Below are positions 1-64,000 of a stretch of DNA of 64,000 nucleotides, in pieces. Location of the stretch: NCBI GenBank assembly GCA_965223705.1, contig OZ245015.1, positions 2,080,001 to 2,144,000 of the forward strand, given 5' to 3'. How positions within the stretch are numbered: the first letter of the stretch is position 1; the number at the start of each line of letters is the position of its first letter. This DNA comes from Myxococcota bacterium. Its GTDB lineage: Bacteria > Myxococcota_A > UBA9160 > UBA6930. The notes under the pieces are model-generated. The model was not told the DNA's origin. It ran no database searches and was given only the letters and a program-made list of their open reading frames with translations. The translations under genes and the position numbers were made by a program.

Positions 1-2
1 CG

Positions 3-614
3 CCGGCGCGCGACGGGGCGAGCGGCGCGCCGCGCGCCGCGGCGCTGGCTGCCGCGATCGAGGAGGGCGTTCTGCGGGTCGCGAGCAAACTCTTGGACGG
101 CGACACCGCGCGGCTGGTGGAAGCCGAGGGAGAGCTCAAGGAGCGCCTCGACGAGTTCGCCGTCCGCTACCGGATCCTCGAAGATCGCGGCGAGCGGCGC
201 GCGCTGCTCATCGCGGATCCGGACGTGACGCACGAGTACGTGGTCGAAGCCGAGGTCCACGTCGACGCGGGACGCTTGCGCGACGCGATGGTGGCGCGCG
301 GTTGGCTCGAGCCCCGGGAGCTCGGTCCCTCCGCGACGTATGAGCTGACGATCGCCGCGCCGGTCCCGTACCGCGTCTTTGCCGCGTTTATCGAAACCTT
401 GGCCGCCGACCGGGAGGTGCGAAGCGCAACGCCCTCGGTGCTGCGGCGGGACGAGTTCCGGGTCCACGTCGACAGCACGTTGTCGCCGCGCCAGCTCGTG
501 GCCGGCGTGCGAGGGGAATTAGCGGCGAGGGGCGTCGAGGTCGCGTCCGCCACGCCTTGGAACGATTCGCTCCGGATCACCTTGCGGGACGCTCCCGAGC
601 TGCAGGTCGATTGA
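3..614 (+). CDS. hypothetical protein, 5'-partial (frame is open from the window start)
   Basis: No stop codon in frame from nt 3 to the TGA ending at 614; natural-looking amino acid composition; no motif recognised. Confidence 0.6.
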   Translation, partial: PARDGASGAPRAAALAAAIEEGVLRVASKLLDGDTARLVEAEGELKERLDEFAVRYRILEDRGERRALLIADPDVTHEYVVEAEVHVDAGRLRDAMVARGWLEPRELGPSATYELTIAAPVPYRVFAAFIETLAADREVRSATPSVLRRDEFRVHVDSTLSPRQLVAGVRGELAARGVEVASATPWNDSLRITLRDAPELQVD

Positions 615-642
615 ACCCGACGATGCCTCCCACGGGTCTCGA

Positions 643-672
643 TTGACACAGATAATCTGAAACGTTATTGAT
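643..672 (+). promoter_or_regulatory. candidate sigma70 promoter for tRNA-Val/thrS
   Basis: Perfect TTGACA at 643-648 and an AT-rich TATTGAT 17 nt later, in a high-GC background just upstream of the tRNA; the -10 match is imperfect. Confidence 0.5.
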
Positions 673-693
673 TCCGGCCTGTTAGGCCAACTT

Positions 694-769
694 AGGCACG
701 TAGCTCAGTGGCTAGAGCGCCGCCTTGACACGGCGGAGGTCGGCGGTTCGACCCCGCCCGTGCCTACCA
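694..769 (+). tRNA. tRNA-Val(GAC)
   Basis: Acceptor stem AGGCACG/CGTGCCT, D arm TAGCTCAGTGGCTAGAGC, anticodon arm CCGCC-TT-GAC-AC-GGCGG, T loop GGTTCGA, encoded CCA. Confidence 0.97.
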
Positions 770-839
770 CCCACCCGCCGCAGCACGCGCGGCGACCGCG
801 AGAGCACTCCGACCGCACGATGATTCGGGCATTCATTCG

Positions 840-2768
840 ATGAGCGAGATCGAAATCGGCCTGCCCGACGGTCGAACCTTGCCTGTGCCCGCAGGAGAGA
901 CGGTTGCCGACGTCGCAGCGCGTATCGGGGCCGGTCTCGCCCGGGTCGCAGTCGCCGGGCGGATCGACGGCGGCCTGGTCGATTTGAGGACTCCGCTCAA
1001 CGCCTCGACGTCGCTCGAAATTGTCACGACCAAGGACGAAGCGGCCGGCGAAGTCCTCCGCCACTCGGCGGAACACGTCATGGCCGACGCGGTCAAGCGT
1101 TTGTTCCCCGGCGCTCAGGTCGATGTCGGACGCACCGATCACAGCGAGAAGTTCCACTACGACTTTCTCGTCGAGAATCCGTTTTCGACCGAAGATCTCG
1201 CCGCCATCGAAGCGGAAATGAAAAAGATCTTGAAGAGCAAGGCCCCCTTCGTGCGCGAAGTCGTCAGCCGAGACGAAGCCCGGGCGCTATTTCGCGAAAT
1301 GGGCGAGGAGCTGAAACTCTCCCGCATCGACGACATCCCCGACGGCCAGGACATCACGCTCTTTCGGCACGGTGACTTCGTCGACCTGTGCCGAGGGCCC
1401 CATGTGGCCCACGCCGGGCAGATCGGCGCGGTGAAGCTCCTCGAGGTGGCGGGGGCGTATTGGCGCGGTGACGAGAGCAATCCGATGCTTCAGCGCATCT
1501 ACGGGACGGCTTTCGGTTCGAAGAAGGAGCTCGCGGCACATCTCGAGCGGCTCGAGCAAGCGAAAGCGCGCGATCACCGACGCGTCGGTGCGGCCCTCGA
1601 TCTCTTCTACATCGACGGCATCTCCCCCGGTTCGCCCTTTTACAAGCCGAAGGGCATGGTGCTCTACAACGGGCTCGTCGACTACATCCGCTCGCTGTAT
1701 CCCGAGTACGGCTACGACGAAGTCATGACGCCGCAGGTGTTTCGGACCGATCTCTTCAAGACCTCGGGCCACTACGAGATGTTCCGCGACGACATGTTCC
1801 TGATGCAGGGGGACGAGGGGGAAGAGCTGGGCGTCAAGCCGATGAATTGCCCCGGCCACTGCATGCTCTACCAGTCGACAAAGCGGTCTTATCGCGATCT
1901 GCCCCTTCGCTTCGCGGAGTTCAGCAGGCTCCATCGCAATGAGCGGAGCGGAACGTTGACCGGACTCTCGCGCGTCCGGTCGATGGCTCAAGACGACGCC
2001 CATATTTTTTGCGAGCCCGAGGCGGTGCCGGAAGAGACCGCTCGCTTCTTCGAGATGACGCGCCAGGTCTACGCCGACCTCGGCATCGGGGACGTCAGCG
2101 TCGCGGTGTCGACCCGCCCGGACCGCTTCTTCGGGGAGCCCGAAGATTGGGACGCCGCGGAAAAGACGCTCATCGACGCCGTCGAGGCCGCCGGCTATTC
2201 CTGCGGGGTAAAAGAAGGAGAGGCGGCGTTCTACGCCCCGAAAGTGGAATTCGACTTCCAGGACGTCCTCGGGCGCTCCTGGACCCTCTCGACGCTGCAG
2301 ATCGATCTGGCGATGCCCGGGCGGTTCGGCCTCCGCTATGTCGGCCGAGACGGGGGCGAGCACCAGCCGGCGATGCTCCATCGCGCGGTTCTGGGCTCCC
2401 TCGAGCGCTTTATCGCCATCTATATCGAGCACACGGCCGGCGACTTCCCGCTCTGGCTGGCCCCGGTCCAGGTGGCGCTTTTACCCATCGCCGATCGACA
2501 TATTCCCTATGCTCGGCGGGTCTGCGACGCTTTGGGGGCCGCTGGGCTCCGGGCGGAAGTCGACACGAGGAGCGAAAAACTCGGTTTCAAGATTCGTGAA
2601 GCAGAGGTACAAAAGGTCCCGGTGATGGCCGTCATCGGCGATCAGGAAGAAGAGAACGGAACGGTCGCGCCGCGGATGCGAAAAGACGCGGGTCGCGACA
2701 TGGAGGCGACATCCATCGATGATTTTGTGGCGACGTTGGCAGACGAAGTGAAGAGGCGAAGCGCTTAA
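840..2768 (+). CDS. thrS: threonine--tRNA ligase
   Basis: TGS N-terminus, RHSAEH, DLCRGPH, KPMNCPGH, HRNERSG, QDDAHIFC, AFYAPK, HRAVLGSLERF motifs. Confidence 0.99.
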   Translation: MSEIEIGLPDGRTLPVPAGETVADVAARIGAGLARVAVAGRIDGGLVDLRTPLNASTSLEIVTTKDEAAGEVLRHSAEHVMADAVKRLFPGAQVDVGRTDHSEKFHYDFLVENPFSTEDLAAIEAEMKKILKSKAPFVREVVSRDEARALFREMGEELKLSRIDDIPDGQDITLFRHGDFVDLCRGPHVAHAGQIGAVKLLEVAGAYWRGDESNPMLQRIYGTAFGSKKELAAHLERLEQAKARDHRRVGAALDLFYIDGISPGSPFYKPKGMVLYNGLVDYIRSLYPEYGYDEVMTPQVFRTDLFKTSGHYEMFRDDMFLMQGDEGEELGVKPMNCPGHCMLYQSTKRSYRDLPLRFAEFSRLHRNERSGTLTGLSRVRSMAQDDAHIFCEPEAVPEETARFFEMTRQVYADLGIGDVSVAVSTRPDRFFGEPEDWDAAEKTLIDAVEAAGYSCGVKEGEAAFYAPKVEFDFQDVLGRSWTLSTLQIDLAMPGRFGLRYVGRDGGEHQPAMLHRAVLGSLERFIAIYIEHTAGDFPLWLAPVQVALLPIADRHIPYARRVCDALGAAGLRAEVDTRSEKLGFKIREAEVQKVPVMAVIGDQEEENGTVAPRMRKDAGRDMEATSIDDFVATLADEVKRRSA

Positions 2769-3424
2769 TGGGGCGGCGAGGCGGCCCCGTCGCACCCAGT
2801 CAAGATTCAACGCGTGTGAATGAGCGCATCCGAGCGCGCGAAGTCCGGCTCATCGGAGCCGAAGGCGAGCAGCTCGGTGTCATGTCTTCCGACGAGGCCC
2901 GCAACGTGGCCGACGAGAGCGGCCTGGATCTCGTCGAAGTCGCTCCCAACGCCAACCCGCCGGTTTGCCGGGTCATGGACTACGGCAAGTACAAGTACGA
3001 AGAGAAGAAGAAGAAGGCGGCGGGCAAGGCGAAGAGCCACTCCACGTCGCTCAAGGAAGTAAAACTACGGCCCGGAACCGACGATCACGACCTCGACTTC
3101 AAGCTCAAGAACGCGCGACGTTTCTTGATGGACGGAGACAAAGTCAAGGTCACGGTGATGTTCCGAGGGCGCGAGATGGCGCATCGTGAAAACGGTTACC
3201 GCCAGCTCGACAAGGTGAAGGAAATGCTCGGCGACCTCGCGGCGATGGAAAACGCGCCCAGGATGGAAGGCCGGTTCCTCTCGACAATTTTTGTCGCGAA
3301 CCGGGAGACCATCGCGCGTGTGAAGCGCGAAGAGGCGAAATCCAGCGACGGAGAAGCATCTCCGGATGCGGTGGCGGAGCAAGCGGAAACGCAAGACGAA
3401 GCGCCCGAAGGCGCGAACGCGTGA
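2768..3424 (+). CDS. infC: translation initiation factor IF-3 with acidic/Ala-rich C-terminal extension
   Basis: NERIRAREVRLI, LDLVEVAPNANPPVCRVMDYGKYKYE, GDKVKVTVMFRGRE; directly follows thrS (TAATG overlap). Confidence 0.98.
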   Translation: MGRRGGPVAPSQDSTRVNERIRAREVRLIGAEGEQLGVMSSDEARNVADESGLDLVEVAPNANPPVCRVMDYGKYKYEEKKKKAAGKAKSHSTSLKEVKLRPGTDDHDLDFKLKNARRFLMDGDKVKVTVMFRGREMAHRENGYRQLDKVKEMLGDLAAMENAPRMEGRFLSTIFVANRETIARVKREEAKSSDGEASPDAVAEQAETQDEAPEGANA

Positions 3425-3451
3425 GTGGTAGAGGGGAGTGTTGCGAACACC

Positions 3452-3649
3452 ATGCCTAAGATGAAATCTCACCGCGGTGCTGCGAAGCGCTTTCGGAAGA
3501 CCGGCAGCGGTCGCGTGAAGCACCAGCGCCAGAACAAGCGGCACATCCTGACCAAGAAGCGGTCGAAGAGGAAGCGCCAGCTCCGCACCGAGGGCGAGCT
3601 CACCGGTGCGGACGCACAGCGGATCGACAAACTGATCCCGTATAAGTAG
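3452..3649 (+). CDS. rpmI: 50S ribosomal protein L35
   Basis: [22 protein letters not shown]-like GAGGGGAG upstream; synteny. Confidence 0.99.
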
Positions 3650-3660
3650 AGGGGAACGAG

Positions 3661-4020
3661 ATGTCTCGCGTGAAGCGCGGCGTTACCGCACACAGACGAC
3701 ACAAGCGCGTGCTCAAAGAAGCCAAGGGCTACTGGGGCGGGCGCGGCAATCTGATCAAGACAGCGCGCGAAGCCGTGCACAAGGGCTGGGTGTACGCCTA
3801 CCGCGACCGCCGGCAGCGCAAACGCCAGTTCCGCGCACTCTGGATCGCTCGGATCAACGCTGCGGCGCGCGAGCACGGCATTTCCTACAGCCGGATGATC
3901 CACGGGCTCGGGGCGGCGGGCGTCGAGGTCGACCGCAAGAATCTCGCGGACCTCGCGGTGTCGGATCCCCAGGCCTTCTCGCAACTCGCGGAGCTCGCCA
4001 AGTCCAACGCCGGGTCATAA
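3661..4020 (+). CDS. rplT: 50S ribosomal protein L20
   Basis: [39 protein letters not shown]. Confidence 0.99.
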
Positions 4021-4028
4021 GCGCGGCT

Positions 4029-5021
4029 GTGGCTTCCGGGGGGGACGCGCTCGAAGAAATCGTCGAGGAGGCGGAAGCGGCACTCGAAGCCTGCGATTCG
4101 CTGACGGAACTCGCGGAAGTGCGCTCGCGCTTCCTCGGGAAGAAGGGCTCCGTGTCCGCGGTACTCCGCGGTATCGGCGAACTCAGTCCGGTGGAGCGCG
4201 GGCGCCTCGGCCAAGCGGCGAACGGCGCGAAGACGCGCATCGAGGCCGGCGTCGAAGCGCGGCGCGCTGCGCTCGAGGCTCGGGCGCAGGCGGAATCCCT
4301 CTCCGAACGTCGGGTCGACGTGACGCTACCGGGGGTGCCGGCGCCCCTCGGATCCCTCCACCCGGTGACCTTGATCGAACGGGAGATGACGTCGTTCTTC
4401 CGCTCGCTCGGCTACTCGATCGAGGACGGTCCCGAGATCGATACCGACTACAACAATTTTACGGCGCTGAACTTCCCCGAAGACCATCCCGCGCGCGACA
4501 CCCAGGACACCTTCTTCATCCGCGGCGGTCACGTCCTTCGCACCCACACGTCGAACATCCAGATTCGCGGCATGACCGGCCGCAAGCCGCCGTTTCGCTT
4601 TGTCGCGCCCGGTCGCGTTTATCGCCACGACCTCGATCCGACGCACTATCCGATGTTTCACCAAATCGAAGCCTTCTGCGTCGGTGAGGACGTGACGTTC
4701 GCCGACCTCAAGGGGACGCTCTACGCGTTCGCGAAACATCTGTTCGGCGGCGATGTCAAGTTGCGCTTCCGCGCGCACTTCTTCCCGTTTACCGAGCCCT
4801 CGGCCGAGATGGATTTCTGGTGGCGCGATCGCTGGCTCGAGTGGGGTGGCTGCGGGATGATCCATCCGAACGTCCTGCGCAACTGCGACATCGATCCGGA
4901 GAAGTACCAAGGCTTCGCGTTCGGTATGGGAATCGACCGCACGGCGATGCTGCGCTTCGGAATCCCGACGATCCATTGGCTGTTTGACGCCGACACGCGT
5001 GTCCTGGGGCAGGTCGGATGA
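4029..5021 (+). CDS. pheS: phenylalanine--tRNA ligase alpha subunit
   Basis: HPARDTQDTF, LRTHTS, PGRVYR, FHQIE, FPFTEPSAE, GFAFGMGIDR. Confidence 0.99.
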   Translation: MASGGDALEEIVEEAEAALEACDSLTELAEVRSRFLGKKGSVSAVLRGIGELSPVERGRLGQAANGAKTRIEAGVEARRAALEARAQAESLSERRVDVTLPGVPAPLGSLHPVTLIEREMTSFFRSLGYSIEDGPEIDTDYNNFTALNFPEDHPARDTQDTFFIRGGHVLRTHTSNIQIRGMTGRKPPFRFVAPGRVYRHDLDPTHYPMFHQIEAFCVGEDVTFADLKGTLYAFAKHLFGGDVKLRFRAHFFPFTEPSAEMDFWWRDRWLEWGGCGMIHPNVLRNCDIDPEKYQGFAFGMGIDRTAMLRFGIPTIHWLFDADTRVLGQVG

Positions 5022-7414
5022 AAGTCCCCCTCGCGTGGCTCGCGGAATGGATCGACCTGCCTTCGCTCGAGGCGCTCGACGAGCGTTTGACGGTAGGCGG
5101 TCTCGAGATCGATGAAGTCATCCGTCAGGGGCCCGACCTATCCGGCTTGATCGTCGGTTACGTCGAGGCGCGCGAGCAACATCCCGATGCCGATCGACTT
5201 TCGGTCTGCCGCGTTGCCATCGGTGAAGACGAGCCGGTCGAAATCGTGTGCGGCGCGCCCAATGTCGACGCGGGGCAACACGTGGTCGTCGCGACCCACG
5301 GCACCGTGCTGCCCGATGGAACGAAGATCAAGCGCTCGAAGATCCGCGGCGTGCGCTCGAATGGAATGATCTGCTCGGCCCGGGAGCTCGGGCTCGGCGA
5401 CGACCACACGGGCATCCTGACGTTGTCGGGCACGCCCGAAGTCGGCGGCCCCGCCGACGCCGCGCTCGGCGGGGGCGACTGGGTGCTCGACATCGCAATC
5501 ACGCCCAACCGTGGAGACTGGCTGTCGATGCTCGGCATGGCGCGCGAGGTGCGCGCACATTTCGGAGGCGAGCTCCGAACGCCGCCTCTCGCGTGCGACG
5601 AGGCCGGCGAGTCGACTTCCGAGAGCATCACCCTGGCGGTCGACGACGGCGAGGGCTGCCCGCGCTACTGCGCGCGGATCGTGCGGGGCTTAACCGTCGG
5701 TCCGTCGCCGGACTGGATGCGCGAACGACTCGAAGCGGCGGGCGTTCGCTCGATCAGCAATGTCGTCGACGTGACGAACTACGTGATGCTCGAGTGGGGT
5801 CAGCCCCTGCACGCGTTCGACCTCGCGAAGCTTCGCGACGCGACGATCCGCGTTCGACGAGCGAAGCCGGGCGAGCGCCTGACGACCCTCGACGGGGAGG
5901 AGCGGGCGCTCCACGAAGACGATCTGGTCATCGCAGACGCCGAACGCGCGATTGCCCTGGCCGGGGTGATGGGCGGCGCCGAGACCGAGGTCGGTGAGAC
6001 CACGCGCGACGTGCTGATCGAAGCCGCGCTTTTCCATCCGGGACGCGTCCGCAAAACGGCGCGGCGGCACGGTCTTTCGACAGACGCGTCCTACCGGTTC
6101 GAGCGGAGTGTCGATCCCGAAGGGCCCGCGCGCGCGGCGACGCGCGCGGCGCAGCTCCTCGCGGAACTCGCCGGCGGCGAGGTCGCACCGGACATCGCTG
6201 TCGCTACCGGAGTCGCTCTCCCCGAACGGGCGTCGGTCCGCGTCGCGGTTGCCCGGGTGAATCGTCTACTCGGCACCGCGCTCACCGCTGAGGCAATGAC
6301 GGCTCTCCTCAAACGGCAGGACTTCGAGGTGCGAGAAGAAGCGGACGATCTCGTCTGTCTCGCTCCTTCGCACCGCAACGACATCGCGCTGCCCGTCGAC
6401 TTGATCGAAGAGATCGCGCGGATCCACGGCTACGACGAAATCGCGCCGACGCTACCGGCGGCGGTCGCAGCGGGCGTCACGGAGCCGCCGTTGCGTGCGA
6501 CGACAGAAACGGTGCGCGACGCGCTTCGCGCAGCGGGCTTGAACGAGATCATGACGTTCTCCGCGGCGCGGCGCGGGGATCCGGACGACCTGCGACTCGA
6601 AGCCGACGACCCGCGCCGTCGAATCGTTTCGCTCGAAAATCCCATCAAGGCCGAAGAGCCCGTGCTGCGGACCACGCTCGTCGCCTCGGCGCTGCGCGCC
6701 GTCGAGCAGAACCTCGCACGGCAGTTGCCGGGCGTCGGCGTCTTCGAGGTCGGTCGGGTATTTCTCGAGACCTCCCCGAGCGAGCTTCCCGAGGAGCGCA
6801 CCGAAGCCGTCGCAGCAATCGCGGGCGCGTGGGCGACGAACGTCTGGTCGAATGATGCCCCATTGTTCTTTCGGCTGAAGAGCGTCGTCACCCGGGTACT
6901 CGATGACCTGGGTGTGGCGCACCGGTTTCGGGCGGGCAGCGACGAGCCGTTTCTCCATCCCGGGGTCGCGGCGCAGTTCCTCGCCGGCCGGAGTGCGGTG
7001 GCATGGCTCGGTGAGCTTCATCCCGAGACAGCCGCTCGCTTCGAACTCGAGGCGCCAGTGGTGTTGGCGGGTTTTGACCTCGACGCGCTGCGCGCGGCGC
7101 CGCGTCCCGTGCCGACCGTCCAAGAAGTTTCGAAGTTTCCCAGCGCAAGTCGTGATTTCGCGGTACTTCTCGATGCCGAGACCCAGGCCGGAGCAGTCCT
7201 CGACGCGGCCCGAAAAGCCGCGGGAGGTCTGCTGACCGGGGCGGAAGTTTTCGACCGGTACGAAGGGAAAGGGGTTCCCGAGGGAAAAGTCAGTCTCGGG
7301 CTCAGGCTGACGTTCCAGAAAGTCGATCGAACCCTGAAGGACGCCGAGGTTTCGAAGGCCTGCGAGCGGGTCGTCGCCGCGCTCCACGAAAAGTTCGAAG
7401 GCGAACTTCGGTAG
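5018..7414 (+). CDS. pheT: phenylalanine--tRNA ligase beta subunit
   Basis: HPDADRL, IVCGAPNV, SNGMICS, ITPNRGD, VVDVTNYVMLEWGQPLHAFD, DLIEEIARIHGYD; C-terminal FDX-ACB domain. Confidence 0.99.
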   Translation: MKVPLAWLAEWIDLPSLEALDERLTVGGLEIDEVIRQGPDLSGLIVGYVEAREQHPDADRLSVCRVAIGEDEPVEIVCGAPNVDAGQHVVVATHGTVLPDGTKIKRSKIRGVRSNGMICSARELGLGDDHTGILTLSGTPEVGGPADAALGGGDWVLDIAITPNRGDWLSMLGMAREVRAHFGGELRTPPLACDEAGESTSESITLAVDDGEGCPRYCARIVRGLTVGPSPDWMRERLEAAGVRSISNVVDVTNYVMLEWGQPLHAFDLAKLRDATIRVRRAKPGERLTTLDGEERALHEDDLVIADAERAIALAGVMGGAETEVGETTRDVLIEAALFHPGRVRKTARRHGLSTDASYRFERSVDPEGPARAATRAAQLLAELAGGEVAPDIAVATGVALPERASVRVAVARVNRLLGTALTAEAMTALLKRQDFEVREEADDLVCLAPSHRNDIALPVDLIEEIARIHGYDEIAPTLPAAVAAGVTEPPLRATTETVRDALRAAGLNEIMTFSAARRGDPDDLRLEADDPRRRIVSLENPIKAEEPVLRTTLVASALRAVEQNLARQLPGVGVFEVGRVFLETSPSELPEERTEAVAAIAGAWATNVWSNDAPLFFRLKSVVTRVLDDLGVAHRFRAGSDEPFLHPGVAAQFLAGRSAVAWLGELHPETAARFELEAPVVLAGFDLDALRAAPRPVPTVQEVSKFPSASRDFAVLLDAETQAGAVLDAARKAAGGLLTGAEVFDRYEGKGVPEGKVSLGLRLTFQKVDRTLKDAEVSKACERVVAALHEKFEGELR

Positions 7415-7435
7415 CGGCGCGAAGGAGGGCACAGC

Positions 7436-7741
7436 ATGACCAAAGCCGAAATCGTTGAGCACATCTACGAGCGCGTCGGATTTTCGAAGAAAGAGAGTGC
7501 CGAGCTCGTGGAGAAAGTATTCCACATGATCAAGGAGACCCTCGCGAACGGAGAGAAGGTCAAGATTTCGGGTTTCGGCAACTTCGTCGTGCGAGAGAAA
7601 AACGCGCGCAAAGGTCGCAATCCGCAGACCGGTGAAGAAATTCGTCTCGACGCGCGAAGAGTGCTCACCTTCAAGCCCAGCCTCGTGCTAAAGAACGCAT
7701 TGAACGAAGAGGACGAGACAGCGACTTCCGACGCGAACTAG
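7436..7741 (+). CDS. ihfA: integration host factor subunit alpha
   Basis: MTKAEIVE, VKISGFGNF, GRNPQTGEEI, RRVLTFKPS; follows pheT. Confidence 0.96.
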   Translation: MTKAEIVEHIYERVGFSKKESAELVEKVFHMIKETLANGEKVKISGFGNFVVREKNARKGRNPQTGEEIRLDARRVLTFKPSLVLKNALNEEDETATSDAN

Positions 7742-7785
7742 CATCCGTCGGAACTGAAAGATCTCGCAGCGTGGTGGGGGCAGCG

Positions 7786-8289
7786 ATGAAGGAGCCGGCG
7801 AGTCGGAAGAGCTCTCGAGGGCAAGCGCCGAAGAAGAGGGCGTCCACTGTGCGCAAGGCGCGGGGCGGCGACGGCAAGCTCGCGGGGGCCACACCCGAAC
7901 TCCCCACCGACCTGGATGAAAAGCGCTACTTCCGCATTGGCGAGGTGAGTCGGATCGCGGGCGTGAAGCCTTATGTCCTGCGCTATTGGGAATCCGAGTT
8001 CCGCTGGATGGCGCCGGCGAAGTCGAAATCGAAGCAACGCCTCTATCGCAAGAAAGACATCGAGCGGATCCTGCTCATCCGGCGGCTGCTCCACGAAGAG
8101 CGGTACACCATTGCGGGAGCGCGAAAGCGCCTTCGCGAACTCGGGATGGAAGGTGTTCGCAAAGCGCTGTCGGAGCCCATCGCGACTCGGCAACCCGACT
8201 CGCCGAAGACGGGAAACGAAAGCCCTGCGGAGCGCCAAACCCTTCACAAGATCCGTGAAGAACTCGAGGCGATCCGCGCGCTAATCTAG
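7786..8289 (+). CDS. MerR-family transcriptional regulator (ihfA-linked type) with basic N-terminal extension
   Basis: KRYFRIGEVSRIAGVKPYVLRYWESEF, QRLYRKKDI, YTIAGARKRL; usual position after ihfA; start uncertain (7771 or 7786). Confidence 0.93.
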   Translation: MKEPASRKSSRGQAPKKRASTVRKARGGDGKLAGATPELPTDLDEKRYFRIGEVSRIAGVKPYVLRYWESEFRWMAPAKSKSKQRLYRKKDIERILLIRRLLHEERYTIAGARKRLRELGMEGVRKALSEPIATRQPDSPKTGNESPAERQTLHKIREELEAIRALI

Positions 8290-8296
8290 CGATCTC

Positions 8297-9496
8297 GTGG
8301 AGCCTCACTTCCGTAACGCTAGGTCGAGTGCCCGAGGCCGGATCTCGGTTCTCGCGGTCGTCGGTGCCTGCCTCGTCGCCGGCGCTGGACATGCGCAGTC
8401 GCCGGGAGAAGTCACGTGTGCCCCGTGGGGAGGCGAGCTTCGGCCTCTGCCTACGACCAGCGACCCGGATCCCGTCCTGGCGCGGTGGGCGCGTCTCCGA
8501 ACGCAGGATCTCGCCCGCGAAGCGGCAGCGCTCGAGGCGACCGACGTCGCGCGCGCACACGCCACCTGGCGACACGCCGCCTGCCTGAGTTCCGCCGACC
8601 CGGAAGTTGCCGCCGGGCTCAAGCGGACGCTTCCGGTGCGGGTGCACCGACCGAGCTTCGAGAAGGTGCGCGCTCGGTCGGAGCCGATTCCGTCCTCCCT
8701 CGACGGCGCGGTCGCGCGGCTCTCTGGGCCGGTTCAGTTCGCGACGGAAGAGCTCGCAGCACTCCAACAGACGCCGCGCGAGGTGCCCGACGCCGTTCCC
8801 GCGGCACGTGTGGTTCCAGAACGCGGGGAGCGCCCCGCGCCCGAGCCCGTCGTTCAGACCGAAGACCCCCCCCCGCTCGTTCCAGCCGAAGAACCGGCCT
8901 TGCCGCTGCCGGTTCGGCTCGAGGAACCGGGCTTGCCGCCGCCGGTTCGGCTCGAGGAACCGGGCTTGCCGCCGCCGGTTCGGCTCGAGGAACCGGGCTT
9001 GCCGCCGCCGGTTCGGCTCGAGGAACCGGGCTTGCCGCCGCCGGTTCCGCCTCAGCGCGAACAACCGTCTGGCATCGGCCCGTCCTTCTCACCGGGCCCC
9101 GGGCCGGAACAGCCTCCGCCCGAACCCGAGCTCGAAGAGCCCCCGCCGCGCACGCTCCCGCCGGAGCTGCCCGACGCGCTCCCCCCCGCGGTGTCCGCTC
9201 GAGGACCGTCCGACGCCGTTGTCCGCGCCCGGGATGCCCTTCGCGAGGCACGCTACGAGGCCGTCTTGGTCATCGCCGAGGAAGCGCGAGAGAAAACAGC
9301 GGAAGGCGCCGATCGCGCAGCTCTCGAGTTCGCGGCGGGAGTCGCGGCTATCGCACTCGGACAGACCGAGCGCGCCCGCGAGAGCTTCGCGCGCGCCATC
9401 ACCGAGGACACCGAGTTTTCGCCGGATCCGAGAACCACGTCTCCCAAGGTGCTGCGGGTGTTTGAGGACGTGTCACGCCAGAGGAGGGGACGGTGA
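8297..9496 (+). CDS. exported proline-rich protein with TPR-like helical ends
   Basis: Signal-like ISVLAVVGACLVAGAGHA-Q; central PE/PP-rich linker with 11-aa repeats; C-terminal TPR-like helices (GQTERARESFARAI) and SPKVLRVF. Confidence 0.7.
   Translation: MEPHFRNARSSARGRISVLAVVGACLVAGAGHAQSPGEVTCAPWGGELRPLPTTSDPDPVLARWARLRTQDLAREAAALEATDVARAHATWRHAACLSSADPEVAAGLKRTLPVRVHRPSFEKVRARSEPIPSSLDGAVARLSGPVQFATEELAALQQTPREVPDAVPAARVVPERGERPAPEPVVQTEDPPPLVPAEEPALPLPVRLEEPGLPPPVRLEEPGLPPPVRLEEPGLPPPVRLEEPGLPPPVPPQREQPSGIGPSFSPGPGPEQPPPEPELEEPPPRTLPPELPDALPPAVSARGPSDAVVRARDALREARYEAVLVIAEEAREKTAEGADRAALEFAAGVAAIALGQTERARESFARAITEDTEFSPDPRTTSPKVLRVFEDVSRQRRGR
8888..9047 (+). repeat. 33-bp coding tandem repeat, about 4.8 copies (EEPGLPPPVRL)
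   Basis: GAGGAACCGGGCTTGCCGCCGCCGGTTCGGCTC exact at 8921, 8954 and 8987; degenerate copy at 8888; partial copy 9020-9047. Confidence 0.97.
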
Positions 9497-10509
9497 AAGG
9501 CCAGGCATCGACACGAAGCGCGCTGCTGTTGCTGACGCTTCTCCTCTGGGCCTGCCAGCCTCAGCCGCGAAAGGCGCTTCCGGCGGTGTCTGCGCCCCCG
9601 CCCGGACCTCCCGCGACGCTCTCCGTCGAAATCCTCGGCGCACCGGGCGCTACCGCGAACAACTCACGCGCAAACGGCCAGGTCTTCGTTCTTCTCGATC
9701 TCACGCAATCGATGCGCGTGCCGGACGTCGCCGGTGTGTCGCGCGACACGCTCGCGCGGCGCGCGGCGGCCGACTTCCTCCGTGCGTTGCCCGCGAACCA
9801 ACCGACTGAAGTCGCGACGATGGGCACGCGGGGTGAGTACGGTGGCTGTACGGCTCCGGAGTCCCTGCGCGGCGCGGCGAACCGTTCCGAACTCGCTTCC
9901 CAGGTGGAGAGCGCCGGCACCGAAGGCGAGGCGTCGGAAGGCTCGCTCACACTCGCCATCGACGACGCGCGCCGCCGGCTCGCCGCGGACCGAGAATCGG
10001 CGGCGGGGAGCCCGAGGCTCGTCGTGTTTTCCGACCTCGCCTCGGATTGCGGCGGCAATTGGTGCGAAGCCGTGACCCGAGCCGCCGGCGATGGCATCGC
10101 CGTGGAAATCGTCGAACTCGGGCCCGCTCGGAGCGAGTCCTGTGTCGCGGCGCTACGCGTTCCCGATGCCGAGCCCGTCCGGCGGGAATCGCCGGATCCG
10201 GACCGGCATCCCGTTTTCCAGGTCCGCCGCGCGAACCCGGACGGACGCCCCGGAGAAATTCTCGTCAACGGGCGCGCTGGGACAGCCGATGTAACGGTGC
10301 CCGCAGGTCGCATCGTCGTAGCCATCGAGCTCGAACCGGCGGAATGGGTCGGGCCCCTCGAGCTGCGAGCGGGTTCGCGCACACGCATTCGGGTGCTCGA
10401 CTTCGTGCGATCGAACCCGCCGTGGCGCGAGATCTTTATCGAGCCCGGAGCCGCCGACAACGCCCGAGTCCGCGAGGAGGGCCAGTGGCCGCTCGCCACC
10501 AATCCGTAG
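9493..10509 (+). CDS. lipoprotein with vWA-like domain
   Basis: Lipobox-like LLLWAC; VLLDLTQSM (MIDAS-like DxTxS), LVVFSD, SDCGGNWC; GTGA overlap with the upstream gene. Confidence 0.75.
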   Translation: MKGQASTRSALLLLTLLLWACQPQPRKALPAVSAPPPGPPATLSVEILGAPGATANNSRANGQVFVLLDLTQSMRVPDVAGVSRDTLARRAAADFLRALPANQPTEVATMGTRGEYGGCTAPESLRGAANRSELASQVESAGTEGEASEGSLTLAIDDARRRLAADRESAAGSPRLVVFSDLASDCGGNWCEAVTRAAGDGIAVEIVELGPARSESCVAALRVPDAEPVRRESPDPDRHPVFQVRRANPDGRPGEILVNGRAGTADVTVPAGRIVVAIELEPAEWVGPLELRAGSRTRIRVLDFVRSNPPWREIFIEPGAADNARVREEGQWPLATNP

Positions 10510-12107
10510 ACCCCTTCGGAAGCACGACCGACCCCGAGGCCTTGGTGGCGCGGCCGGCGGTGACACGTGTCCTCGAAGGCGTACAGGTGTCGCTACTCAT
10601 CGGGAAGCGTCGCCTCGCCATCACCGGTCCCGACGGCATCGGCAAGACCCTGATCTTGCACGCGCTCGCGGATCGGGTCGAGTCATCGTTCGAACCGGTC
10701 TACCTGCCCTACGCCTCGTTGTCGGGTCGCGATCTGTGCGCGTGGATTCTGACGTTGCGCGATGAGCCGATCCATCGCGATCCGGTCGTCGCGCTCGAAG
10801 AAGCGGCGCGTCGCGCGAAAGCGGAGGGGCGACCGCTCCTGGTGCTGATCGACGATGCGAGCTCGTTGCTCGACGAGAGTGTTCGCCTGTTGGGCACGCT
10901 CATCGATCGCACCGAGGGTGCGCTTCGCGTCGTCGTCGCTCCGACGGACGACTTCCGGTCCGGCCGTTTGTTGGCTGCGTTCGGCGAGGGCCTCGAAGAG
11001 CATCGCATCGAACAGCCGATGACCGAAAACGAAACCCGGGATTACCTGATGGGGCGCCTCACCTGGGCCGGCGCCCCGGAAGAGACGCGCGAGGCGTTTA
11101 CCCCGAGTGTTGTGGCCGGGATTCACCAATTGTCCGGCGGCGTGCCCGGCCCGATGAACGCCCTGGCCGCGCGCGTGCTGCGCGGCGACCCGCGCGTCTT
11201 GGACGAGATTGCGGCATTCGAGGCGACCCCTACGCCAGACCCCAGTTTGTCGAGCCAGGCCACACTTCCCGACGAGCCCCTCGAAGACGAGCTCGTCGAC
11301 GACGCGGTCCCGCAGCCCGAAGCGAGCTCCGTGGCGCTCGAGCTCAAAGATGATCTCGGGGAAGAAGATTTTCCGGCGCTGCGCGAGGTGCCAGCGGACG
11401 AGCCGGTTCCCGCGCTCGAACCCAGCCTGGTCATCGATCCACTGGAAGATCCGGCGGACGAACACCCTTCTCCGGTCGCCGAGTTCACGGACTTCAGCCC
11501 CGAAGACGCGGAAGAGGTTGCGGACGACTTCGACGAGGACGACATCGTCGAGCTCGCCGACGAGCACATCGAACCCTTGCTCGAGGAGGGACCCGAAGAC
11601 GGTGACGCGTTCCCGTGGCAGGACCGCATCGCCGCCCAGCGCCCGTGGCTCGCGCAGGTGTCGCGCCTGCGAGCGACCGTCGCCGGCGCCGTGCTCGTCA
11701 TCGCGCTCCTGTTCGTGGCGGTTCCGCTTCTGCGACAGGCCATACTCGATTCCCCATCGGTCGTGCAGGAAGAGGATTTCGCCGACGGAGCCGGCGACTT
11801 CGGAGACGTACAGGCCGAGGAAGCGTTCGGCGAACCCGAATTCGGGGTGCCCGTAGAGCCGGTCGAAGAGACGGGTGACGAGCTGGCGAGTGGCAGCCTG
11901 GTGCCCGTCAACATCAACGCCGAACCCTGGGCGCACGTGGAAGTCGACGGGATCTACGTCGGCTTGACGCCGCTCGCAGACGTCAAGCTCACGCCGGGGG
12001 CTCACCAGATCCGAGCCCGCCTCCCCGACGGCGAAGTGGTCGAGCGCTGGGTCACGGTCGACTCCGGAAATCGCCACATCGCGATCGCGCCTGGTGAAGA
12101 GGACTGA
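10485..12107 (+). CDS. ExeA/GspA-like AAA ATPase - acidic linker - TM helix - PEGA domain
   Basis: DPFGSTTDP, Walker A GPDGIGKT, Walker B LVLIDDA, SGGVPGPMN; TM AVLVIALLFVAVPLL; PEGA-like INAEPWAHVEVDGIYVGLTPL; GTG start with GAGGAGG SD. Confidence 0.82.
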   Translation: MAARHQSVDPFGSTTDPEALVARPAVTRVLEGVQVSLLIGKRRLAITGPDGIGKTLILHALADRVESSFEPVYLPYASLSGRDLCAWILTLRDEPIHRDPVVALEEAARRAKAEGRPLLVLIDDASSLLDESVRLLGTLIDRTEGALRVVVAPTDDFRSGRLLAAFGEGLEEHRIEQPMTENETRDYLMGRLTWAGAPEETREAFTPSVVAGIHQLSGGVPGPMNALAARVLRGDPRVLDEIAAFEATPTPDPSLSSQATLPDEPLEDELVDDAVPQPEASSVALELKDDLGEEDFPALREVPADEPVPALEPSLVIDPLEDPADEHPSPVAEFTDFSPEDAEEVADDFDEDDIVELADEHIEPLLEEGPEDGDAFPWQDRIAAQRPWLAQVSRLRATVAGAVLVIALLFVAVPLLRQAILDSPSVVQEEDFADGAGDFGDVQAEEAFGEPEFGVPVEPVEETGDELASGSLVPVNINAEPWAHVEVDGIYVGLTPLADVKLTPGAHQIRARLPDGEVVERWVTVDSGNRHIAIAPGEED

Positions 12108-12129
12108 GGAAAGCTACCCATCTCTCGGT

Positions 12130-12206
12130 CGGGCCGTAGCGCAGCTTGGTAGCGCGCCTGAATGGGGTTCAGGAGGTCGGGAGTTCGAATCTCCCCGGCC
12201 CGACCA
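12130..12206 (+). tRNA. tRNA-Pro(GGG)
   Basis: Acceptor stem CGGGCCG/CGGCCCG, anticodon arm CCTGA-AT-GGG-GT-TCAGG, T loop GTTCGAATC, encoded CCA. Confidence 0.97.
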
Positions 12207-12538
12207 GCACTTAGCCAGTTTCTCTGACTACGAGTTCTGCATCGGCTTTTCGCGGTCGCGCTTCCAGGCAACGCTTCGAGGGAGCCGCTTTGATTCTCAC
12301 CGCAGTCATCTTCGTTCTCTTCATGAGTAGCGGAGCCGGTTCCACGGTCTTGTACCCGTACACAACCCCGGCTCAGCTAGCGCAGTGGTGCACGCCGGAA
12401 GGGTCGGACGCCTGCTTCGCTTTCCTGGGCGTGCAGGCGGGTGGTACCATCAGTGTCCGACCGCGCGGCAACCCTGCGGCTCGATACCCGACCACCGGAG
12501 CCGCCGCGGACCGCGGAGAACCGGACCGGGGAGAGCGC

Positions 12539-13387
12539 ATGGGGAATCAAGGCGAGAGCCATTTCGAGAACCTGAATGGACTGCGCTTCCACTACGTAGC
12601 ATGGGGGGATCCGTCGGCGACCCCGCTGGTGCTGCTTCATGGCTTGCGTGCATACGCACACTGGTTCGATGAGTTCGCGGAGGCGGTGAAGGACCGCTAC
12701 CGCGTGATCGCCGTCGATCAGCGCGGGCGTGGTGACACCGACTGGGCTCCGGACGGGGACTACACGCGCGAAGCCTACGTTCGCGACCTCGAGGCCCTCA
12801 TCGATGCGCTCGGCCTCGAACGCTTCATCATCGTGGGCCATTCGATGGGTGGACTGAACGGGATCTACTACGCATCTCGCCATCCCGAGCGGGTGATGGC
12901 ACTCATCAACGTCGACGTCGGGCCCGATATCGATCCGGCCGGCCTCGAACGCATCCGCAAGGAGCTCGGAGAGACCCCGGATTCCTTCACCTCGTGGGAG
13001 GACGCAGCGTCCTTTCTCGTCAAGCGGCATCCCCAGGCGTCGGAGGAAAATCGGGCGACCCGGCTGCGTTGGATGTTTCGCGAGGCGCCCGATGGCACGA
13101 TCGACTGGCGGATCGACCCGGCGATCTTCGATCCGAATCTTCGCGCCGACTCCCGCGACGAGACCTGGGCAGCGTGGAAGAGCTTGGCATGCCCCACCCT
13201 GATCGTGCGCGGTGGTGTCACGGACATCCTCACCGAAGAGACGTGCGAAGAGATGGTCGCGGCACTCCCGAACAGTCGTTGGGTCGAAGTGCCCGACGCG
13301 GGCCACATGGTGCTCGAGGACAACCCGGAGGGTTTCAACGCCGCGTCGCTGGCGTTCCTCCGGACGCTTGCGAACGAAGGGGAGTGA
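12539..13387 (+). CDS. alpha/beta-fold hydrolase
   Basis: LVLLHG, DQRGRGD, GHSMGG nucleophile elbow, AGHMV; ATG at 12539 with GGGGAG SD. Confidence 0.92.
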   Translation: MGNQGESHFENLNGLRFHYVAWGDPSATPLVLLHGLRAYAHWFDEFAEAVKDRYRVIAVDQRGRGDTDWAPDGDYTREAYVRDLEALIDALGLERFIIVGHSMGGLNGIYYASRHPERVMALINVDVGPDIDPAGLERIRKELGETPDSFTSWEDAASFLVKRHPQASEENRATRLRWMFREAPDGTIDWRIDPAIFDPNLRADSRDETWAAWKSLACPTLIVRGGVTDILTEETCEEMVAALPNSRWVEVPDAGHMVLEDNPEGFNAASLAFLRTLANEGE

Positions 13388-13403
13388 AGCGAGGGAGCGA
13401 ATC

Positions 13404-14594
13404 ATGAAGACGGTCATCGCCGACAAGCGCTGGGCGAAGAAATACCCTCACGTGGGCACCGGCCCCGTTTCCACGGAGCCGTGCATCTCTCCGGAGTTTT
13501 TCGAGCTCGAGCGAGAGCGCGTCTTCAGGCGCTGCTGGCTCAACGTGGGCCGGGTCGGAGACGTCCCCAATCCCGGGGATTACTTCGTCCAGGACATCGC
13601 AGTCTGCAACGCGTCGATCGTGGTCGTCCGGGGCGGAGACGGCGAGGTGCGCGCCTTTCACAACGTGTGCTCTCATCGCGGCAACAAGGTCGTGTGGAAC
13701 GAACGCGGGAATACCCGGGTCTTCGTGTGTGGCTTTCACAGCTGGGTCTACGAGACCGATGGCTCCCTTCGTACGATCACCGACGAAGAGAACTTCTTCG
13801 ATCTCGACCGCTGTAAGCTCGGTCTCTCTCCGGTCCATCTCGACATCTGGGAAGGATTCATCTTCATTCACCTCGGTACCCCGACGGAGAGCCTCCGCGA
13901 GTACTTGGGGGGCGTTGACGACCAGCTCGGAGGCGGGCACTTCGACAAGCTCGAGAAGACCTTCGAGTACCACGTCCACGAGAACACCAACTGGAAGAAC
14001 GCGCTCGACGCCCAGAACGAGATCTACCACCTCCCGTTCCAGCATCAACGCTCGATTCCGGACTTCGCCGTGCGAAAGAACGGGCAGTTCATTCGCACGC
14101 AGGACTTCCGGATCTACGGGAAGCACACGGTGTACGCGTCGGAGGTCCCCGACGAGCGCAAGGCGGGGCCTCTCGAGGAGATGTCGTACCGCCTCGGCGG
14201 ACTTTCGAACGAGGAAGAGACTACGGCGCACAGCTTGCCGCGCATCGGGGACTTCGATTTCTACACGATTTTCCCGAACACATGCATCCTGCTCTCGCGC
14301 GGTCTCCCCTCCGACAACTTCATCACGTACAACTTCTGGCCCCTGGCCTTGGACAAGACGCTCTGGAAGATCAAGATGCACTTCGTTCCCGCGAAGAATG
14401 CCGGCGAGCGCCTCGCCCAGGAGTACACGAAGTGCTTGGTGCGCGATGTCATCTACGAAGACGCGGCAGCCCACGAGTCGATCCACGAAGGGCTCGTGTC
14501 GCGGGCGAAGCCTTCCGTGTACTACCAGGATGACGAGATCCAGATCCGCTACTTCCACGAGGTGCTGGAAGGGCTTTGCGGAGCCGAGGCATGA
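13404..14594 (+). CDS. Rieske non-heme iron ring-hydroxylating oxygenase, alpha subunit
   Basis: CSHRG...CGFHSW Rieske ligands; NWK...EIYHLPFQH and ED mononuclear iron ligands. Confidence 0.95.
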   Translation: MKTVIADKRWAKKYPHVGTGPVSTEPCISPEFFELERERVFRRCWLNVGRVGDVPNPGDYFVQDIAVCNASIVVVRGGDGEVRAFHNVCSHRGNKVVWNERGNTRVFVCGFHSWVYETDGSLRTITDEENFFDLDRCKLGLSPVHLDIWEGFIFIHLGTPTESLREYLGGVDDQLGGGHFDKLEKTFEYHVHENTNWKNALDAQNEIYHLPFQHQRSIPDFAVRKNGQFIRTQDFRIYGKHTVYASEVPDERKAGPLEEMSYRLGGLSNEEETTAHSLPRIGDFDFYTIFPNTCILLSRGLPSDNFITYNFWPLALDKTLWKIKMHFVPAKNAGERLAQEYTKCLVRDVIYEDAAAHESIHEGLVSRAKPSVYYQDDEIQIRYFHEVLEGLCGAEA

Positions 14595-14920
14595 GCGATG
14601 CAAGTCGCCGCCTGCCCGAGGAGTTCAGCCACCTCGAGCGCTTCTCCGACTGGTGTCTCCCAACCGAACGCGAACGCCAGTACAAGCGGCTGGGTTCGGA
14701 CATGGGCGAGCTCCGCGAGTTCTACGAAGCCATGTTCCCTCGCATGGAGGAGCTCGTCTCCTACCTGAATCCGCTTCCCTTGGATGCACTCTCGGACGAA
14801 GCGCAAAACCTGCTGAACCTCTGTCTCTCGGTCGTTGAGGTTTCGAACGCAGTCGAGATGTTCGGTCAGCCGGGGGTCATCGACGGCTTCGATCCCGAGC
14901 GCTTCATCCCGATCGAGTGA
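14591..14920 (+). CDS. small hypothetical protein translationally coupled to the Rieske oxygenase
   Basis: ATGA overlap; 109 aa, helical and acidic; resembles small proteins I recall beside Rieske oxygenases (not verified). Confidence 0.75.
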   Translation: MSDASRRLPEEFSHLERFSDWCLPTERERQYKRLGSDMGELREFYEAMFPRMEELVSYLNPLPLDALSDEAQNLLNLCLSVVEVSNAVEMFGQPGVIDGFDPERFIPIE

Positions 14921-14939
14921 ACAACGAGGAGGAGTCCGC

Positions 14940-15407
14940 GTGACGCCCAACCATCCCATTCAATGTCGTGGCATCGATCACGTGGTCCTACGCGTGTCGG
15001 ATATCGATCGATCGCTCCGCTTCTACACCGAAATTCTGGGGCTTTCGCTCGAGCGGATCATCGAGGACATCGGGGTCTACCAGATCCGGTGCGGACAGAA
15101 CCTGATCGACCTCTGTGTCCTGCAGGAAGGCAAGCAGCTCGCGGACAAAGACGAGAGGGGGATCGACCACCTCTGCATCATGGTCCACGGGGATTTCGAC
15201 AAGGTCGTGGGTCACATCAAGGAGCACGGCGTGCCCATCACGTTCGGACCGGTTGAGCTCTACGGAGCCACGGGCTTCGGCACCTCGATCTACATTCTCG
15301 ATCCGGACGAGCACACCCTGGAGCTCAAGGCGGACTACCCGCAATGGGCGGTGCGGACGACCTCCACCGACGCCAAGGGCACCATGACACGACCCAAGTC
15401 TTCGTAG
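14940..15407 (+). CDS. VOC (glyoxalase/bleomycin resistance) family protein
   Basis: IDHVVLRVSDIDRSLRFYTEILG, IDHLC, SIYILDPDEHTLEL; GAGGAGG SD. Confidence 0.92.
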   Translation: MTPNHPIQCRGIDHVVLRVSDIDRSLRFYTEILGLSLERIIEDIGVYQIRCGQNLIDLCVLQEGKQLADKDERGIDHLCIMVHGDFDKVVGHIKEHGVPITFGPVELYGATGFGTSIYILDPDEHTLELKADYPQWAVRTTSTDAKGTMTRPKSS

Positions 15408-15415
15408 CGCCGGAA

Positions 15416-16231
15416 CTACAGGGCCTGCTTTCCCGCTGCCGGCTTGTCGCTCCTTAAAGCCAGGCCGTCCTCGGGCCCGCAGGTCAGCTCGCCCCCGTCG
15501 AGGACGTAGGCCGACCCGCTGACGAAGGCACCGGCGGGGCTCGCGAGAAACAACGCAAGACCTGCAACCTCGTGCGCCTCCCCGACCCGCATGAGGGGGT
15601 TGATCGGCGCCCCGGTCTCCTCGACTTCGGCGACTCGCTGTCCCGCGAAGTCGGTCCGGATCAGGCCCGGAGCGAGCGCCACTGCGCGGATCCCGTCGCC
15701 GGCCCACTCCTTGGCGAGGAGGCTCGTCAGGTTGACCAGAGCCGCCTTGGTGAGGGCGTAGCTCCCGATGCTGAGGTCGGGGCGCATGGCCTGGTTCGAG
15801 CTCATGTTGAGAATGACACCGCCTCCGCGCTCGACCATCGAGTCGCGGCAGAGCTGAGCCATGTGCAGCGCCGCCCAGACGTTCGTGTCCATCGCTTTGA
15901 GGAAGCTCTCACGGTCCTGGCTCGCCATCGGTCCCCAGGCGAGAAAGGCCGCGTTGTTGACGAGGATGTCGACGCCCCCGAGCGTATCGACGGTGCGGCG
16001 CACCAACCCTTCGCGCTCGGCTGTCTCGCCGATATCGCAGGGGACCGCGATCACGCGACGCCCCGTCCGCGAGATGGCGTCGGCAGCCCGTTCGAGTTCG
16101 TCTTTGCCCCGTGCCGCGAGCGCCACGTCGGCGCCGTGCTCGGCAAATGTTTGGGCAATGGCGCGACCGATCCCCTTGGAACCGCCCGTCACGATGGCCA
16201 CTTTCCCTTCCAAGGAGAGATCGATTGTCAT
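15416..16231 (-). CDS. SDR family oxidoreductase
   Basis: TGGSKGIG, ILVNNAA, YALTK. Confidence 0.93.
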   Translation of the reverse strand: MTIDLSLEGKVAIVTGGSKGIGRAIAQTFAEHGADVALAARGKDELERAADAISRTGRRVIAVPCDIGETAEREGLVRRTVDTLGGVDILVNNAAFLAWGPMASQDRESFLKAMDTNVWAALHMAQLCRDSMVERGGGVILNMSSNQAMRPDLSIGSYALTKAALVNLTSLLAKEWAGDGIRAVALAPGLIRTDFAGQRVAEVEETGAPINPLMRVGEAHEVAGLALFLASPAGAFVSGSAYVLDGGELTCGPEDGLALRSDKPAAGKQAL

Positions 16232-16367
16232 CGCGCGTACCTCGCTTCCCCAAGATCGTCCCACGACCGAAAAAGATTGCAATCAAAACCTGGGACGCGA
16301 GGCGAATGGCTTCTGCCGGGGTCGTGTGAGACCATGCGCGTGAATTGCTTCGCAGGGAGAGAATGAC

Positions 16368-17141
16368 GTGGACCGAGGAGCGGTCGGGGAGGTCGCGCTG
16401 GTCACGGGCGGAGCGTCGGGGATCGGGCGCGCGTGCGTGCTGGCCCTCGCCCGGGCAGGCGCCAAGGTCATCGTCGCGGATGTCGAGGTTGAATCCGGCG
16501 AGGCCGCCGTCGACGAGGTCGCAAGTGCGGGTGGGACCAGCATGTTCGTCCGCTGCGACGTCGCGTCCCTCGAAGACGTCGAGTCGATGGTCGCGCGGGG
16601 TGTCGAGGCGTACGGACGCCTCGACTGCGCCGTCAACAACGCCGGCATCCAGGGATCGCTCGACTCGACCGAAGCCTGCACCAAGGAGAACTGGGATCGC
16701 ACGCTCGCCGTCAACCTGACGGGCGTCTGGCACTGTATGAAGCAGGAGCTCCCGATCATGCTTTCTCAAGGCGCGGGGGCCATCGTGAACATCGCGTCGA
16801 ACTTCGGACTCGTGGGCTCGGCTGGAATGCCCGCTTACTCGGCGAGCAAACACGGAATCCTCGGGCTGACAAAGACGGCTGCCCTCGAGACCGCGCGCTC
16901 GGGCGTCCGCGTCAACGCGATTTGTCCCGGGCCGGTGAAGACCCCGCTGGTCGACAAGATTCTCCGCGCCCAACCCGAGTACGCCGACGAGATCGTCGAG
17001 GCGATTGTCGATCGCGAGCCGATCGGCCGGATGGGGAAGCCGGAAGAGATCGCGGAGGCCGTGGTGTGGCTATGTTCGGACGCCGCGTCCTTTGTCACCG
17101 GAGCCGTGTTGGCGGTCGATGGTGGGTTCGTCGCGCAATGA
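16368..17141 (+). CDS. SDR family oxidoreductase
   Basis: TGGASGIG, VNNAG, YSASK, VNAICPG. Confidence 0.94.
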   Translation: MDRGAVGEVALVTGGASGIGRACVLALARAGAKVIVADVEVESGEAAVDEVASAGGTSMFVRCDVASLEDVESMVARGVEAYGRLDCAVNNAGIQGSLDSTEACTKENWDRTLAVNLTGVWHCMKQELPIMLSQGAGAIVNIASNFGLVGSAGMPAYSASKHGILGLTKTAALETARSGVRVNAICPGPVKTPLVDKILRAQPEYADEIVEAIVDREPIGRMGKPEEIAEAVVWLCSDAASFVTGAVLAVDGGFVAQ

Positions 17142-17181
17142 TGCAGAAGCGGTTGCTGCAAAGAGATATCGAGGAGTCGAG

Positions 17182-19542
17182 ATGACAGAGGCCACAGTGC
17201 GTCCGGCGCGCTACGTCGGCGCCAGAGTCGATCGCGTCGAGGATCCGAAGTATCTGCGAGGGCACGGCAGCTACGTCGACGACATCGAGCTCCCCCAGCT
17301 GCTTCACGCCGCGTTCGTGCGCAGCCCGTTCGCCCATGCGCGGATCGGGGAGATCGATACGCGCGAGGCGGAGAAGAGCCCGGGAACGGTGCGCGTCTTG
17401 ACCGGCCGCGACCTCGAAGACGAAATCCTGCCCATGACGATCTCGGCGGACCCCCCCGAGGTGAAGGTGACCCGGCGACGTGTGCTCGCAACGGACCGAG
17501 CTCGTTATGTCGGGGACCCTGTGGCCATCGTCGTTGCGACCTCTCGCTACGCCGCTGAAGACGCGGCGGCGCTCGTCGACGTCGATTGGGAGCCACTTCC
17601 CGTTGTTTGCGATCCCGAAGAAGCTCTCAAAGACGAAGCGCCCCGGCTCGACGAGGATCTCGACGACAACAACATCGCTCATATCGTCGGGGGCGCCGGT
17701 GACGCCGACGCCGCCTTCAGCAAGGCTGCGCAGGTCTTCACGAAGCGTTTTCATTCCGCGCGCAGCGTGGGAGCCCCCCTCGAGACGCGGGGAGTCCTCG
17801 CTTCCTACGACCCGGCGACGCAGCGCTTGTCGATCTGGGCCTCCACCCAGATGCCGCATCTGCTTCGGACGATGATCGCTCCCCTGCTACGGATTCCCGA
17901 AGGCAGGATCGATGTCGTCGCCCCCGACGTGGGTGGCGGCTTCGGCTACAAGGCGCACTTGTATCCAGAAGATCTCGTCGTCCCGGCAGCGAGTCGGCTG
18001 CTCGGTCGGCCCGTGAAATGGATCGCCGATCGTTTCGAGGACTTGACGGCGGGGACCCATTCAAAGGGGATGGTGGCGGATTTCGAGCTCGCGGTGGATG
18101 ACGGGGGAAGCATTCTCGGGATGCGCGCCCACCTCATCTCGGACGGCGGCGGCTACTCGGGCTCCTACACGCCGCTCATCGACACGCTCATGGCGGCTCG
18201 CCAGCTCCCGAGTCTCTACCGCGTTCGCGACCTCGCGTACGTCGTGGACGCACCCGCCACGAACAAGTGTCCCATCGGTGCGGTGCGCGGGGTCGGATGG
18301 TCTCCGGGACAGACCGCGCGCGAGTGCCTGATCGACGACGCTGCCCGCGGCATGGGCCTCGACCCCGTCGAGTTCCGGGCGATGAACATGCTGAGCTCCG
18401 AACCGCAGGAAACGGCGCTCGGTGCGCAGCTCGACGGCGGGAGCTACGTCGAGAGCCTGCGGCGCGCCGCGGAAACCCTCGACTACCCCGCCTTTCGCCG
18501 ACGCCAGACGGCGTTGCGCGAAGAAGGGCGCTACCTGGGGATCGGCTTCAGTCCCTTCATTGAGCCCACGGGTCTCGGAACCGAGATGGCGAAGCAGTGG
18601 CAGATGACCGGAACGTTCCACGACCGCGCTTCGGTCTCGATGGAGCCCGACGGCTCCGTCGTGGTCAGCACGGGTCTCCACTCCCACGGTCAGGGTCTCG
18701 AGACCTCGCTCGCGCAGATCACGGCGGACGAACTCGGCGTACATCTCGAAAACGTCCGGGTGACGTCGGGCGACACGAGCCGAGATGCCTGGGGAATGTT
18801 CCTCGGAGCGAGCCGCGGTGCCGTGATCGGGACCGGCTCGATCATGCTCGCGGCCGGCGACGTGCGTCAGAAGCTGCTCAGTCTCGCTGGCGTACTCCTC
18901 GAGGCGAGCCCCGATGACATCGAGCTCTACGACGGGAAGGCCGCGCTCAGGGGCGCTCCCGTTCGTTCGGTTTCGATCGCGGACGTCGCGGCGTTCGGCT
19001 ACTTCGGCGGTGACCGTCGGACGCAGGGCGAGGAGCACGCGCTTTGTTCGACCCGTTCCTACGACCCGCCCCAGAGTTACAGCAACGGCTGTTGCGCCGT
19101 GGTCGCGGAGGTCGACATCGGGACGGGCGGGGTGGTCCTCGAGCGGGTCGTCGCTGTCGAGGATTGCGGCGTGATGCTCAACCCCAAGATCGTCGAAGGG
19201 CAGATCGCCGGGGGCATCGCTCACGGAATCGGCCTCGCTTTGCTCGAGGAGGCGATCTACGACGAAGAGGGCCAGTTCCTTTCGGGCAGCCTGATGGACT
19301 ATCTGTACCCGACGTCGACGGCAATCCCCGAGATCGAGATCGTGCACATCGAGACGCCGTCACCCGTAACCCTAGGCGGCGTGAAGGGGATGGCCGAAGG
19401 GGGCACCGTGGCGGCGCCAGGGGCCGTGGTCAACGCCGTGGCGGACGCCCTTTCGCCTTTTGGCGTGACAATCGACCGCATTCCCATGACACCGAGTTAC
19501 TTGCTGGACCGCCTGAGAGAAGCGCGTCGTCGCGACGAGTAG
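17182..19542 (+). CDS. xanthine dehydrogenase-family molybdopterin-binding (large) subunit
   Basis: RVEDPKYLRG, RSPFAHA, DVGGGFGYK, GAVRGVG, HGQGLET, VEGQIAGG, GVKGMAEGG. Confidence 0.95.
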   Translation: MTEATVRPARYVGARVDRVEDPKYLRGHGSYVDDIELPQLLHAAFVRSPFAHARIGEIDTREAEKSPGTVRVLTGRDLEDEILPMTISADPPEVKVTRRRVLATDRARYVGDPVAIVVATSRYAAEDAAALVDVDWEPLPVVCDPEEALKDEAPRLDEDLDDNNIAHIVGGAGDADAAFSKAAQVFTKRFHSARSVGAPLETRGVLASYDPATQRLSIWASTQMPHLLRTMIAPLLRIPEGRIDVVAPDVGGGFGYKAHLYPEDLVVPAASRLLGRPVKWIADRFEDLTAGTHSKGMVADFELAVDDGGSILGMRAHLISDGGGYSGSYTPLIDTLMAARQLPSLYRVRDLAYVVDAPATNKCPIGAVRGVGWSPGQTARECLIDDAARGMGLDPVEFRAMNMLSSEPQETALGAQLDGGSYVESLRRAAETLDYPAFRRRQTALREEGRYLGIGFSPFIEPTGLGTEMAKQWQMTGTFHDRASVSMEPDGSVVVSTGLHSHGQGLETSLAQITADELGVHLENVRVTSGDTSRDAWGMFLGASRGAVIGTGSIMLAAGDVRQKLLSLAGVLLEASPDDIELYDGKAALRGAPVRSVSIADVAAFGYFGGDRRTQGEEHALCSTRSYDPPQSYSNGCCAVVAEVDIGTGGVVLERVVAVEDCGVMLNPKIVEGQIAGGIAHGIGLALLEEAIYDEEGQFLSGSLMDYLYPTSTAIPEIEIVHIETPSPVTLGGVKGMAEGGTVAAPGAVVNAVADALSPFGVTIDRIPMTPSYLLDRLREARRRDE

Positions 19543-19573
19543 CTTTCGGAAGGCTGTCTCGCAGCAAAGCGAT

Positions 19574-20776
19574 TCAGCTCTGGTCTTTCAACCCCACGAT
19601 GGTCCACACGGCGTCTTCGCCCGCGCCCAGGAGCGCTCTTCCCACGTCCTGGGTGATGGTGTCGGACAGGTGCACGTGTTGCGTGGCGGCATGAATGTCT
19701 CGAAAGCAGCGCTGAATCACACTGGGGCGCAACGAAGCGCCCCCAGCGGCCTTGTGGGCGAAGGTGCAGACTTCGGAAACCACCTCGTGCAGATGCGTCA
19801 TCGCGCCGCGGAGCAGGGCGATCTGCTCGATCGTCACGTCCTCTCCTCGCGCGAAGCTCTCATCCACATCGGTCCACATCGAGTAACAGAAGGCGCGCGC
19901 CGCGCGGTACTTCGCTTCGGCCCGGGCATAGGCCAGCTGGAAGCTCGAGGCGTCGGCCAGCCGCCCGAAGGGCCCCGTCTTGGTCTTGGAGAGCTCGGCG
20001 ATTTCGTCGAGAACGCGGCGACCCACGCCCAGGGCGAATCCGCTGTGACCCCAGGCCGTGAAGCCGGTGAGACCGACCCTGTACTGGATCCCGCCGCACA
20101 CCGGCTCGCGATCCTCACCGAGGTGGGTCATCTCCTCGGGTACGAATACGTCCTGGATCGTGTAGTCGAAGCTGCCCGTTCCGCGCAGCCCGATGACATC
20201 CCAGTTGTCGAAGATCTCGACATCCTTGCGATCCACGTGGCAGATCAGGACCTCCGGGAGTCCGGTAGCGCTCATGACCGGTTTGCCGTCTTCGAGCAGG
20301 AGGCAGCCGGTGTGGATCACGTCGGCGTGGTGGATTCCGCTCCCGTAGCTCCAGCTTCCCTCGATCTGATAGCCGCCCGCGACTCGCACCGCCGTTCCAC
20401 GAGGCGGACCCTGACCTGCCATCAACAGATCCTTGCCGCGGGCGAAGAGCGCTTTCGCGCCTTTTTCGGGCAGAAAAGCGCCCCCCATGCCGAGCTCGAT
20501 AGCGCCCACCATGAGACACCATCCGGTGGAGCCGTCGTCGTACGCGGTCGCCTCGACCAGCTTCAAGGCTTCGCACCAGCGGAGCTCCGCGCCTCCCAGC
20601 GCCCTCGGGACGAGGATCCAGTAGAGGTCGGCTTCCTTGAAGGCGGCGACCACGTCGTCGCTCATGCGGTGTAGACGTTCGGCCTCGTCCGCCTTCTCGC
20701 GCACCAACGGCCGGAGGTCTCGAACTTTGCGTTCGAACTCGGCGAATCGAGGGGCGGTCGTCGCTAGCTGTTCCAT
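19574..20776 (-). CDS. acyl-CoA dehydrogenase-fold flavin-dependent monooxygenase, oxygenase component (HsaA-like)
   Basis: VPRALGG, DGSTGW, WSYGSG, WDVIGLRGTGS, IQRCFRDIHAATQH. Confidence 0.9.
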   Translation of the reverse strand: MEQLATTAPRFAEFERKVRDLRPLVREKADEAERLHRMSDDVVAAFKEADLYWILVPRALGGAELRWCEALKLVEATAYDDGSTGWCLMVGAIELGMGGAFLPEKGAKALFARGKDLLMAGQGPPRGTAVRVAGGYQIEGSWSYGSGIHHADVIHTGCLLLEDGKPVMSATGLPEVLICHVDRKDVEIFDNWDVIGLRGTGSFDYTIQDVFVPEEMTHLGEDREPVCGGIQYRVGLTGFTAWGHSGFALGVGRRVLDEIAELSKTKTGPFGRLADASSFQLAYARAEAKYRAARAFCYSMWTDVDESFARGEDVTIEQIALLRGAMTHLHEVVSEVCTFAHKAAGGASLRPSVIQRCFRDIHAATQHVHLSDTITQDVGRALLGAGEDAVWTIVGLKDQS

Positions 20777-20790
20777 TTTGTGTCTTTCAA

Positions 20791-21288
20791 CTAGGCGCCA
20801 GCTCGCAGCTTCTGGGCGGCGTTTCGGACGGCGGCGACGATTCCCTGGTAGCCGGTGCAACGGCAGACGTTTCCCGACAGCTGCTCCCGTATCTCGTCAT
20901 CGTCCGGGTCGGGGTTCTTCGCGAGGAGATCCTGAACCGTCAGCAAGAAGCCCGGGGTGCAGAAGCCACATTGGAGGCCGTGCTCCTCATGGAAGGCCTG
21001 CTGAATCGGATGCAATCCTTCGGGACCGGCCATTCCCTCGACGGTGTCGATGGTCGCTCCGTCGACCGAGATCGCAAAGGTCAAGCACGAGCGCGCGATG
21101 GCTCCGTCGATGCGCACGGTGCAGGCGCCACAGACACCCTGCTCGCAGCCGACGTGCGTGCCGGTCAGCCGGCATTCGTGGCGCAGGAAATCGCTCAGCA
21201 GCATTCGCGGCTCGGCCAGGGCGGTGTGCTGTTCACCGTTGACGGTCAACGTGATCGCCTGGAGGCCTTTGACGGCTTGGGTGCTCAC
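20791..21288 (-). CDS. (2Fe-2S) small subunit of a xanthine dehydrogenase-family enzyme (CoxS-like)
   Basis: GCEQGVCGACT, SC, QCGFCTPG, NVCRCTGY. Confidence 0.96.
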   Translation of the reverse strand: MSTQAVKGLQAITLTVNGEQHTALAEPRMLLSDFLRHECRLTGTHVGCEQGVCGACTVRIDGAIARSCLTFAISVDGATIDTVEGMAGPEGLHPIQQAFHEEHGLQCGFCTPGFLLTVQDLLAKNPDPDDDEIREQLSGNVCRCTGYQGIVAAVRNAAQKLRAGA

Positions 21289-22157
21289 CGGTTGTTCCTT
21301 CTCGAGATCGCTTCGTCGATCACACGCGAAACCAGCACAGCAGCCAGATCCTTGCGGTACAACGAGCTGCCGTGCTGATCGAAGGGTGGATCGAGGTCCC
21401 GGGCGACGAGGGCGCCGATCTCGCGGCTGGTGTTGGCATCGGGGAGCCCCTGGCCCGCCAGAGCGGCCTCGGCGGCCGGCACGCGCACCGCGCGGTCGGC
21501 GACGCCGAGTAGGGCGATGCGCGCGGACTCAATGCGGTCTCCGTCGAGTTCCGCCGAGAAAGCCACTCCCGCGAGTGCGAAGTCGCCGTGCCGTCGGGCG
21601 AATTCGCCAAAGCCCCAGACGGTTCGGTTCGGCGCGGCGGCGGGGATGCGGACTTCGCAGAGGAGCTCGTCCGGAGCCAGCGACGTCGTCAGGTAGGACT
21701 CGAAGAAATCGTCGGCGTCGATCAGCCGCTCACCGGCAGGGCCTCGCGCGAGGATGGAGCCGCCGAGTGCGAGAAGGACGGCGGGCAGCTCTGCGGCGGC
21801 GTCGGCATGGGCGACGCTGCCGCCGAAGGTTCCGCGATTGCGGTTGGCCGTGTGCCCCACCCACTGAAGAGCAGCGGGGACCATCGGTACACTGTCGGCG
21901 ACCTCCTTCGATGCGAGGACGGCCGCTTGACGCGCGGTAGCTCCGATCGCCAGCTCGCCGTTGCAGCGGATCTCGCTCAAACCCGCGATTCCACAGATGT
22001 CGATCAGCGCCGAAGGCTGGGCGAGGCGCAAATTCATCATCGGAATGAGACTCTGACCCCCGGCGAGGACTTTGCCTTCGTCACCATGCTCGGAGAGCAG
22101 CGACACCGCTTCGTCCACGGATTCGGGCCGGTAGTAGACAAACGGCGCGGGTTTCAT
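21285..22157 (-). CDS. FAD-binding medium subunit of a xanthine dehydrogenase-family enzyme (CoxM-like)
   Basis: MKPAPF, LAGGQSL, RNRGTFGGS, RRHGDFA. Confidence 0.95.
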   Translation of the reverse strand: MKPAPFVYYRPESVDEAVSLLSEHGDEGKVLAGGQSLIPMMNLRLAQPSALIDICGIAGLSEIRCNGELAIGATARQAAVLASKEVADSVPMVPAALQWVGHTANRNRGTFGGSVAHADAAAELPAVLLALGGSILARGPAGERLIDADDFFESYLTTSLAPDELLCEVRIPAAAPNRTVWGFGEFARRHGDFALAGVAFSAELDGDRIESARIALLGVADRAVRVPAAEAALAGQGLPDANTSREIGALVARDLDPPFDQHGSSLYRKDLAAVLVSRVIDEAISRRNNR

Positions 22158-22291
22158 ACTCCTTACGTAACACAACGCCGCGATTTTCGGGAAGCTCGGG
22201 GGCGTGGCGCACGCCCGGCAGCGCTGGCAGCTTCCAGTGCTTTGTCGTTAGCCTCGACACGTCTCGGGGATGGGCAGAGCAGGAGCCACGC

Positions 22292-23065
22292 TTGAGAGTC
22301 GTCGTCTGGAGCTGCGGACAGCTCGGAGTGGAGGTCGCCAACGCGCTCGTGGCCCTGCCCGAGGTCGATCGCGCGACGCTCGTGCAAGCCCCGTGGAAAA
22401 CGCGGGCCCGGGAAGACTCCGCGCTGGGGCGGATCCGAGCCGGCATCCGCGAAGAGGGGTTTTGGGCGTTTCTCCGGCGGGTGTTCGAGACACGCCTTCC
22501 TCGCGCGTCGTCAACGCCGGCTCACCCGACGCTCCGCGGCGATGTCGACCGACACGAAGTCGACGACTTTCACGGCGAGGACTCCCTCGCGCTAGCGCGC
22601 GACTTCGCGGCGGACCTCGGTGTCGTCGCAGGTACCTACATCCTCCGCGAGAAGCTTTTCTCGATTCCCCGGCTCGGCTCGATCAATCTCCACAGCGGGA
22701 AAGCTCCGCAGTACCGGGGTTCCGCGCCGGCATTCTGGGAGCTCTACAACGGCGAGACGGAGGTAGGAATCACGATCCACCGCGTCGCGAAGAAACTCGA
22801 TGCGGGTGATATCTTCCTCCAGGAAGTTTTCCCTCTCGATCCCTCACCTCCCGGAGACCCGCTCGCCTACGTCGTGCGCTACCGCGACGAGGTCTTGCGA
22901 CCCAACGGGGTGAGGATGCTCGCCGAGGCTGTATCGGGGATCGCTCGGGGAAGCTTGTCGCCGACGCCGCAGGACGGACGCGGGGCCCGGACGTACCGGA
23001 TGCCGGACGCCAGCGCAAAGCGAGAGCTCGTAGAGCGGGTCCGCGCCCGCAGACGGCAGCATTGA
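22292..23065 (+). CDS. formyltransferase family protein (probably polysaccharide-related)
   Basis: SINLHSGKAPQYRGSAP, GITIH, LDAGDI; TTG start. Confidence 0.88.
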   Translation: MRVVVWSCGQLGVEVANALVALPEVDRATLVQAPWKTRAREDSALGRIRAGIREEGFWAFLRRVFETRLPRASSTPAHPTLRGDVDRHEVDDFHGEDSLALARDFAADLGVVAGTYILREKLFSIPRLGSINLHSGKAPQYRGSAPAFWELYNGETEVGITIHRVAKKLDAGDIFLQEVFPLDPSPPGDPLAYVVRYRDEVLRPNGVRMLAEAVSGIARGSLSPTPQDGRGARTYRMPDASAKRELVERVRARRRQH

Positions 23066-23078
23066 AGGGAGACTCGGC

Positions 23079-23903
23079 GTGGAGCCCGAGCTGAAGAAGC
23101 GTGTCAAGAGTTGGCTCGGCCGTGCTCTGTCTCTCACGCGCATGCATCGACCGCTGTTGCGAGAGCGCGGCTTGGTTCTCCTCTTTCACCGGGTGGACGA
23201 CCGGCTGACCGACGATCCCCTGACGTGCACCTCGGCCGAGTTCGATCGGTGGTGCGATTTTCTCCGCCGCCATTTCGAGGTGCTCTCCCTGTCCCAGTTC
23301 ATCGACCGGCTGGCTGCAGGCCAGTCCGTGGGCGGCTGTGCGGCGCTGACCTTCGACGACGGGTACCTCGACAACTACGCGACGGCGGCTCCGATTCTCA
23401 AACGCCACAACCTTTCGGCGTGCTTTTTCGTCGCCACGAATTTCATCGGCTCGGAGCACGTCCCCTGGTGGGATCGCGAGCTCCCCGTCCGGCTACCGTG
23501 GATGAGCTGGGACCAGGTGCGGGAGCTCCAGCGCGACGGTTTCGAGATCGGCTGCCACACCATGAACCACGTGGACCTCGGCGTAGTCCCCGACGACGAG
23601 GCGACCGTCGAGATCACCGGCGCAAAGCAGAAGTTGGCCGAAGAGCTGGCGCTCCCGGTGCGACACTTCTCCTATCCGTACGGCGGACGCGATCAGGTGA
23701 CCGCAGCGTGTGTCGCCACGGTTCGAGAGGCCGGCTTCGCCTCCTGCTCTTCCGCCTACGGCGGCCTCGTCGAGAACGGCGAGGACTGCTTCCGCGTTCA
23801 GCGCACCCCGATTTCACCCTGGTTCAGCAGCCCCTATCAAATGCTCGCCGAAATCGTTCTCGAGGCGCACTCGGGGGCTGCGGACCAGCCGGACCCTTTC
23901 TAA
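23079..23903 (+). CDS. polysaccharide deacetylase (NodB/CE4) family
   Basis: LLFHRV, LTFDDGY, EIGCHTMNH, FSYPYG. Confidence 0.94.
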   Translation: MEPELKKRVKSWLGRALSLTRMHRPLLRERGLVLLFHRVDDRLTDDPLTCTSAEFDRWCDFLRRHFEVLSLSQFIDRLAAGQSVGGCAALTFDDGYLDNYATAAPILKRHNLSACFFVATNFIGSEHVPWWDRELPVRLPWMSWDQVRELQRDGFEIGCHTMNHVDLGVVPDDEATVEITGAKQKLAEELALPVRHFSYPYGGRDQVTAACVATVREAGFASCSSAYGGLVENGEDCFRVQRTPISPWFSSPYQMLAEIVLEAHSGAADQPDPF

Positions 23904-23961
23904 CCGCTCGCTTGGCGCCCCCGAGTCCCTCGAGTAGAGTCGGGCACGCGAGGAGACCCCG

Positions 23962-25083
23962 ATGTTCTTTGAAGGCGCGATCTCTGCCGACTCTCACATC
24001 GTCGAACCGCCGAACTGCTACGTGGACCACATCGAGCCCAAGTACCGCGACATCGCTCCGCGCATTGTCCGTACCGAAAGTCGCGGCGACGCGTTTGTCA
24101 TGGAGGGCATGAAGCGCATCGTGCCCATCGCGCTGCTGGACGGCGCCGGGCGCAGCGTCGGGGAGCTCCGGGGGTTCGCCCGCAGTGCACGATTCGAGGA
24201 TTGCCGCCCGAGCGGGTGGGACCCGCGTTACCGGGTGGAGGACCAGAAGCGCGACGGCCTCGCCGCAGAGGTTCTGTACGCCTCCGTCGGAATGGCCATC
24301 TGCACGCATCCGGAGCCCGAGTACAAGTCGGCATGCATGACAGCCTACAACCGTTGGCTCGAGGGTTACTGCGCCGAGGCACCGGATCGCCTGTTCGGCC
24401 TCGGGATGTCTGCGGTCACCTCGGTCGACGGCGCCATCGAGGATTTCCGCCGGATCAAGGAGCAGGGGTTCGTCGGAGTGATGATGCCCGGAAACCCGGT
24501 TTACGAGGACTTTGACCACCCCGATTACGACGCCCTCTGGGCCTGCGCGACCGACCTCGAGCTTCCCCTGTGCTTTCACATTCTCACCGCCAAGGAAGGG
24601 GACATGCGCACCGCGTTCAACCCCACGCGTGGTCACCGCATCAACGGCTTCATGCAGATCATCCGCGCCGTACAAGACGTGATCGGCGTCATGGTCTTGG
24701 GCGGCGTCTTCGAGCGCTTTCCGGGTCTCAAGCTCGTGTGCGCGGAAGGCGATGCGGGTTGGATGCCGCACTACATGTACCGGATGGATCACGCGGCCTT
24801 CAACAACGCGGAGGACGGCATCATCAAAGGCCTGTCGAAGGTCCCGAGCGAATACTTGAAGAAGAACGTCTATCTGACGTTTCAGGACGACTGGGTCGCT
24901 TTCGAGACGCGCAACCTGATGGCGTCGAGCCAACTTCTTTGGGCGAACGACTTCCCCCACACCGATTCGACGTGGCCGAACTCCCAGTCACTGCTGGCGC
25001 AACACGCCGCTGACCTCGACCCCGACGAGACTCGGGCGATCCTCCGAGACAATGTCCGCGGCGTGTTCGACCTACCGGTGTGA
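23962..25083 (+). CDS. amidohydrolase family protein (Amidohydro_2 type)
   Basis: ISADSHIVEP, AYNRWL, LCFH, GVFERFPGLK, WANDFPHTDSTWP. Confidence 0.93.
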   Translation: MFFEGAISADSHIVEPPNCYVDHIEPKYRDIAPRIVRTESRGDAFVMEGMKRIVPIALLDGAGRSVGELRGFARSARFEDCRPSGWDPRYRVEDQKRDGLAAEVLYASVGMAICTHPEPEYKSACMTAYNRWLEGYCAEAPDRLFGLGMSAVTSVDGAIEDFRRIKEQGFVGVMMPGNPVYEDFDHPDYDALWACATDLELPLCFHILTAKEGDMRTAFNPTRGHRINGFMQIIRAVQDVIGVMVLGGVFERFPGLKLVCAEGDAGWMPHYMYRMDHAAFNNAEDGIIKGLSKVPSEYLKKNVYLTFQDDWVAFETRNLMASSQLLWANDFPHTDSTWPNSQSLLAQHAADLDPDETRAILRDNVRGVFDLPV

Positions 25084-25117
25084 TCTGAGTCCGTCTTCTG
25101 CAACGCAGCCGCTCTCT

Positions 25118-26536
25118 GTGGAACCTTTCTTCCAACATCCCGATCCGGGTGAGGCGCCGCGTGGGCGGATCGCGCTGCTCGCTTACCACTTCCCCCCGGC
25201 CGAGACAGCCGGCGCGCTGCGCTGGCAAAAGCTCGCTCGCCACGCTTACGAGCGCGGCTGGGCCCTCGACGCGTTCACCCGAGCACCCGAACAGCTGGAG
25301 CTTCGAGATGACTCCCGACTGAGGGAGCTCCCGCCAGGAGCACGGGTGTTCGGTGTCCCCGAGCTACCGACGCGAACCCGGCGAGCCGAGTCTTTTCTCT
25401 GGGGGCGGTTGCGACCGTGGGTGCGCTCATGGTGGAGCCACTCGGAGCGAAGCGTCGACGGCTCTCCGAGCGGACCGACCTCTCTCGCAGCGGGAGAGCT
25501 CCGCTTCCGTCCGTGGTCGCCATCGAGTTGGCGGCCCGCTTACGAGGGTTGGGCCAGTTACTCCGAGGAACGAGCCTGGGGCCGGGCCGCGGCGGGGTAC
25601 GCGCGCAGCGTCATCGAGCGTGAGCGTCACCGGCTCGTGGTCTCGTGCGGTCCGCCCCATGGAACCCACCTGGGCGCGGAGCTGCTTCACCGGTCCACGG
25701 GCCTTCCTTTCGTCCTCGACTTTCGAGACCTGTGGAGCTTGACCGAACGCTGGACCGCGTACCGAGGTAGCCCGGTTACCGTGCGGCTGGCGCGGCGTTG
25801 GGAAGCCTCGGGCGTTCGTCGAGCGACGCTGGTGGTTCTCAACACCGAGCGCGCTTGTCGCGCGATGCGGGAAGAATATCCCGAGCGCGCCGAACGGATG
25901 ATTTCGGTCATGAACGGATACGACGAGGAGGAACTGCCCCGCGTCGAACGCGACGGATGTTTTCGCTTGTCTTACGCGGGGACGATCTACCTCGACCGAA
26001 CGCCGCGCACCCTCTTCGCCGCCGTCGCGCGTCTCGTTCGCGAGCACCGCCTCGAGCCGGGGGACCTCGCCGTCGAGTTCATGGGGCACATCTTTCCGAG
26101 CCCCGAAGCGGTGCTTTCCCTAGCGCGCGAGGAAAACATCGAGTCCTTTGTGAAGGTGCACCCGCCGGGAACCCGACGCGAGGCGAACGAGTTCTTGGCG
26201 AGGGCGCCGATGCTGGTCAACCTCCCCCAGGACAGCCATATGGCGATCCCGTCGAAGATTTTCGAGTACCTCCGTCACGATGCCTGGTTGCTGGTCCTCG
26301 CGCGAAGGGAGAGCGCGTCCGCCGACGCGCTCCGCGGATCCCCGGCCGACGTGGTCGATCCGAACGACGTCGAAGGGATGTATCGGGCGTTAGCGAGGCG
26401 TTTCGAAGAACATCGCCGCGGAGCCACGCCGGGCGCGATCGCCGATGAGACCCGGCTGTCGCGTCGCGAGCAGGCGGAGCGCCTCTTCGACGCGATCGAC
26501 GAAGCCCTCCGCCGAGGCGCGGGCCAGGCGAGCTAG
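25118..26536 (+). CDS. GT4-type glycosyltransferase
   Basis: AYHFPP...GALRW, SCGPPH, LDFRDLW, MNGYD, YAGTIY, IPSKIFEYL; start uncertain. Confidence 0.88.
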   Translation: MEPFFQHPDPGEAPRGRIALLAYHFPPAETAGALRWQKLARHAYERGWALDAFTRAPEQLELRDDSRLRELPPGARVFGVPELPTRTRRAESFLWGRLRPWVRSWWSHSERSVDGSPSGPTSLAAGELRFRPWSPSSWRPAYEGWASYSEERAWGRAAAGYARSVIERERHRLVVSCGPPHGTHLGAELLHRSTGLPFVLDFRDLWSLTERWTAYRGSPVTVRLARRWEASGVRRATLVVLNTERACRAMREEYPERAERMISVMNGYDEEELPRVERDGCFRLSYAGTIYLDRTPRTLFAAVARLVREHRLEPGDLAVEFMGHIFPSPEAVLSLAREENIESFVKVHPPGTRREANEFLARAPMLVNLPQDSHMAIPSKIFEYLRHDAWLLVLARRESASADALRGSPADVVDPNDVEGMYRALARRFEEHRRGATPGAIADETRLSRREQAERLFDAIDEALRRGAGQAS

Positions 26537-27612
26537 ACCGAGAGTTTGCGGAGTTCCGGAGCGACTTTCTGGCCCAGTAGCCTGAGAGAGTCCTGAACGA
26601 GATCGAACGGCATGCCCGCGTAAGAGACGGCCATCGCCGGGCGCAACTCCCCCGTCATCTCCGCCCGCTTGGTCCACTTTTCGATGATCTGGGCCGGCGT
26701 ACCCCAAGCCTGGCTCTGCACGAAACCTTCGCAGGCCGCGTCGAGTCCGATCTCCTGGATCGCGGACGCCCCGGCCTGATACGCCTGGTAACCCTGGGTT
26801 TCGCCCCAGTGCGAGCCGTCGAAGTCGTAGTGCCGGATGACGCTCAGGTAGTACTTGGAGAGGTACTGGCGCGCCACTTCTTCGGCGACGCGCTCGTCTT
26901 CGTGGCAGTACGTAAAGTCCGAAAACACGGGTGCGCCGGGTGACTTCCCGGGATGCATCTCGCGGAAGCGATCGCGCCAGGCCTCGACCGCCGCATGGTG
27001 TTGTTCCCAGGGCAACTGCACGAACGACATCATCGTGCCGCCGAGGTTTGCCGCCGCGACTCCGGATTCCGGCGTCATGGCCACGGAGAAGAAGCCGCGA
27101 TCGCGGTAACCGAACTCGGGCTTCGGCGTCACGGTCGTGCGCGATTGCTGGAAGAACTCGGTGTCGTATTCGGCAATGCCCGTCTCGAGGATGTCGAGCA
27201 CGATTTCCGCGGCCTGGTCGAAACGCTCTCGTGCCGTGTTCATATCGACTCCGAACGCTCGGTATTCCTCGCGCGCGAGGCCGCGACCGAAGCCCAAAAG
27301 AAAACGCTCGCCGAGAAGCACTTGCAGCATCGAAATTTTCTCGGCGATCCGCGTGGGATTTTCGTGCCACGGCAGGATGATGGCGCCGGTTCCGATCTTG
27401 ATCCGCTCGGTCTTCCCTGCGAGATACGCCAACCACTGCATGTTGTCGGGCATCATCGAATAGTTCGGGTCGAAGTGATGTTCCGGCAGGAGGAGGAAGT
27501 CCATGCCGACTTCCTCCGCGAGCAGCGCGACTTCGGTTTCGCGCCGCATCATCTCGGCGTCGGAGAGGCCCTCATGCGTGTTCTGGAAAATGAATTGCAG
27601 ACCGACTTCCAT
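26533..27612 (-). CDS. LLM-class (luciferase-like) flavin-dependent oxidoreductase
   Basis: PEHHF, IKIGTGAIILPWH, RIAE, LGFGRG. Confidence 0.93.
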   Translation of the reverse strand: MEVGLQFIFQNTHEGLSDAEMMRRETEVALLAEEVGMDFLLLPEHHFDPNYSMMPDNMQWLAYLAGKTERIKIGTGAIILPWHENPTRIAEKISMLQVLLGERFLLGFGRGLAREEYRAFGVDMNTARERFDQAAEIVLDILETGIAEYDTEFFQQSRTTVTPKPEFGYRDRGFFSVAMTPESGVAAANLGGTMMSFVQLPWEQHHAAVEAWRDRFREMHPGKSPGAPVFSDFTYCHEDERVAEEVARQYLSKYYLSVIRHYDFDGSHWGETQGYQAYQAGASAIQEIGLDAACEGFVQSQAWGTPAQIIEKWTKRAEMTGELRPAMAVSYAGMPFDLVQDSLRLLGQKVAPELRKLSV

Positions 27613-27639
27613 GGCGCTTTCCTCGTGGTCGAACCGTTC

Positions 27640-28725
27640 TCACGGTCGGATTTCGTAGTAGTTGTTGAGCGGGTTCTCGTCGTAGGGGAGCCGTCGGAAC
27701 CGTGTGAAACCCTGCTGTGTGGACATCTCCTCGGCCACGACTTCGTTGAACCCGAGGGTTCCGAGGCCGGCACCGTCGGGCTTCGACATGGCCGAAGACA
27801 TGCACACGTTCACCGAGAAGCCGTACAGGAGGCCGGCGATGGGGTTGTCCCGGAGGTTCTGCGGAAAATTCGGGAAGCTCCTGATGTCCTCGCAGAGCCA
27901 GGTGCCGTCGGATTGTAGGGAACGCCGGATGTCGCGAATGAGCTCCGCCGGATACGGTGTGTCGTGCACGACGTCGAAGGTGGTGGCGAAATCGAAAGTA
28001 GGCTCACTCGGCATCGGCGTCTCGAGCGGGTTCTGTACTTCGACGTTCGCGAGGCCCGCTTCGGCGACGTTGCGGCGGGCGCGATCGAGCGCGTGGTGCG
28101 AGATGTCGTAGGCCACGAATCGAGAATTCGGAAAGGCCTTGGCCATCGCCACCGTCGACAGCGCGCCGCCACAGCCGACGTCCGCCACCGCCGCCCCCGC
28201 TTCGAGTTTCTCGACAACCCCGTCGAGGAGGGGGAGGATGCGCGGAACCAGCTCGTACTTCTGCATCTGCTGGCTCAGTCGCTCCACGCCGCAGGCGCAA
28301 CCGGCACCCTTGTCGTCGTAGGTCTGACCGATCCCGGTCCGAAAGCAGTCGGGCAGGCCTTTCACGGTCTCCATCAGCGCGACCACCGCCTCGAACGCCC
28401 CGGCGAAGTAGGCGGGACTCGCCTCGTCGAGAAGCGCGGCCTTCGCCTCGGGAGAGAGGTAGAAGACGTCGTCCGCGTCGCGGTATTCGAGCTGGCCGAG
28501 GCACGCCTGGTGTCGCAACCATTCGCGGAGCCAGCGTTCGTGGAGGCCCGTGTGGTCGGCGAGCCCCTGGCTCGTCACCGGGCCCGTTTCGGACAGTGCC
28601 CGGTAAAGCCCCAGCTGATCGCCGACGTAGCTGAGGGCACAGTTCATGCCTTGGCTCACGCTGTCACCCAGCTGGCCGACGAATGCCTGCAGTCGTTCGG
28701 GATCGACTTCGGTGCGGATCTCCAT
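27640..28725 (-). CDS. class I SAM-dependent methyltransferase with N-terminal winged helix
   Basis: GDQLGLYRAL, LHERWLREWL, ADVGCGG, FDVVHD; ATG at 28725 with GGAGG SD. Confidence 0.92.
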   Translation of the reverse strand: MEIRTEVDPERLQAFVGQLGDSVSQGMNCALSYVGDQLGLYRALSETGPVTSQGLADHTGLHERWLREWLRHQACLGQLEYRDADDVFYLSPEAKAALLDEASPAYFAGAFEAVVALMETVKGLPDCFRTGIGQTYDDKGAGCACGVERLSQQMQKYELVPRILPLLDGVVEKLEAGAAVADVGCGGALSTVAMAKAFPNSRFVAYDISHHALDRARRNVAEAGLANVEVQNPLETPMPSEPTFDFATTFDVVHDTPYPAELIRDIRRSLQSDGTWLCEDIRSFPNFPQNLRDNPIAGLLYGFSVNVCMSSAMSKPDGAGLGTLGFNEVVAEEMSTQQGFTRFRRLPYDENPLNNYYEIRP

Positions 28726-28814
28726 GGGACCTCCCTGGGGTTTGGCCCAAGAGAATACCTCCGCGTAGCTCAATCGGATCGAATCGGGCGCGGGCACGCC
28801 CGTACCGCCTGCGG

Positions 28815-29492
28815 TCAGTCTTGCCGGGTGCGCAGGGCCAACAAGCCGAGACCCATCGCGAGGAGTACGCCGGTCGCCGGCTCGGGGACGATCGTCACCT
28901 CGCCGAAAGCCAAATAGTTCGTCTCGTTGGTGTCGTCGATTTGGAAGAGAATGAGGTCGGGGTTCGGCGGCGGCGTCGACGTGTAGCTGCTGTCGGAGAA
29001 CACGTCGGTCGTGGCGTAGATGTACGTGACTTCCCACTCGATGTTGTCGAGCACCGGGTCTTCCAGGGTTTCGCTGCCCACACTCCAGACATCGATCGTG
29101 CTCCCCACCGCAACGGTGAGCCCGAAGATCGCCGCGAGAGCGGCGCCGTCCGCATCGACGATCTGATCGTTGGTGATCGCGACGCTCGATTCGACGCCCA
29201 GGGTGGTGACCCCGAGGCCGGTCAACGACCCGGTGCCTCCCGGGAAGACGTAGTTGATCTCGTCGGGCGGGAAATCCTCGACGATGCAACCCCCGCAGAC
29301 ATCGCCGTAGACCACGTTGCCGGAGAACTCCGACACGCCTTCGACGCCCCCGGTGTAGGTGCCGAGCGCGTTGTCTTCGAGGATGACCGTGAGGATTCCC
29401 GTCCAGGCGATCGAAGCCGCCTCGGCGCGGCCAGGGGCGGTGAGTGTGAAAAGCGCGAGAGCTGAGAGCAAGAGGGAAGAACTGCGGCGCAT
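28815..29492 (-). CDS. PEP-CTERM sorting domain protein
   Basis: Signal peptide (MRRSSSLLLSALALF...AEA); acidic Thr/Gly-rich body; C-terminal VPEP-TM-basic tail. Confidence 0.95.
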   Translation of the reverse strand: MRRSSSLLLSALALFTLTAPGRAEAASIAWTGILTVILEDNALGTYTGGVEGVSEFSGNVVYGDVCGGCIVEDFPPDEINYVFPGGTGSLTGLGVTTLGVESSVAITNDQIVDADGAALAAIFGLTVAVGSTIDVWSVGSETLEDPVLDNIEWEVTYIYATTDVFSDSSYTSTPPPNPDLILFQIDDTNETNYLAFGEVTIVPEPATGVLLAMGLGLLALRTRQD

Positions 29493-29583
29493 GAGAACTC
29501 CGGTGTGGGTAAACAGAATCACCCGAGCGCCCTGGCAAAGCAAGGCCGCTGCTCCGACGGGGTTCCCCCCGGGCTACCCGGAG

Positions 29584-29995
29584 TTAAGGGCGCGAGCGTC
29601 GCCGACGGCCCGCAAAGCCCAACCCGACGAGCCCCGCGGCGAGCAGCGCGGTGGTGGTCGGTTCGGGGACGACGACCGCTCGCACGAGCCAATCGTCGGT
29701 CGAACTCGGCGGGAGGAGCCAGCCGCGACCGACAGTCGTGATCGCGTCGCCCGGAATGCGATGCCCGTCGGGAAAGAACTCGAAGGCCGGGCCGCTACCG
29801 CCTTTGGCTTCTCCGCTGAGGATCGTCACGTTGCTCAGCGGATCGGTCAGGGTTCCGGTTCCCGCTGACGCCGTGAAGCCGCCTCCCGCTGCGGTAACGT
29901 CGCTCAAGACGTAGTTGACGAGCCAGGTGTCGCCCACACCGCCGTTCCCGCCCGCGGTGTTCGAGTTGAGCTCGCCGCTGATCGTCGCCGTCGAC
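29584..29995 (-). pseudogene. 5'-truncated PEP-CTERM protein gene
   Basis: Intact VPEPTTTALLAAGLVGLGFAGRRRR tail; Gly/Thr/Asn-rich frame runs upstream of the GTG at 29937 to about 29995, then TAG at 30037-30039; no signal peptide and no further start codon. Confidence 0.7.
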
Positions 29996-30165
29996 CGTCT
30001 GATGGTTTTCCCCCTTTCCCAATTCCCGCAAAGAAACTAGGAGGGGATGGGGTTTCTTACCGTCACAACCCGTCGGAGCTTGTGGGGTGCTGCGCGGCGA
30101 AACGGTGAGTTGCGTGACGGTTTCCGTCCTTCGGTGCGACAGTTCGGTCGCCGATAGAGAAGCGC

Positions 30166-31602
30166 ATGGCCGAAACGCACCCGACGCGACCCCGCGAAAA
30201 GGCACTGAAAGTCAATCTGGATCCCCGGCGCTACGGAACGTTCGCCGAAATCGGCGCGGGCCAGGAGGTCGTGCGTTGGTTCTTTCGCGCGGGCGGCGCG
30301 GCCGGAACGATCGCCAAGAGTATCTCGGCCTACGACATGACGGTGAGCGACGCGATCTACGGACCGTGTTCGCGGTACGTCTGTCGAGAACGCCTGGAGA
30401 GTATGTTGGCCTACGAACAGGGTCTCAATCTCGAGCGGCTCTCGGGCGCGCACGGCCACGCGCGCTCGTTCTTCACGTTCGCGGATACGGTTTCCGCGAA
30501 GAGTTTCCGCGGCAACCAAGATTGCCACGGGTGGTTGGGGATCCGCTTTCAGGCCCACCCCCGCGACGAATCGAGCCAAATCATCGTCCACGTGCGCCTC
30601 CTCGACGCGGAGGCCGCACAGCAGCAAGAAGCGCTCGGCATCTTCGGGGTCAACCTCGTCTACGGTGCCTGCTTCTACTCCCACGATCCCGAGGCGCTGC
30701 TGCGCTCGCTCCTCGATGGTTTGAGCACGGATCGCATCGAAGTCGACATGATCGAGTTTTCGGGGATCGAGTTTCGCTACGTCGACAACCGCATCATGAG
30801 CCTTCGACTGGTCGAGATGGGTCTCTCCGATGCGGCGATGTTTGCCGCGGACGGCCCGGTGCTCCAGCCCTCGGAAGTGCTCTATCAGAGCCCCGTTCTG
30901 ATCGAGCGCGGGAGCTTCCGGCCCGTCACGTACGTGAACCTCGACATGCTCGAGTGTGCTCTCGAGAACTTTCGCAATCGGCCCGAGGTGGTGGAATGCA
31001 AACGCGCTCCGGTCGCGATCATGGAAATCACGATGCGGAACCTGATGGCCGACGGAGAGCTCGACCTATCGGACTTTCTCGCGCGAGCGGAAGTGCTCGC
31101 CGCCACGGGCCAGACGGTGCTGATCTCGAACTTCTCCGAGTACTACCGCCTCGCCGCGTACATCGCGCGTCATACGGATCAGCGGATCGGCATCGCGATG
31201 GGCGCCCACAGTTTGCGCGAGGTGTTTGGCTCCCAGTACTACGAAGACCTCGAAGGCGGCGTTCTCGAGGGCATGGGGCGGCTTTTTCGTCGGAACGTCG
31301 AACTGTTGGTCTACCCCCATCGAAATCGCGAGACAGAGGCGCTCGAGCGGGTCGACAACTTGCAGATCGACGGAGGACAACAGGGACTTTTCCGCCACCT
31401 CGTCGAGCACGGACTGATCACACAGCTCGAGAACGCGAACTTGTCGGTACTCGACATCTATTCTCGCGACGTGCTGACCAAGATTCGCGAGGGCGACGAG
31501 ACCTGGGAAGCGATGGTTCCCGCCACCGTTGCCGAGGTCATCCGCAGCCGAGAATTTTTCGGGTACAAGCCGGGTGGCGACCGAGAGCCGCGACGCCCCT
31601 AG
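30166..31602 (+). CDS. conserved cytoplasmic protein, putative nucleotidyltransferase (NMN/NaMN adenylyltransferase-like)
   Basis: YGTFAEIGAGQEV...AKSISAYD and ERGSFRPVT (GSF-x-P nucleotidyltransferase-like); no signal peptide; function is inferred. Confidence 0.6.
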   Translation: MAETHPTRPREKALKVNLDPRRYGTFAEIGAGQEVVRWFFRAGGAAGTIAKSISAYDMTVSDAIYGPCSRYVCRERLESMLAYEQGLNLERLSGAHGHARSFFTFADTVSAKSFRGNQDCHGWLGIRFQAHPRDESSQIIVHVRLLDAEAAQQQEALGIFGVNLVYGACFYSHDPEALLRSLLDGLSTDRIEVDMIEFSGIEFRYVDNRIMSLRLVEMGLSDAAMFAADGPVLQPSEVLYQSPVLIERGSFRPVTYVNLDMLECALENFRNRPEVVECKRAPVAIMEITMRNLMADGELDLSDFLARAEVLAATGQTVLISNFSEYYRLAAYIARHTDQRIGIAMGAHSLREVFGSQYYEDLEGGVLEGMGRLFRRNVELLVYPHRNRETEALERVDNLQIDGGQQGLFRHLVEHGLITQLENANLSVLDIYSRDVLTKIREGDETWEAMVPATVAEVIRSREFFGYKPGGDREPRRP

Positions 31603-31634
31603 CGAGGGAGGGCTACGCGGCTCATCCTAGACCC

Positions 31635-32660
31635 ATGGCCCCCGAGCTTCCTCGCGCGACCGGCGATGCGTTGCCCACGAGGTTGGCCGCACTGATTGCG
31701 GATCGAGAGCGCGCGACCCGCGCGCCCGAGATTGCGGACTTCCGCCCGGTCTCGGGTGGCAACGCCCGGGCGGCCTTCGCGTTCGATGTCGTATGGGAAG
31801 ACGGTTCGCCGCCTCGCGCGTGCATCCTGCTCTTGCAGGCGAAAGCCGGCCAGCTGGAGCAGGAACTCGGCCCTGAATTCGACGCGCTCTCCCTCCTCGC
31901 CGGGGACGAGATTCCATCACCGACACCGTATTGGGTCGATCGCGACGGGACGTGGCTCGGGAGCCCCGGTTTTGTCATGGAGCGCGTCGCGGGCGAAGGG
32001 GATCTTCGGGGTCTCCTCGATCCGGCGCATCGCGCTCGCAATCGCGCCGTCGCTCTCGCACTCGCGCGTTCTGCGGCGCGACTCCACGGTGCCGATTGGA
32101 GAGCGCGCGGGTTCGATGCCCTGCGAGTCCCCGAGCCCGAGCGCGTCGCGCTGCGTCAACTCGACTTCTGGGAGGAGCTCTTTGAGAAGCATCGTATGGA
32201 GCCGCTTCCCGCGGTGGTGGACGCGTTCCACTGGCTGCGGGCCCACGCCCCGGTTGCGCGGCACGTGTGCATCGTCCACGGCGACCTCCGTTTCGGCAAC
32301 GTGCTGTACGAGGACGACTCTCTGACGGCACTTCTCGATTGGGAGATGGTTCACCTGGGCGACCCCTGTGAGGACCTCGCATGGGCCTACCACCCGCTCT
32401 GGTCGCCGGAACCTCAGCTCGATTTCGATTCGTTCGTCGCGGCGTATCGAGGTTCGTGCGACATCGAAGTCCCCGACGACAGCCTGCTTTTCTATCGGCT
32501 GTTCGGCGAGATCAAGCACGCCGTCATCTCGCTTACCGGAGCCCGCGCGTTCAACCGACGCGAAACGGACAACCTTCGCCTCGCGGACCGAATGACCTGG
32601 CTCCCCGAGTGCTTGGAGCAGTTCTACGCGTGGCTTCCGGACCTGGAGCAGGGGTCATGA
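31635..32660 (+). CDS. APH/ACAD10-like phosphotransferase family protein
   Basis: FVMERVAG, VHGDLRFGNVL, LDWEMVHLGDP. Confidence 0.92.
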   Translation: MAPELPRATGDALPTRLAALIADRERATRAPEIADFRPVSGGNARAAFAFDVVWEDGSPPRACILLLQAKAGQLEQELGPEFDALSLLAGDEIPSPTPYWVDRDGTWLGSPGFVMERVAGEGDLRGLLDPAHRARNRAVALALARSAARLHGADWRARGFDALRVPEPERVALRQLDFWEELFEKHRMEPLPAVVDAFHWLRAHAPVARHVCIVHGDLRFGNVLYEDDSLTALLDWEMVHLGDPCEDLAWAYHPLWSPEPQLDFDSFVAAYRGSCDIEVPDDSLLFYRLFGEIKHAVISLTGARAFNRRETDNLRLADRMTWLPECLEQFYAWLPDLEQGS

Positions 32661-33103
32661 TCCGGCCGTCGCCGACGGACCTTCTCACGGGCATCGCCTC
32701 GGTCCTTCGCGAGTCGGTCTCAGCGGAGCTTCCGGCGGGCGATACGCGCAATCAAGTGAGGGCCGCGGCTGTCATCTTGAGGAGACTCGCCGCGGTGTGG
32801 GATCGCGTGGTGCCGACGCTCCGAGCGGAAAATCGGGACATCGAAGAGACGCTCGCCGAACTCGCCGGATCGTTGGCGGACGCGGGTTGCGGACCCTCGG
32901 CGGACTCGCCGAAAGAAACGGCGTCAGAGCCGCGTTTCGAGGAGATCGCCGAACGGAATCGGGTGCTGCAAGAACGCTTGGCCGATATCCACGACGCGTT
33001 GACTGAGCTCGACGATTGCGAACTCAAAGCGCGTATCGAGGCGCGCTTGCGCGCCCTCCATCGAAGAAACCTGGCGCGCGACCGTGAGCTGACAGGCCGC
33101 TAG
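32657..33103 (+). CDS. small helical protein coupled to the phosphotransferase (DUF6285-like)
   Basis: ATGA overlap; MIRPSPTDLL start typical of partners of such phosphotransferases (recalled, not verified). Confidence 0.65.
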   Translation: MIRPSPTDLLTGIASVLRESVSAELPAGDTRNQVRAAAVILRRLAAVWDRVVPTLRAENRDIEETLAELAGSLADAGCGPSADSPKETASEPRFEEIAERNRVLQERLADIHDALTELDDCELKARIEARLRALHRRNLARDRELTGR

Positions 33104-33963
33104 CGCTCTGCTGTTGCGCGTGCTCGAACCCATAGTTCGGGACTCTCGTGCATCCGGAGGAACAGCTCCCGGAAGGGGTGCGTGTTCGGCATGCGCACGG
33201 CGTCGAAACGGGCCGCGTCGGGCGAGCTGCGGACGTGGGTGAGGGAAATGTTCTCCGTGGTACCCGTGAACGTGTCGATCTGGAGGTCGCGGATGGCGCC
33301 GCCCGTGTCGCCAGCGAAGAACCAACCGTCGTGGGTGTAGTCGGCTCCGTCGAACTCGAACGGTTGTCCGACGGCTTCGGCGATGAAGACCAGGCTGCCG
33401 TAGGGAATCGTCTGCTGGTCTCGGTCTACGGCGATCGTGCGGAAGGGCACGAGCACCCAGTTCCGCACGCCATCGCCGAACGGCCCGCGAGCGAAACCGA
33501 AACGCGCGCGCCCCTGGGATCGCCAGCGGTCGCCGAGCCACCGTTCGCAGGGCACGGCGACTTCCTTTTGATCCGCGTAGTTGAGCGTGACGGTGGTGCC
33601 GTCGGATCGCTCGACTCGGCCGCTCCCCTCGAGCGCGGTGTAGCACCAATCGCGCCCGGTGAGATAAAGCGGGGCGTTCCTCGGGAAAGGTCGGTTTTCG
33701 GGATCGAGGACGACGTACCCGTCTTTTCTTCGAGCTTCTCGGGCCTGCCACAAGTGATAGTGCGTCGACCACAGATCGTGGATCGGCTCGCCGGACTCGT
33801 TCGACGGGCCGGGCAACTCGAAGGCGAGCGCTCGCCGGAGGAGCTCTGCAAGCGGGACCTCGTTTCCCAAGCGACGATGCAGGGGCTCGTCCGGGCGAGG
33901 GCTACATGCTGCCAGCATCGAGATGACACACGTGGCGTAAAGGAGTCTGCTCGGCGAACTCAC
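33100..33963 (-). CDS. 3D-domain (MltA-like) lipoprotein, putative peptidoglycan-modifying enzyme
   Basis: MLAAC lipobox; RTIAVD, IPYGS, AGDTGGAI, IDTFTG. Confidence 0.88.
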   Translation of the reverse strand: MSSPSRLLYATCVISMLAACSPRPDEPLHRRLGNEVPLAELLRRALAFELPGPSNESGEPIHDLWSTHYHLWQAREARRKDGYVVLDPENRPFPRNAPLYLTGRDWCYTALEGSGRVERSDGTTVTLNYADQKEVAVPCERWLGDRWRSQGRARFGFARGPFGDGVRNWVLVPFRTIAVDRDQQTIPYGSLVFIAEAVGQPFEFDGADYTHDGWFFAGDTGGAIRDLQIDTFTGTTENISLTHVRSSPDAARFDAVRMPNTHPFRELFLRMHESPELWVRARATAER

Positions 33964-34045
33964 ACCAACTCCGGGTAGCGGTCGGCGAAGAGTCTAGGTC
34001 GTCGTCCTGCAGAGCGACCGGGACCCCGGTTGCTATGCTCGCCGG

Positions 34046-34276
34046 GTGAAACTCCGAGTCATCGATGGGAAACCGACTCTCGCCACACGCCTCCGAAAGG
34101 AAGTGCGGAGGCACTGGATCGGGTATCTGGTCCTCGTGGTTTTCGCTGTTGCGGGGGCGTTTCTGACTCCGCTCTTCCTGCCCGGCGCTTCGCCCTTCGC
34201 CGGTGCCTTTGGCGGCTTCGCCCTCGGCGTCTATGCGGCGATGTGCGCCGTGCCGGATCGTTTCCTCGACGATTGA
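34046..34276 (+). CDS. small membrane protein (2 TM)
   Basis: Two hydrophobic segments; fills the gap between neighbouring genes. Confidence 0.6.
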   Translation: MKLRVIDGKPTLATRLRKEVRRHWIGYLVLVVFAVAGAFLTPLFLPGASPFAGAFGGFALGVYAAMCAVPDRFLDD

Positions 34277-34363
34277 TCGCCTGCTCGGCAGGTGCCGAGC
34301 GGCTGGCTCCCTCCACAGCTTTGCCTAGCTTCTTTTGCATCGTTCTTTTGGGGGGAATGAGTC

Positions 34364-34834
34364 ATGAAGCCTTCACGCCAACTACGACGGATTCTCGGTG
34401 TCGTGTGCGCAAGCGTCATGGCCTGCGTCTCGGGATCCGCGGCGGCTGAGTACGTGGTGCAGATCGGCGCTCTGTCCCGGGCGAACCCGGGCTTCGCCGC
34501 CCCGGCCATGTCGGTCGGCACCGTGATGACGAGTGAGACGGAAACGGGACTGACCCGCTATCGCGTCGGCCCTTTCGCGAGCCGGTCCGAAGCGCGTGCG
34601 GCGAAGGCGAAACTACAAGCCGCCGGATACGCCGACGCATATGTCAGCCGGATCCAAACCCTCCCGGACGTGGCGTCGGCACCTCCTTCGCCGTCGAAGG
34701 GCGCATCGCCGCCGGGAAGCGTCGACATCTCGACGCTTCCGGAAGAGGTCCGCGCGAAGCTCGTGTACTTGGACGGCGAGCTCCACATCAAAGAGGGCAA
34801 GAAATTCGTGCCCCTCTCGAAGTACACAGACTAG
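34364..34834 (+). CDS. exported SPOR-domain protein
   Basis: Signal peptide; YVVQIGA, RYRVGPFASRSEA...LQAAGYADAYV. Confidence 0.85.
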   Translation: MKPSRQLRRILGVVCASVMACVSGSAAAEYVVQIGALSRANPGFAAPAMSVGTVMTSETETGLTRYRVGPFASRSEARAAKAKLQAAGYADAYVSRIQTLPDVASAPPSPSKGASPPGSVDISTLPEEVRAKLVYLDGELHIKEGKKFVPLSKYTD

Positions 34835-34895
34835 GAACGCGACCTCCGAGCGCTCGTCCGGGGCGCGCTACCATGCGCGCACAGGAGGGTCCTCG

Positions 34896-36992
34896 GTGGG
34901 CTATCGGATCTCGGTCGATACAGGCGGAACCTTTACCGACGTTGTCGTCACCGACAGCGGCGGCGGTTTCACGGTCGGGAAAGCGCTCACCGACCGTACG
35001 CGTGCTTTTGAGAGTATCCGGTCGGGCTTGCTGACGGCCTCGGAAGAGATCGGCGTGTCGGCCGACGCGTTGCTCGAAGAGGCCGACCTCTTCATCTACG
35101 GGACGACCCGCGCGACGAACGCGATCGTCGAGCGCAAGATTGCAAAGACCGCGTTCCTGACGACCGAAGGGTTTCCCGACATCTTGGTGCTGAAAGAAGG
35201 CGGGAAGTTCGAACCGCATCGGCTCGATATGGAATATCCCGATCCCTACATCGCGCGTAGCCTGACGTTCGAGGTTCCGGAGCGCATGGACGCCGAAGGG
35301 GTTGTGGTGAGCGCCCTCGACGAAGCCGCGCTCCGCGAGCAGCTCGCGCGCGTGCGCGCAAAAGGGGTGGAGGCGCTGGCCGTGTGTCTGCTCTGGTCCA
35401 TCGCAAACCCGACCCACGAACTGCGGGTGGGAGAGATCATCGAGGAAGAGCTCCCCGGGGTCCCGTTCACGCTTTCGCATCAGTTGAACCCGATGATGCG
35501 CGAATACCGCCGGGCATCCGCTGCGGCGATCGACGCGTCGCTCAAGCCGCTGATGCAGCGCTATCTGACCGATCTCGAGGTCGACCTACGCGAAGCCGGA
35601 TACCGGAATGACGTGCTGGTTTCGACTTCCTTCGGCGGGGTCATGCACCTGGCCGACGTGGTCGAGCGCCCGATCTATCTGGTGAAGTCGGGCCCCGCGA
35701 TGGCGCCCGTCGCCGGTCGCGCGTATGGCGAAGCCGAAGGGCTGCCCGAAGACCTCATCGTTTGCGACGCCGGCGGCACCACGTTCGATATCAGTTTGAT
35801 CCGGGGCGGAGAAGTCGAGTTCACGCGCGAAACCTGGCTCGGTCCGCGCTGGACGGGCGACAACCTGGGCATGGCCTCCGTCGCCGTTCACAGCATCGGC
35901 GCCGGCGGCGGATCGATCGCGTGGGTCGATTCGGGCGGTTTGTTGCGGGTCGGGCCGCAATCGGCCGGAGCCGACCCGGGGCCGGCGTGCTACGGGGCAG
36001 GGGGCGAAGAGCCGACGGTCACCGACGCGGCTGTGGTGCTCGGCTACATCAACCCCGAGCACTTCCTCGGCGGTCGCATGCCGCTCGATCGCGACGCCGC
36101 GGAGCGCGCCATTGGGCGGATCGCCGAACGGCTCGATCTCACGGTGCAGCGGGCCGCGTTCGCGGTCGTCGCGGTAGCGAACGAGAACATGATTCAGGCG
36201 ATCGGAGAGATCACGATCAACGAAGGCGTCGATCCTCGGGACGCGGCCCTCGTGGTGGGGGGCGGTGCGGGAGGGCTCAATATCGTTCCCATCGCTCGGG
36301 AGCTCGGTTGCGAGACCATTCTGATGCCGCGCACAGCAGGCGCGCTGTCCGCCTCGGGCATGCAGTTCTCGGACATCGTCACCGAGGCGGGTGCCAGTCG
36401 CTTGACCGCGTCGGACGATTTCGACTTCAAAGGCGTGAACGAAGCCCTCGGCGGCATCGGCGAACGACTCGAAATATTCGCCGAGCGACTTCGCGCGCGG
36501 GGCATCGAAAAAACGGAAGTGCAGTATTTCGTCGAGGCGCGCTACCGCTTCCAGGTCTGGGAGCTCGAGATCGGCGTGCACGCGGGCGAGCTCACCGGTG
36601 ATGCCGACGTCGAGCGACTCGTCCGCGCGTTTCACGACATGCACGAGCGCGTGTTCGCGGTTCGCGACCCGGAGCAAGCCGTGGAGTTCCTCAACTGGCG
36701 GGGTCGACTGCGAGGCATCGTACAGGCGGCGTCCCTCGAGCCGGGGGACGCCTCGGGCGGGGGGGCCGCAGACGTCGTCCCGACCGCTTTCCGCGACGCG
36801 TTTTTCGGAGACGAACTCGGTCTCTGCAAGACGGCGATCTACCGCGGCGCGGAACTTCCGGCGGGAGCGCAATTCACGGGTCCTGCGATCGTCGAGGAAC
36901 CGACATCGACCCTGGTGGTCGATTCGCTGACCCAGGTGATGGTGAGCCCGGGCGGCCGCTACGTGCTGCGCCCGAGGGAGGAGGCCAAGTGA
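34896..36992 (+). CDS. hydantoinase/oxoprolinase family, subunit A (ATP-binding)
   Basis: VDTGGTFTD, GTTRATNA, SGPAMAP, DAGGTTFD, IGAGGGS, VGPQSAGADPGPACY; GTG with AGGAGG SD. Confidence 0.95.
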   Translation: MGYRISVDTGGTFTDVVVTDSGGGFTVGKALTDRTRAFESIRSGLLTASEEIGVSADALLEEADLFIYGTTRATNAIVERKIAKTAFLTTEGFPDILVLKEGGKFEPHRLDMEYPDPYIARSLTFEVPERMDAEGVVVSALDEAALREQLARVRAKGVEALAVCLLWSIANPTHELRVGEIIEEELPGVPFTLSHQLNPMMREYRRASAAAIDASLKPLMQRYLTDLEVDLREAGYRNDVLVSTSFGGVMHLADVVERPIYLVKSGPAMAPVAGRAYGEAEGLPEDLIVCDAGGTTFDISLIRGGEVEFTRETWLGPRWTGDNLGMASVAVHSIGAGGGSIAWVDSGGLLRVGPQSAGADPGPACYGAGGEEPTVTDAAVVLGYINPEHFLGGRMPLDRDAAERAIGRIAERLDLTVQRAAFAVVAVANENMIQAIGEITINEGVDPRDAALVVGGGAGGLNIVPIARELGCETILMPRTAGALSASGMQFSDIVTEAGASRLTASDDFDFKGVNEALGGIGERLEIFAERLRARGIEKTEVQYFVEARYRFQVWELEIGVHAGELTGDADVERLVRAFHDMHERVFAVRDPEQAVEFLNWRGRLRGIVQAASLEPGDASGGGAADVVPTAFRDAFFGDELGLCKTAIYRGAELPAGAQFTGPAIVEEPTSTLVVDSLTQVMVSPGGRYVLRPREEAK

Positions 36993-38746
36993 GCGATCAA
37001 GCGTCTCGGGATCCGGGGATGGACCCCGTCCTCATGGCAGTCCTCGCGAATCGTTTCGACGCGATCGTGCGTGAGATGACGAACACGTTGCTTCGGACAG
37101 CCCGTTCCGCCGTCTTGGCCGTGGTTCGCGATTTTTCGTGCTCGATCGTGACCGCGGACAACCGATTGCTGAGCCCCGGCGAAGGCGTGCCGGTTCATAT
37201 CTTCGGTTCTGCGCTCCAGAGCCAGGCGATGTGCGACCTGCACGACGATCTGGGGCCGGGCGACGCCTTCCTCCACAACGATCCCTATCTGGGAAACACC
37301 CATCCCGCCGACCACATGATTCTCGCGCCGGTGTTCTTCGAAGGCGAACACCTCTTTACGACGTGCGCCAAGGCTCATCAGGCCGATTGCGGGAACAGCA
37401 TCCCGAGCACCTACCACGCATACGCGCGCGACGTTTACGAGGAAGGTTCGCTGATCTTCCCGTGTGTTCGCGTGCAGCGCGACTACCGAGACGTCGAGGA
37501 CATCATTCGGATGTGTCGACGTCGGATTCGCGTCCCGGATCAGTGGTACGGCGACTATCTCGCAGAGATTGGTGCCGCGCGCATCGGCGAACGCCGCTTG
37601 GTCGAGCTCGCCGAGCGCTACGGCGCGGAGACGCTGCACACGTTTATCGAGACCTGGTTCGAGTATTCCGAACGACGCACCGAAGAGGCGATCAAGAAGC
37701 TCCCCAGCGGACGCTTGTCGAACGTCGGCCACTACGATCCGCTTCCGCCGGTCTTGCCCGAGGGCCTCGAGCTGCGGGTCGATGTGGAGGTCGATGCCGA
37801 AGAGGGTCGGATCGAAGTGGATCTCACGCACAACGAGGACTGCTTCGATTTCGGCCTGAACGAATCGGTTGCCTGTGCGACCAGCAACGCGATGTGCGGC
37901 GTGTTCAACTGTCTCGACCCCGACATTCCCCACAACGATGGGAGCTTCCGGCGAATCCGCGTCAAGCTGCGCGAGAACTGCGTCGCCGGAGAGCCGCGCT
38001 TCCCCCATAGTTGCTCGATGGCGACGACCAACATCGGCGACCGCATCGTGAACATCACGCAGTCTGCATTTGCCCAGATCGCATACGGTCACGGTCTCGC
38101 CGAAGGAGCAATCGGCATGGGCGCGGGGGCGGCCGTGATCTCCGGCAACGACCATCGCCGAGACGGAGCGCCCTACATCAATCAGGAATGGATGTTGGTA
38201 AACGGCGGGCCGGCTTCCTCACACACCGACGGCTGGGTCAACTACGGGCTTCCGGTCGCCGCCGGATTGATGTACCGCGGCAGCATCGAAGTGGACGAGT
38301 CGAAATTCCCGATGCTGTTTCGATCCCTGCGGATCGTCGAGGGCGGGGGCGGAGCGGGAACGTTCCGAGGCTCGCCCGGAGCGGAAGTCATCTACGGGCC
38401 GCGCCGAGATCCGATGACGGTAGTGGTCTCGTGCGACGGCCAGCACAACCCGCCTCAGGGCGTGCACGGAGGCCACGCTGGGCCACCTGCCGCCACCTAT
38501 AAAATCGACACGTCGGGCAACGAAGAAAAGCTCCCCGGAGTGACCGAGGCCGTGCTGCAGCCGGGCGAGTGGATTCGCGGGGTCGATGCCGGAGGGGGCG
38601 GCTACGGGGATCCCCAGAAGCGCGAACCTGAACGCGTGCTCCGTGACGTTCGAGAGCGGTGGGAGACGCTCGATCGCGCGAAGGAAGTCTACGGCGTGAA
38701 CATTGTCGAGAGTCCGGACGACACTTTCGAGTTGGCCCCGGAATAG
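36989..38746 (+). CDS. hydantoinase B/oxoprolinase family, subunit B
   Basis: RTARS, DFSC, HNDPYLGNTHPAD, AHQADCG, GGGGYGDP. Confidence 0.95.
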   Translation: MSDQASRDPGMDPVLMAVLANRFDAIVREMTNTLLRTARSAVLAVVRDFSCSIVTADNRLLSPGEGVPVHIFGSALQSQAMCDLHDDLGPGDAFLHNDPYLGNTHPADHMILAPVFFEGEHLFTTCAKAHQADCGNSIPSTYHAYARDVYEEGSLIFPCVRVQRDYRDVEDIIRMCRRRIRVPDQWYGDYLAEIGAARIGERRLVELAERYGAETLHTFIETWFEYSERRTEEAIKKLPSGRLSNVGHYDPLPPVLPEGLELRVDVEVDAEEGRIEVDLTHNEDCFDFGLNESVACATSNAMCGVFNCLDPDIPHNDGSFRRIRVKLRENCVAGEPRFPHSCSMATTNIGDRIVNITQSAFAQIAYGHGLAEGAIGMGAGAAVISGNDHRRDGAPYINQEWMLVNGGPASSHTDGWVNYGLPVAAGLMYRGSIEVDESKFPMLFRSLRIVEGGGGAGTFRGSPGAEVIYGPRRDPMTVVVSCDGQHNPPQGVHGGHAGPPAATYKIDTSGNEEKLPGVTEAVLQPGEWIRGVDAGGGGYGDPQKREPERVLRDVRERWETLDRAKEVYGVNIVESPDDTFELAPE

Positions 38747-38755
38747 CGGCGAGCG

Positions 38756-39679
38756 GTGATCCGGGCGGCTCGATGGGCGAGTTGCTTCGTCGCCGGTCTC
38801 CTCGCGACAAGCGCTCGTCCTCTCGTCGCCGCCGAATCCTTCTGCCCGGGCGAACCGTCCGCGAAACCCACGGTCCTCTTTTGCGACGATTTCGACGACG
38901 ATCGCCCCCTCGCGGAGAAGTACTTCGAGTACGGCGACAGCGACGGGTCGTTCGCCCTGGCGCCGGGTCAAGGGTTCCGAGAGAGCACCGCGATGCGTGC
39001 CCGTTGGCGCGCCGGGCAGGTGGATGCCGGAAGTTTGAAGTACGGCTTCGGACGGAACCCCGTGCGCTCGCAGACCGCCAGCGATCACGACTTCCGCGAA
39101 GTGTTCTGGCGGATTTACGTCCGCACGGAACCGGGCTGGTCGGGGTTTCCCGGAAAGTTTACACGCGCGACGAGTCTCGTTTCGGAGAACTGGGCACAGA
39201 GCATGATCGCCCACGCCTGGGCGCACTCTGAAGATGTCTTGGTGATCGATCCCGCGAGCGGTACCGACGAGTACGGCGCGCTGCGCAGCACCGTCTACAA
39301 CGACTTTCCCAATTTGCGCTGGCTCGGGAGCCGCAAAGGGCGGACGGCAATCTACGCGACGGAAAATGCCGATCGGTGGTTCTGCGTCGAGGCACGCGTC
39401 AAGCTCAACAACCCGGGCCGCTCCGATGGCGTGTTCGCGCTGTGGGTCAACGGTCGACTTGAAGCCGAGCGCACGGATCTCAATTGGGTCGGTGCCTACG
39501 ACCGTTTCGGGATCAACGCGGTCTTCATCGAGAACTACTGGAATGACGGCGCGCCGGGCCCTCGCGAGCGGTTCGTCGACAACTTTGTCGTGGCGACGTC
39601 CTACATCGGTTGCGCCGCCGGTGAGGAAGCGGGCGCGTCGCTCGGGCCGCCGGGCCGGCCCACTGTGGTCGGGCGGTAG
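38756..39679 (+). CDS. exported beta-sandwich protein (polysaccharide lyase/ConA-like)
   Basis: Signal peptide; LFCDDF, WFCVEARVKLN, DGVFALWVNG, FVDNFVVAT. Confidence 0.7.
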   Translation: MIRAARWASCFVAGLLATSARPLVAAESFCPGEPSAKPTVLFCDDFDDDRPLAEKYFEYGDSDGSFALAPGQGFRESTAMRARWRAGQVDAGSLKYGFGRNPVRSQTASDHDFREVFWRIYVRTEPGWSGFPGKFTRATSLVSENWAQSMIAHAWAHSEDVLVIDPASGTDEYGALRSTVYNDFPNLRWLGSRKGRTAIYATENADRWFCVEARVKLNNPGRSDGVFALWVNGRLEAERTDLNWVGAYDRFGINAVFIENYWNDGAPGPRERFVDNFVVATSYIGCAAGEEAGASLGPPGRPTVVGR

Positions 39680-39716
39680 TTCCAGAAACAAACAGCGTTC
39701 TGGTATGCTCTGGGGG

Positions 39717-40175
39717 ATGGCTCTCGACCGCCTCGACTATGCCCTGGCCCGAAGCCGTGACCTGATGCAGGCGCGGATCGGCGAGGGAGAAGCGTGGCAC
39801 CGGGCACTCTCTCGAAGCCCCACCTTGTCGACCATCGCCGCTGACCCGCGCGTCAGCGATGCATCGTTCGAACGCTGCATCGAGGCCCTCGGCGATTCGT
39901 GGATCGCTCGGAGCCGGTCGCGAGCTCACCGCGGTCGCTGGAACTTTGGCGGGAGAACACGTGCCGAGGCGGGCGTCACCGGGGATACCGCCGTTCGTCT
40001 CGATTTTTGCTTCAGCGGCATCCCCGCCTCGGAACGGGTGATCTGGATCTCGGGACTGCTCGAGGATCTTTTGTCGGTCTCCTCGTCTCAAACGGCGCTC
40101 CGCACGTCGGCGAGCATCGCGCGTCGTTCGAAAGGGCGCGGTCTGTTGCGGCCTTCCTCGTCGAACTGGTGGTGA
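39717..40175 (+). CDS. hypothetical protein
   Basis: Fills the gap between 39679 and 40183; no motif recognised. Confidence 0.4.
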   Translation: MALDRLDYALARSRDLMQARIGEGEAWHRALSRSPTLSTIAADPRVSDASFERCIEALGDSWIARSRSRAHRGRWNFGGRTRAEAGVTGDTAVRLDFCFSGIPASERVIWISGLLEDLLSVSSSQTALRTSASIARRSKGRGLLRPSSSNWW

Positions 40176-40182
40176 GGGCGGG

Positions 40183-41373
40183 TCAGATCTTCTCGGCCCA
40201 ATACGCGGCGATCCGCGCGGCCGCTTCCGTCAGTTCCTCTTCACTCGCTGCAAACGAGAATCGGATATGTTCTGCGCCGCACGCCCCAAAACCGCGCCCG
40301 GCGAGGGCGGCGACACCGGCGCGTTCCAGCAGCTCTTCTTGCACTTCGTCCGCTGTCCGGCCGGCGAGCGAAACCTTCGGAAAGGCGTAGAACGCTCCGA
40401 GTGGTTCGGGGCAGGAGATTCCGGCGAGGCCATCGAACGCGGCGCGCAACCGGGTCCGTCGGCCCCGGAGCTCGTTGCGCATCGCGACGACGCTGTCTTG
40501 AGGCCCCTCGAGCGCGGCGCGCCCGGCGGCTTGCACGGCGTTGTTCACGCACGAATGATTGTTGACTGCGAGGCGCAGCGCGATCTCTCGAAACTCGGCG
40601 GGCCAGATGCAGTAGCCGAGGCGCCAACCCGTCATGGCGTAGGCCTTCGACCAGCCGTCGATCAGCAAGAGACGCGATCGGATTTCGGGAAACGAAAGCA
40701 AGCTCGCCGGGGGCTCGTCCGTGAAGTAGAGCGGGCGGTAGATTTCATCCGACGCCAACGCGACGTGCGGGTGTCGCTCGAGCCCGGCGCACAGCGCGGC
40801 GATCTCATCTCGGCTATAGACGCCTCCAGTCGGGTTCCCCGGGCTGTTCAACAAGATGAGGCGGGTGCGTTCGGTGACACGTTCGAGGACCGCATCGGGA
40901 TCCAGCGCGAACCCCCGGTCGGCGCGCAGGGGGTAGGGGACCGGGCTCGCTCCGGAGAGCGCGATCGTCGACCCGTAGATGGGAAACCCCGGATCGGGAT
41001 ACAGGATTTCCACGCCCGGTTCTCCAAAAGCCAAGGCGGCGAATAGCAAGCCGACCTTGGCGCCGGGGACGATGAAGACATCCTCGGGATGGACATCGTG
41101 ACCCTGCTTTTCGTGATGCGCCGCAACGGCTTCGCGCAGGGTGAGATGCCCCGCAGCTTCGGAGTAACCGTGGGGACCGTTGCGTACGGCGCGCTCGGCC
41201 GCTTCGAGGATATGCGGTGCCACCGGAAACTTCGGCTCGCCGATGCCCAAGTTGACGATCTCGCGCCCGGCCGCCCGCAGTTCGTTCACACGGGCGAGAA
41301 CCGAGAACGCGGACTCCGTTCCGAGGTGCTGCGCGCGCGCGGAGGCGCGGATTTTCGGGGGGCTCGCCCTCAG
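40183..41373 (-). CDS. PLP-dependent aminotransferase class I/II (aspartate aminotransferase-like), probable CTG start
   Basis: NLGIGEP, NSPGNPTG, SDEIY, DGWSKAYAMTGWRLGY; family-typical LGTESAFSVLAR lies upstream of the GTG at 41289. Confidence 0.92.
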   Translation of the reverse strand: MRASPPKIRASARAQHLGTESAFSVLARVNELRAAGREIVNLGIGEPKFPVAPHILEAAERAVRNGPHGYSEAAGHLTLREAVAAHHEKQGHDVHPEDVFIVPGAKVGLLFAALAFGEPGVEILYPDPGFPIYGSTIALSGASPVPYPLRADRGFALDPDAVLERVTERTRLILLNSPGNPTGGVYSRDEIAALCAGLERHPHVALASDEIYRPLYFTDEPPASLLSFPEIRSRLLLIDGWSKAYAMTGWRLGYCIWPAEFREIALRLAVNNHSCVNNAVQAAGRAALEGPQDSVVAMRNELRGRRTRLRAAFDGLAGISCPEPLGAFYAFPKVSLAGRTADEVQEELLERAGVAALAGRGFGACGAEHIRFSFAASEEELTEAAARIAAYWAEKI

Positions 41374-42542
41374 CCCTGTTCGCCTTCAAACGCGAAGCGT
41401 CGGTCCGCCGCCGGGATCTCCGCTTCCTCGAGCCCCAGCTCCTTGCGCACGAGGTTCGTACCGCGCACCAGGGCGATGCATTTGTAGTAGGCAATGCGTC
41501 GCGACATCCCCTCGCGGCCGAACCCGCAATCGGCGCTGATGATCAGGCGCTCCGGCGGGACGTATTCGAGCGCTCGGCGGATGATGTCCGCGATCATTTC
41601 CGGCCGTTCGACCGTCGTGCGCGTGTGATCCACGACGCCGATCGCGATCTTCTTGTCCGTCGGGTACTGCTTCAGCAGCGACATGTCTCGGCCGTGATTG
41701 CTCGCACCTTCGAGCATGAGTACGTCGGCGTCGAGGGCCAATAGGTACGGCAGGGACCGTTCATAGCTCGGGCGCTCCCAGTAGAAGCTCTGCTGGTTCG
41801 GATTTCCCCAACACGTATGCGCCCAAATCTCGGTGGCAACGCCGGCCACCTCGCGGTTGAACGCCTCGGTGTAGAACTCGAGATCCTTGTCGGTCGCCGG
41901 AGGCGTCGCCGCGCACGCGAAGTGGTGCGGGGGTTCCTCCACCTGAATCACCGGACAACCCGCGTCCGCCAGCTCTCGGAGCTCCTCGTTCAGGGCGTCC
42001 GCGAGGGCGAGGACGAGATCCTGGTCGCTCGCGTAGTGCTCGTTCCAGAGCATCATCGGCAGGCAGCTCGCACTGATCGAACCGAACTTCACGGGCCGCT
42101 TGGTCATCCGCTGCGCGGTCTTCCAAGCCGCCGTGAAGTGAAGCGGCCCGCGGGTCACGGGGCCGGTCACCGCCGGCGGGTGGTAAGCCTCCTGGACCTC
42201 GTAGAGGATGTCGCCCGGCGCCATATCGGCGTACTCGAGGAAGTGCGACGAGTCGCGAAACCCACCGATGCCGTTGAGACGCTCGATGGTGTAGAAGAAC
42301 CACGAGCGGCCACCGACCTCGAGATCGAATCGCGCATCGCCATCGACGAGGATGTCGAGCCCGGCTCTTTCTTGTTCATTGATGTAACAAGCCACCGCGT
42401 CGGTGTATTGCTCGCGGTAGAGGGAATCACCCAGCGCCACTTTGAGGGGACGACCCCGCAGGCTCTCGGTGTACCACGCGGGGCGTGGAAAGGAACCCAC
42501 CATGGCGGTGGGGAGCACGAGGTCGGCAGTGGCATTCAGCAT
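41370..42542 (-). CDS. cobalamin-independent methionine synthase II family protein (MetE C-terminal-like)
   Basis: VGSFPRP, AGLDILVDG, IQVEEP, HTCWGN, SADCGFG (His/Cys/Cys Zn ligands). Confidence 0.9.
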   Translation of the reverse strand: MLNATADLVLPTAMVGSFPRPAWYTESLRGRPLKVALGDSLYREQYTDAVACYINEQERAGLDILVDGDARFDLEVGGRSWFFYTIERLNGIGGFRDSSHFLEYADMAPGDILYEVQEAYHPPAVTGPVTRGPLHFTAAWKTAQRMTKRPVKFGSISASCLPMMLWNEHYASDQDLVLALADALNEELRELADAGCPVIQVEEPPHHFACAATPPATDKDLEFYTEAFNREVAGVATEIWAHTCWGNPNQQSFYWERPSYERSLPYLLALDADVLMLEGASNHGRDMSLLKQYPTDKKIAIGVVDHTRTTVERPEMIADIIRRALEYVPPERLIISADCGFGREGMSRRIAYYKCIALVRGTNLVRKELGLEEAEIPAADRRFAFEGEQG

Positions 42543-42644
42543 CGTTACGGTTCTCCGCGGCGAGTTGACGGCGCTCCGAGAATCCTAACACCGCCGTCGA
42601 CCGATCGACCGATAACCCGGGAAAGACCGAGGGAGAATTCGAGT

Positions 42645-43733
42645 CTGTCCGACGCACGCCGCAAGAACCTCCGTCGGGCGCTCCGCGCTCTCGGGGCGGT
42701 GTGTCTGCTCGTCGTCCTGTTCGTATGGGTCGACCTCGCGACATTCTGGGAGAGCCTGGCCGCACTGAGCCCCGGTGTCGTCCTCTTGCTCGTCGCCTTG
42801 GCGACTCTCGACCGTTTCTTGATGGCCGGAAAGTGGCGTCATATCGCCGCGGGCACCGGGTTTCACGCGCCGATGGGCACTTTCCTCCGCGCCTATTACG
42901 GGGCGTCCTTCTTGAGCTACGTCCTGCCGACGACGATCGGCGGTGACGTCTACCGGGGAATGCGCGGCGCACGGGAAGCCCCTCTGTCGCGCGTGTTGGC
43001 CAGCATGGTGATGGAGCGGTGGGTCGGGGTCTTGGCGAGCCTGGTCTTGGCCGGGGCGGGTCTGATTTGGCTCCTCGCTGGCCCGAGCGGCTCAGCCGTG
43101 TTGTCGCTCCCGGGCGGGTTGCCGGTCTGGCTCGGCGCCGGTCTCGCCGCACTGTTTGCGTCGCTGTGGTTGTCGTTCCAGCCGGGACCCCAGGCGGGGC
43201 TCCTGCGGCTGGCCGGGCGGCTCGGCCTCGCCGGCCCCATCGGGGCTTGGCTCGACGCCCACCGATCCTACGCCAGCCGGCCCGGCCTGCTGATCGTGAA
43301 CGGCCTGCTGGCGCTTCTGGAGAACGGGGTCCAGATCGCGATCCTGTTCGTCGCGGCACGCGAAATAGGGGTGGAAAACGCCACAATCGAGCTGTTGTCC
43401 GTTATTTCACTCGCACGTTTTGTCCGGAGGCTGTCGATGTTGCTAGACGGGTGGGGTTTCTCCGAGGCTCTGCATATCCTCCTGTTTGGGTGGATTGGGA
43501 TCGCCGGAGGGACCGCCTTGGCGATCTCCCTGGTGGGGCACGCGGCGGGCATCGTCGCCAGCCTTCCCGGGGCATGTTTTGTCTGGGTCGATCGTCGGGA
43601 CGTGAGAGCAGCTGGTGAACGAGTCCGCACAAACGACGAAGCTTCTGCGCCGGTTCCTCGTCCCGAGGTGGTTCGTAACACTGTTCTACGCGATCCGAGA
43701 TCGCGCGAAGGTGAGTCCTCGGGCGGAAGTTGA
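42645..43733 (+). CDS. lysylphosphatidylglycerol synthase TM-domain (UPF0104) flippase-like membrane protein
   Basis: Multiple TM helices; KW, LPTTIGGDVYR, SMVMERWVG; start uncertain (CTG 42645 or GTG 42699). Confidence 0.85.
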   Translation: MSDARRKNLRRALRALGAVCLLVVLFVWVDLATFWESLAALSPGVVLLLVALATLDRFLMAGKWRHIAAGTGFHAPMGTFLRAYYGASFLSYVLPTTIGGDVYRGMRGAREAPLSRVLASMVMERWVGVLASLVLAGAGLIWLLAGPSGSAVLSLPGGLPVWLGAGLAALFASLWLSFQPGPQAGLLRLAGRLGLAGPIGAWLDAHRSYASRPGLLIVNGLLALLENGVQIAILFVAAREIGVENATIELLSVISLARFVRRLSMLLDGWGFSEALHILLFGWIGIAGGTALAISLVGHAAGIVASLPGACFVWVDRRDVRAAGERVRTNDEASAPVPRPEVVRNTVLRDPRSREGESSGGS

Positions 43734-44172
43734 GCTGACCTCACGACTCACGTTTGGGCGCGGCGTCACCGTGAGTTCCTTCACCAAGATCAAGGCCAGC
43801 GAAGGGCCGCTCACCATCGGAGAAAAGAGTGGCTTCGCGACCGGCTGTTTCTTAAGCGCTGGGGCCGCTGGGCTCGACATCGGACATCACGTGATCTGCG
43901 GCCCGAACGTCGCGATCGTGTCCCGCCACTACCGCCACACCGAACTCGACGTGCCCTTCGAAGAGCAGGGCCAGGAGTCCCAAGGGGTCTCCATCGGAAA
44001 CAACGTTTGGATCGGCGCGAATTCGACCGTCGTCGACGGTGCGGTCATCCGCGACAACACGATCGTCGTCGCAGGCAGTCTCGTGAATCGCCGCTATCCG
44101 CCGAACGTCGTACTCCAGGGCGCTCCCGCTCGCGTCATTCTGCGCCGGGGTAAGCCCGAGGACGACGCATGA
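43615..44172 (+). CDS. hexapeptide-repeat acyltransferase
   Basis: IGHHVICGPNV, VSIGNNVWIGANS, GAPARVI. Confidence 0.92.
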   Translation: MNESAQTTKLLRRFLVPRWFVTLFYAIRDRAKVSPRAEVELTSRLTFGRGVTVSSFTKIKASEGPLTIGEKSGFATGCFLSAGAAGLDIGHHVICGPNVAIVSRHYRHTELDVPFEEQGQESQGVSIGNNVWIGANSTVVDGAVIRDNTIVVAGSLVNRRYPPNVVLQGAPARVILRRGKPEDDA

Positions 44173-44468
44173 GAGCGGCTGTTGTGCGACTGGTTGAAAA
44201 GGCGATTGCCGAACTCAACCAGGAGCTCGAATACGAAGAGCTCGAGAAAATCACGGAAGCCACGCGGCTGCTCGGCGGCGACGCCGGTCTCGACTCGCTG
44301 TCGCTGGTCGCGCTCATCGTCGCGATCGAAGAGGATGTCCAGGACCAGTTTGGCCGCCCCGTCGTTCTTGCGGACGAGCGGGCGATGTCCCGCAAGAACT
44401 CCCCGTACCGAACGGTGGGAGCGCTGGTAGATTTCGTCGTCGAGCGACTCGGTTCGTGCAATGGATGA
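44169..44468 (+). CDS. acyl carrier protein
   Basis: GLDSLSLV phosphopantetheine site; acidic, 99 aa. Confidence 0.9.
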   Translation: MRAAVVRLVEKAIAELNQELEYEELEKITEATRLLGGDAGLDSLSLVALIVAIEEDVQDQFGRPVVLADERAMSRKNSPYRTVGALVDFVVERLGSCNG

Positions 44469-45186
44469 CGCCACGGAGCGCTCGCGCGAGGTCATGATCG
44501 TGACCGGGGCGAGTCGCGGAATCGGTCGCGCTCTCTGCGAGAACTACGCCGAGCGGGGCTTCGAGGTGTTCGGTTGCAGTCGCCGTGAGAGCGACCTCGA
44601 CCACCCGCAGTATCACCACGCACTCGTCGATGTCGGCGACGAGGACGACGTGCTGAAGTTCGTGCGCGAGGTCGGGAGCGCGTTTGGGCGGATCGACGCG
44701 CTCATCAACAACGCCGGTGTCGCTTCGATGAATCACGCGCTTCTCACGCCCATGCGGACCGTCGAGAACATCCTGCGGACGAACGTGCAGGGCAGCTTTC
44801 TGTTCTGCCGCGAGGCCGCCAAAGTGATGATGAAGCGGCGGCACGGGCGCATCGTCAATCTGGCGACGGTGGCGACCCCATTGCGGCTTGAAGGCGAAGC
44901 GATCTACGCCGCTTCAAAAGCGGCGGTGTGCTCGCTCACCGAGATCTTGGCGCGCGAGTTCGGGGACTTTGGCATCACGGTCAACGCCCTCGGTCCCACG
45001 CCGATCGAAACCGATCTCATCCGCGGTGTGCCGCGCGAAAAAATCGATCAATTGATCGAGCACCAGGCGGTGAAGCGAATGTGTACGTTTCGCGACATCG
45101 CGAACGCGATCGACTTCTTCCTCGCGCCGGATAGCGACTTCGTCACGGGGCAGGTCCTGTACCTGGGCGGAGTCCCGGGCCGTTGA
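44461..45186 (+). CDS. FabG-like SDR oxidoreductase
   Basis: TGASRGIG, LINNAG, YAASK. Confidence 0.92.
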   Translation: MDDATERSREVMIVTGASRGIGRALCENYAERGFEVFGCSRRESDLDHPQYHHALVDVGDEDDVLKFVREVGSAFGRIDALINNAGVASMNHALLTPMRTVENILRTNVQGSFLFCREAAKVMMKRRHGRIVNLATVATPLRLEGEAIYAASKAAVCSLTEILAREFGDFGITVNALGPTPIETDLIRGVPREKIDQLIEHQAVKRMCTFRDIANAIDFFLAPDSDFVTGQVLYLGGVPGR

Positions 45187-46535
45187 CGCCCGACGCGTTC
45201 GTCGACCGTCTTCGGAAATTCGGCGATCGCAGCGCGCTCCTGTCGGATCGAGGAGAAGTTTCGTACGTCGAATTGCTGGCGGCGGTGGACCGCTTTGAGA
45301 GCGAGCTGTTGTCGCGCGGCGTGTCTCCCCGCGAGATCATCGCGATCGCCTCGGATTTTTCTCTCGAGGGAGTCGCGCTCCTACTCGCCGCGATGCGCTC
45401 GGGCGCCATCGCCCTGTTGCTCCCGACGACTTCGGCGCGGGAGCCCGTTCTGGCGAACGCGGTCTCCGCGCGTGGGATCTACGTCGAGATAGGTGACGGG
45501 GGTCTCCGTTGGCAGGGACTCGCCGCCGGAGACGCGCCGCCCGCGACCGTGACGGAATCTCTCGGGCCCGGCCGTGGCGGGTTCGCCATCTACACGTCGG
45601 GCTCTGAAGGATCGCCAAAAGCTGTGCTGCACGCCTCCTGGCGGTGGCTCTCGAAGTACGAACGTCGGGGCAAGCCGCTGCGTACGTTGGCGTTCCTGCT
45701 GTTCGATCACATCGCCGGCCTCGATACGCTCTTCTATACGCTCGGCGCGGGCGGCACACTCGTTCTCACCCGGGATCGCAGCCCGGACGGGGTGTGCGCG
45801 GCAATCGAGCGGTTCGGTGTCGAAGTGCTTCCGACGTCGCCGACGTTTTGCCGCCTGCTTTGCCTGGGGGACGCCCCCGAACGCTTTGACCTGTCGACCC
45901 TCCGAACCTTGGCGTACGGGTCCGAGCCCATGTCCGAGGCCACGCTCGCGGCACTGGCGGAGCGTCTGCCGGGCGTGGAGCTCGTGCAACGCTACGGCAC
46001 CTCGGAGCTCGGCAGTCCGGCGAGTCGATCGCGGAGCGGTAAGAGCACCTGGCTCTCGATTCGCCCCGACGACCTCGAGGTCGACGTCCGCGACGGACTG
46101 CTCTGGGTCCGTTCCGAGCGAGCGATGCTCGGTTACCTCAATGCGCCCCAACCGTTCGACGCCGACGGGTGGTACTGCACCGGGGATCGCGTCGAACGCG
46201 ATGGCGATTGGCTCCGCATCCTCGGGCGCGACTCGGACTGGATCAATGTCGGTGGCGAGAAGGTTTCGCCCCAGGAAGTCCGGGCCGTTCTCGAGGAGCT
46301 CCCCTATGTGCGATCGGCGCGCGTCGCTGGCTTGGCCCACGCGATTCTCGGTGAGGTGGTTCACGCCTCACTCGCGCTCACCGAGGACGCTCCGCGCGGA
46401 GCTGCACTGCGAAGAGCGGTTCGTGCACATTGCCGAGGGACGCTCGATCCGCACAAAGTGCCGGTCAAGATCGAGGCGGTGTCCGACGCGGAGACCCTCG
46501 GTGCGAAAGGTCGAAGGCTCGCTCCGAAGGGGTAG
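45183..46535 (+). CDS. AMP-binding acyl-CoA/acyl-ACP ligase
   Basis: YTSGSEGSPK, YGTSE, WYCTGD, GR...INVGGEKV, HKVP. Confidence 0.92.
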   Translation: MTPDAFVDRLRKFGDRSALLSDRGEVSYVELLAAVDRFESELLSRGVSPREIIAIASDFSLEGVALLLAAMRSGAIALLLPTTSAREPVLANAVSARGIYVEIGDGGLRWQGLAAGDAPPATVTESLGPGRGGFAIYTSGSEGSPKAVLHASWRWLSKYERRGKPLRTLAFLLFDHIAGLDTLFYTLGAGGTLVLTRDRSPDGVCAAIERFGVEVLPTSPTFCRLLCLGDAPERFDLSTLRTLAYGSEPMSEATLAALAERLPGVELVQRYGTSELGSPASRSRSGKSTWLSIRPDDLEVDVRDGLLWVRSERAMLGYLNAPQPFDADGWYCTGDRVERDGDWLRILGRDSDWINVGGEKVSPQEVRAVLEELPYVRSARVAGLAHAILGEVVHASLALTEDAPRGAALRRAVRAHCRGTLDPHKVPVKIEAVSDAETLGAKGRRLAPKG

Positions 46536-46548
46536 GCGTTCCTATCCG

Positions 46549-46562
46549 TTGACTCAGGTCAA
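46549..46562. promoter_or_regulatory. TTGAC-N4-GTCAA palindrome (CRP/FNR-family-like box)
   Basis: TTGACtcagGTCAA, 64 nt upstream of the ATG at 46627. Confidence 0.5.
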
Positions 46563-46626
46563 GTAGGGAGCCGGATCGGGCGATGTCATCGGGGACCCCG
46601 TGCGCGGGTAACCCGGGAAACGCCCC

Positions 46627-48843
46627 ATGCCGAAACTATTTATCCTTCCGTTTGCTTCTCCTGCCGACCTCGAGACGCTCGCGACTGCGGTGTCTCAGGC
46701 GATCCCGAGCGATGTGCTCCTGGGGGACCTCTCGCCGCCCGAGCAGGCCTCGCTCTGGGACGTCGAGCGGGTCGCCGGGGACTTCTACGTCTTCGGTCGC
46801 GGCAACTTGGGCCGCGGCAATTTGCCGGGGCGGAAGGACACCTGGGCGCGGGTCGCAGCCGGCGATGTGATGCTGCTCGCGACGGAAGGTCGCTACCGCT
46901 ACGGCTTTCGCATCCTCGCGACGGTTACCGAGAAACTCGCCGACCGGATGCTGGAGGGCGCCGATCGGAAGCGATCGGTCGGCTCGCCCGCATTTCTCGT
47001 CAGCGAGCCCGAGGTGGTCGACCGCGCGATCATGAGTTCCATCGCCACGACGGCCGGGCCGGGCAACGCCCTCGGCGAAGTTCCCGAAGCCGCGATTCGC
47101 GCCTTGGAGAACTCCCACGGATCACTGGACGCGTTCCTGCGCGACGCGGTCGGGGCGGAGCGAACCGCGAGTTGCAGCGTTCCGACCGAAGAGGTCGTGC
47201 CGCCCTTGAAAGAGTCACCCCGGAAAGGGTCGAAGTCGGCCGCGCCGAAGAAAGAAATCGCGGATACCGGGGATCCCGAGCTCAACGAACGGCTCATCGC
47301 GAAAAAGAAACGCCGCCGAACGCGCGCAGCCGCGGTGCCGGAACTCGATCTCGAGTTGGATTTCGATCACAGCGCCGTGACAGGCGGGCTGGCGACCGCT
47401 CGGCGAGTGATGGTCGACCTCGCGGCGCTTTCGCTCGCACTCCTTCTTGTGTTCTCCCTCGTGCGCGGGTTGATGGCCGACCGGCTGTGGGTCGACCCGA
47501 TCAGCGTGCCGCAGTCCATGGCCGCGGAAGGCATGGGTGAAACGTTCGTCGCGCTTCAGCTCGTCGACGCGATCGATGACATCCGCCTCGAGGTCTCGGA
47601 GCGCTCGGGGGAGGGCCTGCTCGGGAGTTGGGGTGTGGGCGAACCCGTCGCGACGGCGTCGGCCAGCTCCTGGGAACACCTTCTCGCGAATTTGCGCGGC
47701 CTCGTCGGCAACGCCGACCCTCATGTACGCGGCGGTTTGATGCGGCGAGCCACAGGGCTCGGCGCGAGGTTGCGCCTCGCCGGGGAGTCGATTTCGTTGG
47801 ACGGTCCCGTCTACAACGATGCGTTCATCGACGACGCGGCCGAGGGCATCGTCCGCTACGCCGAGCCCGTCGTATTTTCGAGCTACCTCACACTGGCGGC
47901 CGAAGACGAACTCGGAGAGAAACGCTACGTGGAAGCGGAGCGTCTCGCTCGCGACGCCCTCGACTTGGCACCGGAGCAGGCGCGCGCCCACGTTGTGTGG
48001 GGGGCGGCGCTCGCGGGCTTGGGCAACCCCGAGGCTGCGATCGAGCATTATGAGCAAGCCGAAAGACTCAACGCCGAGCTCCCCATCCTGCATCGCCGTT
48101 GGGCCGAAGCCGAGCTCGCTCTGGGGGAGACGGCGCGCGCCGAAGAGCGCTTTGCCCGCGCAGTCACCGGCGAAACGGGCACCGCGACCTGGTTGACGGA
48201 TTGGGCGGAGCTCCTCCGCGAGCAAGGTGCCTACCAGGAAGCGCAGCGTCACCTCGAACGGGCCACCGAGCTCGAGCCCACGCGCGCGTCGGCTTGGAAC
48301 AACTGGGGCCTGGTGCTGCGGGCGCAGGGAGATTTTACGGGCGCACTCGCGAAGTACCGGCGCGCGGCGGAGCTCGATCCCGAGAACGCACAGATCTACT
48401 ACAACTGGGGCAACGCGCTCAACGCGATGAAACAGTTCGACGACGCGATCGAGAAGTACAGCATCGCGGCGACGCGAGATCCGGAGTTTGCGCCGGTGCA
48501 CAACAACTGGGGGGTCGCACTCGCGAGCAGCGGGAACCACGGTGCAGCCATCGACCAGTACCGTCTCGCCGTCGAACTCGACGCCGAATACACCGAGGCG
48601 ATCAGCAACTGGGGGCTCGCACTTCACGAGCTCGAAGACTATGTCGGGGCGGAGGAGCGCTTCGCCGCGGCGAGTCAGATCGATCCGAACTCTGCGGCCG
48701 TGTACTACAACTGGGGACGTGCGCTCCACGCGCGGCGGCGGATCGACGACGCTGTGGCGAAGTACGAGCGAGCGATGGAACTCGATCCCGAGAGCTTTGC
48801 CTTTGTCGGCAATCGCATCGAAACGATGCGCGAGGATCGCTGA
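46627..48843 (+). CDS. membrane-anchored TPR protein with an unusual N-terminal domain
   Basis: TM LAALSLALLLVFSLV; roughly nine TPRs (AWNNWG, IYYNWG, VHNNWG, AISNWG, VYYNWG). Confidence 0.9.
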   Translation: MPKLFILPFASPADLETLATAVSQAIPSDVLLGDLSPPEQASLWDVERVAGDFYVFGRGNLGRGNLPGRKDTWARVAAGDVMLLATEGRYRYGFRILATVTEKLADRMLEGADRKRSVGSPAFLVSEPEVVDRAIMSSIATTAGPGNALGEVPEAAIRALENSHGSLDAFLRDAVGAERTASCSVPTEEVVPPLKESPRKGSKSAAPKKEIADTGDPELNERLIAKKKRRRTRAAAVPELDLELDFDHSAVTGGLATARRVMVDLAALSLALLLVFSLVRGLMADRLWVDPISVPQSMAAEGMGETFVALQLVDAIDDIRLEVSERSGEGLLGSWGVGEPVATASASSWEHLLANLRGLVGNADPHVRGGLMRRATGLGARLRLAGESISLDGPVYNDAFIDDAAEGIVRYAEPVVFSSYLTLAAEDELGEKRYVEAERLARDALDLAPEQARAHVVWGAALAGLGNPEAAIEHYEQAERLNAELPILHRRWAEAELALGETARAEERFARAVTGETGTATWLTDWAELLREQGAYQEAQRHLERATELEPTRASAWNNWGLVLRAQGDFTGALAKYRRAAELDPENAQIYYNWGNALNAMKQFDDAIEKYSIAATRDPEFAPVHNNWGVALASSGNHGAAIDQYRLAVELDAEYTEAISNWGLALHELEDYVGAEERFAAASQIDPNSAAVYYNWGRALHARRRIDDAVAKYERAMELDPESFAFVGNRIETMREDR

Positions 48844-48866
48844 CCCGAAAAGCCTCCGGGTTTTTT
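48843..48866 (+). terminator. putative intrinsic terminator
   Basis: ACCCG...CGGGT stem running into a T6 tract right after the stop codon; short stem. Confidence 0.5.
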
Positions 48867-48945
48867 CACCCACTTCAAAAGTGGGGGTTTCTCGTACCTT
48901 GCGGAGGTGTCTGCGGCGCCTAACTTGCTCGGTCCCCGGAGAGAC

Positions 48946-49677
48946 ATGAGCGCCGCACCCGTCGCCAATCGATCGGACCGACTCCGCACCTCCGGCCGTC
49001 GGTCCCCTAAGCCGCGAACCGAGATCGTCGAAGCGACGCGCTTTCGTCGTGCCCGCGAACGCATGGTGCAGCGGCTGGCCGAGCGCGGCGTCGAAGACGC
49101 GCGCGTCCTCCGGGCGCTTCGCGACATCCCTCGCCACGAGCTCGTACCCGATGCTCTCCGAGAGCGTGCGTACGATGATTGCTCGTTGCCGATCGGCGGC
49201 GGCCAGACGATTTCCGCACCGTATGTCGTGGCATTGATGAGCGAGCGGCTCAAGCTCACGGGCTCCGAACACGTGCTCGAGATCGGCACCGGCTCCGCGT
49301 ATCAGTGCGCGGTATTGGCGCGCCTCGCCGGACGCGTCACGTCGCTCGAACGATTGCCGTCCCTCGCCAATGGCGCGCGTTCGGCACTCGATCGACTGGG
49401 GATCGACAACGCCGTCGTGTACCTGGGCGACGGCACGCGCGGTCGCCCGGCGGATGGCCCGTTCGACGCCATTGTCGTCACAGCAGCAGGACCGGAAGTG
49501 CCCGAGCCTCTGCTCGACCAACTCGCCGTCGGCGGACGCTTGATCGGTCCCTTCGGGCCGAGAGACGCACAGCAATTGGTCCACGTGGAGCGCCTGGCCA
49601 CCGGTCGACTGGCACAAACCACGGTCGCGTCGTGCCGCTTCGTCGATCTCGTGGGGGCCCACGGGTGGGCCCGCTAG
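48946..49677 (+). CDS. pcm: protein-L-isoaspartate O-methyltransferase
   Basis: LPIGGGQTISAPY, VLEIGTGSAY, PFDAIVVTAA, FVDLVG. Confidence 0.96.
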   Translation: MSAAPVANRSDRLRTSGRRSPKPRTEIVEATRFRRARERMVQRLAERGVEDARVLRALRDIPRHELVPDALRERAYDDCSLPIGGGQTISAPYVVALMSERLKLTGSEHVLEIGTGSAYQCAVLARLAGRVTSLERLPSLANGARSALDRLGIDNAVVYLGDGTRGRPADGPFDAIVVTAAGPEVPEPLLDQLAVGGRLIGPFGPRDAQQLVHVERLATGRLAQTTVASCRFVDLVGAHGWAR

Positions 49678-50360
49678 CCCGCCGCACCCTGGCCCTTTTC
49701 GCTGCGGCGGCACTCGGCTTGGCGGGTTGCACGACGCCACCACCCAAGCGCAAGCGCGCAGTGATGCAGCCTCCGCCATCACCCACCCTACACACGGTAA
49801 AGCGGGGAGAAACCGTGTGGCGGATCGCCGGTTACTACGGCGTGTCCTCCCAGTCGATTATCCGGGCGAACCGGATCGCCGATGTGAGGAAGCTCCTGCC
49901 GGGGCGCAATCTACTCATCCCAGGAGGCCGCAAGAAGCCACCGGTTGCGGCATTGCCGCCGGCGAATCCGCGCCCGCCGCGTGGGAATCGGCTGACGTTC
50001 GCATGGCCCGTTCGGGGCACGCTGACCTCCCACTACGGACGTCGTTGGGGGAGACACCACCAAGGCATCGATATCGGGGCGCGCTCGGGAACGAAGGTGG
50101 CGGCGGCGGAACGCGGGCGGGTCAAATACAGCGGAAGCGGTCTCGGAGCGTACGGGAACGTCGTCATCATCGAGCATCCGGGCGGGTTCGAAACCGTGTA
50201 CGCACACAACCGGCGCAATCGGGTGCGACGCGGTGACATCGTCCGCAAGGGTCAGGTCATTGCCGAGGTCGGCGCCACCGGGAACGCCACGGGTCCGCAC
50301 CTCCACTTCGAAATTCGCTCGAACAACAAAGCCCACAATCCCATGCGCTATCTGCCCTAG
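49665..50360 (+). CDS. NlpD-like lipoprotein (LysM + M23 peptidase)
   Basis: LAGC lipobox; HTVKRGETVWRIA; HQGID, YAHN, TGPHLHFE; follows pcm. Confidence 0.94.
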   Translation: MGPLARRTLALFAAAALGLAGCTTPPPKRKRAVMQPPPSPTLHTVKRGETVWRIAGYYGVSSQSIIRANRIADVRKLLPGRNLLIPGGRKKPPVAALPPANPRPPRGNRLTFAWPVRGTLTSHYGRRWGRHHQGIDIGARSGTKVAAAERGRVKYSGSGLGAYGNVVIIEHPGGFETVYAHNRRNRVRRGDIVRKGQVIAEVGATGNATGPHLHFEIRSNNKAHNPMRYLP

Positions 50361-50435
50361 CGCTCGAAAACGGCCCCGACCCACGGGGACTCGCGCTCTG
50401 GTATCCTGCCCGCGCTGCAACGCGGAAGGAAGCCC

Positions 50436-50957
50436 ATGGATCACGCCGAGCTCCGACAGTTCGTCCGGGACATCCCCGATTTCCCTGAGGCGGGGATTCT
50501 CTTTCGAGACATCACGCCGCTGCTCCTTGAGCCCAAGGCGTTCGCCTCGGCTTTGGATGCGATCGCGTCGCCGTTCGTCGATGCGAGCATCGACCGTGTG
50601 GTGGGGATCGAGTCTCGCGGGTTCATTTTCGGCGCGCCGATTGCGGAACGTCTCGGCGCGGGTTTTGGTCTGGTGCGAAAAGCCGGGAAGCTCCCCTACG
50701 AGACGCACCAGAAAGAGTACGACCTCGAGTACGGCACCGACACGATCGAGATGCATACCGACACCGTCGCGGCGGGCCAGCGCGTTCTCCTGGTCGACGA
50801 CGTAATTGCGACCGGGGGCACGGCGGCCGCGGCCGAGGCGCTGATCGGAGAGGCGGGCGGAACGGTGGTCGGCTGCACGTTTCTCGTGGAGCTCGACGCG
50901 CTCGGGGGTCGCCAGCGACTCGGCACGGCGCGCGTCCACAGCGTGATTCACTACTAG
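50436..50957 (+). CDS. apt: adenine phosphoribosyltransferase
   Basis: IPDFP.AGILFRDITPLL, ESRGF, RKAGKLP, LEYG, VDDVIATGGT. Confidence 0.98.
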   Translation: MDHAELRQFVRDIPDFPEAGILFRDITPLLLEPKAFASALDAIASPFVDASIDRVVGIESRGFIFGAPIAERLGAGFGLVRKAGKLPYETHQKEYDLEYGTDTIEMHTDTVAAGQRVLLVDDVIATGGTAAAAEALIGEAGGTVVGCTFLVELDALGGRQRLGTARVHSVIHY

Positions 50958-50976
50958 CCGAGGGCGAGGGAACAAT

Positions 50977-51783
50977 ATGCAGGTGCGAGATCGGGTAGCG
51001 GTCGTGACCGGCGGGGCGAGCGGGATCGGGCGCGCGCTGTGTTTGCGATTCGCGGCGGAAGGGGCGCGCGGCGTCGTGGTCGCCGACCGGAACGAAGCGG
51101 GTGCCAAGGATGTCGCCGCCGAGTGCGGCGGGCTCGCCGTCGGTTGCGATGTCGGAACGGAAAGCGGGATCGACGCCTTGGTCAAGGCCGCCGAGGCTCA
51201 GTTCGGATCGATCGATATTTTCTGTTCGAATGCCGGAATCGCTTCGGGGGGAGATCCTCTCGAGGAGCCCCTCGGCGAGTGGCAGCGGCAGTGGGACATC
51301 AACGTCATGGCCCACGTATTTGCTGTGCGAGCGGTTCTGCCGGGCATGCTCGAACGGGGAGAAGGCTACCTCGTACACACCGCCTCGATGGCCGGGATCC
51401 TGACGACCCACGGCAACGCCCACTACGCCGTGTCGAAGCACGCGGTCGTCGGGCTCGCCGAGTGGTTGGCCGTGACGTATCACGATCGCGGGATTCGCGT
51501 TTCGTGTCTCGCGCCGCTCGGGGTGCGCACGCCGATGCTGGGCGACCCCGACTCGCCCTGGGCGAAGCTCGCCGCGGGTGACATCAAGGAGCCCGAAGAC
51601 GTCGCCCGCATGGTTCTCGAAGCGATCGAAGAAGAACGCTTTCTCATCCTCACCGACGAGAAAGCGCAGGTCTGGATGGATCGGAAAGCGGAGAATCTCG
51701 AGCGGTGGCTCGCGGGGATGCGACGCATGCAGGCGCGCATCGACGAGATGAAGATCGAGTTCGCAGCGGGTCGCGACGACTGA
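50977..51783 (+). CDS. SDR family oxidoreductase
   Basis: TGGASGIG, SNAG, YAVSK. Confidence 0.93.
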   Translation: MQVRDRVAVVTGGASGIGRALCLRFAAEGARGVVVADRNEAGAKDVAAECGGLAVGCDVGTESGIDALVKAAEAQFGSIDIFCSNAGIASGGDPLEEPLGEWQRQWDINVMAHVFAVRAVLPGMLERGEGYLVHTASMAGILTTHGNAHYAVSKHAVVGLAEWLAVTYHDRGIRVSCLAPLGVRTPMLGDPDSPWAKLAAGDIKEPEDVARMVLEAIEEERFLILTDEKAQVWMDRKAENLERWLAGMRRMQARIDEMKIEFAAGRDD

Positions 51784-51792
51784 ACCGAGCCC

Positions 51793-52683
51793 TTACCGCG
51801 GGCGACGAGCGGGCACCGGCGAGTTGATGATCGCGACTCCCGTGAGGATCAGCGCGCCGCCGGCGAGCTCCATCGCTTGAAAGCGGTCTCCCAGGACGAT
51901 CACGGCCGAGAGAACCCCGAACAGCGGCACCAAGTACGCCGTCGATGACGCTCGTAGAGCGGAGCCCCGCCGCAAGATTTCCGACCACACGAGAAACGGA
52001 AGCGCCAGGCCCGGGATCGAGGCGAAGAGCAGCGGGCCGATCGCCCGACCCGGCACCGCGTAGGCGCCGAGTCCGTCTTGCCATGCGGCCAGCAAGGCGA
52101 GCGCCGCGAAAGACATGAAGAGCTGGATCGACACGAAGTAGGGCGCGTCCGGTCCCGAGAGACCTGTCCGCTTGACGATGATCGAGCCGGAAGCCCAGGT
52201 CGCAGCGGCGAGAAGCACGAAGACAACGCCCAAGGGCTGAGCGGCGTCACCTCCGGACGGCGCGGCGATGAGGGCCGCGCCGACAAAACCGAGGGCCAGC
52301 CCCGCAAGGCCGCGACGGCTCGGCTTCTCCCCGAGAAACGGTCGGGCGAGGAGCACCATGAAGAACGGCATCGTGTTGACGAGCACCGATGCGAGGCTCG
52401 CGGAGATGTACTGCAGGCCGAACGTGAAACACGCGCTCGAGATCGTAGTGAGGTTGAGCGAGACCCAGAAGATCGTCCGCCACTGCCGACCTCGGGGCGG
52501 AGACTGGCCGTTCAGTAGCGCATAGCCCAGCAGGACGAGCGCGCCGACCGCGTTGCGCATCGCCGAGAGCGTGAAGGGCTCCCAATCTCGCAGCGCGAGC
52601 TTCATCGCGACGAAATTCGATCCCCAGCAGACCGACACCAGGAGGATGAGGGCCCAAGTCGGTACGCGGGGGGCCTGACTCAC
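51793..52683 (-). CDS. DMT/EamA-family transporter
   Basis: About 10 TM helices; WGSNF, FLGEK, YLVPLFG. Confidence 0.92.
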   Translation of the reverse strand: MSQAPRVPTWALILLVSVCWGSNFVAMKLALRDWEPFTLSAMRNAVGALVLLGYALLNGQSPPRGRQWRTIFWVSLNLTTISSACFTFGLQYISASLASVLVNTMPFFMVLLARPFLGEKPSRRGLAGLALGFVGAALIAAPSGGDAAQPLGVVFVLLAAATWASGSIIVKRTGLSGPDAPYFVSIQLFMSFAALALLAAWQDGLGAYAVPGRAIGPLLFASIPGLALPFLVWSEILRRGSALRASSTAYLVPLFGVLSAVIVLGDRFQAMELAGGALILTGVAIINSPVPARRPR

Positions 52684-53507
52684 CGGACGTCGAAACGAAG
52701 CGCTCCGAGCGCGCCGAACTCCCCGACGTGTCGTCCCCGCTGCGCCGCCCGCGGCGGACCCAGCGAGCCACTCAAGAGGATCATTCCCGGCTCGATCGGG
52801 TAGCCCTCGCGGTGAATGTGGTTGAGCAGCCAGTGCACCCCTGCCCACAGCTCTTCGGGGTCCCGCAGCATGGCTTCGTGGACGCCTTCACCGTCGCGTG
52901 CGACGAGGATCTCGAGACCGGTCGTGAGCGAGTCGGGTTGTCGAGGTGGTCCGACGAGGTAGTGCGAAGCCAGCACGTTCGCCGCGATCAAGTCGCGTGG
53001 CTCGAGCGGATCGATCGAGGCGAGTGTGACGTCCGGAAGTTCGACGGCGGCTCGCACGGCGCGAATGTGAGCGCGTGTCGCCGATACGTCGGGCAACGGA
53101 GAACGAACGGCCGTTCCCACCTCGAAAGCGATCTCCGTCTCGAACCAAAGTCGGCGGAACGATGCGAGCGAAAGGCTCACGTCGCCTTCGAGACGACCCG
53201 ACGCCGGCAGCACGCCGGCGATGGGCGCCGACAGCCCGACCCCATCTTGGGCGGCTCGGGTGGTGAAGCCGGCTTTGTAGCCGCCCGGCGTGAAGCCGCC
53301 GAGTCGGCTGGGCACGAACTGCTTTTGTACGCGGTACGCGGCATCGAGATCGAGGCTCGGCACGAGACCCGATACCGACGGCAACGGACGCGCTGCTTCA
53401 GCGGCGGACAGCAGCGCCGCGACGGCGTCCGCCTCGGTGCTTCGCGGTTCGGCGCTCGCCGAAAGAGCGAGACAACACGTTGCGAACGCTGCGATCCAGG
53501 GTTTCAT
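52680..53507 (-). CDS. 2-keto-4-pentenoate hydratase-like (FAH superfamily) protein with N-terminal signal peptide
   Basis: AYRVQ, GYKAGFT, ETEIAF, AVELPD, ILLSGSL; MKPWIAAFATCCLALSASA. Confidence 0.85.
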   Translation of the reverse strand: MKPWIAAFATCCLALSASAEPRSTEADAVAALLSAAEAARPLPSVSGLVPSLDLDAAYRVQKQFVPSRLGGFTPGGYKAGFTTRAAQDGVGLSAPIAGVLPASGRLEGDVSLSLASFRRLWFETEIAFEVGTAVRSPLPDVSATRAHIRAVRAAVELPDVTLASIDPLEPRDLIAANVLASHYLVGPPRQPDSLTTGLEILVARDGEGVHEAMLRDPEELWAGVHWLLNHIHREGYPIEPGMILLSGSLGPPRAAQRGRHVGEFGALGALRFDVR

Positions 53508-54532
53508 GACAGCTCTCCACGGGCCAACCGAGTGCCCGCCACCATGTTGCGGAGCTTTTCGGCGGCCAGATATCGGGGAAGCGCAGAGAACCCGCAATCG
53601 GCGGTGACGCGAAGCCGAGCTTCGGGGATATGCGCCAGACAAGCGTCGATCCGACGAGCGACCTCCGAAGGCGGCTCGAGCCAGAAGTTCTTCACGTCGA
53701 TGATGCCGGCTGCGATGTCGTACCGTTTCGCGAGCTCACCCGCGAACTCGAGCTCGATCATTCCGCGGTTCGCGAACTCGAGCATCAGCTCTTCGCAATC
53801 GATCCCGCGCAAGAGATCGTCCATCCACACAAGGCGACGGTCGGCCATCGGGCGACCCGCGTTGTTGCCGAAACAGATATGGACGCAGCGGCGAGCAGGA
53901 AGTCCACCGAGGAGCGCGTCGAGGCGCGGCGCCGCTTCCTCGACGAGAAGTTCGGGCGCCAATCGGGTCAAGCCCGGCTCGTCCACTTGGATGTAGTCCG
54001 CGCCGGCGGCGATCAAGGCTTCGATCTCCGCGCGCAAGGCTGCACCGAGCTCGTCGAGCACCTGGATTCGCGAGCGGTCGCCCGGATCGATCGACTGCAT
54101 GAACGTAAACGGTCCCGGGAGCGCGATCTTCTTGGGCCGATCGGGCACCAGTCGAGCGAGTCGTTCGAATTCGGCGACGATGCCCAGGCCGTTCGGTGCG
54201 AGGACGGTTGATTCCGCGCGAAAGCTCGGCGCCATGTCGTAGCCGGCGATGCCCAGTCGGCGACTGGGAGCGACGCGCGACAGTCCGGCCAACCGGTCGA
54301 AGACTTCGTAGACGAAGCGTTGCCGGGAGAGCTCCCCGTCGGTGAGCACATCGACCCCGGCTTCGATCTGATCGGCGACCACGATCCGGGTGGCGTCTTC
54401 GACGAGCTCATTGGCGTCGTGCTCACCTATTTCACCGGATCGGACCTGACGCCGCATCGCGATGTACCAACCCGGTGCGGCGTAGGACCCCACGCCCAGG
54501 GTGGGGAGGTGCGGGAGCGCTTCCTCGTTCAT
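53504..54532 (-). CDS. cobalamin-independent methionine synthase II family protein (second paralog)
   Basis: VGSY, AGVDVLTDGE, IQVDEP, HICFGN, LEFA, TADCGF. Confidence 0.9.
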   Translation of the reverse strand: MNEEALPHLPTLGVGSYAAPGWYIAMRRQVRSGEIGEHDANELVEDATRIVVADQIEAGVDVLTDGELSRQRFVYEVFDRLAGLSRVAPSRRLGIAGYDMAPSFRAESTVLAPNGLGIVAEFERLARLVPDRPKKIALPGPFTFMQSIDPGDRSRIQVLDELGAALRAEIEALIAAGADYIQVDEPGLTRLAPELLVEEAAPRLDALLGGLPARRCVHICFGNNAGRPMADRRLVWMDDLLRGIDCEELMLEFANRGMIELEFAGELAKRYDIAAGIIDVKNFWLEPPSEVARRIDACLAHIPEARLRVTADCGFSALPRYLAAEKLRNMVAGTRLARGELS

Positions 54533-54594
54533 CGACAACAACCTCTACGCAAGCGAACTTCGTCCCGCGTGCGGGTCTGTATACTCACCCGCGA

Positions 54595-54671
54595 GCCCTC
54601 GTAGCTCAGTTGGATAGAGCGGCCGCCTCCTAAGCGGCAGGTCAGAGGTTCGAATCCTCTCGGGGGCGCCA
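54595..54671 (+). tRNA. tRNA-Arg(CCT)
   Basis: Acceptor stem GCCCTCG/CGGGGGC, D arm TAGCTCAGTTGGATAGAGC, anticodon arm GCCGC-CT-CCT-AA-GCGGC, GGTTCGAATCC, encoded CCA. Confidence 0.97.
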
Positions 54672-54687
54672 CAGGCCCGCGTTGCAC

Positions 54688-55917
54688 CTACACGTAGTGC
54701 GGTAGGACCTCTTTCCCGACTTTCTCCACCATCCGCTTCACTTCGTCAAAGGGAAGAAGCCCCTGATCGCCTTGCCAGATGAACCATTCGGGGTTCCCGG
54801 CCTCGATCAGTTTGTCCATGCTGCGGCGAATGTCGTCCGTGCTTCCCGCGAGCGCGAAATTCGCGTCGATCAACCGCTCGGGGGTCACCTCGCTCGGAGG
54901 CATGGGGGCCTCTCCGTATTTTCGGTTGTCTTCCTCGGTACGGAATGCTTCGGTGAAGCCGAAGTGGTGGAAGAAGTTCCGAAACCCGTAGCCGCACATG
55001 CCGCCCGAGAGAAGCTTCTTCGCTTCCTCGACGTCGTGCCCCGGGTAGATACCGCGCAGCACGCCGATGGATTCACCCAGTTCGAGATCGCGACCGATCG
55101 ACTTCGCCTCCTCGACGTGGGTTTCCGCGAAGAAGCGCACTTGCTCGAAGTCGGACACGAACAGCGTGGGAACGATGTTCTCCCGCGCGCACCAGCGCAC
55201 CGTCGCTTCGCTCATCGAGAAAGCCTGGAAGAGAGTCGGATGCGGCTTCTGATAGGGCTTCGGAACGATATCGATCGCGTGGATGTTGCCGTTTTCGTCG
55301 AGCTCGCCCGGAGAGCCGTGATGGCGCGTCCACTCGTTCGCCAACCACGGTGTCCCCGTCTCGTAGGGGAACGGGTACTCGTAGTGCTTGCCTTTGAACC
55401 GGAAGGGCTCGTCCTTCCAGGCGAGCTTCAGGATCTGGAACACTTCTTCAAAAGCTTCGCGATTCTGCTTATCGATCTCGCTCTGGTCGCTGACCGTCGC
55501 GCCGATATGAATCTTCTGGGCCATCTGATTGAGCCAGCGCGACTGGTAGCCGCGGGCAAATCCCACGTGCGTGCGGCCTTTTGTCAGCTGATCGAGCCAC
55601 GCGATCTCAAGCGCGAGTCGCAGCGGATTCCAACCGGGAAGGACGTACCCGATCGGACCGACCTTGAGTGTCGACGTTGCGTTGATGACGTGCTGGGTCA
55701 GGACCGGGAGCGACCCGATCTCCAGGCCTTCGGTGTGAAGGTGATGCTCGGGAAAGGCGACGCCGGTGAAGCCCAGGTCTTCCGCCATCCGCGAGATCTC
55801 GACCACTTGGTCGAACATTTGCTGCCACCGTTCGGTGTGGTGAGCGATCGGTCGCAGCTCTTTCCGCTCTTGCGGCGTCGCCGGAAGGGAGGGGAGGAAG
55901 AAGTACATAAACTTCAT
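54688..55917 (-). CDS. LLM-class flavin-dependent oxidoreductase
   Basis: FPEHH, PLRLA, LDQLTKGR, GFARGYQ, PKPYQKPHP. Confidence 0.93.
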   Translation of the reverse strand: MKFMYFFLPSLPATPQERKELRPIAHHTERWQQMFDQVVEISRMAEDLGFTGVAFPEHHLHTEGLEIGSLPVLTQHVINATSTLKVGPIGYVLPGWNPLRLALEIAWLDQLTKGRTHVGFARGYQSRWLNQMAQKIHIGATVSDQSEIDKQNREAFEEVFQILKLAWKDEPFRFKGKHYEYPFPYETGTPWLANEWTRHHGSPGELDENGNIHAIDIVPKPYQKPHPTLFQAFSMSEATVRWCARENIVPTLFVSDFEQVRFFAETHVEEAKSIGRDLELGESIGVLRGIYPGHDVEEAKKLLSGGMCGYGFRNFFHHFGFTEAFRTEEDNRKYGEAPMPPSEVTPERLIDANFALAGSTDDIRRSMDKLIEAGNPEWFIWQGDQGLLPFDEVKRMVEKVGKEVLPHYV

Positions 55918-55981
55918 GGGCGGGCTCCTTTCGCTGCGGTTGATTATACCCGGTTCTCACCGGAGGCCCGGATAACGGCCC

Positions 55982-57157
55982 TCACGTATCGCTTCGCAAA
56001 ACCATCGCGGACGTCGGCACGGCGTTTCCTGCCGCGACAAACGCGTGTTGGGCGCCCTCGACCTGGGACACCGCTTCCCCGCGGAGTTGGCGAACCGCTT
56101 CGAGGTTGTTCTGCATCCCGTGTAGATAGCCTTCGGACAAATTGCCGCCGCTCGTGTTCAGCGGGAGGTCGCCATCGGGCCAGCGCAGGCGTCCGCCGGC
56201 GATGAAGTCTTTGCTCTCCCCGCGCGCGCAAAAACCGTATTCCTCGAGCGCCATCAAAACAAGCGGCGTGAAGTGGTCGTACAAATAGAGGACGTCGATG
56301 TCTTTCCGGTCGATGCCCGAAGCTCCGAACACGCGATCGCCGATCACGGTCGCTTCGGTTTCCGGGCTCTCGACGTTCTTCACCACTTCGCGGTGATTGA
56401 AGGCGCCGCCGCCCATGCTGCCGGCGACGATGCGCACGGGTTTCGCGCGCAAGTCCCGGGCACGCTCGAGGCTCGTGATGATCATCGCGACGCCGCCGTC
56501 GGTTTCGAGGCAGCAATCGAGGAGTCTGAGCGGTGAGGAAATCATTCGAGACGACTGGTGATCGTCGAGCGTCATCGGTCGATTGAACATCATCGCAGCG
56601 GGGTTCCGGTTCGCGTGGCTGCGACACGTGACGGCGATCTCCCCGAAATGGAGGCTCTCGGTGCCGTAGAGATGCATGTGCCGACGCGCCGCCAGGGCCA
56701 CCATCTGCGCGGGAGAAAACAGGCCGTAGGGCGCGTGGTAGGCGGCGGGTCCGCGCGCGCCGCGGCTTCGCGACGCCTGGCCGAAACGCGGCGTCCCCCG
56801 ACCCGAGCGTTCGTTCATCGCCCGGAACGCTACGACGGTGTCGGCCTGGCCCGTGGCTACGGCCATCGCAGCGGCGAGAACGACTCCGACGGAAGCTCCG
56901 CCGCCGAACGGGATTTCGGCGAAGAAGCGAAGCCTCGGGATGCCTAAGTTCGTCGCGAGTGCCACCGGGTCGTTGTTGTCCCAGCTGAACTTCGCGATGC
57001 CATCGACATCGCGGGGCGTGAGTCCAGCGTCGGCAAGGGCGGCGAGAATGGCCTCGGAAGCGAGCTTGAGTTCGCTCCGTCCGGAATCCTTCGAAAATTC
57101 GGTGCTGCCGATTCCGGCGATCGCGCCGAGGTCTTTGTGCGCAGCGGTCGCCGTCAA
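55982..57157 (-). CDS. SCP2-thiolase-like lipid-transfer protein (Ltp2-like, possible acyl-CoA aldolase)
   Basis: AIAGIGSTEFSKDSGRSE, DCCLETDGG, LYDHFTP, NTSGGNLSEGYLHG; TTG start at 57157. Confidence 0.9.
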   Translation of the reverse strand: MTATAAHKDLGAIAGIGSTEFSKDSGRSELKLASEAILAALADAGLTPRDVDGIAKFSWDNNDPVALATNLGIPRLRFFAEIPFGGGASVGVVLAAAMAVATGQADTVVAFRAMNERSGRGTPRFGQASRSRGARGPAAYHAPYGLFSPAQMVALAARRHMHLYGTESLHFGEIAVTCRSHANRNPAAMMFNRPMTLDDHQSSRMISSPLRLLDCCLETDGGVAMIITSLERARDLRAKPVRIVAGSMGGGAFNHREVVKNVESPETEATVIGDRVFGASGIDRKDIDVLYLYDHFTPLVLMALEEYGFCARGESKDFIAGGRLRWPDGDLPLNTSGGNLSEGYLHGMQNNLEAVRQLRGEAVSQVEGAQHAFVAAGNAVPTSAMVLRSDT

Positions 57158-57158
57158 G

Positions 57159-58106
57159 CTAGGCCGCCGTTTCTCCCGGCAGGAACACGCACGTCGGACA
57201 ACCATCCCGCTCGAAGGCTTCTTCGGCGGCGTGCTGGTCGGCTTCGCATTGGTACTGGGGTTCCGATTCACGCTCGCCGCGGTTATCGCCCGAGCCTCCG
57301 CTTTCCCCGCTGCGGTCGTTGCCGGGGCGCATCACGCCGTCCTTCCAAGCGTCGTCGTCGGACCAGCGGAAGGGCAGCGTCAGGACCGAGCCCGGCGTTC
57401 TGAGGAGCGTGAACCCTTCGAGTGCCCGGAGGATCAACTCGCGCTGCAGCTCGGGTTCGTTGGGCTTGCCTGCGGTGTGGCCCAAGGGGTAGTCGACGAA
57501 CGCAGCCCGCGGCGGGTTGGCGGCGCGCGTGATCGAGAGGGCGCTCGTCAGGGAGAGCGTCGGGATGCCGCGGGATTCGATCTCTCGTGCAATCAGTCCG
57601 ACCGACTGATGGCAGACCGGTCAGACGGGAACGAGCAGGACCAGATCGACTTCGTCTTGTTCGATGCGGTCCGCGATCGCCGGCGCCAGTCGCGAGGTGA
57701 CCTGTCGGCTCGAGTAGATGCCGCCCATGAAGGCGTAGGCGTTCCGCGAGACTTCGCCGATCGCGCCTTCGCGCGCCAGGTTGCGAAGCGTTTCCAGAGG
57801 GAAGACGACGTTCGGATCCTCCCGAGCATCGGTCAGGTCATAGGCGAAGTGTGTGGCGCGGAGCGCGTCGCGCGGCGTGTCGCGATCAATCACCCGAAAG
57901 CTCAAATCGTCGCGATGGTGAAAGGCGATCTGACCTTCGACGTAGATACCGCCCGATCCGATCAGCCCGACGCGCGACTCCGAAAGTGGCTTGCGCACCG
58001 GCGCCCAGGGCGGCGGGGTCTCGCTGTGCACCCAGCGGTAGGTGGGGTAGCCCAGGCTGTCATACAAGACCCGGGTGCGTTCCAGATAGTCGACGGGAGC
58101 GCGCAT
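57159..58106 (-). CDS. GrdB/PrdB-family selenoprotein (glycine/D-proline reductase selenoprotein B-like), Sec at TGA 57621-57623
   Basis: KPLSESRVGLIGSGG, D..DPNVVFPL, FMG, VLLVPV-TGA-PVCHQSVGLIAREIESRGIPT, NPPRAAFVDYPLGH; 315 aa on readthrough; hairpin directly 3' of the TGA. Confidence 0.9.
57588..57614 (-). promoter_or_regulatory. bacterial SECIS-like hairpin
   Basis: mRNA sense TGCCATCAGTC-GGTCG-GACTGATTGCA (10 pairs, one mismatch); G-initiated loop begins after 17 nt downstream of the TGA. Confidence 0.75.
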
Positions 58107-58159
58107 TCCAGCAGTTTCGCACAACGCCGGCGCGAACACCGGCCGCTCGCGCGGGAGCG

Positions 58160-58957
58160 CTAGTGCGCGGCGGGGGGCGAGTCGGCAGCGCCCTCGCTGA
58201 ACTTCTCGTCTTCCGCGGCCTCGGGGTTGTCGTAGATCCGCATGAGCTCGATCTCGAACGCGACCATCGCGCCCGGGAGCACCTGGCCGGTGCGGCCCTG
58301 ATCGCCGTAGACCTGCTCTGACGGGCAAGCGAACTGCACGCGGCCACCGACCTGGACCCGGGGCAGGACCTCGTTCCAGCAAGGGAGGAAGTACTTCGTC
58401 TGCGCGAGGGTCGGCTCGTCCGCTTTGAAGGAGTTCACAAGCTCGGTGCCGTCACGCAACCAAGCGCGCGAGTGAAGTTGTAGCCATTGGTCTTCGGTGG
58501 GGTATCCGCCGTCCCCCGGCGTCATCGCGAGAATGACGATGCCCGTGTCATCGAGGTAGGACGCACCCTCCCGAGAGCCGAGTTCTGCCAAGTGCTTACT
58601 GCTCGCGGCTTTCTCGAGATCGATCCGTTCTTGCGCCCGCTCCTTGGCCATGGCCTGGAGACCCAGGGCGAGATTCTTCCGATCTTCTTCCTTGAGCAGG
58701 ACCTGGTTCGCGAGCTGGTCTTTCGCACCCTTTGCCAGCATCTCTGCCTCGGCCGGGGTGAAGTAGTAGTGCCGGAGGTCGGACACGATGACCCGACCCA
58801 AACCGTAGGCGAGCACTTCTTCGTGCGTCGGCTCGGGCGGAGTGGCGGCCTGTGTCGGCGCCGGCGCGGGTTTGGCCGGCTGGGGTCGAGACGTAGAGCA
58901 CGCCAGCACCAGGACCGAAGCCATCATCAATACCACTGTGAAAACGATGCGCGCCAT
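58160..58957 (-). CDS. FKBP-type peptidyl-prolyl isomerase lipoprotein (FkpA-like)
   Basis: VLAC lipobox; AYGLG, LRDGTE, CPSEQVYG, PGAMVAFEIEL. Confidence 0.88.
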   Translation of the reverse strand: MARIVFTVVLMMASVLVLACSTSRPQPAKPAPAPTQAATPPEPTHEEVLAYGLGRVIVSDLRHYYFTPAEAEMLAKGAKDQLANQVLLKEEDRKNLALGLQAMAKERAQERIDLEKAASSKHLAELGSREGASYLDDTGIVILAMTPGDGGYPTEDQWLQLHSRAWLRDGTELVNSFKADEPTLAQTKYFLPCWNEVLPRVQVGGRVQFACPSEQVYGDQGRTGQVLPGAMVAFEIELMRIYDNPEAAEDEKFSEGAADSPPAAH

Positions 58958-58985
58958 GCGGCCTCCCTAAGCTCGTCGAGGGTTC

Positions 58986-60167
58986 CTATCGGTCGGAATG
59001 CCCCGTCCCGTGAGCGTTCGTACGCGCCCGAAAAACCATGCCTTGGCCTCGCAACGTCGCCGTCGGGCGCGAAGCCGCGAGGAAGACAGCCTGCCCGCGG
59101 GAAAACTCCCTCGCCACCTCGTCGATGCGCAACTTGCCTTCGACGCAGAGCAGAATCTCGGGCCCACCATTCGGCTCGAGCGTCGCGCTCGACCGGCCGC
59201 CTAGCGACGTCCGTTCGAGGCGGAAGGCCTCGACCGGTGTCTCGTAGGCGGACCAACCCGCGGATGTCTCGAACTGACGGACGATCGGGTTTCCACCCGT
59301 ACCCCGGTCGAGCACTTCGAGTAGCAACTTGGGATGGACGGCCTTTTCGGTCAACCCGGCGCGCAAGACGTTGTCTGAGTTGGCCATGATCTCGACGCCC
59401 GTTCCGTCGAGATACGCGTGGATTTGGCCGGGTCCGAGAAACAACGCTTCTCCCTCGCGTAGATCGTGCCTCGCCAGAAGGAGCGGCGCGGCAATCCCCA
59501 CATCGGAGGGGTAGCGGTCCGCCAGGCGCGCGGCGAGGGCGTACGCGTCTCCTTGCTGCGCGAGTCTCCGACACGCTTTCGCCAACACGTCGGCGAATAC
59601 TCGACGCTCTTCCGGTGTTCGCGACAGCAGGTCCCCGAGAATCTCGGCCGGCTCCTCGTCCTCGGGAGCCCGTGGGAGCTCGTCGCGTAGGGGGTCCCAA
59701 AGCCGACGGCAGGCCGCGGGCGTGAGAAAGCCGCAGAGCGCCGAGAACCGCGAGAGCGCGACTAAAAGCTCAGGCTTGGCCCGAGGATCGGCGAACACGC
59801 GCTCACGGCCGCTGCTGGCCCGCTCATCCGCGTATCCCTGGGCGGCGCGTTCCTCCGGCGGATGCACCTGCAACGAGAGCGGCGCGGCGACCGCGAGAAC
59901 CTTGAGAAGAAACGGCAACTCTGACCCATAACTTGCTGTGATCTCGGGGCCGAGTGCGAATGTCGCATGATCCCGAATCCATGCGCGGAGAGGCTGCCAG
60001 GTTTCTCCGATAAGAATTCTCGAAGGGTCGCTTTCGTGAGCGCCAATCCAGAGTTCCGCCCACGGAGCCCCGTCTCGATTCGGCTGGCCGAGCAGGTCCG
60101 GAAGCACATCGCGCGAGCCCCACGCGTAGCGCTTCACAGGGTTTTCCAGGGCGTAGCACCAGTCCAC
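58986..60167 (-). CDS. manA: mannose-6-phosphate isomerase, class I
   Basis: YAWGS, AELWIGAH, LPFLLKVL, PLSLQVHP, KPEL, HAYLDG, EIMANSDNVLRAGLT. Confidence 0.96.
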   Translation of the reverse strand: MDWCYALENPVKRYAWGSRDVLPDLLGQPNRDGAPWAELWIGAHESDPSRILIGETWQPLRAWIRDHATFALGPEITASYGSELPFLLKVLAVAAPLSLQVHPPEERAAQGYADERASSGRERVFADPRAKPELLVALSRFSALCGFLTPAACRRLWDPLRDELPRAPEDEEPAEILGDLLSRTPEERRVFADVLAKACRRLAQQGDAYALAARLADRYPSDVGIAAPLLLARHDLREGEALFLGPGQIHAYLDGTGVEIMANSDNVLRAGLTEKAVHPKLLLEVLDRGTGGNPIVRQFETSAGWSAYETPVEAFRLERTSLGGRSSATLEPNGGPEILLCVEGKLRIDEVAREFSRGQAVFLAASRPTATLRGQGMVFRARTNAHGTGHSDR

Positions 60168-60248
60168 GGTCGAGCCGTTCCTCAAGCGCCGCACTTGGGG
60201 GGCCGAATCCCCCCGAGAGGGCGCCGTGTCGCGCGCTCGGAGAATGCC

Positions 60249-60974
60249 ATGCTTTCGAAGCTTTGCCGGATCGTTTGCCTCGCCACCTTGCTTCTCGCTG
60301 TCGGCGAAAGCCGAGCCCAGGTTTACCAGTGGCTCGACGGCGAGGGCACACCGCACTTTTCCGACCGCCCCGAGGACGTTCCGCCGCAGTATCGCGACCA
60401 ACTCGCGAATCCCAAGGATCCTTTCTCGGACGCTCCGCCGCTGAACGTCATGCCGGGCTTGAACGGTCCGAAAGTCCCGGAAGACGGCGCAAGCGCGGCG
60501 GCGCCCGTCGCCCGACCCCAACCAACCGACTTGGGCGAGCTGGTGAAAATGGGGTGGGGCCAAATGACGCCTTCGCAAATCGCGTTGGGGATCGCGGTCG
60601 TGATCTTTCTCGTCGCTCTCGTGTGCGCGTTCGCCGCAGCCCTTCTGATGGTGGCCTGTCGGATCTGTCGCGATGAGCCGCTGCCCTTCGGTCGCGGCAT
60701 GGGCATCTCGTTCGCGCAGCTACTGGGGGGTGGCGCCGTATTCGGCCTCTTCGCGTTGGCCCTTGGCGCCGGCGCGGCGAGCCAATCCGGGAGCTTTGTC
60801 GCTAACGTCTTCCTCAGTGCGGGTATTCTGCGCGGCATGCACAGCGAGTCGTTCGGCAAGGCTCTTGTCGTGAGCCTCATGTCCCTCGTGCTGAGCACCG
60901 TCGTCGGTTTCGCACTGGGTATCGTCGCCGTGTGCGCTGGAGTCGGAACCTCGCTGGTCGGATCCATCCCTTGA
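60249..60974 (+). CDS. DUF4124-domain protein fused to a multi-TM C-terminal region
   Basis: Signal peptide + VYQWLDGEGTPHFSDRP; about 4 hydrophobic helices in the C-terminal half. Confidence 0.8.
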   Translation: MLSKLCRIVCLATLLLAVGESRAQVYQWLDGEGTPHFSDRPEDVPPQYRDQLANPKDPFSDAPPLNVMPGLNGPKVPEDGASAAAPVARPQPTDLGELVKMGWGQMTPSQIALGIAVVIFLVALVCAFAAALLMVACRICRDEPLPFGRGMGISFAQLLGGGAVFGLFALALGAGAASQSGSFVANVFLSAGILRGMHSESFGKALVVSLMSLVLSTVVGFALGIVAVCAGVGTSLVGSIP

Positions 60975-61657
60975 AAGACCACGGTTGGTGGCCTTATCTG
61001 GCCCCGTACGGGCTGTTTCTCATCCTGGTCGAAATCGGTTCCCGTCTACCCGAGACCCTCGCCGGGGTGATGCTCGCGGTCAAGGTCGCCGTGCCAGGGG
61101 CGTTGTTCGTCTGGTTTTGGCGATCGGGCTCGTACCCCGAGTTGCGCGGGTACCGGCCGAGTGCCGCGGAGGCGGCCAGCGACGTCGGCTGGGGGATCGG
61201 CATCGCGGCGCTCTGGACGGTGCCCATTGTCATGGTGAGTGCGCTGCCAGGGCCCGAGCCGGACAGCGGCTTCGACGCCGGCGTGTTTGGATCGGACCGG
61301 GAAGTCTGGGCGTATCTCGTGCGCGGCATCGGGTTTGTGTTGGTGACGCCCTTCGTCGAGGAGCTCTTCGTCCGAAGCTTCTTGTTGCGGTTTGTCGATG
61401 TCTACAAGTCCCGCGGCGATTTCCGGGACGTTCCCATGGCCCGCTATACGCCGTGGAGTTTCTGGGTCACGGTCGCATGGTTCACGTTCAGCCACGTGCC
61501 CTGGGAATTCGGCGTCGCGTTTGCCGCGGGAATCGCTTTCAACCTACTGCTTTACCGGCGCGGTCACATCGGCGCGCCGATCCTTGCGCACATCGTCGCA
61601 AACGGCGCAATCTTTGCGGCGGTGATGGTGGGCGCGGTGCCCCGGGGATTTCTCTAG
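60971..61657 (+). CDS. CAAX prenyl protease-related (CPBP) intramembrane protease, PEP-CTERM-associated type
   Basis: PFVEELFVRSFL, FTFSH, AHIVAN; TTGA overlap. Confidence 0.88.
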   Translation: MKDHGWWPYLAPYGLFLILVEIGSRLPETLAGVMLAVKVAVPGALFVWFWRSGSYPELRGYRPSAAEAASDVGWGIGIAALWTVPIVMVSALPGPEPDSGFDAGVFGSDREVWAYLVRGIGFVLVTPFVEELFVRSFLLRFVDVYKSRGDFRDVPMARYTPWSFWVTVAWFTFSHVPWEFGVAFAAGIAFNLLLYRRGHIGAPILAHIVANGAIFAAVMVGAVPRGFL

Positions 61658-61995
61658 AGACCGCCGCGGTGACCGAGACGAACGCGCATGCAGACGTGGG
61701 TCAGCTCTTCGGTCGCCTTGCGCACGGCCTCGGGGCCACCCTCGTCGCACGCGGCGGAGAGTCGGAGAGCCGATCGCTCGAGAGGGGCGTAGCCCAGGGA
61801 GCGGGCTTCCGCTGAGAGCTTTTCGCTCAGGCGCTTGAGTTCGACCGTGCGCCCGGCGGTCTCCGCGTCCTGGCATTCGTCGATTCGCTCGCCGAGCTCG
61901 AGCACGAAGGCCTGCAGACGTTCTTCGTAGTCGGGGTGATCGGCGAGAGCCGAGGTGATCGCGGGTGCCGAGCGGGACGCCATGGCGCCATTCAT
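61654..61995 (-). CDS. Hpt-domain-like protein lacking the phospho-acceptor His
   Basis: FVLELGERIDE...LKRLSEKLSAEARSLGYAPLERSALRL fits the Hpt helical pattern, with E at the His position. Confidence 0.65.
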   Translation of the reverse strand: MNGAMASRSAPAITSALADHPDYEERLQAFVLELGERIDECQDAETAGRTVELKRLSEKLSAEARSLGYAPLERSALRLSAACDEGGPEAVRKATEELTHVCMRVRLGHRGGL

Positions 61996-62031
61996 CGGCC
62001 GTTTCGCTCGGCCGCTGAAGCGCTTGCGCGG

Positions 62032-63297
62032 TCAGATGGTGACGCGGTGGGGAGCGGCCAAGAGGGCGCGCGGGCGCCCGTTTACCGAGCGCACGACAAA
62101 ATCCTCGTCTCGGTGACCGGGATCGAGTCGACCGACCAAGCACAGCTTTCGCAGAAGGCGATCCTTGGCGGCGGCCACGCTCGGGTCCTGGCCCATGGGC
62201 TCCTCGCCGGCGCGTCGGAAAAAGATCTCCGCGCCGTCGCCCCGGAACCACAGGGCCACCGGGTCGGGACTGAGACGCCGCCGAGCGAGGAGGATCGCCG
62301 TCGCGAAATGCCTCCTCGCCCGCTTCGCGAACCGTTTCGGGTAGCGGATCCGGAAGAACTCGTCGTCCACATCGAGTTCGGGCGTGTCGATGGGATCACC
62401 CCGTCCGAGACGCGCCGAGAAGTCGGACGCGTGGAGCCCGTACACGACCTGGCCTTGCCACTCTCCCCACGCGACACCTCGGTAGCGACGGCCGTCGCGA
62501 CTCGATACCCGCAACACGTGAGCGGCGTCCCTCCGGGCCATACGGCGAATCTCTCGGCTAACGCCGACCCAGTGCCGGCGAGCCTCGAGGAATTCGCCCC
62601 GGCTGAACGCCCGGAGGAAATGCGCGCGATCGGTGATGCGCGCCCTCGCGAGGTAACGCTCGAACCGGGCCAGTTCTCGCCAGCGAGAACGGTCTCCGAT
62701 GCGCGCCCGGAGCTGGGCGCGTTCGAAGTCGGTGATCCAGAGCTGCCCGTCGGCGTCGAGGAGAATGTTGTTGGGTGCGAGGTCGCGCTGAAGGAGTCCG
62801 GCCTCGTACAGATCCCGGCAGAAACTCCCCAGGGCGCTGGCGAGATACGGTACGGGTTCCGCGGAGAGAAGCTCGGGGAGTTGGGCCAAGTCCCGCGCGC
62901 CGTCGAGGAAGGACACGAGGAGCCAGCAGGTGTCGAGTTGGCGGCCTTTGTAGAACTCGCCCGCCGCGATGATTTCGGGGGTCCGGATCCCTCGACGGGC
63001 GAGCTCCTCGGAGATGCGGAGCTCGCGATAGGCCTTCGAGCCGCGGACGCGCCGGGCGTAGCGGTCGGCTCCGGCATACCGGAACGTCTTGAGAACGTGG
63101 GTCGGCCGGGTTTTGTCTTGTAAGTCCAGGAAGTAAACCGACTTCTGTCGGGTGTACTTCACATTCTCGGCCCCGGCGTGGAGTTGTTTCCAGGCCGCCT
63201 CGATGACCTCGGCCGCAAGGCGCGGGTCTTGGCCGGCCCGCAACCACCAGCTCGCGTCGTGCCGACGCAAGGTCGGGCGGGGACGGAACACGCTCAT
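62032..63297 (-). CDS. lipopolysaccharide kinase (Kdo/WaaP/InaA) family protein
   Basis: SKAYRE, GIRTPE, QRDLAPNNILL, ITDFE. Confidence 0.85.
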   Translation of the reverse strand: MSVFRPRPTLRRHDASWWLRAGQDPRLAAEVIEAAWKQLHAGAENVKYTRQKSVYFLDLQDKTRPTHVLKTFRYAGADRYARRVRGSKAYRELRISEELARRGIRTPEIIAAGEFYKGRQLDTCWLLVSFLDGARDLAQLPELLSAEPVPYLASALGSFCRDLYEAGLLQRDLAPNNILLDADGQLWITDFERAQLRARIGDRSRWRELARFERYLARARITDRAHFLRAFSRGEFLEARRHWVGVSREIRRMARRDAAHVLRVSSRDGRRYRGVAWGEWQGQVVYGLHASDFSARLGRGDPIDTPELDVDDEFFRIRYPKRFAKRARRHFATAILLARRRLSPDPVALWFRGDGAEIFFRRAGEEPMGQDPSVAAAKDRLLRKLCLVGRLDPGHRDEDFVVRSVNGRPRALLAAPHRVTI

Positions 63298-63360
63298 GGC
63301 GAGAGGCTACCACGGACGCGGCGTCTTGACGGATTCCATGTCGAGGGCGAGGGTCGGTCC

Positions 63361-63642
63361 ATGGATTGCGCTTCGTGTGGTGCCTCGATCGAGCTCGCGG
63401 CGGGCGAACGAGTCGGCTTCCGGGATTCCTGCGACGCGTGCGGCACGGATCTCCACAGCTGCGTCCACTGTAGGCATCGCGACCCGGCCGCCTACAACGG
63501 TTGTCGGGAATCGTCGGCGGAGCGGGTCTCAGACCCCGAACGAGCGAATCGCTGCGACTACTTCTCCCCCGCGTCGGCAGGCGAGCTGCGACCGCAGACC
63601 GCGGCCGAAAACCCGCTCGATGCGTTGTTCAAAAAGGGATGA
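63361..63642 (+). CDS. small Cys-rich putative zinc-binding protein
   Basis: CASC, CDAC, CVHC, C, ANRCDYF; ends LDALFKKG. Confidence 0.8.
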   Translation: MDCASCGASIELAAGERVGFRDSCDACGTDLHSCVHCRHRDPAAYNGCRESSAERVSDPERANRCDYFSPASAGELRPQTAAENPLDALFKKG

Positions 63643-64000
63643 GTCGTCGAAGGAACGCCGAGTCTCCCGGGAAACACGGCTCGCGGCAGCCCCCGCCGGT
63701 CGACTACCGGGCCCGCGACACGTGGACCGTCTTCAAGATCATGGGCGAGTTCGTCGAGGGCTTCGAGACCCTGCGCCCGATCTGGCCCTCGGTCTCGATC
63801 TTTGGCAGCGCGCGGCTCCGCGAAAAGACCCGGCTCTACCGACAGACCCAGGACATCGCGCAGCGCCTTTGCGAGGCGGGTTTCTCTGTCATCACCGGCG
63901 GCGGCGGCGGTGCCATGGAGGCTGCGAACCGCGGCGCCGCCGAGGGAGGCGGTCGTTCGATCGGGCTGAACATCAAGCTTCCGTTCGAGCAAATTGCCAA
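63639..64000 (+). CDS. LOG-family (TIGR00730-type) Rossmann-fold protein, 3'-partial
   Basis: Read from the DNA (absent from the ORF track): VFKIMGEFVEGF, VSIFGSAR, VITGGGGGAMEAANRGA, IGLNIKLPFEQ. Confidence 0.94.
   Translation, partial: MSRRRNAESPGKHGSRQPPPVDYRARDTWTVFKIMGEFVEGFETLRPIWPSVSIFGSARLREKTRLYRQTQDIAQRLCEAGFSVITGGGGGAMEAANRGAAEGGGRSIGLNIKLPFEQIA

Follow-up and report, generated by a model that had tools for sequence, protein, structure and literature searches.

Among the closest described systems are the D-proline and glycine reductases of the Prd and Grd types. In the clostridial Prd system the pyruvoyl group of PrdA binds D-proline, the selenocysteine (Sec) of PrdB attacks the alpha-carbon and PrdC regenerates the enzyme (bioRxiv 2023.12.15.571967; PMC9908766); a U151C variant of PrdB is inactive on proline (bioRxiv 2023.12.15.571967). 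The betaine GrdI and the fluoroacetate FarE are described as not being pyruvoyl pro-proteins, the polar C-F bond is the predicted target of Sec attack, and FarB and GrdH still work with a partner subunit (PMC10838667); B proteins working without a Schiff base have a proposed precedent, by analogy, in GrdI and FarE. UxxCxxC is given as the GrdB-type motif (PMC13188914), and the available portions of the reviews name only PrdB and GrdB (PMC13188914, PMC9312934, PMC1794560).

Proteins called “PrdB” are also abundant in marine surveys. Zhang et al. 2005 (PMC1088965) reported 42 such selenoproteins from the Sargasso Sea, in a text that ascribes the D-proline reaction to the family, and Zhang & Gladyshev 2008 (PMC2398784) reported 235 in the GOS data; a later survey puts proline reductase at 6.4% of selenoprotein genes (PMC9402790). 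The word “prdA” occurs 0 times in the main text of PMC1088965 and of PMC2398784, and the available portions of both papers contain no discussion of a C-terminal tail, of subfamilies or of missing partners.

Results

The window, by which we mean the whole 64,000-nucleotide stretch of DNA analysed, carries two minus-strand open reading frames (57621..58382 and 57159..57485) that share a frame and are separated by a single TGA at 57623-57621, just as a sequence-only reading of this DNA had proposed. With the TGA read as U, positions 58106-57159 yield a product of 315 residues with U162 in the context LLVPV-U-PVCHQSVGLIAREIESRGIPT and the motif U-P-V-C-H, and it is confirmed that 57159-58106 is one gene and not two. 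The start was assigned to ATG 58106 and not to TTG 58382 because the stretch before ATG 58106 runs into an FKBP gene and alignments with homologs start at residues 1-4. The motif GCPTCVF, which the sequence-only reading took for the end of the protein, is present, although the true end is GCPTCVFLPGETAA, six residues further on. No signal peptide was seen in a by-eye reading of the protein sequence. The features of the gene, with homologous loci counted among the best 80 of 125 relatives, are:

57159..58106, minus strand: full gene for the PrdB-like selenoprotein, 315 aa; start ATG 58106, stop TAG 57161-57159
58032..58091, minus strand: N-terminal Tyr-rich segment, clade-specific; D6, T11, Y15, G19, Y23 and W25 invariant; outside the TIGR04483 match, which starts at residue 30
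57621..57623, minus strand: in-frame TGA, predicted Sec162; the codon is TGA at 78 and TGC at 2 of 80 homologous loci
57612..57614, minus strand: Cys165 of UxxC(H), invariant in alignments A1 and A2
57588..57614, minus strand: SECIS hairpin, 7-bp upper stem, GGUCG loop at 57603-57599, 17 nt between TGA and loop
57282..57326, minus strand: linker, residues 261-275; pLDDT under 50, length varying in alignment A2
57180..57287, minus strand: C-terminal module, D274-x-R276-x-x-R279...PQYQ...D290, helix 288-301, then CxxC
57189..57200, minus strand: C303-P-T-C306, CxxC in 73 of 78 Sec loci and in 0 of 29 Cys/Thr homologs

Assignment to the GrdB/PrdB superfamily of selenoproteins, as first made from the sequence, is upheld by Pfam GRDB (PF07355), which matches at 45.5 bits (gathering threshold 22, E 8.5e-12, profile positions 219-345 of 347), by the TGA standing at the Cys column and by the sel machinery of the host. 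The PrdB model TIGR04483 gives 156.3 bits over residues 30-249, short of its 300-bit cut-off. These two matches indicate that homology extends across the TGA. Models for GrdB/GrdF/GrdH score lower than their cut-offs throughout (TIGR01917, 56.7 against 602; TIGR01918, 63.8 against 65.45; NF040794, 66.3 against 800; NF040795, 60.6 against 775 bits), matching in the C-terminal part alone and not over the full-length architecture of ~430 aa, and the UxxCxxC of those proteins is absent, the sequence here being U-P-V-C-H-Q-S. Many homologs are labelled PrdB by JGI. The protein would work like a B-type selenol enzyme, but cut-offs, motif and partners all set it apart from PrdB and GrdB. Residues W254, D274, R276, R279, Q286 and D290 are 100% conserved among Sec loci, and many invariant aromatic and charged residues lie outside the UxxC motif in the alignment.

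AlphaFold2 modelled one chain with a mean pLDDT of 90.4 and a pTM of 0.92 (88.6 and 0.90 with the Sec-clade alignment). In the model the UxxC begins a helix (163-178) that follows a core strand, and the module at 281-310 is predicted with pLDDT 91-95. No clear fold match was returned by Foldseek (best E 1e-3, TM 0.28) or by VIA-align (best Z 8.1, generic alpha/beta folds), and sequence searches of the PDB gave no significant match and no solved relative. A homodimer prediction with the natural Cys homolog P0007 scored 0.00, which bears neither way, and an Atlas search with P0007 returned GRDB-labelled clusters only. Longer fused forms were absent among 8000 candidates, which is weak evidence as one 805-aa fusion arose from another search. 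PrdB-like domains were also seen joined to AMP-binding enzymes (two), HTH_3, an alpha/beta hydrolase or a kinase (P0137, P0143, P0177, P0114, P0239), either as real fusions or as gene-calling run-ons.

The TGA almost certainly encodes selenocysteine, judging from conservation, hairpin and host machinery together. Besides the 78 TGA loci and two TGC loci found in the GTDB genome scan (best 80 of 125 relatives analysed), 29 full-length non-Sec homologs have Cys (25) or Thr (4) at the Sec column. The four TxxC proteins are P0003, P0009, P0011 and P0012; three of them cluster on the tree and P0003 joins a Sec form. In one paralog the Cys165 column holds Asp, and together with the Thr homologs this indicates that the wider family does not keep either residue throughout. 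Among the best 120 protein matches 89 stop directly before the Sec codon, as gene callers truncate at UGA, 29 are full length and the remaining two comprise one Trp read-through and one divergent end.

All four sel genes sought in the host genome, which is 95% complete in 2 contigs, were found: tRNA-Sec (selC) at 78 bits against a cut-off of 47, and selA, selB and selD each over cut-off in profile searches. Among 50 carrier genomes, hand-picked from the carriers of the best 80 loci, selA was found in 48; counting just the 48 genomes that have TGA, it was found in 46. The TGA itself recurs in sequencing data, where it had been proposed that it be confirmed: a contig from run X1 (possibly the source sample) spans the region with zero differences, as does a 213-nt contig from run X4 (another sample of the same study) over 57531-57743, and neither contig has any letter other than TGA at the Sec codon. 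ARAGORN called a tRNA-like element with a TTCA loop at C1 4419161-4419253 (minus strand), which was considered as a second UGA reader and set aside as probably a false call, there being no Rfam match.

A hairpin with a G-initiated loop had been noted at 57588-57614 from the sequence, and it is indeed there. Its folding z-scores of -2.6 (33 nt), -2.15 (49 nt) and -0.09 (64 nt) are modest alone, an Rfam search over the SECIS element matched no family, and about 10% of TGA triplets genome-wide (9726/92967) pass a loose hairpin test; a crude genome-wide scan for TGA plus hairpin, tried as a selenoproteome survey, was dropped as swamped by this background. The evidential strength of the hairpin comes instead from codon covariation that maintains the stem pairing, counted over 59 distinct 36-mers from related sequences that are not independent events. 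The paired Gln and Leu codons occur as CAG-CTG (45), CAA-TTG (11) and CAG-TTG (3), with CAA-CTG at 0. At the His/Ile-Val pair CAT-AT is replaced by CAC-GT in four sequences, and this pair is broken in 7 of the 59. The Gly codon of the hairpin is biased to GGA/GGG, with GGA in 47 and GGC in 0 of the 36-mers, as compared to 163 GGA and 844 GGC among the 1546 Gly codons that these genes have outside the hairpin.

The C-terminal CxxC is a further conserved trait. Five of the 78 Sec loci (best 80 of 125 relatives) depart from it, with no such motif in L035, L056 and L062, one Cys in L053 and CxxxC in L055, a Thioalkalivibrio relative; the tail of L076 reads CETC. Neither TGC locus has the CxxC, nor does any of the 29 full-length Cys/Thr proteins, which were collected by a different route from the Sec loci. 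C303 and C306 are conserved at 96% and 95% while flanking residues drop to 1-30%, and the pair is kept, with 14 spacer variants, across four named phyla and the host, which supports selection on the C-terminal CxxC as read from the alignment. On a quick tree of 89 rows, with 41 of 79 Sec genes and near-duplicates removed by hand, the tail-bearing forms make one clade (SH-aLRT 94), and the tail was probably gained once. A single origin means that the association of the tail with Sec is not independent evidence, and the Sec forms without a tail (L035, L056, L062) indicate that it is not essential. A distant CxxC subfamily ends in a C-terminal CxC of its own (P0150, P0154, P0157, P0159, P0242), a possible parallel to the CPTC tail.

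The sequence-only reading also held that the enzyme stands alone, its usual partners being missing from the window, and the wider searches agree. PF09338 (PrdA/GrdE) and PF04723 (GrdA) have 0 matches each in the 95% complete host genome, and PF09338 has none in 41 relatives or in 201 genomes of the phylum (host included in both). As the built-in controls were silent, PF09338 was searched in the 50 carrier genomes as a positive control; it matched in three of them (best E 1e-140) but not in the other 47, and GrdA was confined to those three. The four PF09338 genes of those 3 carriers adjoin a separate full-length GrdB, with UxxCxxC in three loci (L129, L130, L132) and the fourth cut by the locus end, which is to say that these carriers own Grd systems. 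The genomes concerned (L129-L132 in G058, G072 and G074) are two gammaproteobacterial MAGs and an Entotheonella, with the GrdE-family gene beside the full-length GrdB and GrdA in the genome. PrdC in the host reached at best 35.7 bits against 490, a cut-off that no control exceeded either, and proline racemase (PF05544) gave no match in the host with a positive control. Cytochrome c oxidase subunit I is present, and by its gene content the host is aerobic. From these genome searches we consider it very probable that the enzyme is independent of PrdA, GrdE and GrdA.

A clade HMM found five B-type genes in the host, each with TGA at the same column, and no PrdA. The four besides the gene described above are:

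C1 150601: paralog, motif UPLDHQ
C1 2804206: paralog, motif L-UPVCHQT
C1 3212826: paralog, motif UPDCCR
C1 2849609: paralog, motif UPFCTR, about 408 aa

The loci of these four further orphan PrdB-like genes (L097-L100) carry the motifs UxxD and UxxC. In four of the five paralogs a GGUCG loop tops a 7-bp hairpin and the fifth folds more weakly; the three paralogs scored against NCBIfam (C1 150601 left out) were all under cut-off. PF07355 occurs in 27 of 41 related genomes, often in several copies. Five divergent paralogs with differing motifs suggest substrate-specific enzymes.

Neighbours of the gene include:

58160..58957, minus strand: FKBP-type PPIase gene, upstream; no tblastn hit in 108 related loci
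55982..57157, minus strand: thiolase-like (lipid-transfer, NF005892) gene, 489 bits against 469; begins directly past the stop codon
54688..55917, minus strand: luciferase-like (LLM) gene, the “oxygenase”; no tblastn hit in 108 related loci

Of four window neighbours compared with the 108 loci, the thiolase-like gene alone recurs, adjacent in the same-genus genome G001 and distant (38%) in L006; the LLM, FKBP and MetE-like genes do not. The neighbourhoods of the best 80 (of 125) loci are lineage-specific, with no conserved or co-located partner. The oxygenases first described in the neighbourhood come down to one LLM gene among 20 ORFs in 45183-63998, a matter of local gene order only, and a functional link to oxygenase, thiolase or FKBP was rejected since these neighbours are not conserved. 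A tRNA-Arg(CCT) lies between the LLM and MetE-like genes (window 54595-54669, plus strand). In L011-L068 (Ca. Multivorans and kin, Acidobacteria) the gene sits between carboxylesterase and myo-inositol oxygenase genes, a synteny at genus level only.

The novelty implied by the sequence-only reading does not stand, as the same clade with its CPTC tail is already in the 2008 GOS supplement. Its file 3 (PMC2398784) holds UPVCHQSVGL 17 times, labelled “proline reductase”; JCVI_READ_132735 includes the tail (PQYQ...CPTCVF), and the other four paralog-type motifs are there as well (UPFCTR 38, UPLDHQ 6, UPDCCR 1 and PLUPVCHQ present). By PF07355 homology, UxxC and clade motifs the protein belongs to the marine “proline reductase PrdB” survey family, a membership judged on exact motifs and the text and not by aligning deposited sequences. 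The clostridial PrdB type is presumably marked by the motif UGTCHR. Exact matches to UGTCHR and UGTCTRC number 0 in four supplement files (PMC1088965, PMC2398784), which hints that the marine “PrdB” set consists mostly of orphan subfamilies.

Discussion

Family and tail sequence are thus already catalogued, under a misleading name: “D-proline reductase PrdB” wrongly implies Stickland metabolism in aerobes without PrdA. Our literature search, with subscription journals mostly outside it, found no study of the family as PrdA-independent or of its tail. What is added here is the controlled absence of the partners, the tail as a clade trait of probably single origin and the panel of five paralogs. 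This is an abundant marine selenoprotein family, and five paralogs with differing active-site motifs make a ready panel in one genome.

The reading that we tentatively prefer, without regarding it as assured, is that of a selenoenzyme of the PrdB/GrdB superfamily, located in the cytoplasm and independent of PrdA, which would reduce a small molecule and recycle itself. As there is no PrdA, the substrate would have to be electrophilic already, so that the Sec162 selenolate might attack a pre-polarised bond with no need for a pyruvoyl Schiff base; candidate bonds are S-O, N-O, O-O or S-S, or an onium- or halide-bearing carbon. Cys165 would then resolve the adduct to a selenenylsulfide, and the tethered C303/C306 could re-reduce this and be reset by a general cell reductant, in place of PrdC or GrdA. 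A redox cycle at the UxxC is likely. Natural Cys forms are common (25 of the 29 non-Sec homologs) as against the inactive PrdB U151C, which points to chemistry that a thiol could perform, and the conserved core loops of the B protein (the TIGR04483 match at 30-249) favour a reductase. Counting against a reductase, the lack of conserved neighbours and of a solved relative leaves no clue to the substrate. We would go no further than to call the tail a conceivable relay, the balance tipping slightly against it: in the model it sits behind a flexible linker, as a relay might, but it is also confidently ordered (pLDDT 92 at 301-310) and not floppy.

Alternatively, U162, C165, C303 and C306 might jointly bind Zn, Hg or As in a redox-gated or detoxifying site. 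Two Cys/Sec pairs, an ordered tail packed on the core of the model and spacers free to vary in 14 ways would suit such a binder, but it seems unlikely to us given that tail-less homologs retain the same core and conserved pocket residues and that no metal-resistance genes are annotated among recurring neighbours. A general antioxidant role, as thiol-disulfide oxidoreductase or peroxidase with the tail as structural disulfide, seems rather unlikely to us: the modelled structure is not the small fold of the thioredoxin type, and invariant aromatic and charged residues with five divergent paralogs suggest specific ligands, even if the aerobic host has other redox selenoproteins (three UGSC genes), Cys and TxxC variants exist and UxxC is given as a redox motif in PMC1088965. 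Every characterised B protein described in the sources above has a partner, and unlinked genes escape neighbourhood analysis, so a catalytic subunit with an unrecognised, non-PF09338 partner encoded elsewhere in the genome deserves mention; no partner is co-located in the best 80 (of 125) loci and, terminal extensions included, the single chain is modelled with confidence (pTM 0.90-0.92), which makes this quite improbable.

The idea that this is a genuine subunit of D-proline or glycine reductase, with its PrdA or GrdE overlooked, is largely refuted, and we would assign it a very small chance. The best NCBIfam match is PrdB, JGI names many homologs PrdB and the genome is 95% and not 100% complete, but all model scores are under cut-off, the host has no racemase or PrdC, and PF09338 is absent from 47 of 50 carriers and from 41 and 201 kin in a search that detects the family at E 1e-140 elsewhere. 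The chance that translation truly stops at the TGA, or that the TGA is an error, in a split gene or pseudogene, is next to negligible: read-through has no protein-level evidence and selA is unmatched in 2 of 48 TGA-carrying genomes, against which stand 78 loci with TGA at the Cys column (best 80 of 125) and an intact, conserved downstream half, the SECIS covariation, the full sel machinery and the concordant contigs.

Returning to the self-recycling reductase that we tentatively prefer, a bolder generalization may be voiced, with the chances considerably against it. The ocean “PrdB” family, one of the most abundant among marine selenoproteins, might be a superfamily of selenoenzymes rather than proline reductase, cleaving C-N+, C-S+ or C-halogen bonds of small molecules (betaines, sulfonium compounds, haloacids) with no need for a pyruvoyl group. 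The hosts would be aerobic bacteria from the sea, from sponges and from soil, every subfamily (five here) would have a substrate of its own, and the present clade would recycle itself via its C-terminal dithiol.

Comparison with known systems

The UGSC family (PF24696, NF041046) is alike in comprising stand-alone marine UxxC selenoproteins with no assigned substrate, but its members are much shorter than the PrdB-like protein described here. UGSC models hit B proteins weakly, and a direct profile comparison of UGSC with the PrdB-like clade gave a probability of 0.9%, short of significance. The host carries three UGSC genes with a single TGA apiece, at C1 1758334, 322437 and 2906504 (L134-L136). 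GrdB/GrdF/GrdH, including the fluoroacetate protein FarB, share the PF07355 match and Sec in the same column, whereas our protein is without their N-terminal ~220 profile positions, UxxCxxC, GrdA and GrdE. The D-proline reductase PrdB (TIGR04483; Clostridioides difficile) is homologous over residues 30-249 and has the same short B-protein architecture and a UxxC followed by His. In contrast to PrdB, the protein described here occurs in an aerobic host without PrdA, PrdC or racemase, and it bears a Tyr-rich N-terminus and ~65 additional C-terminal residues with a CxxC.
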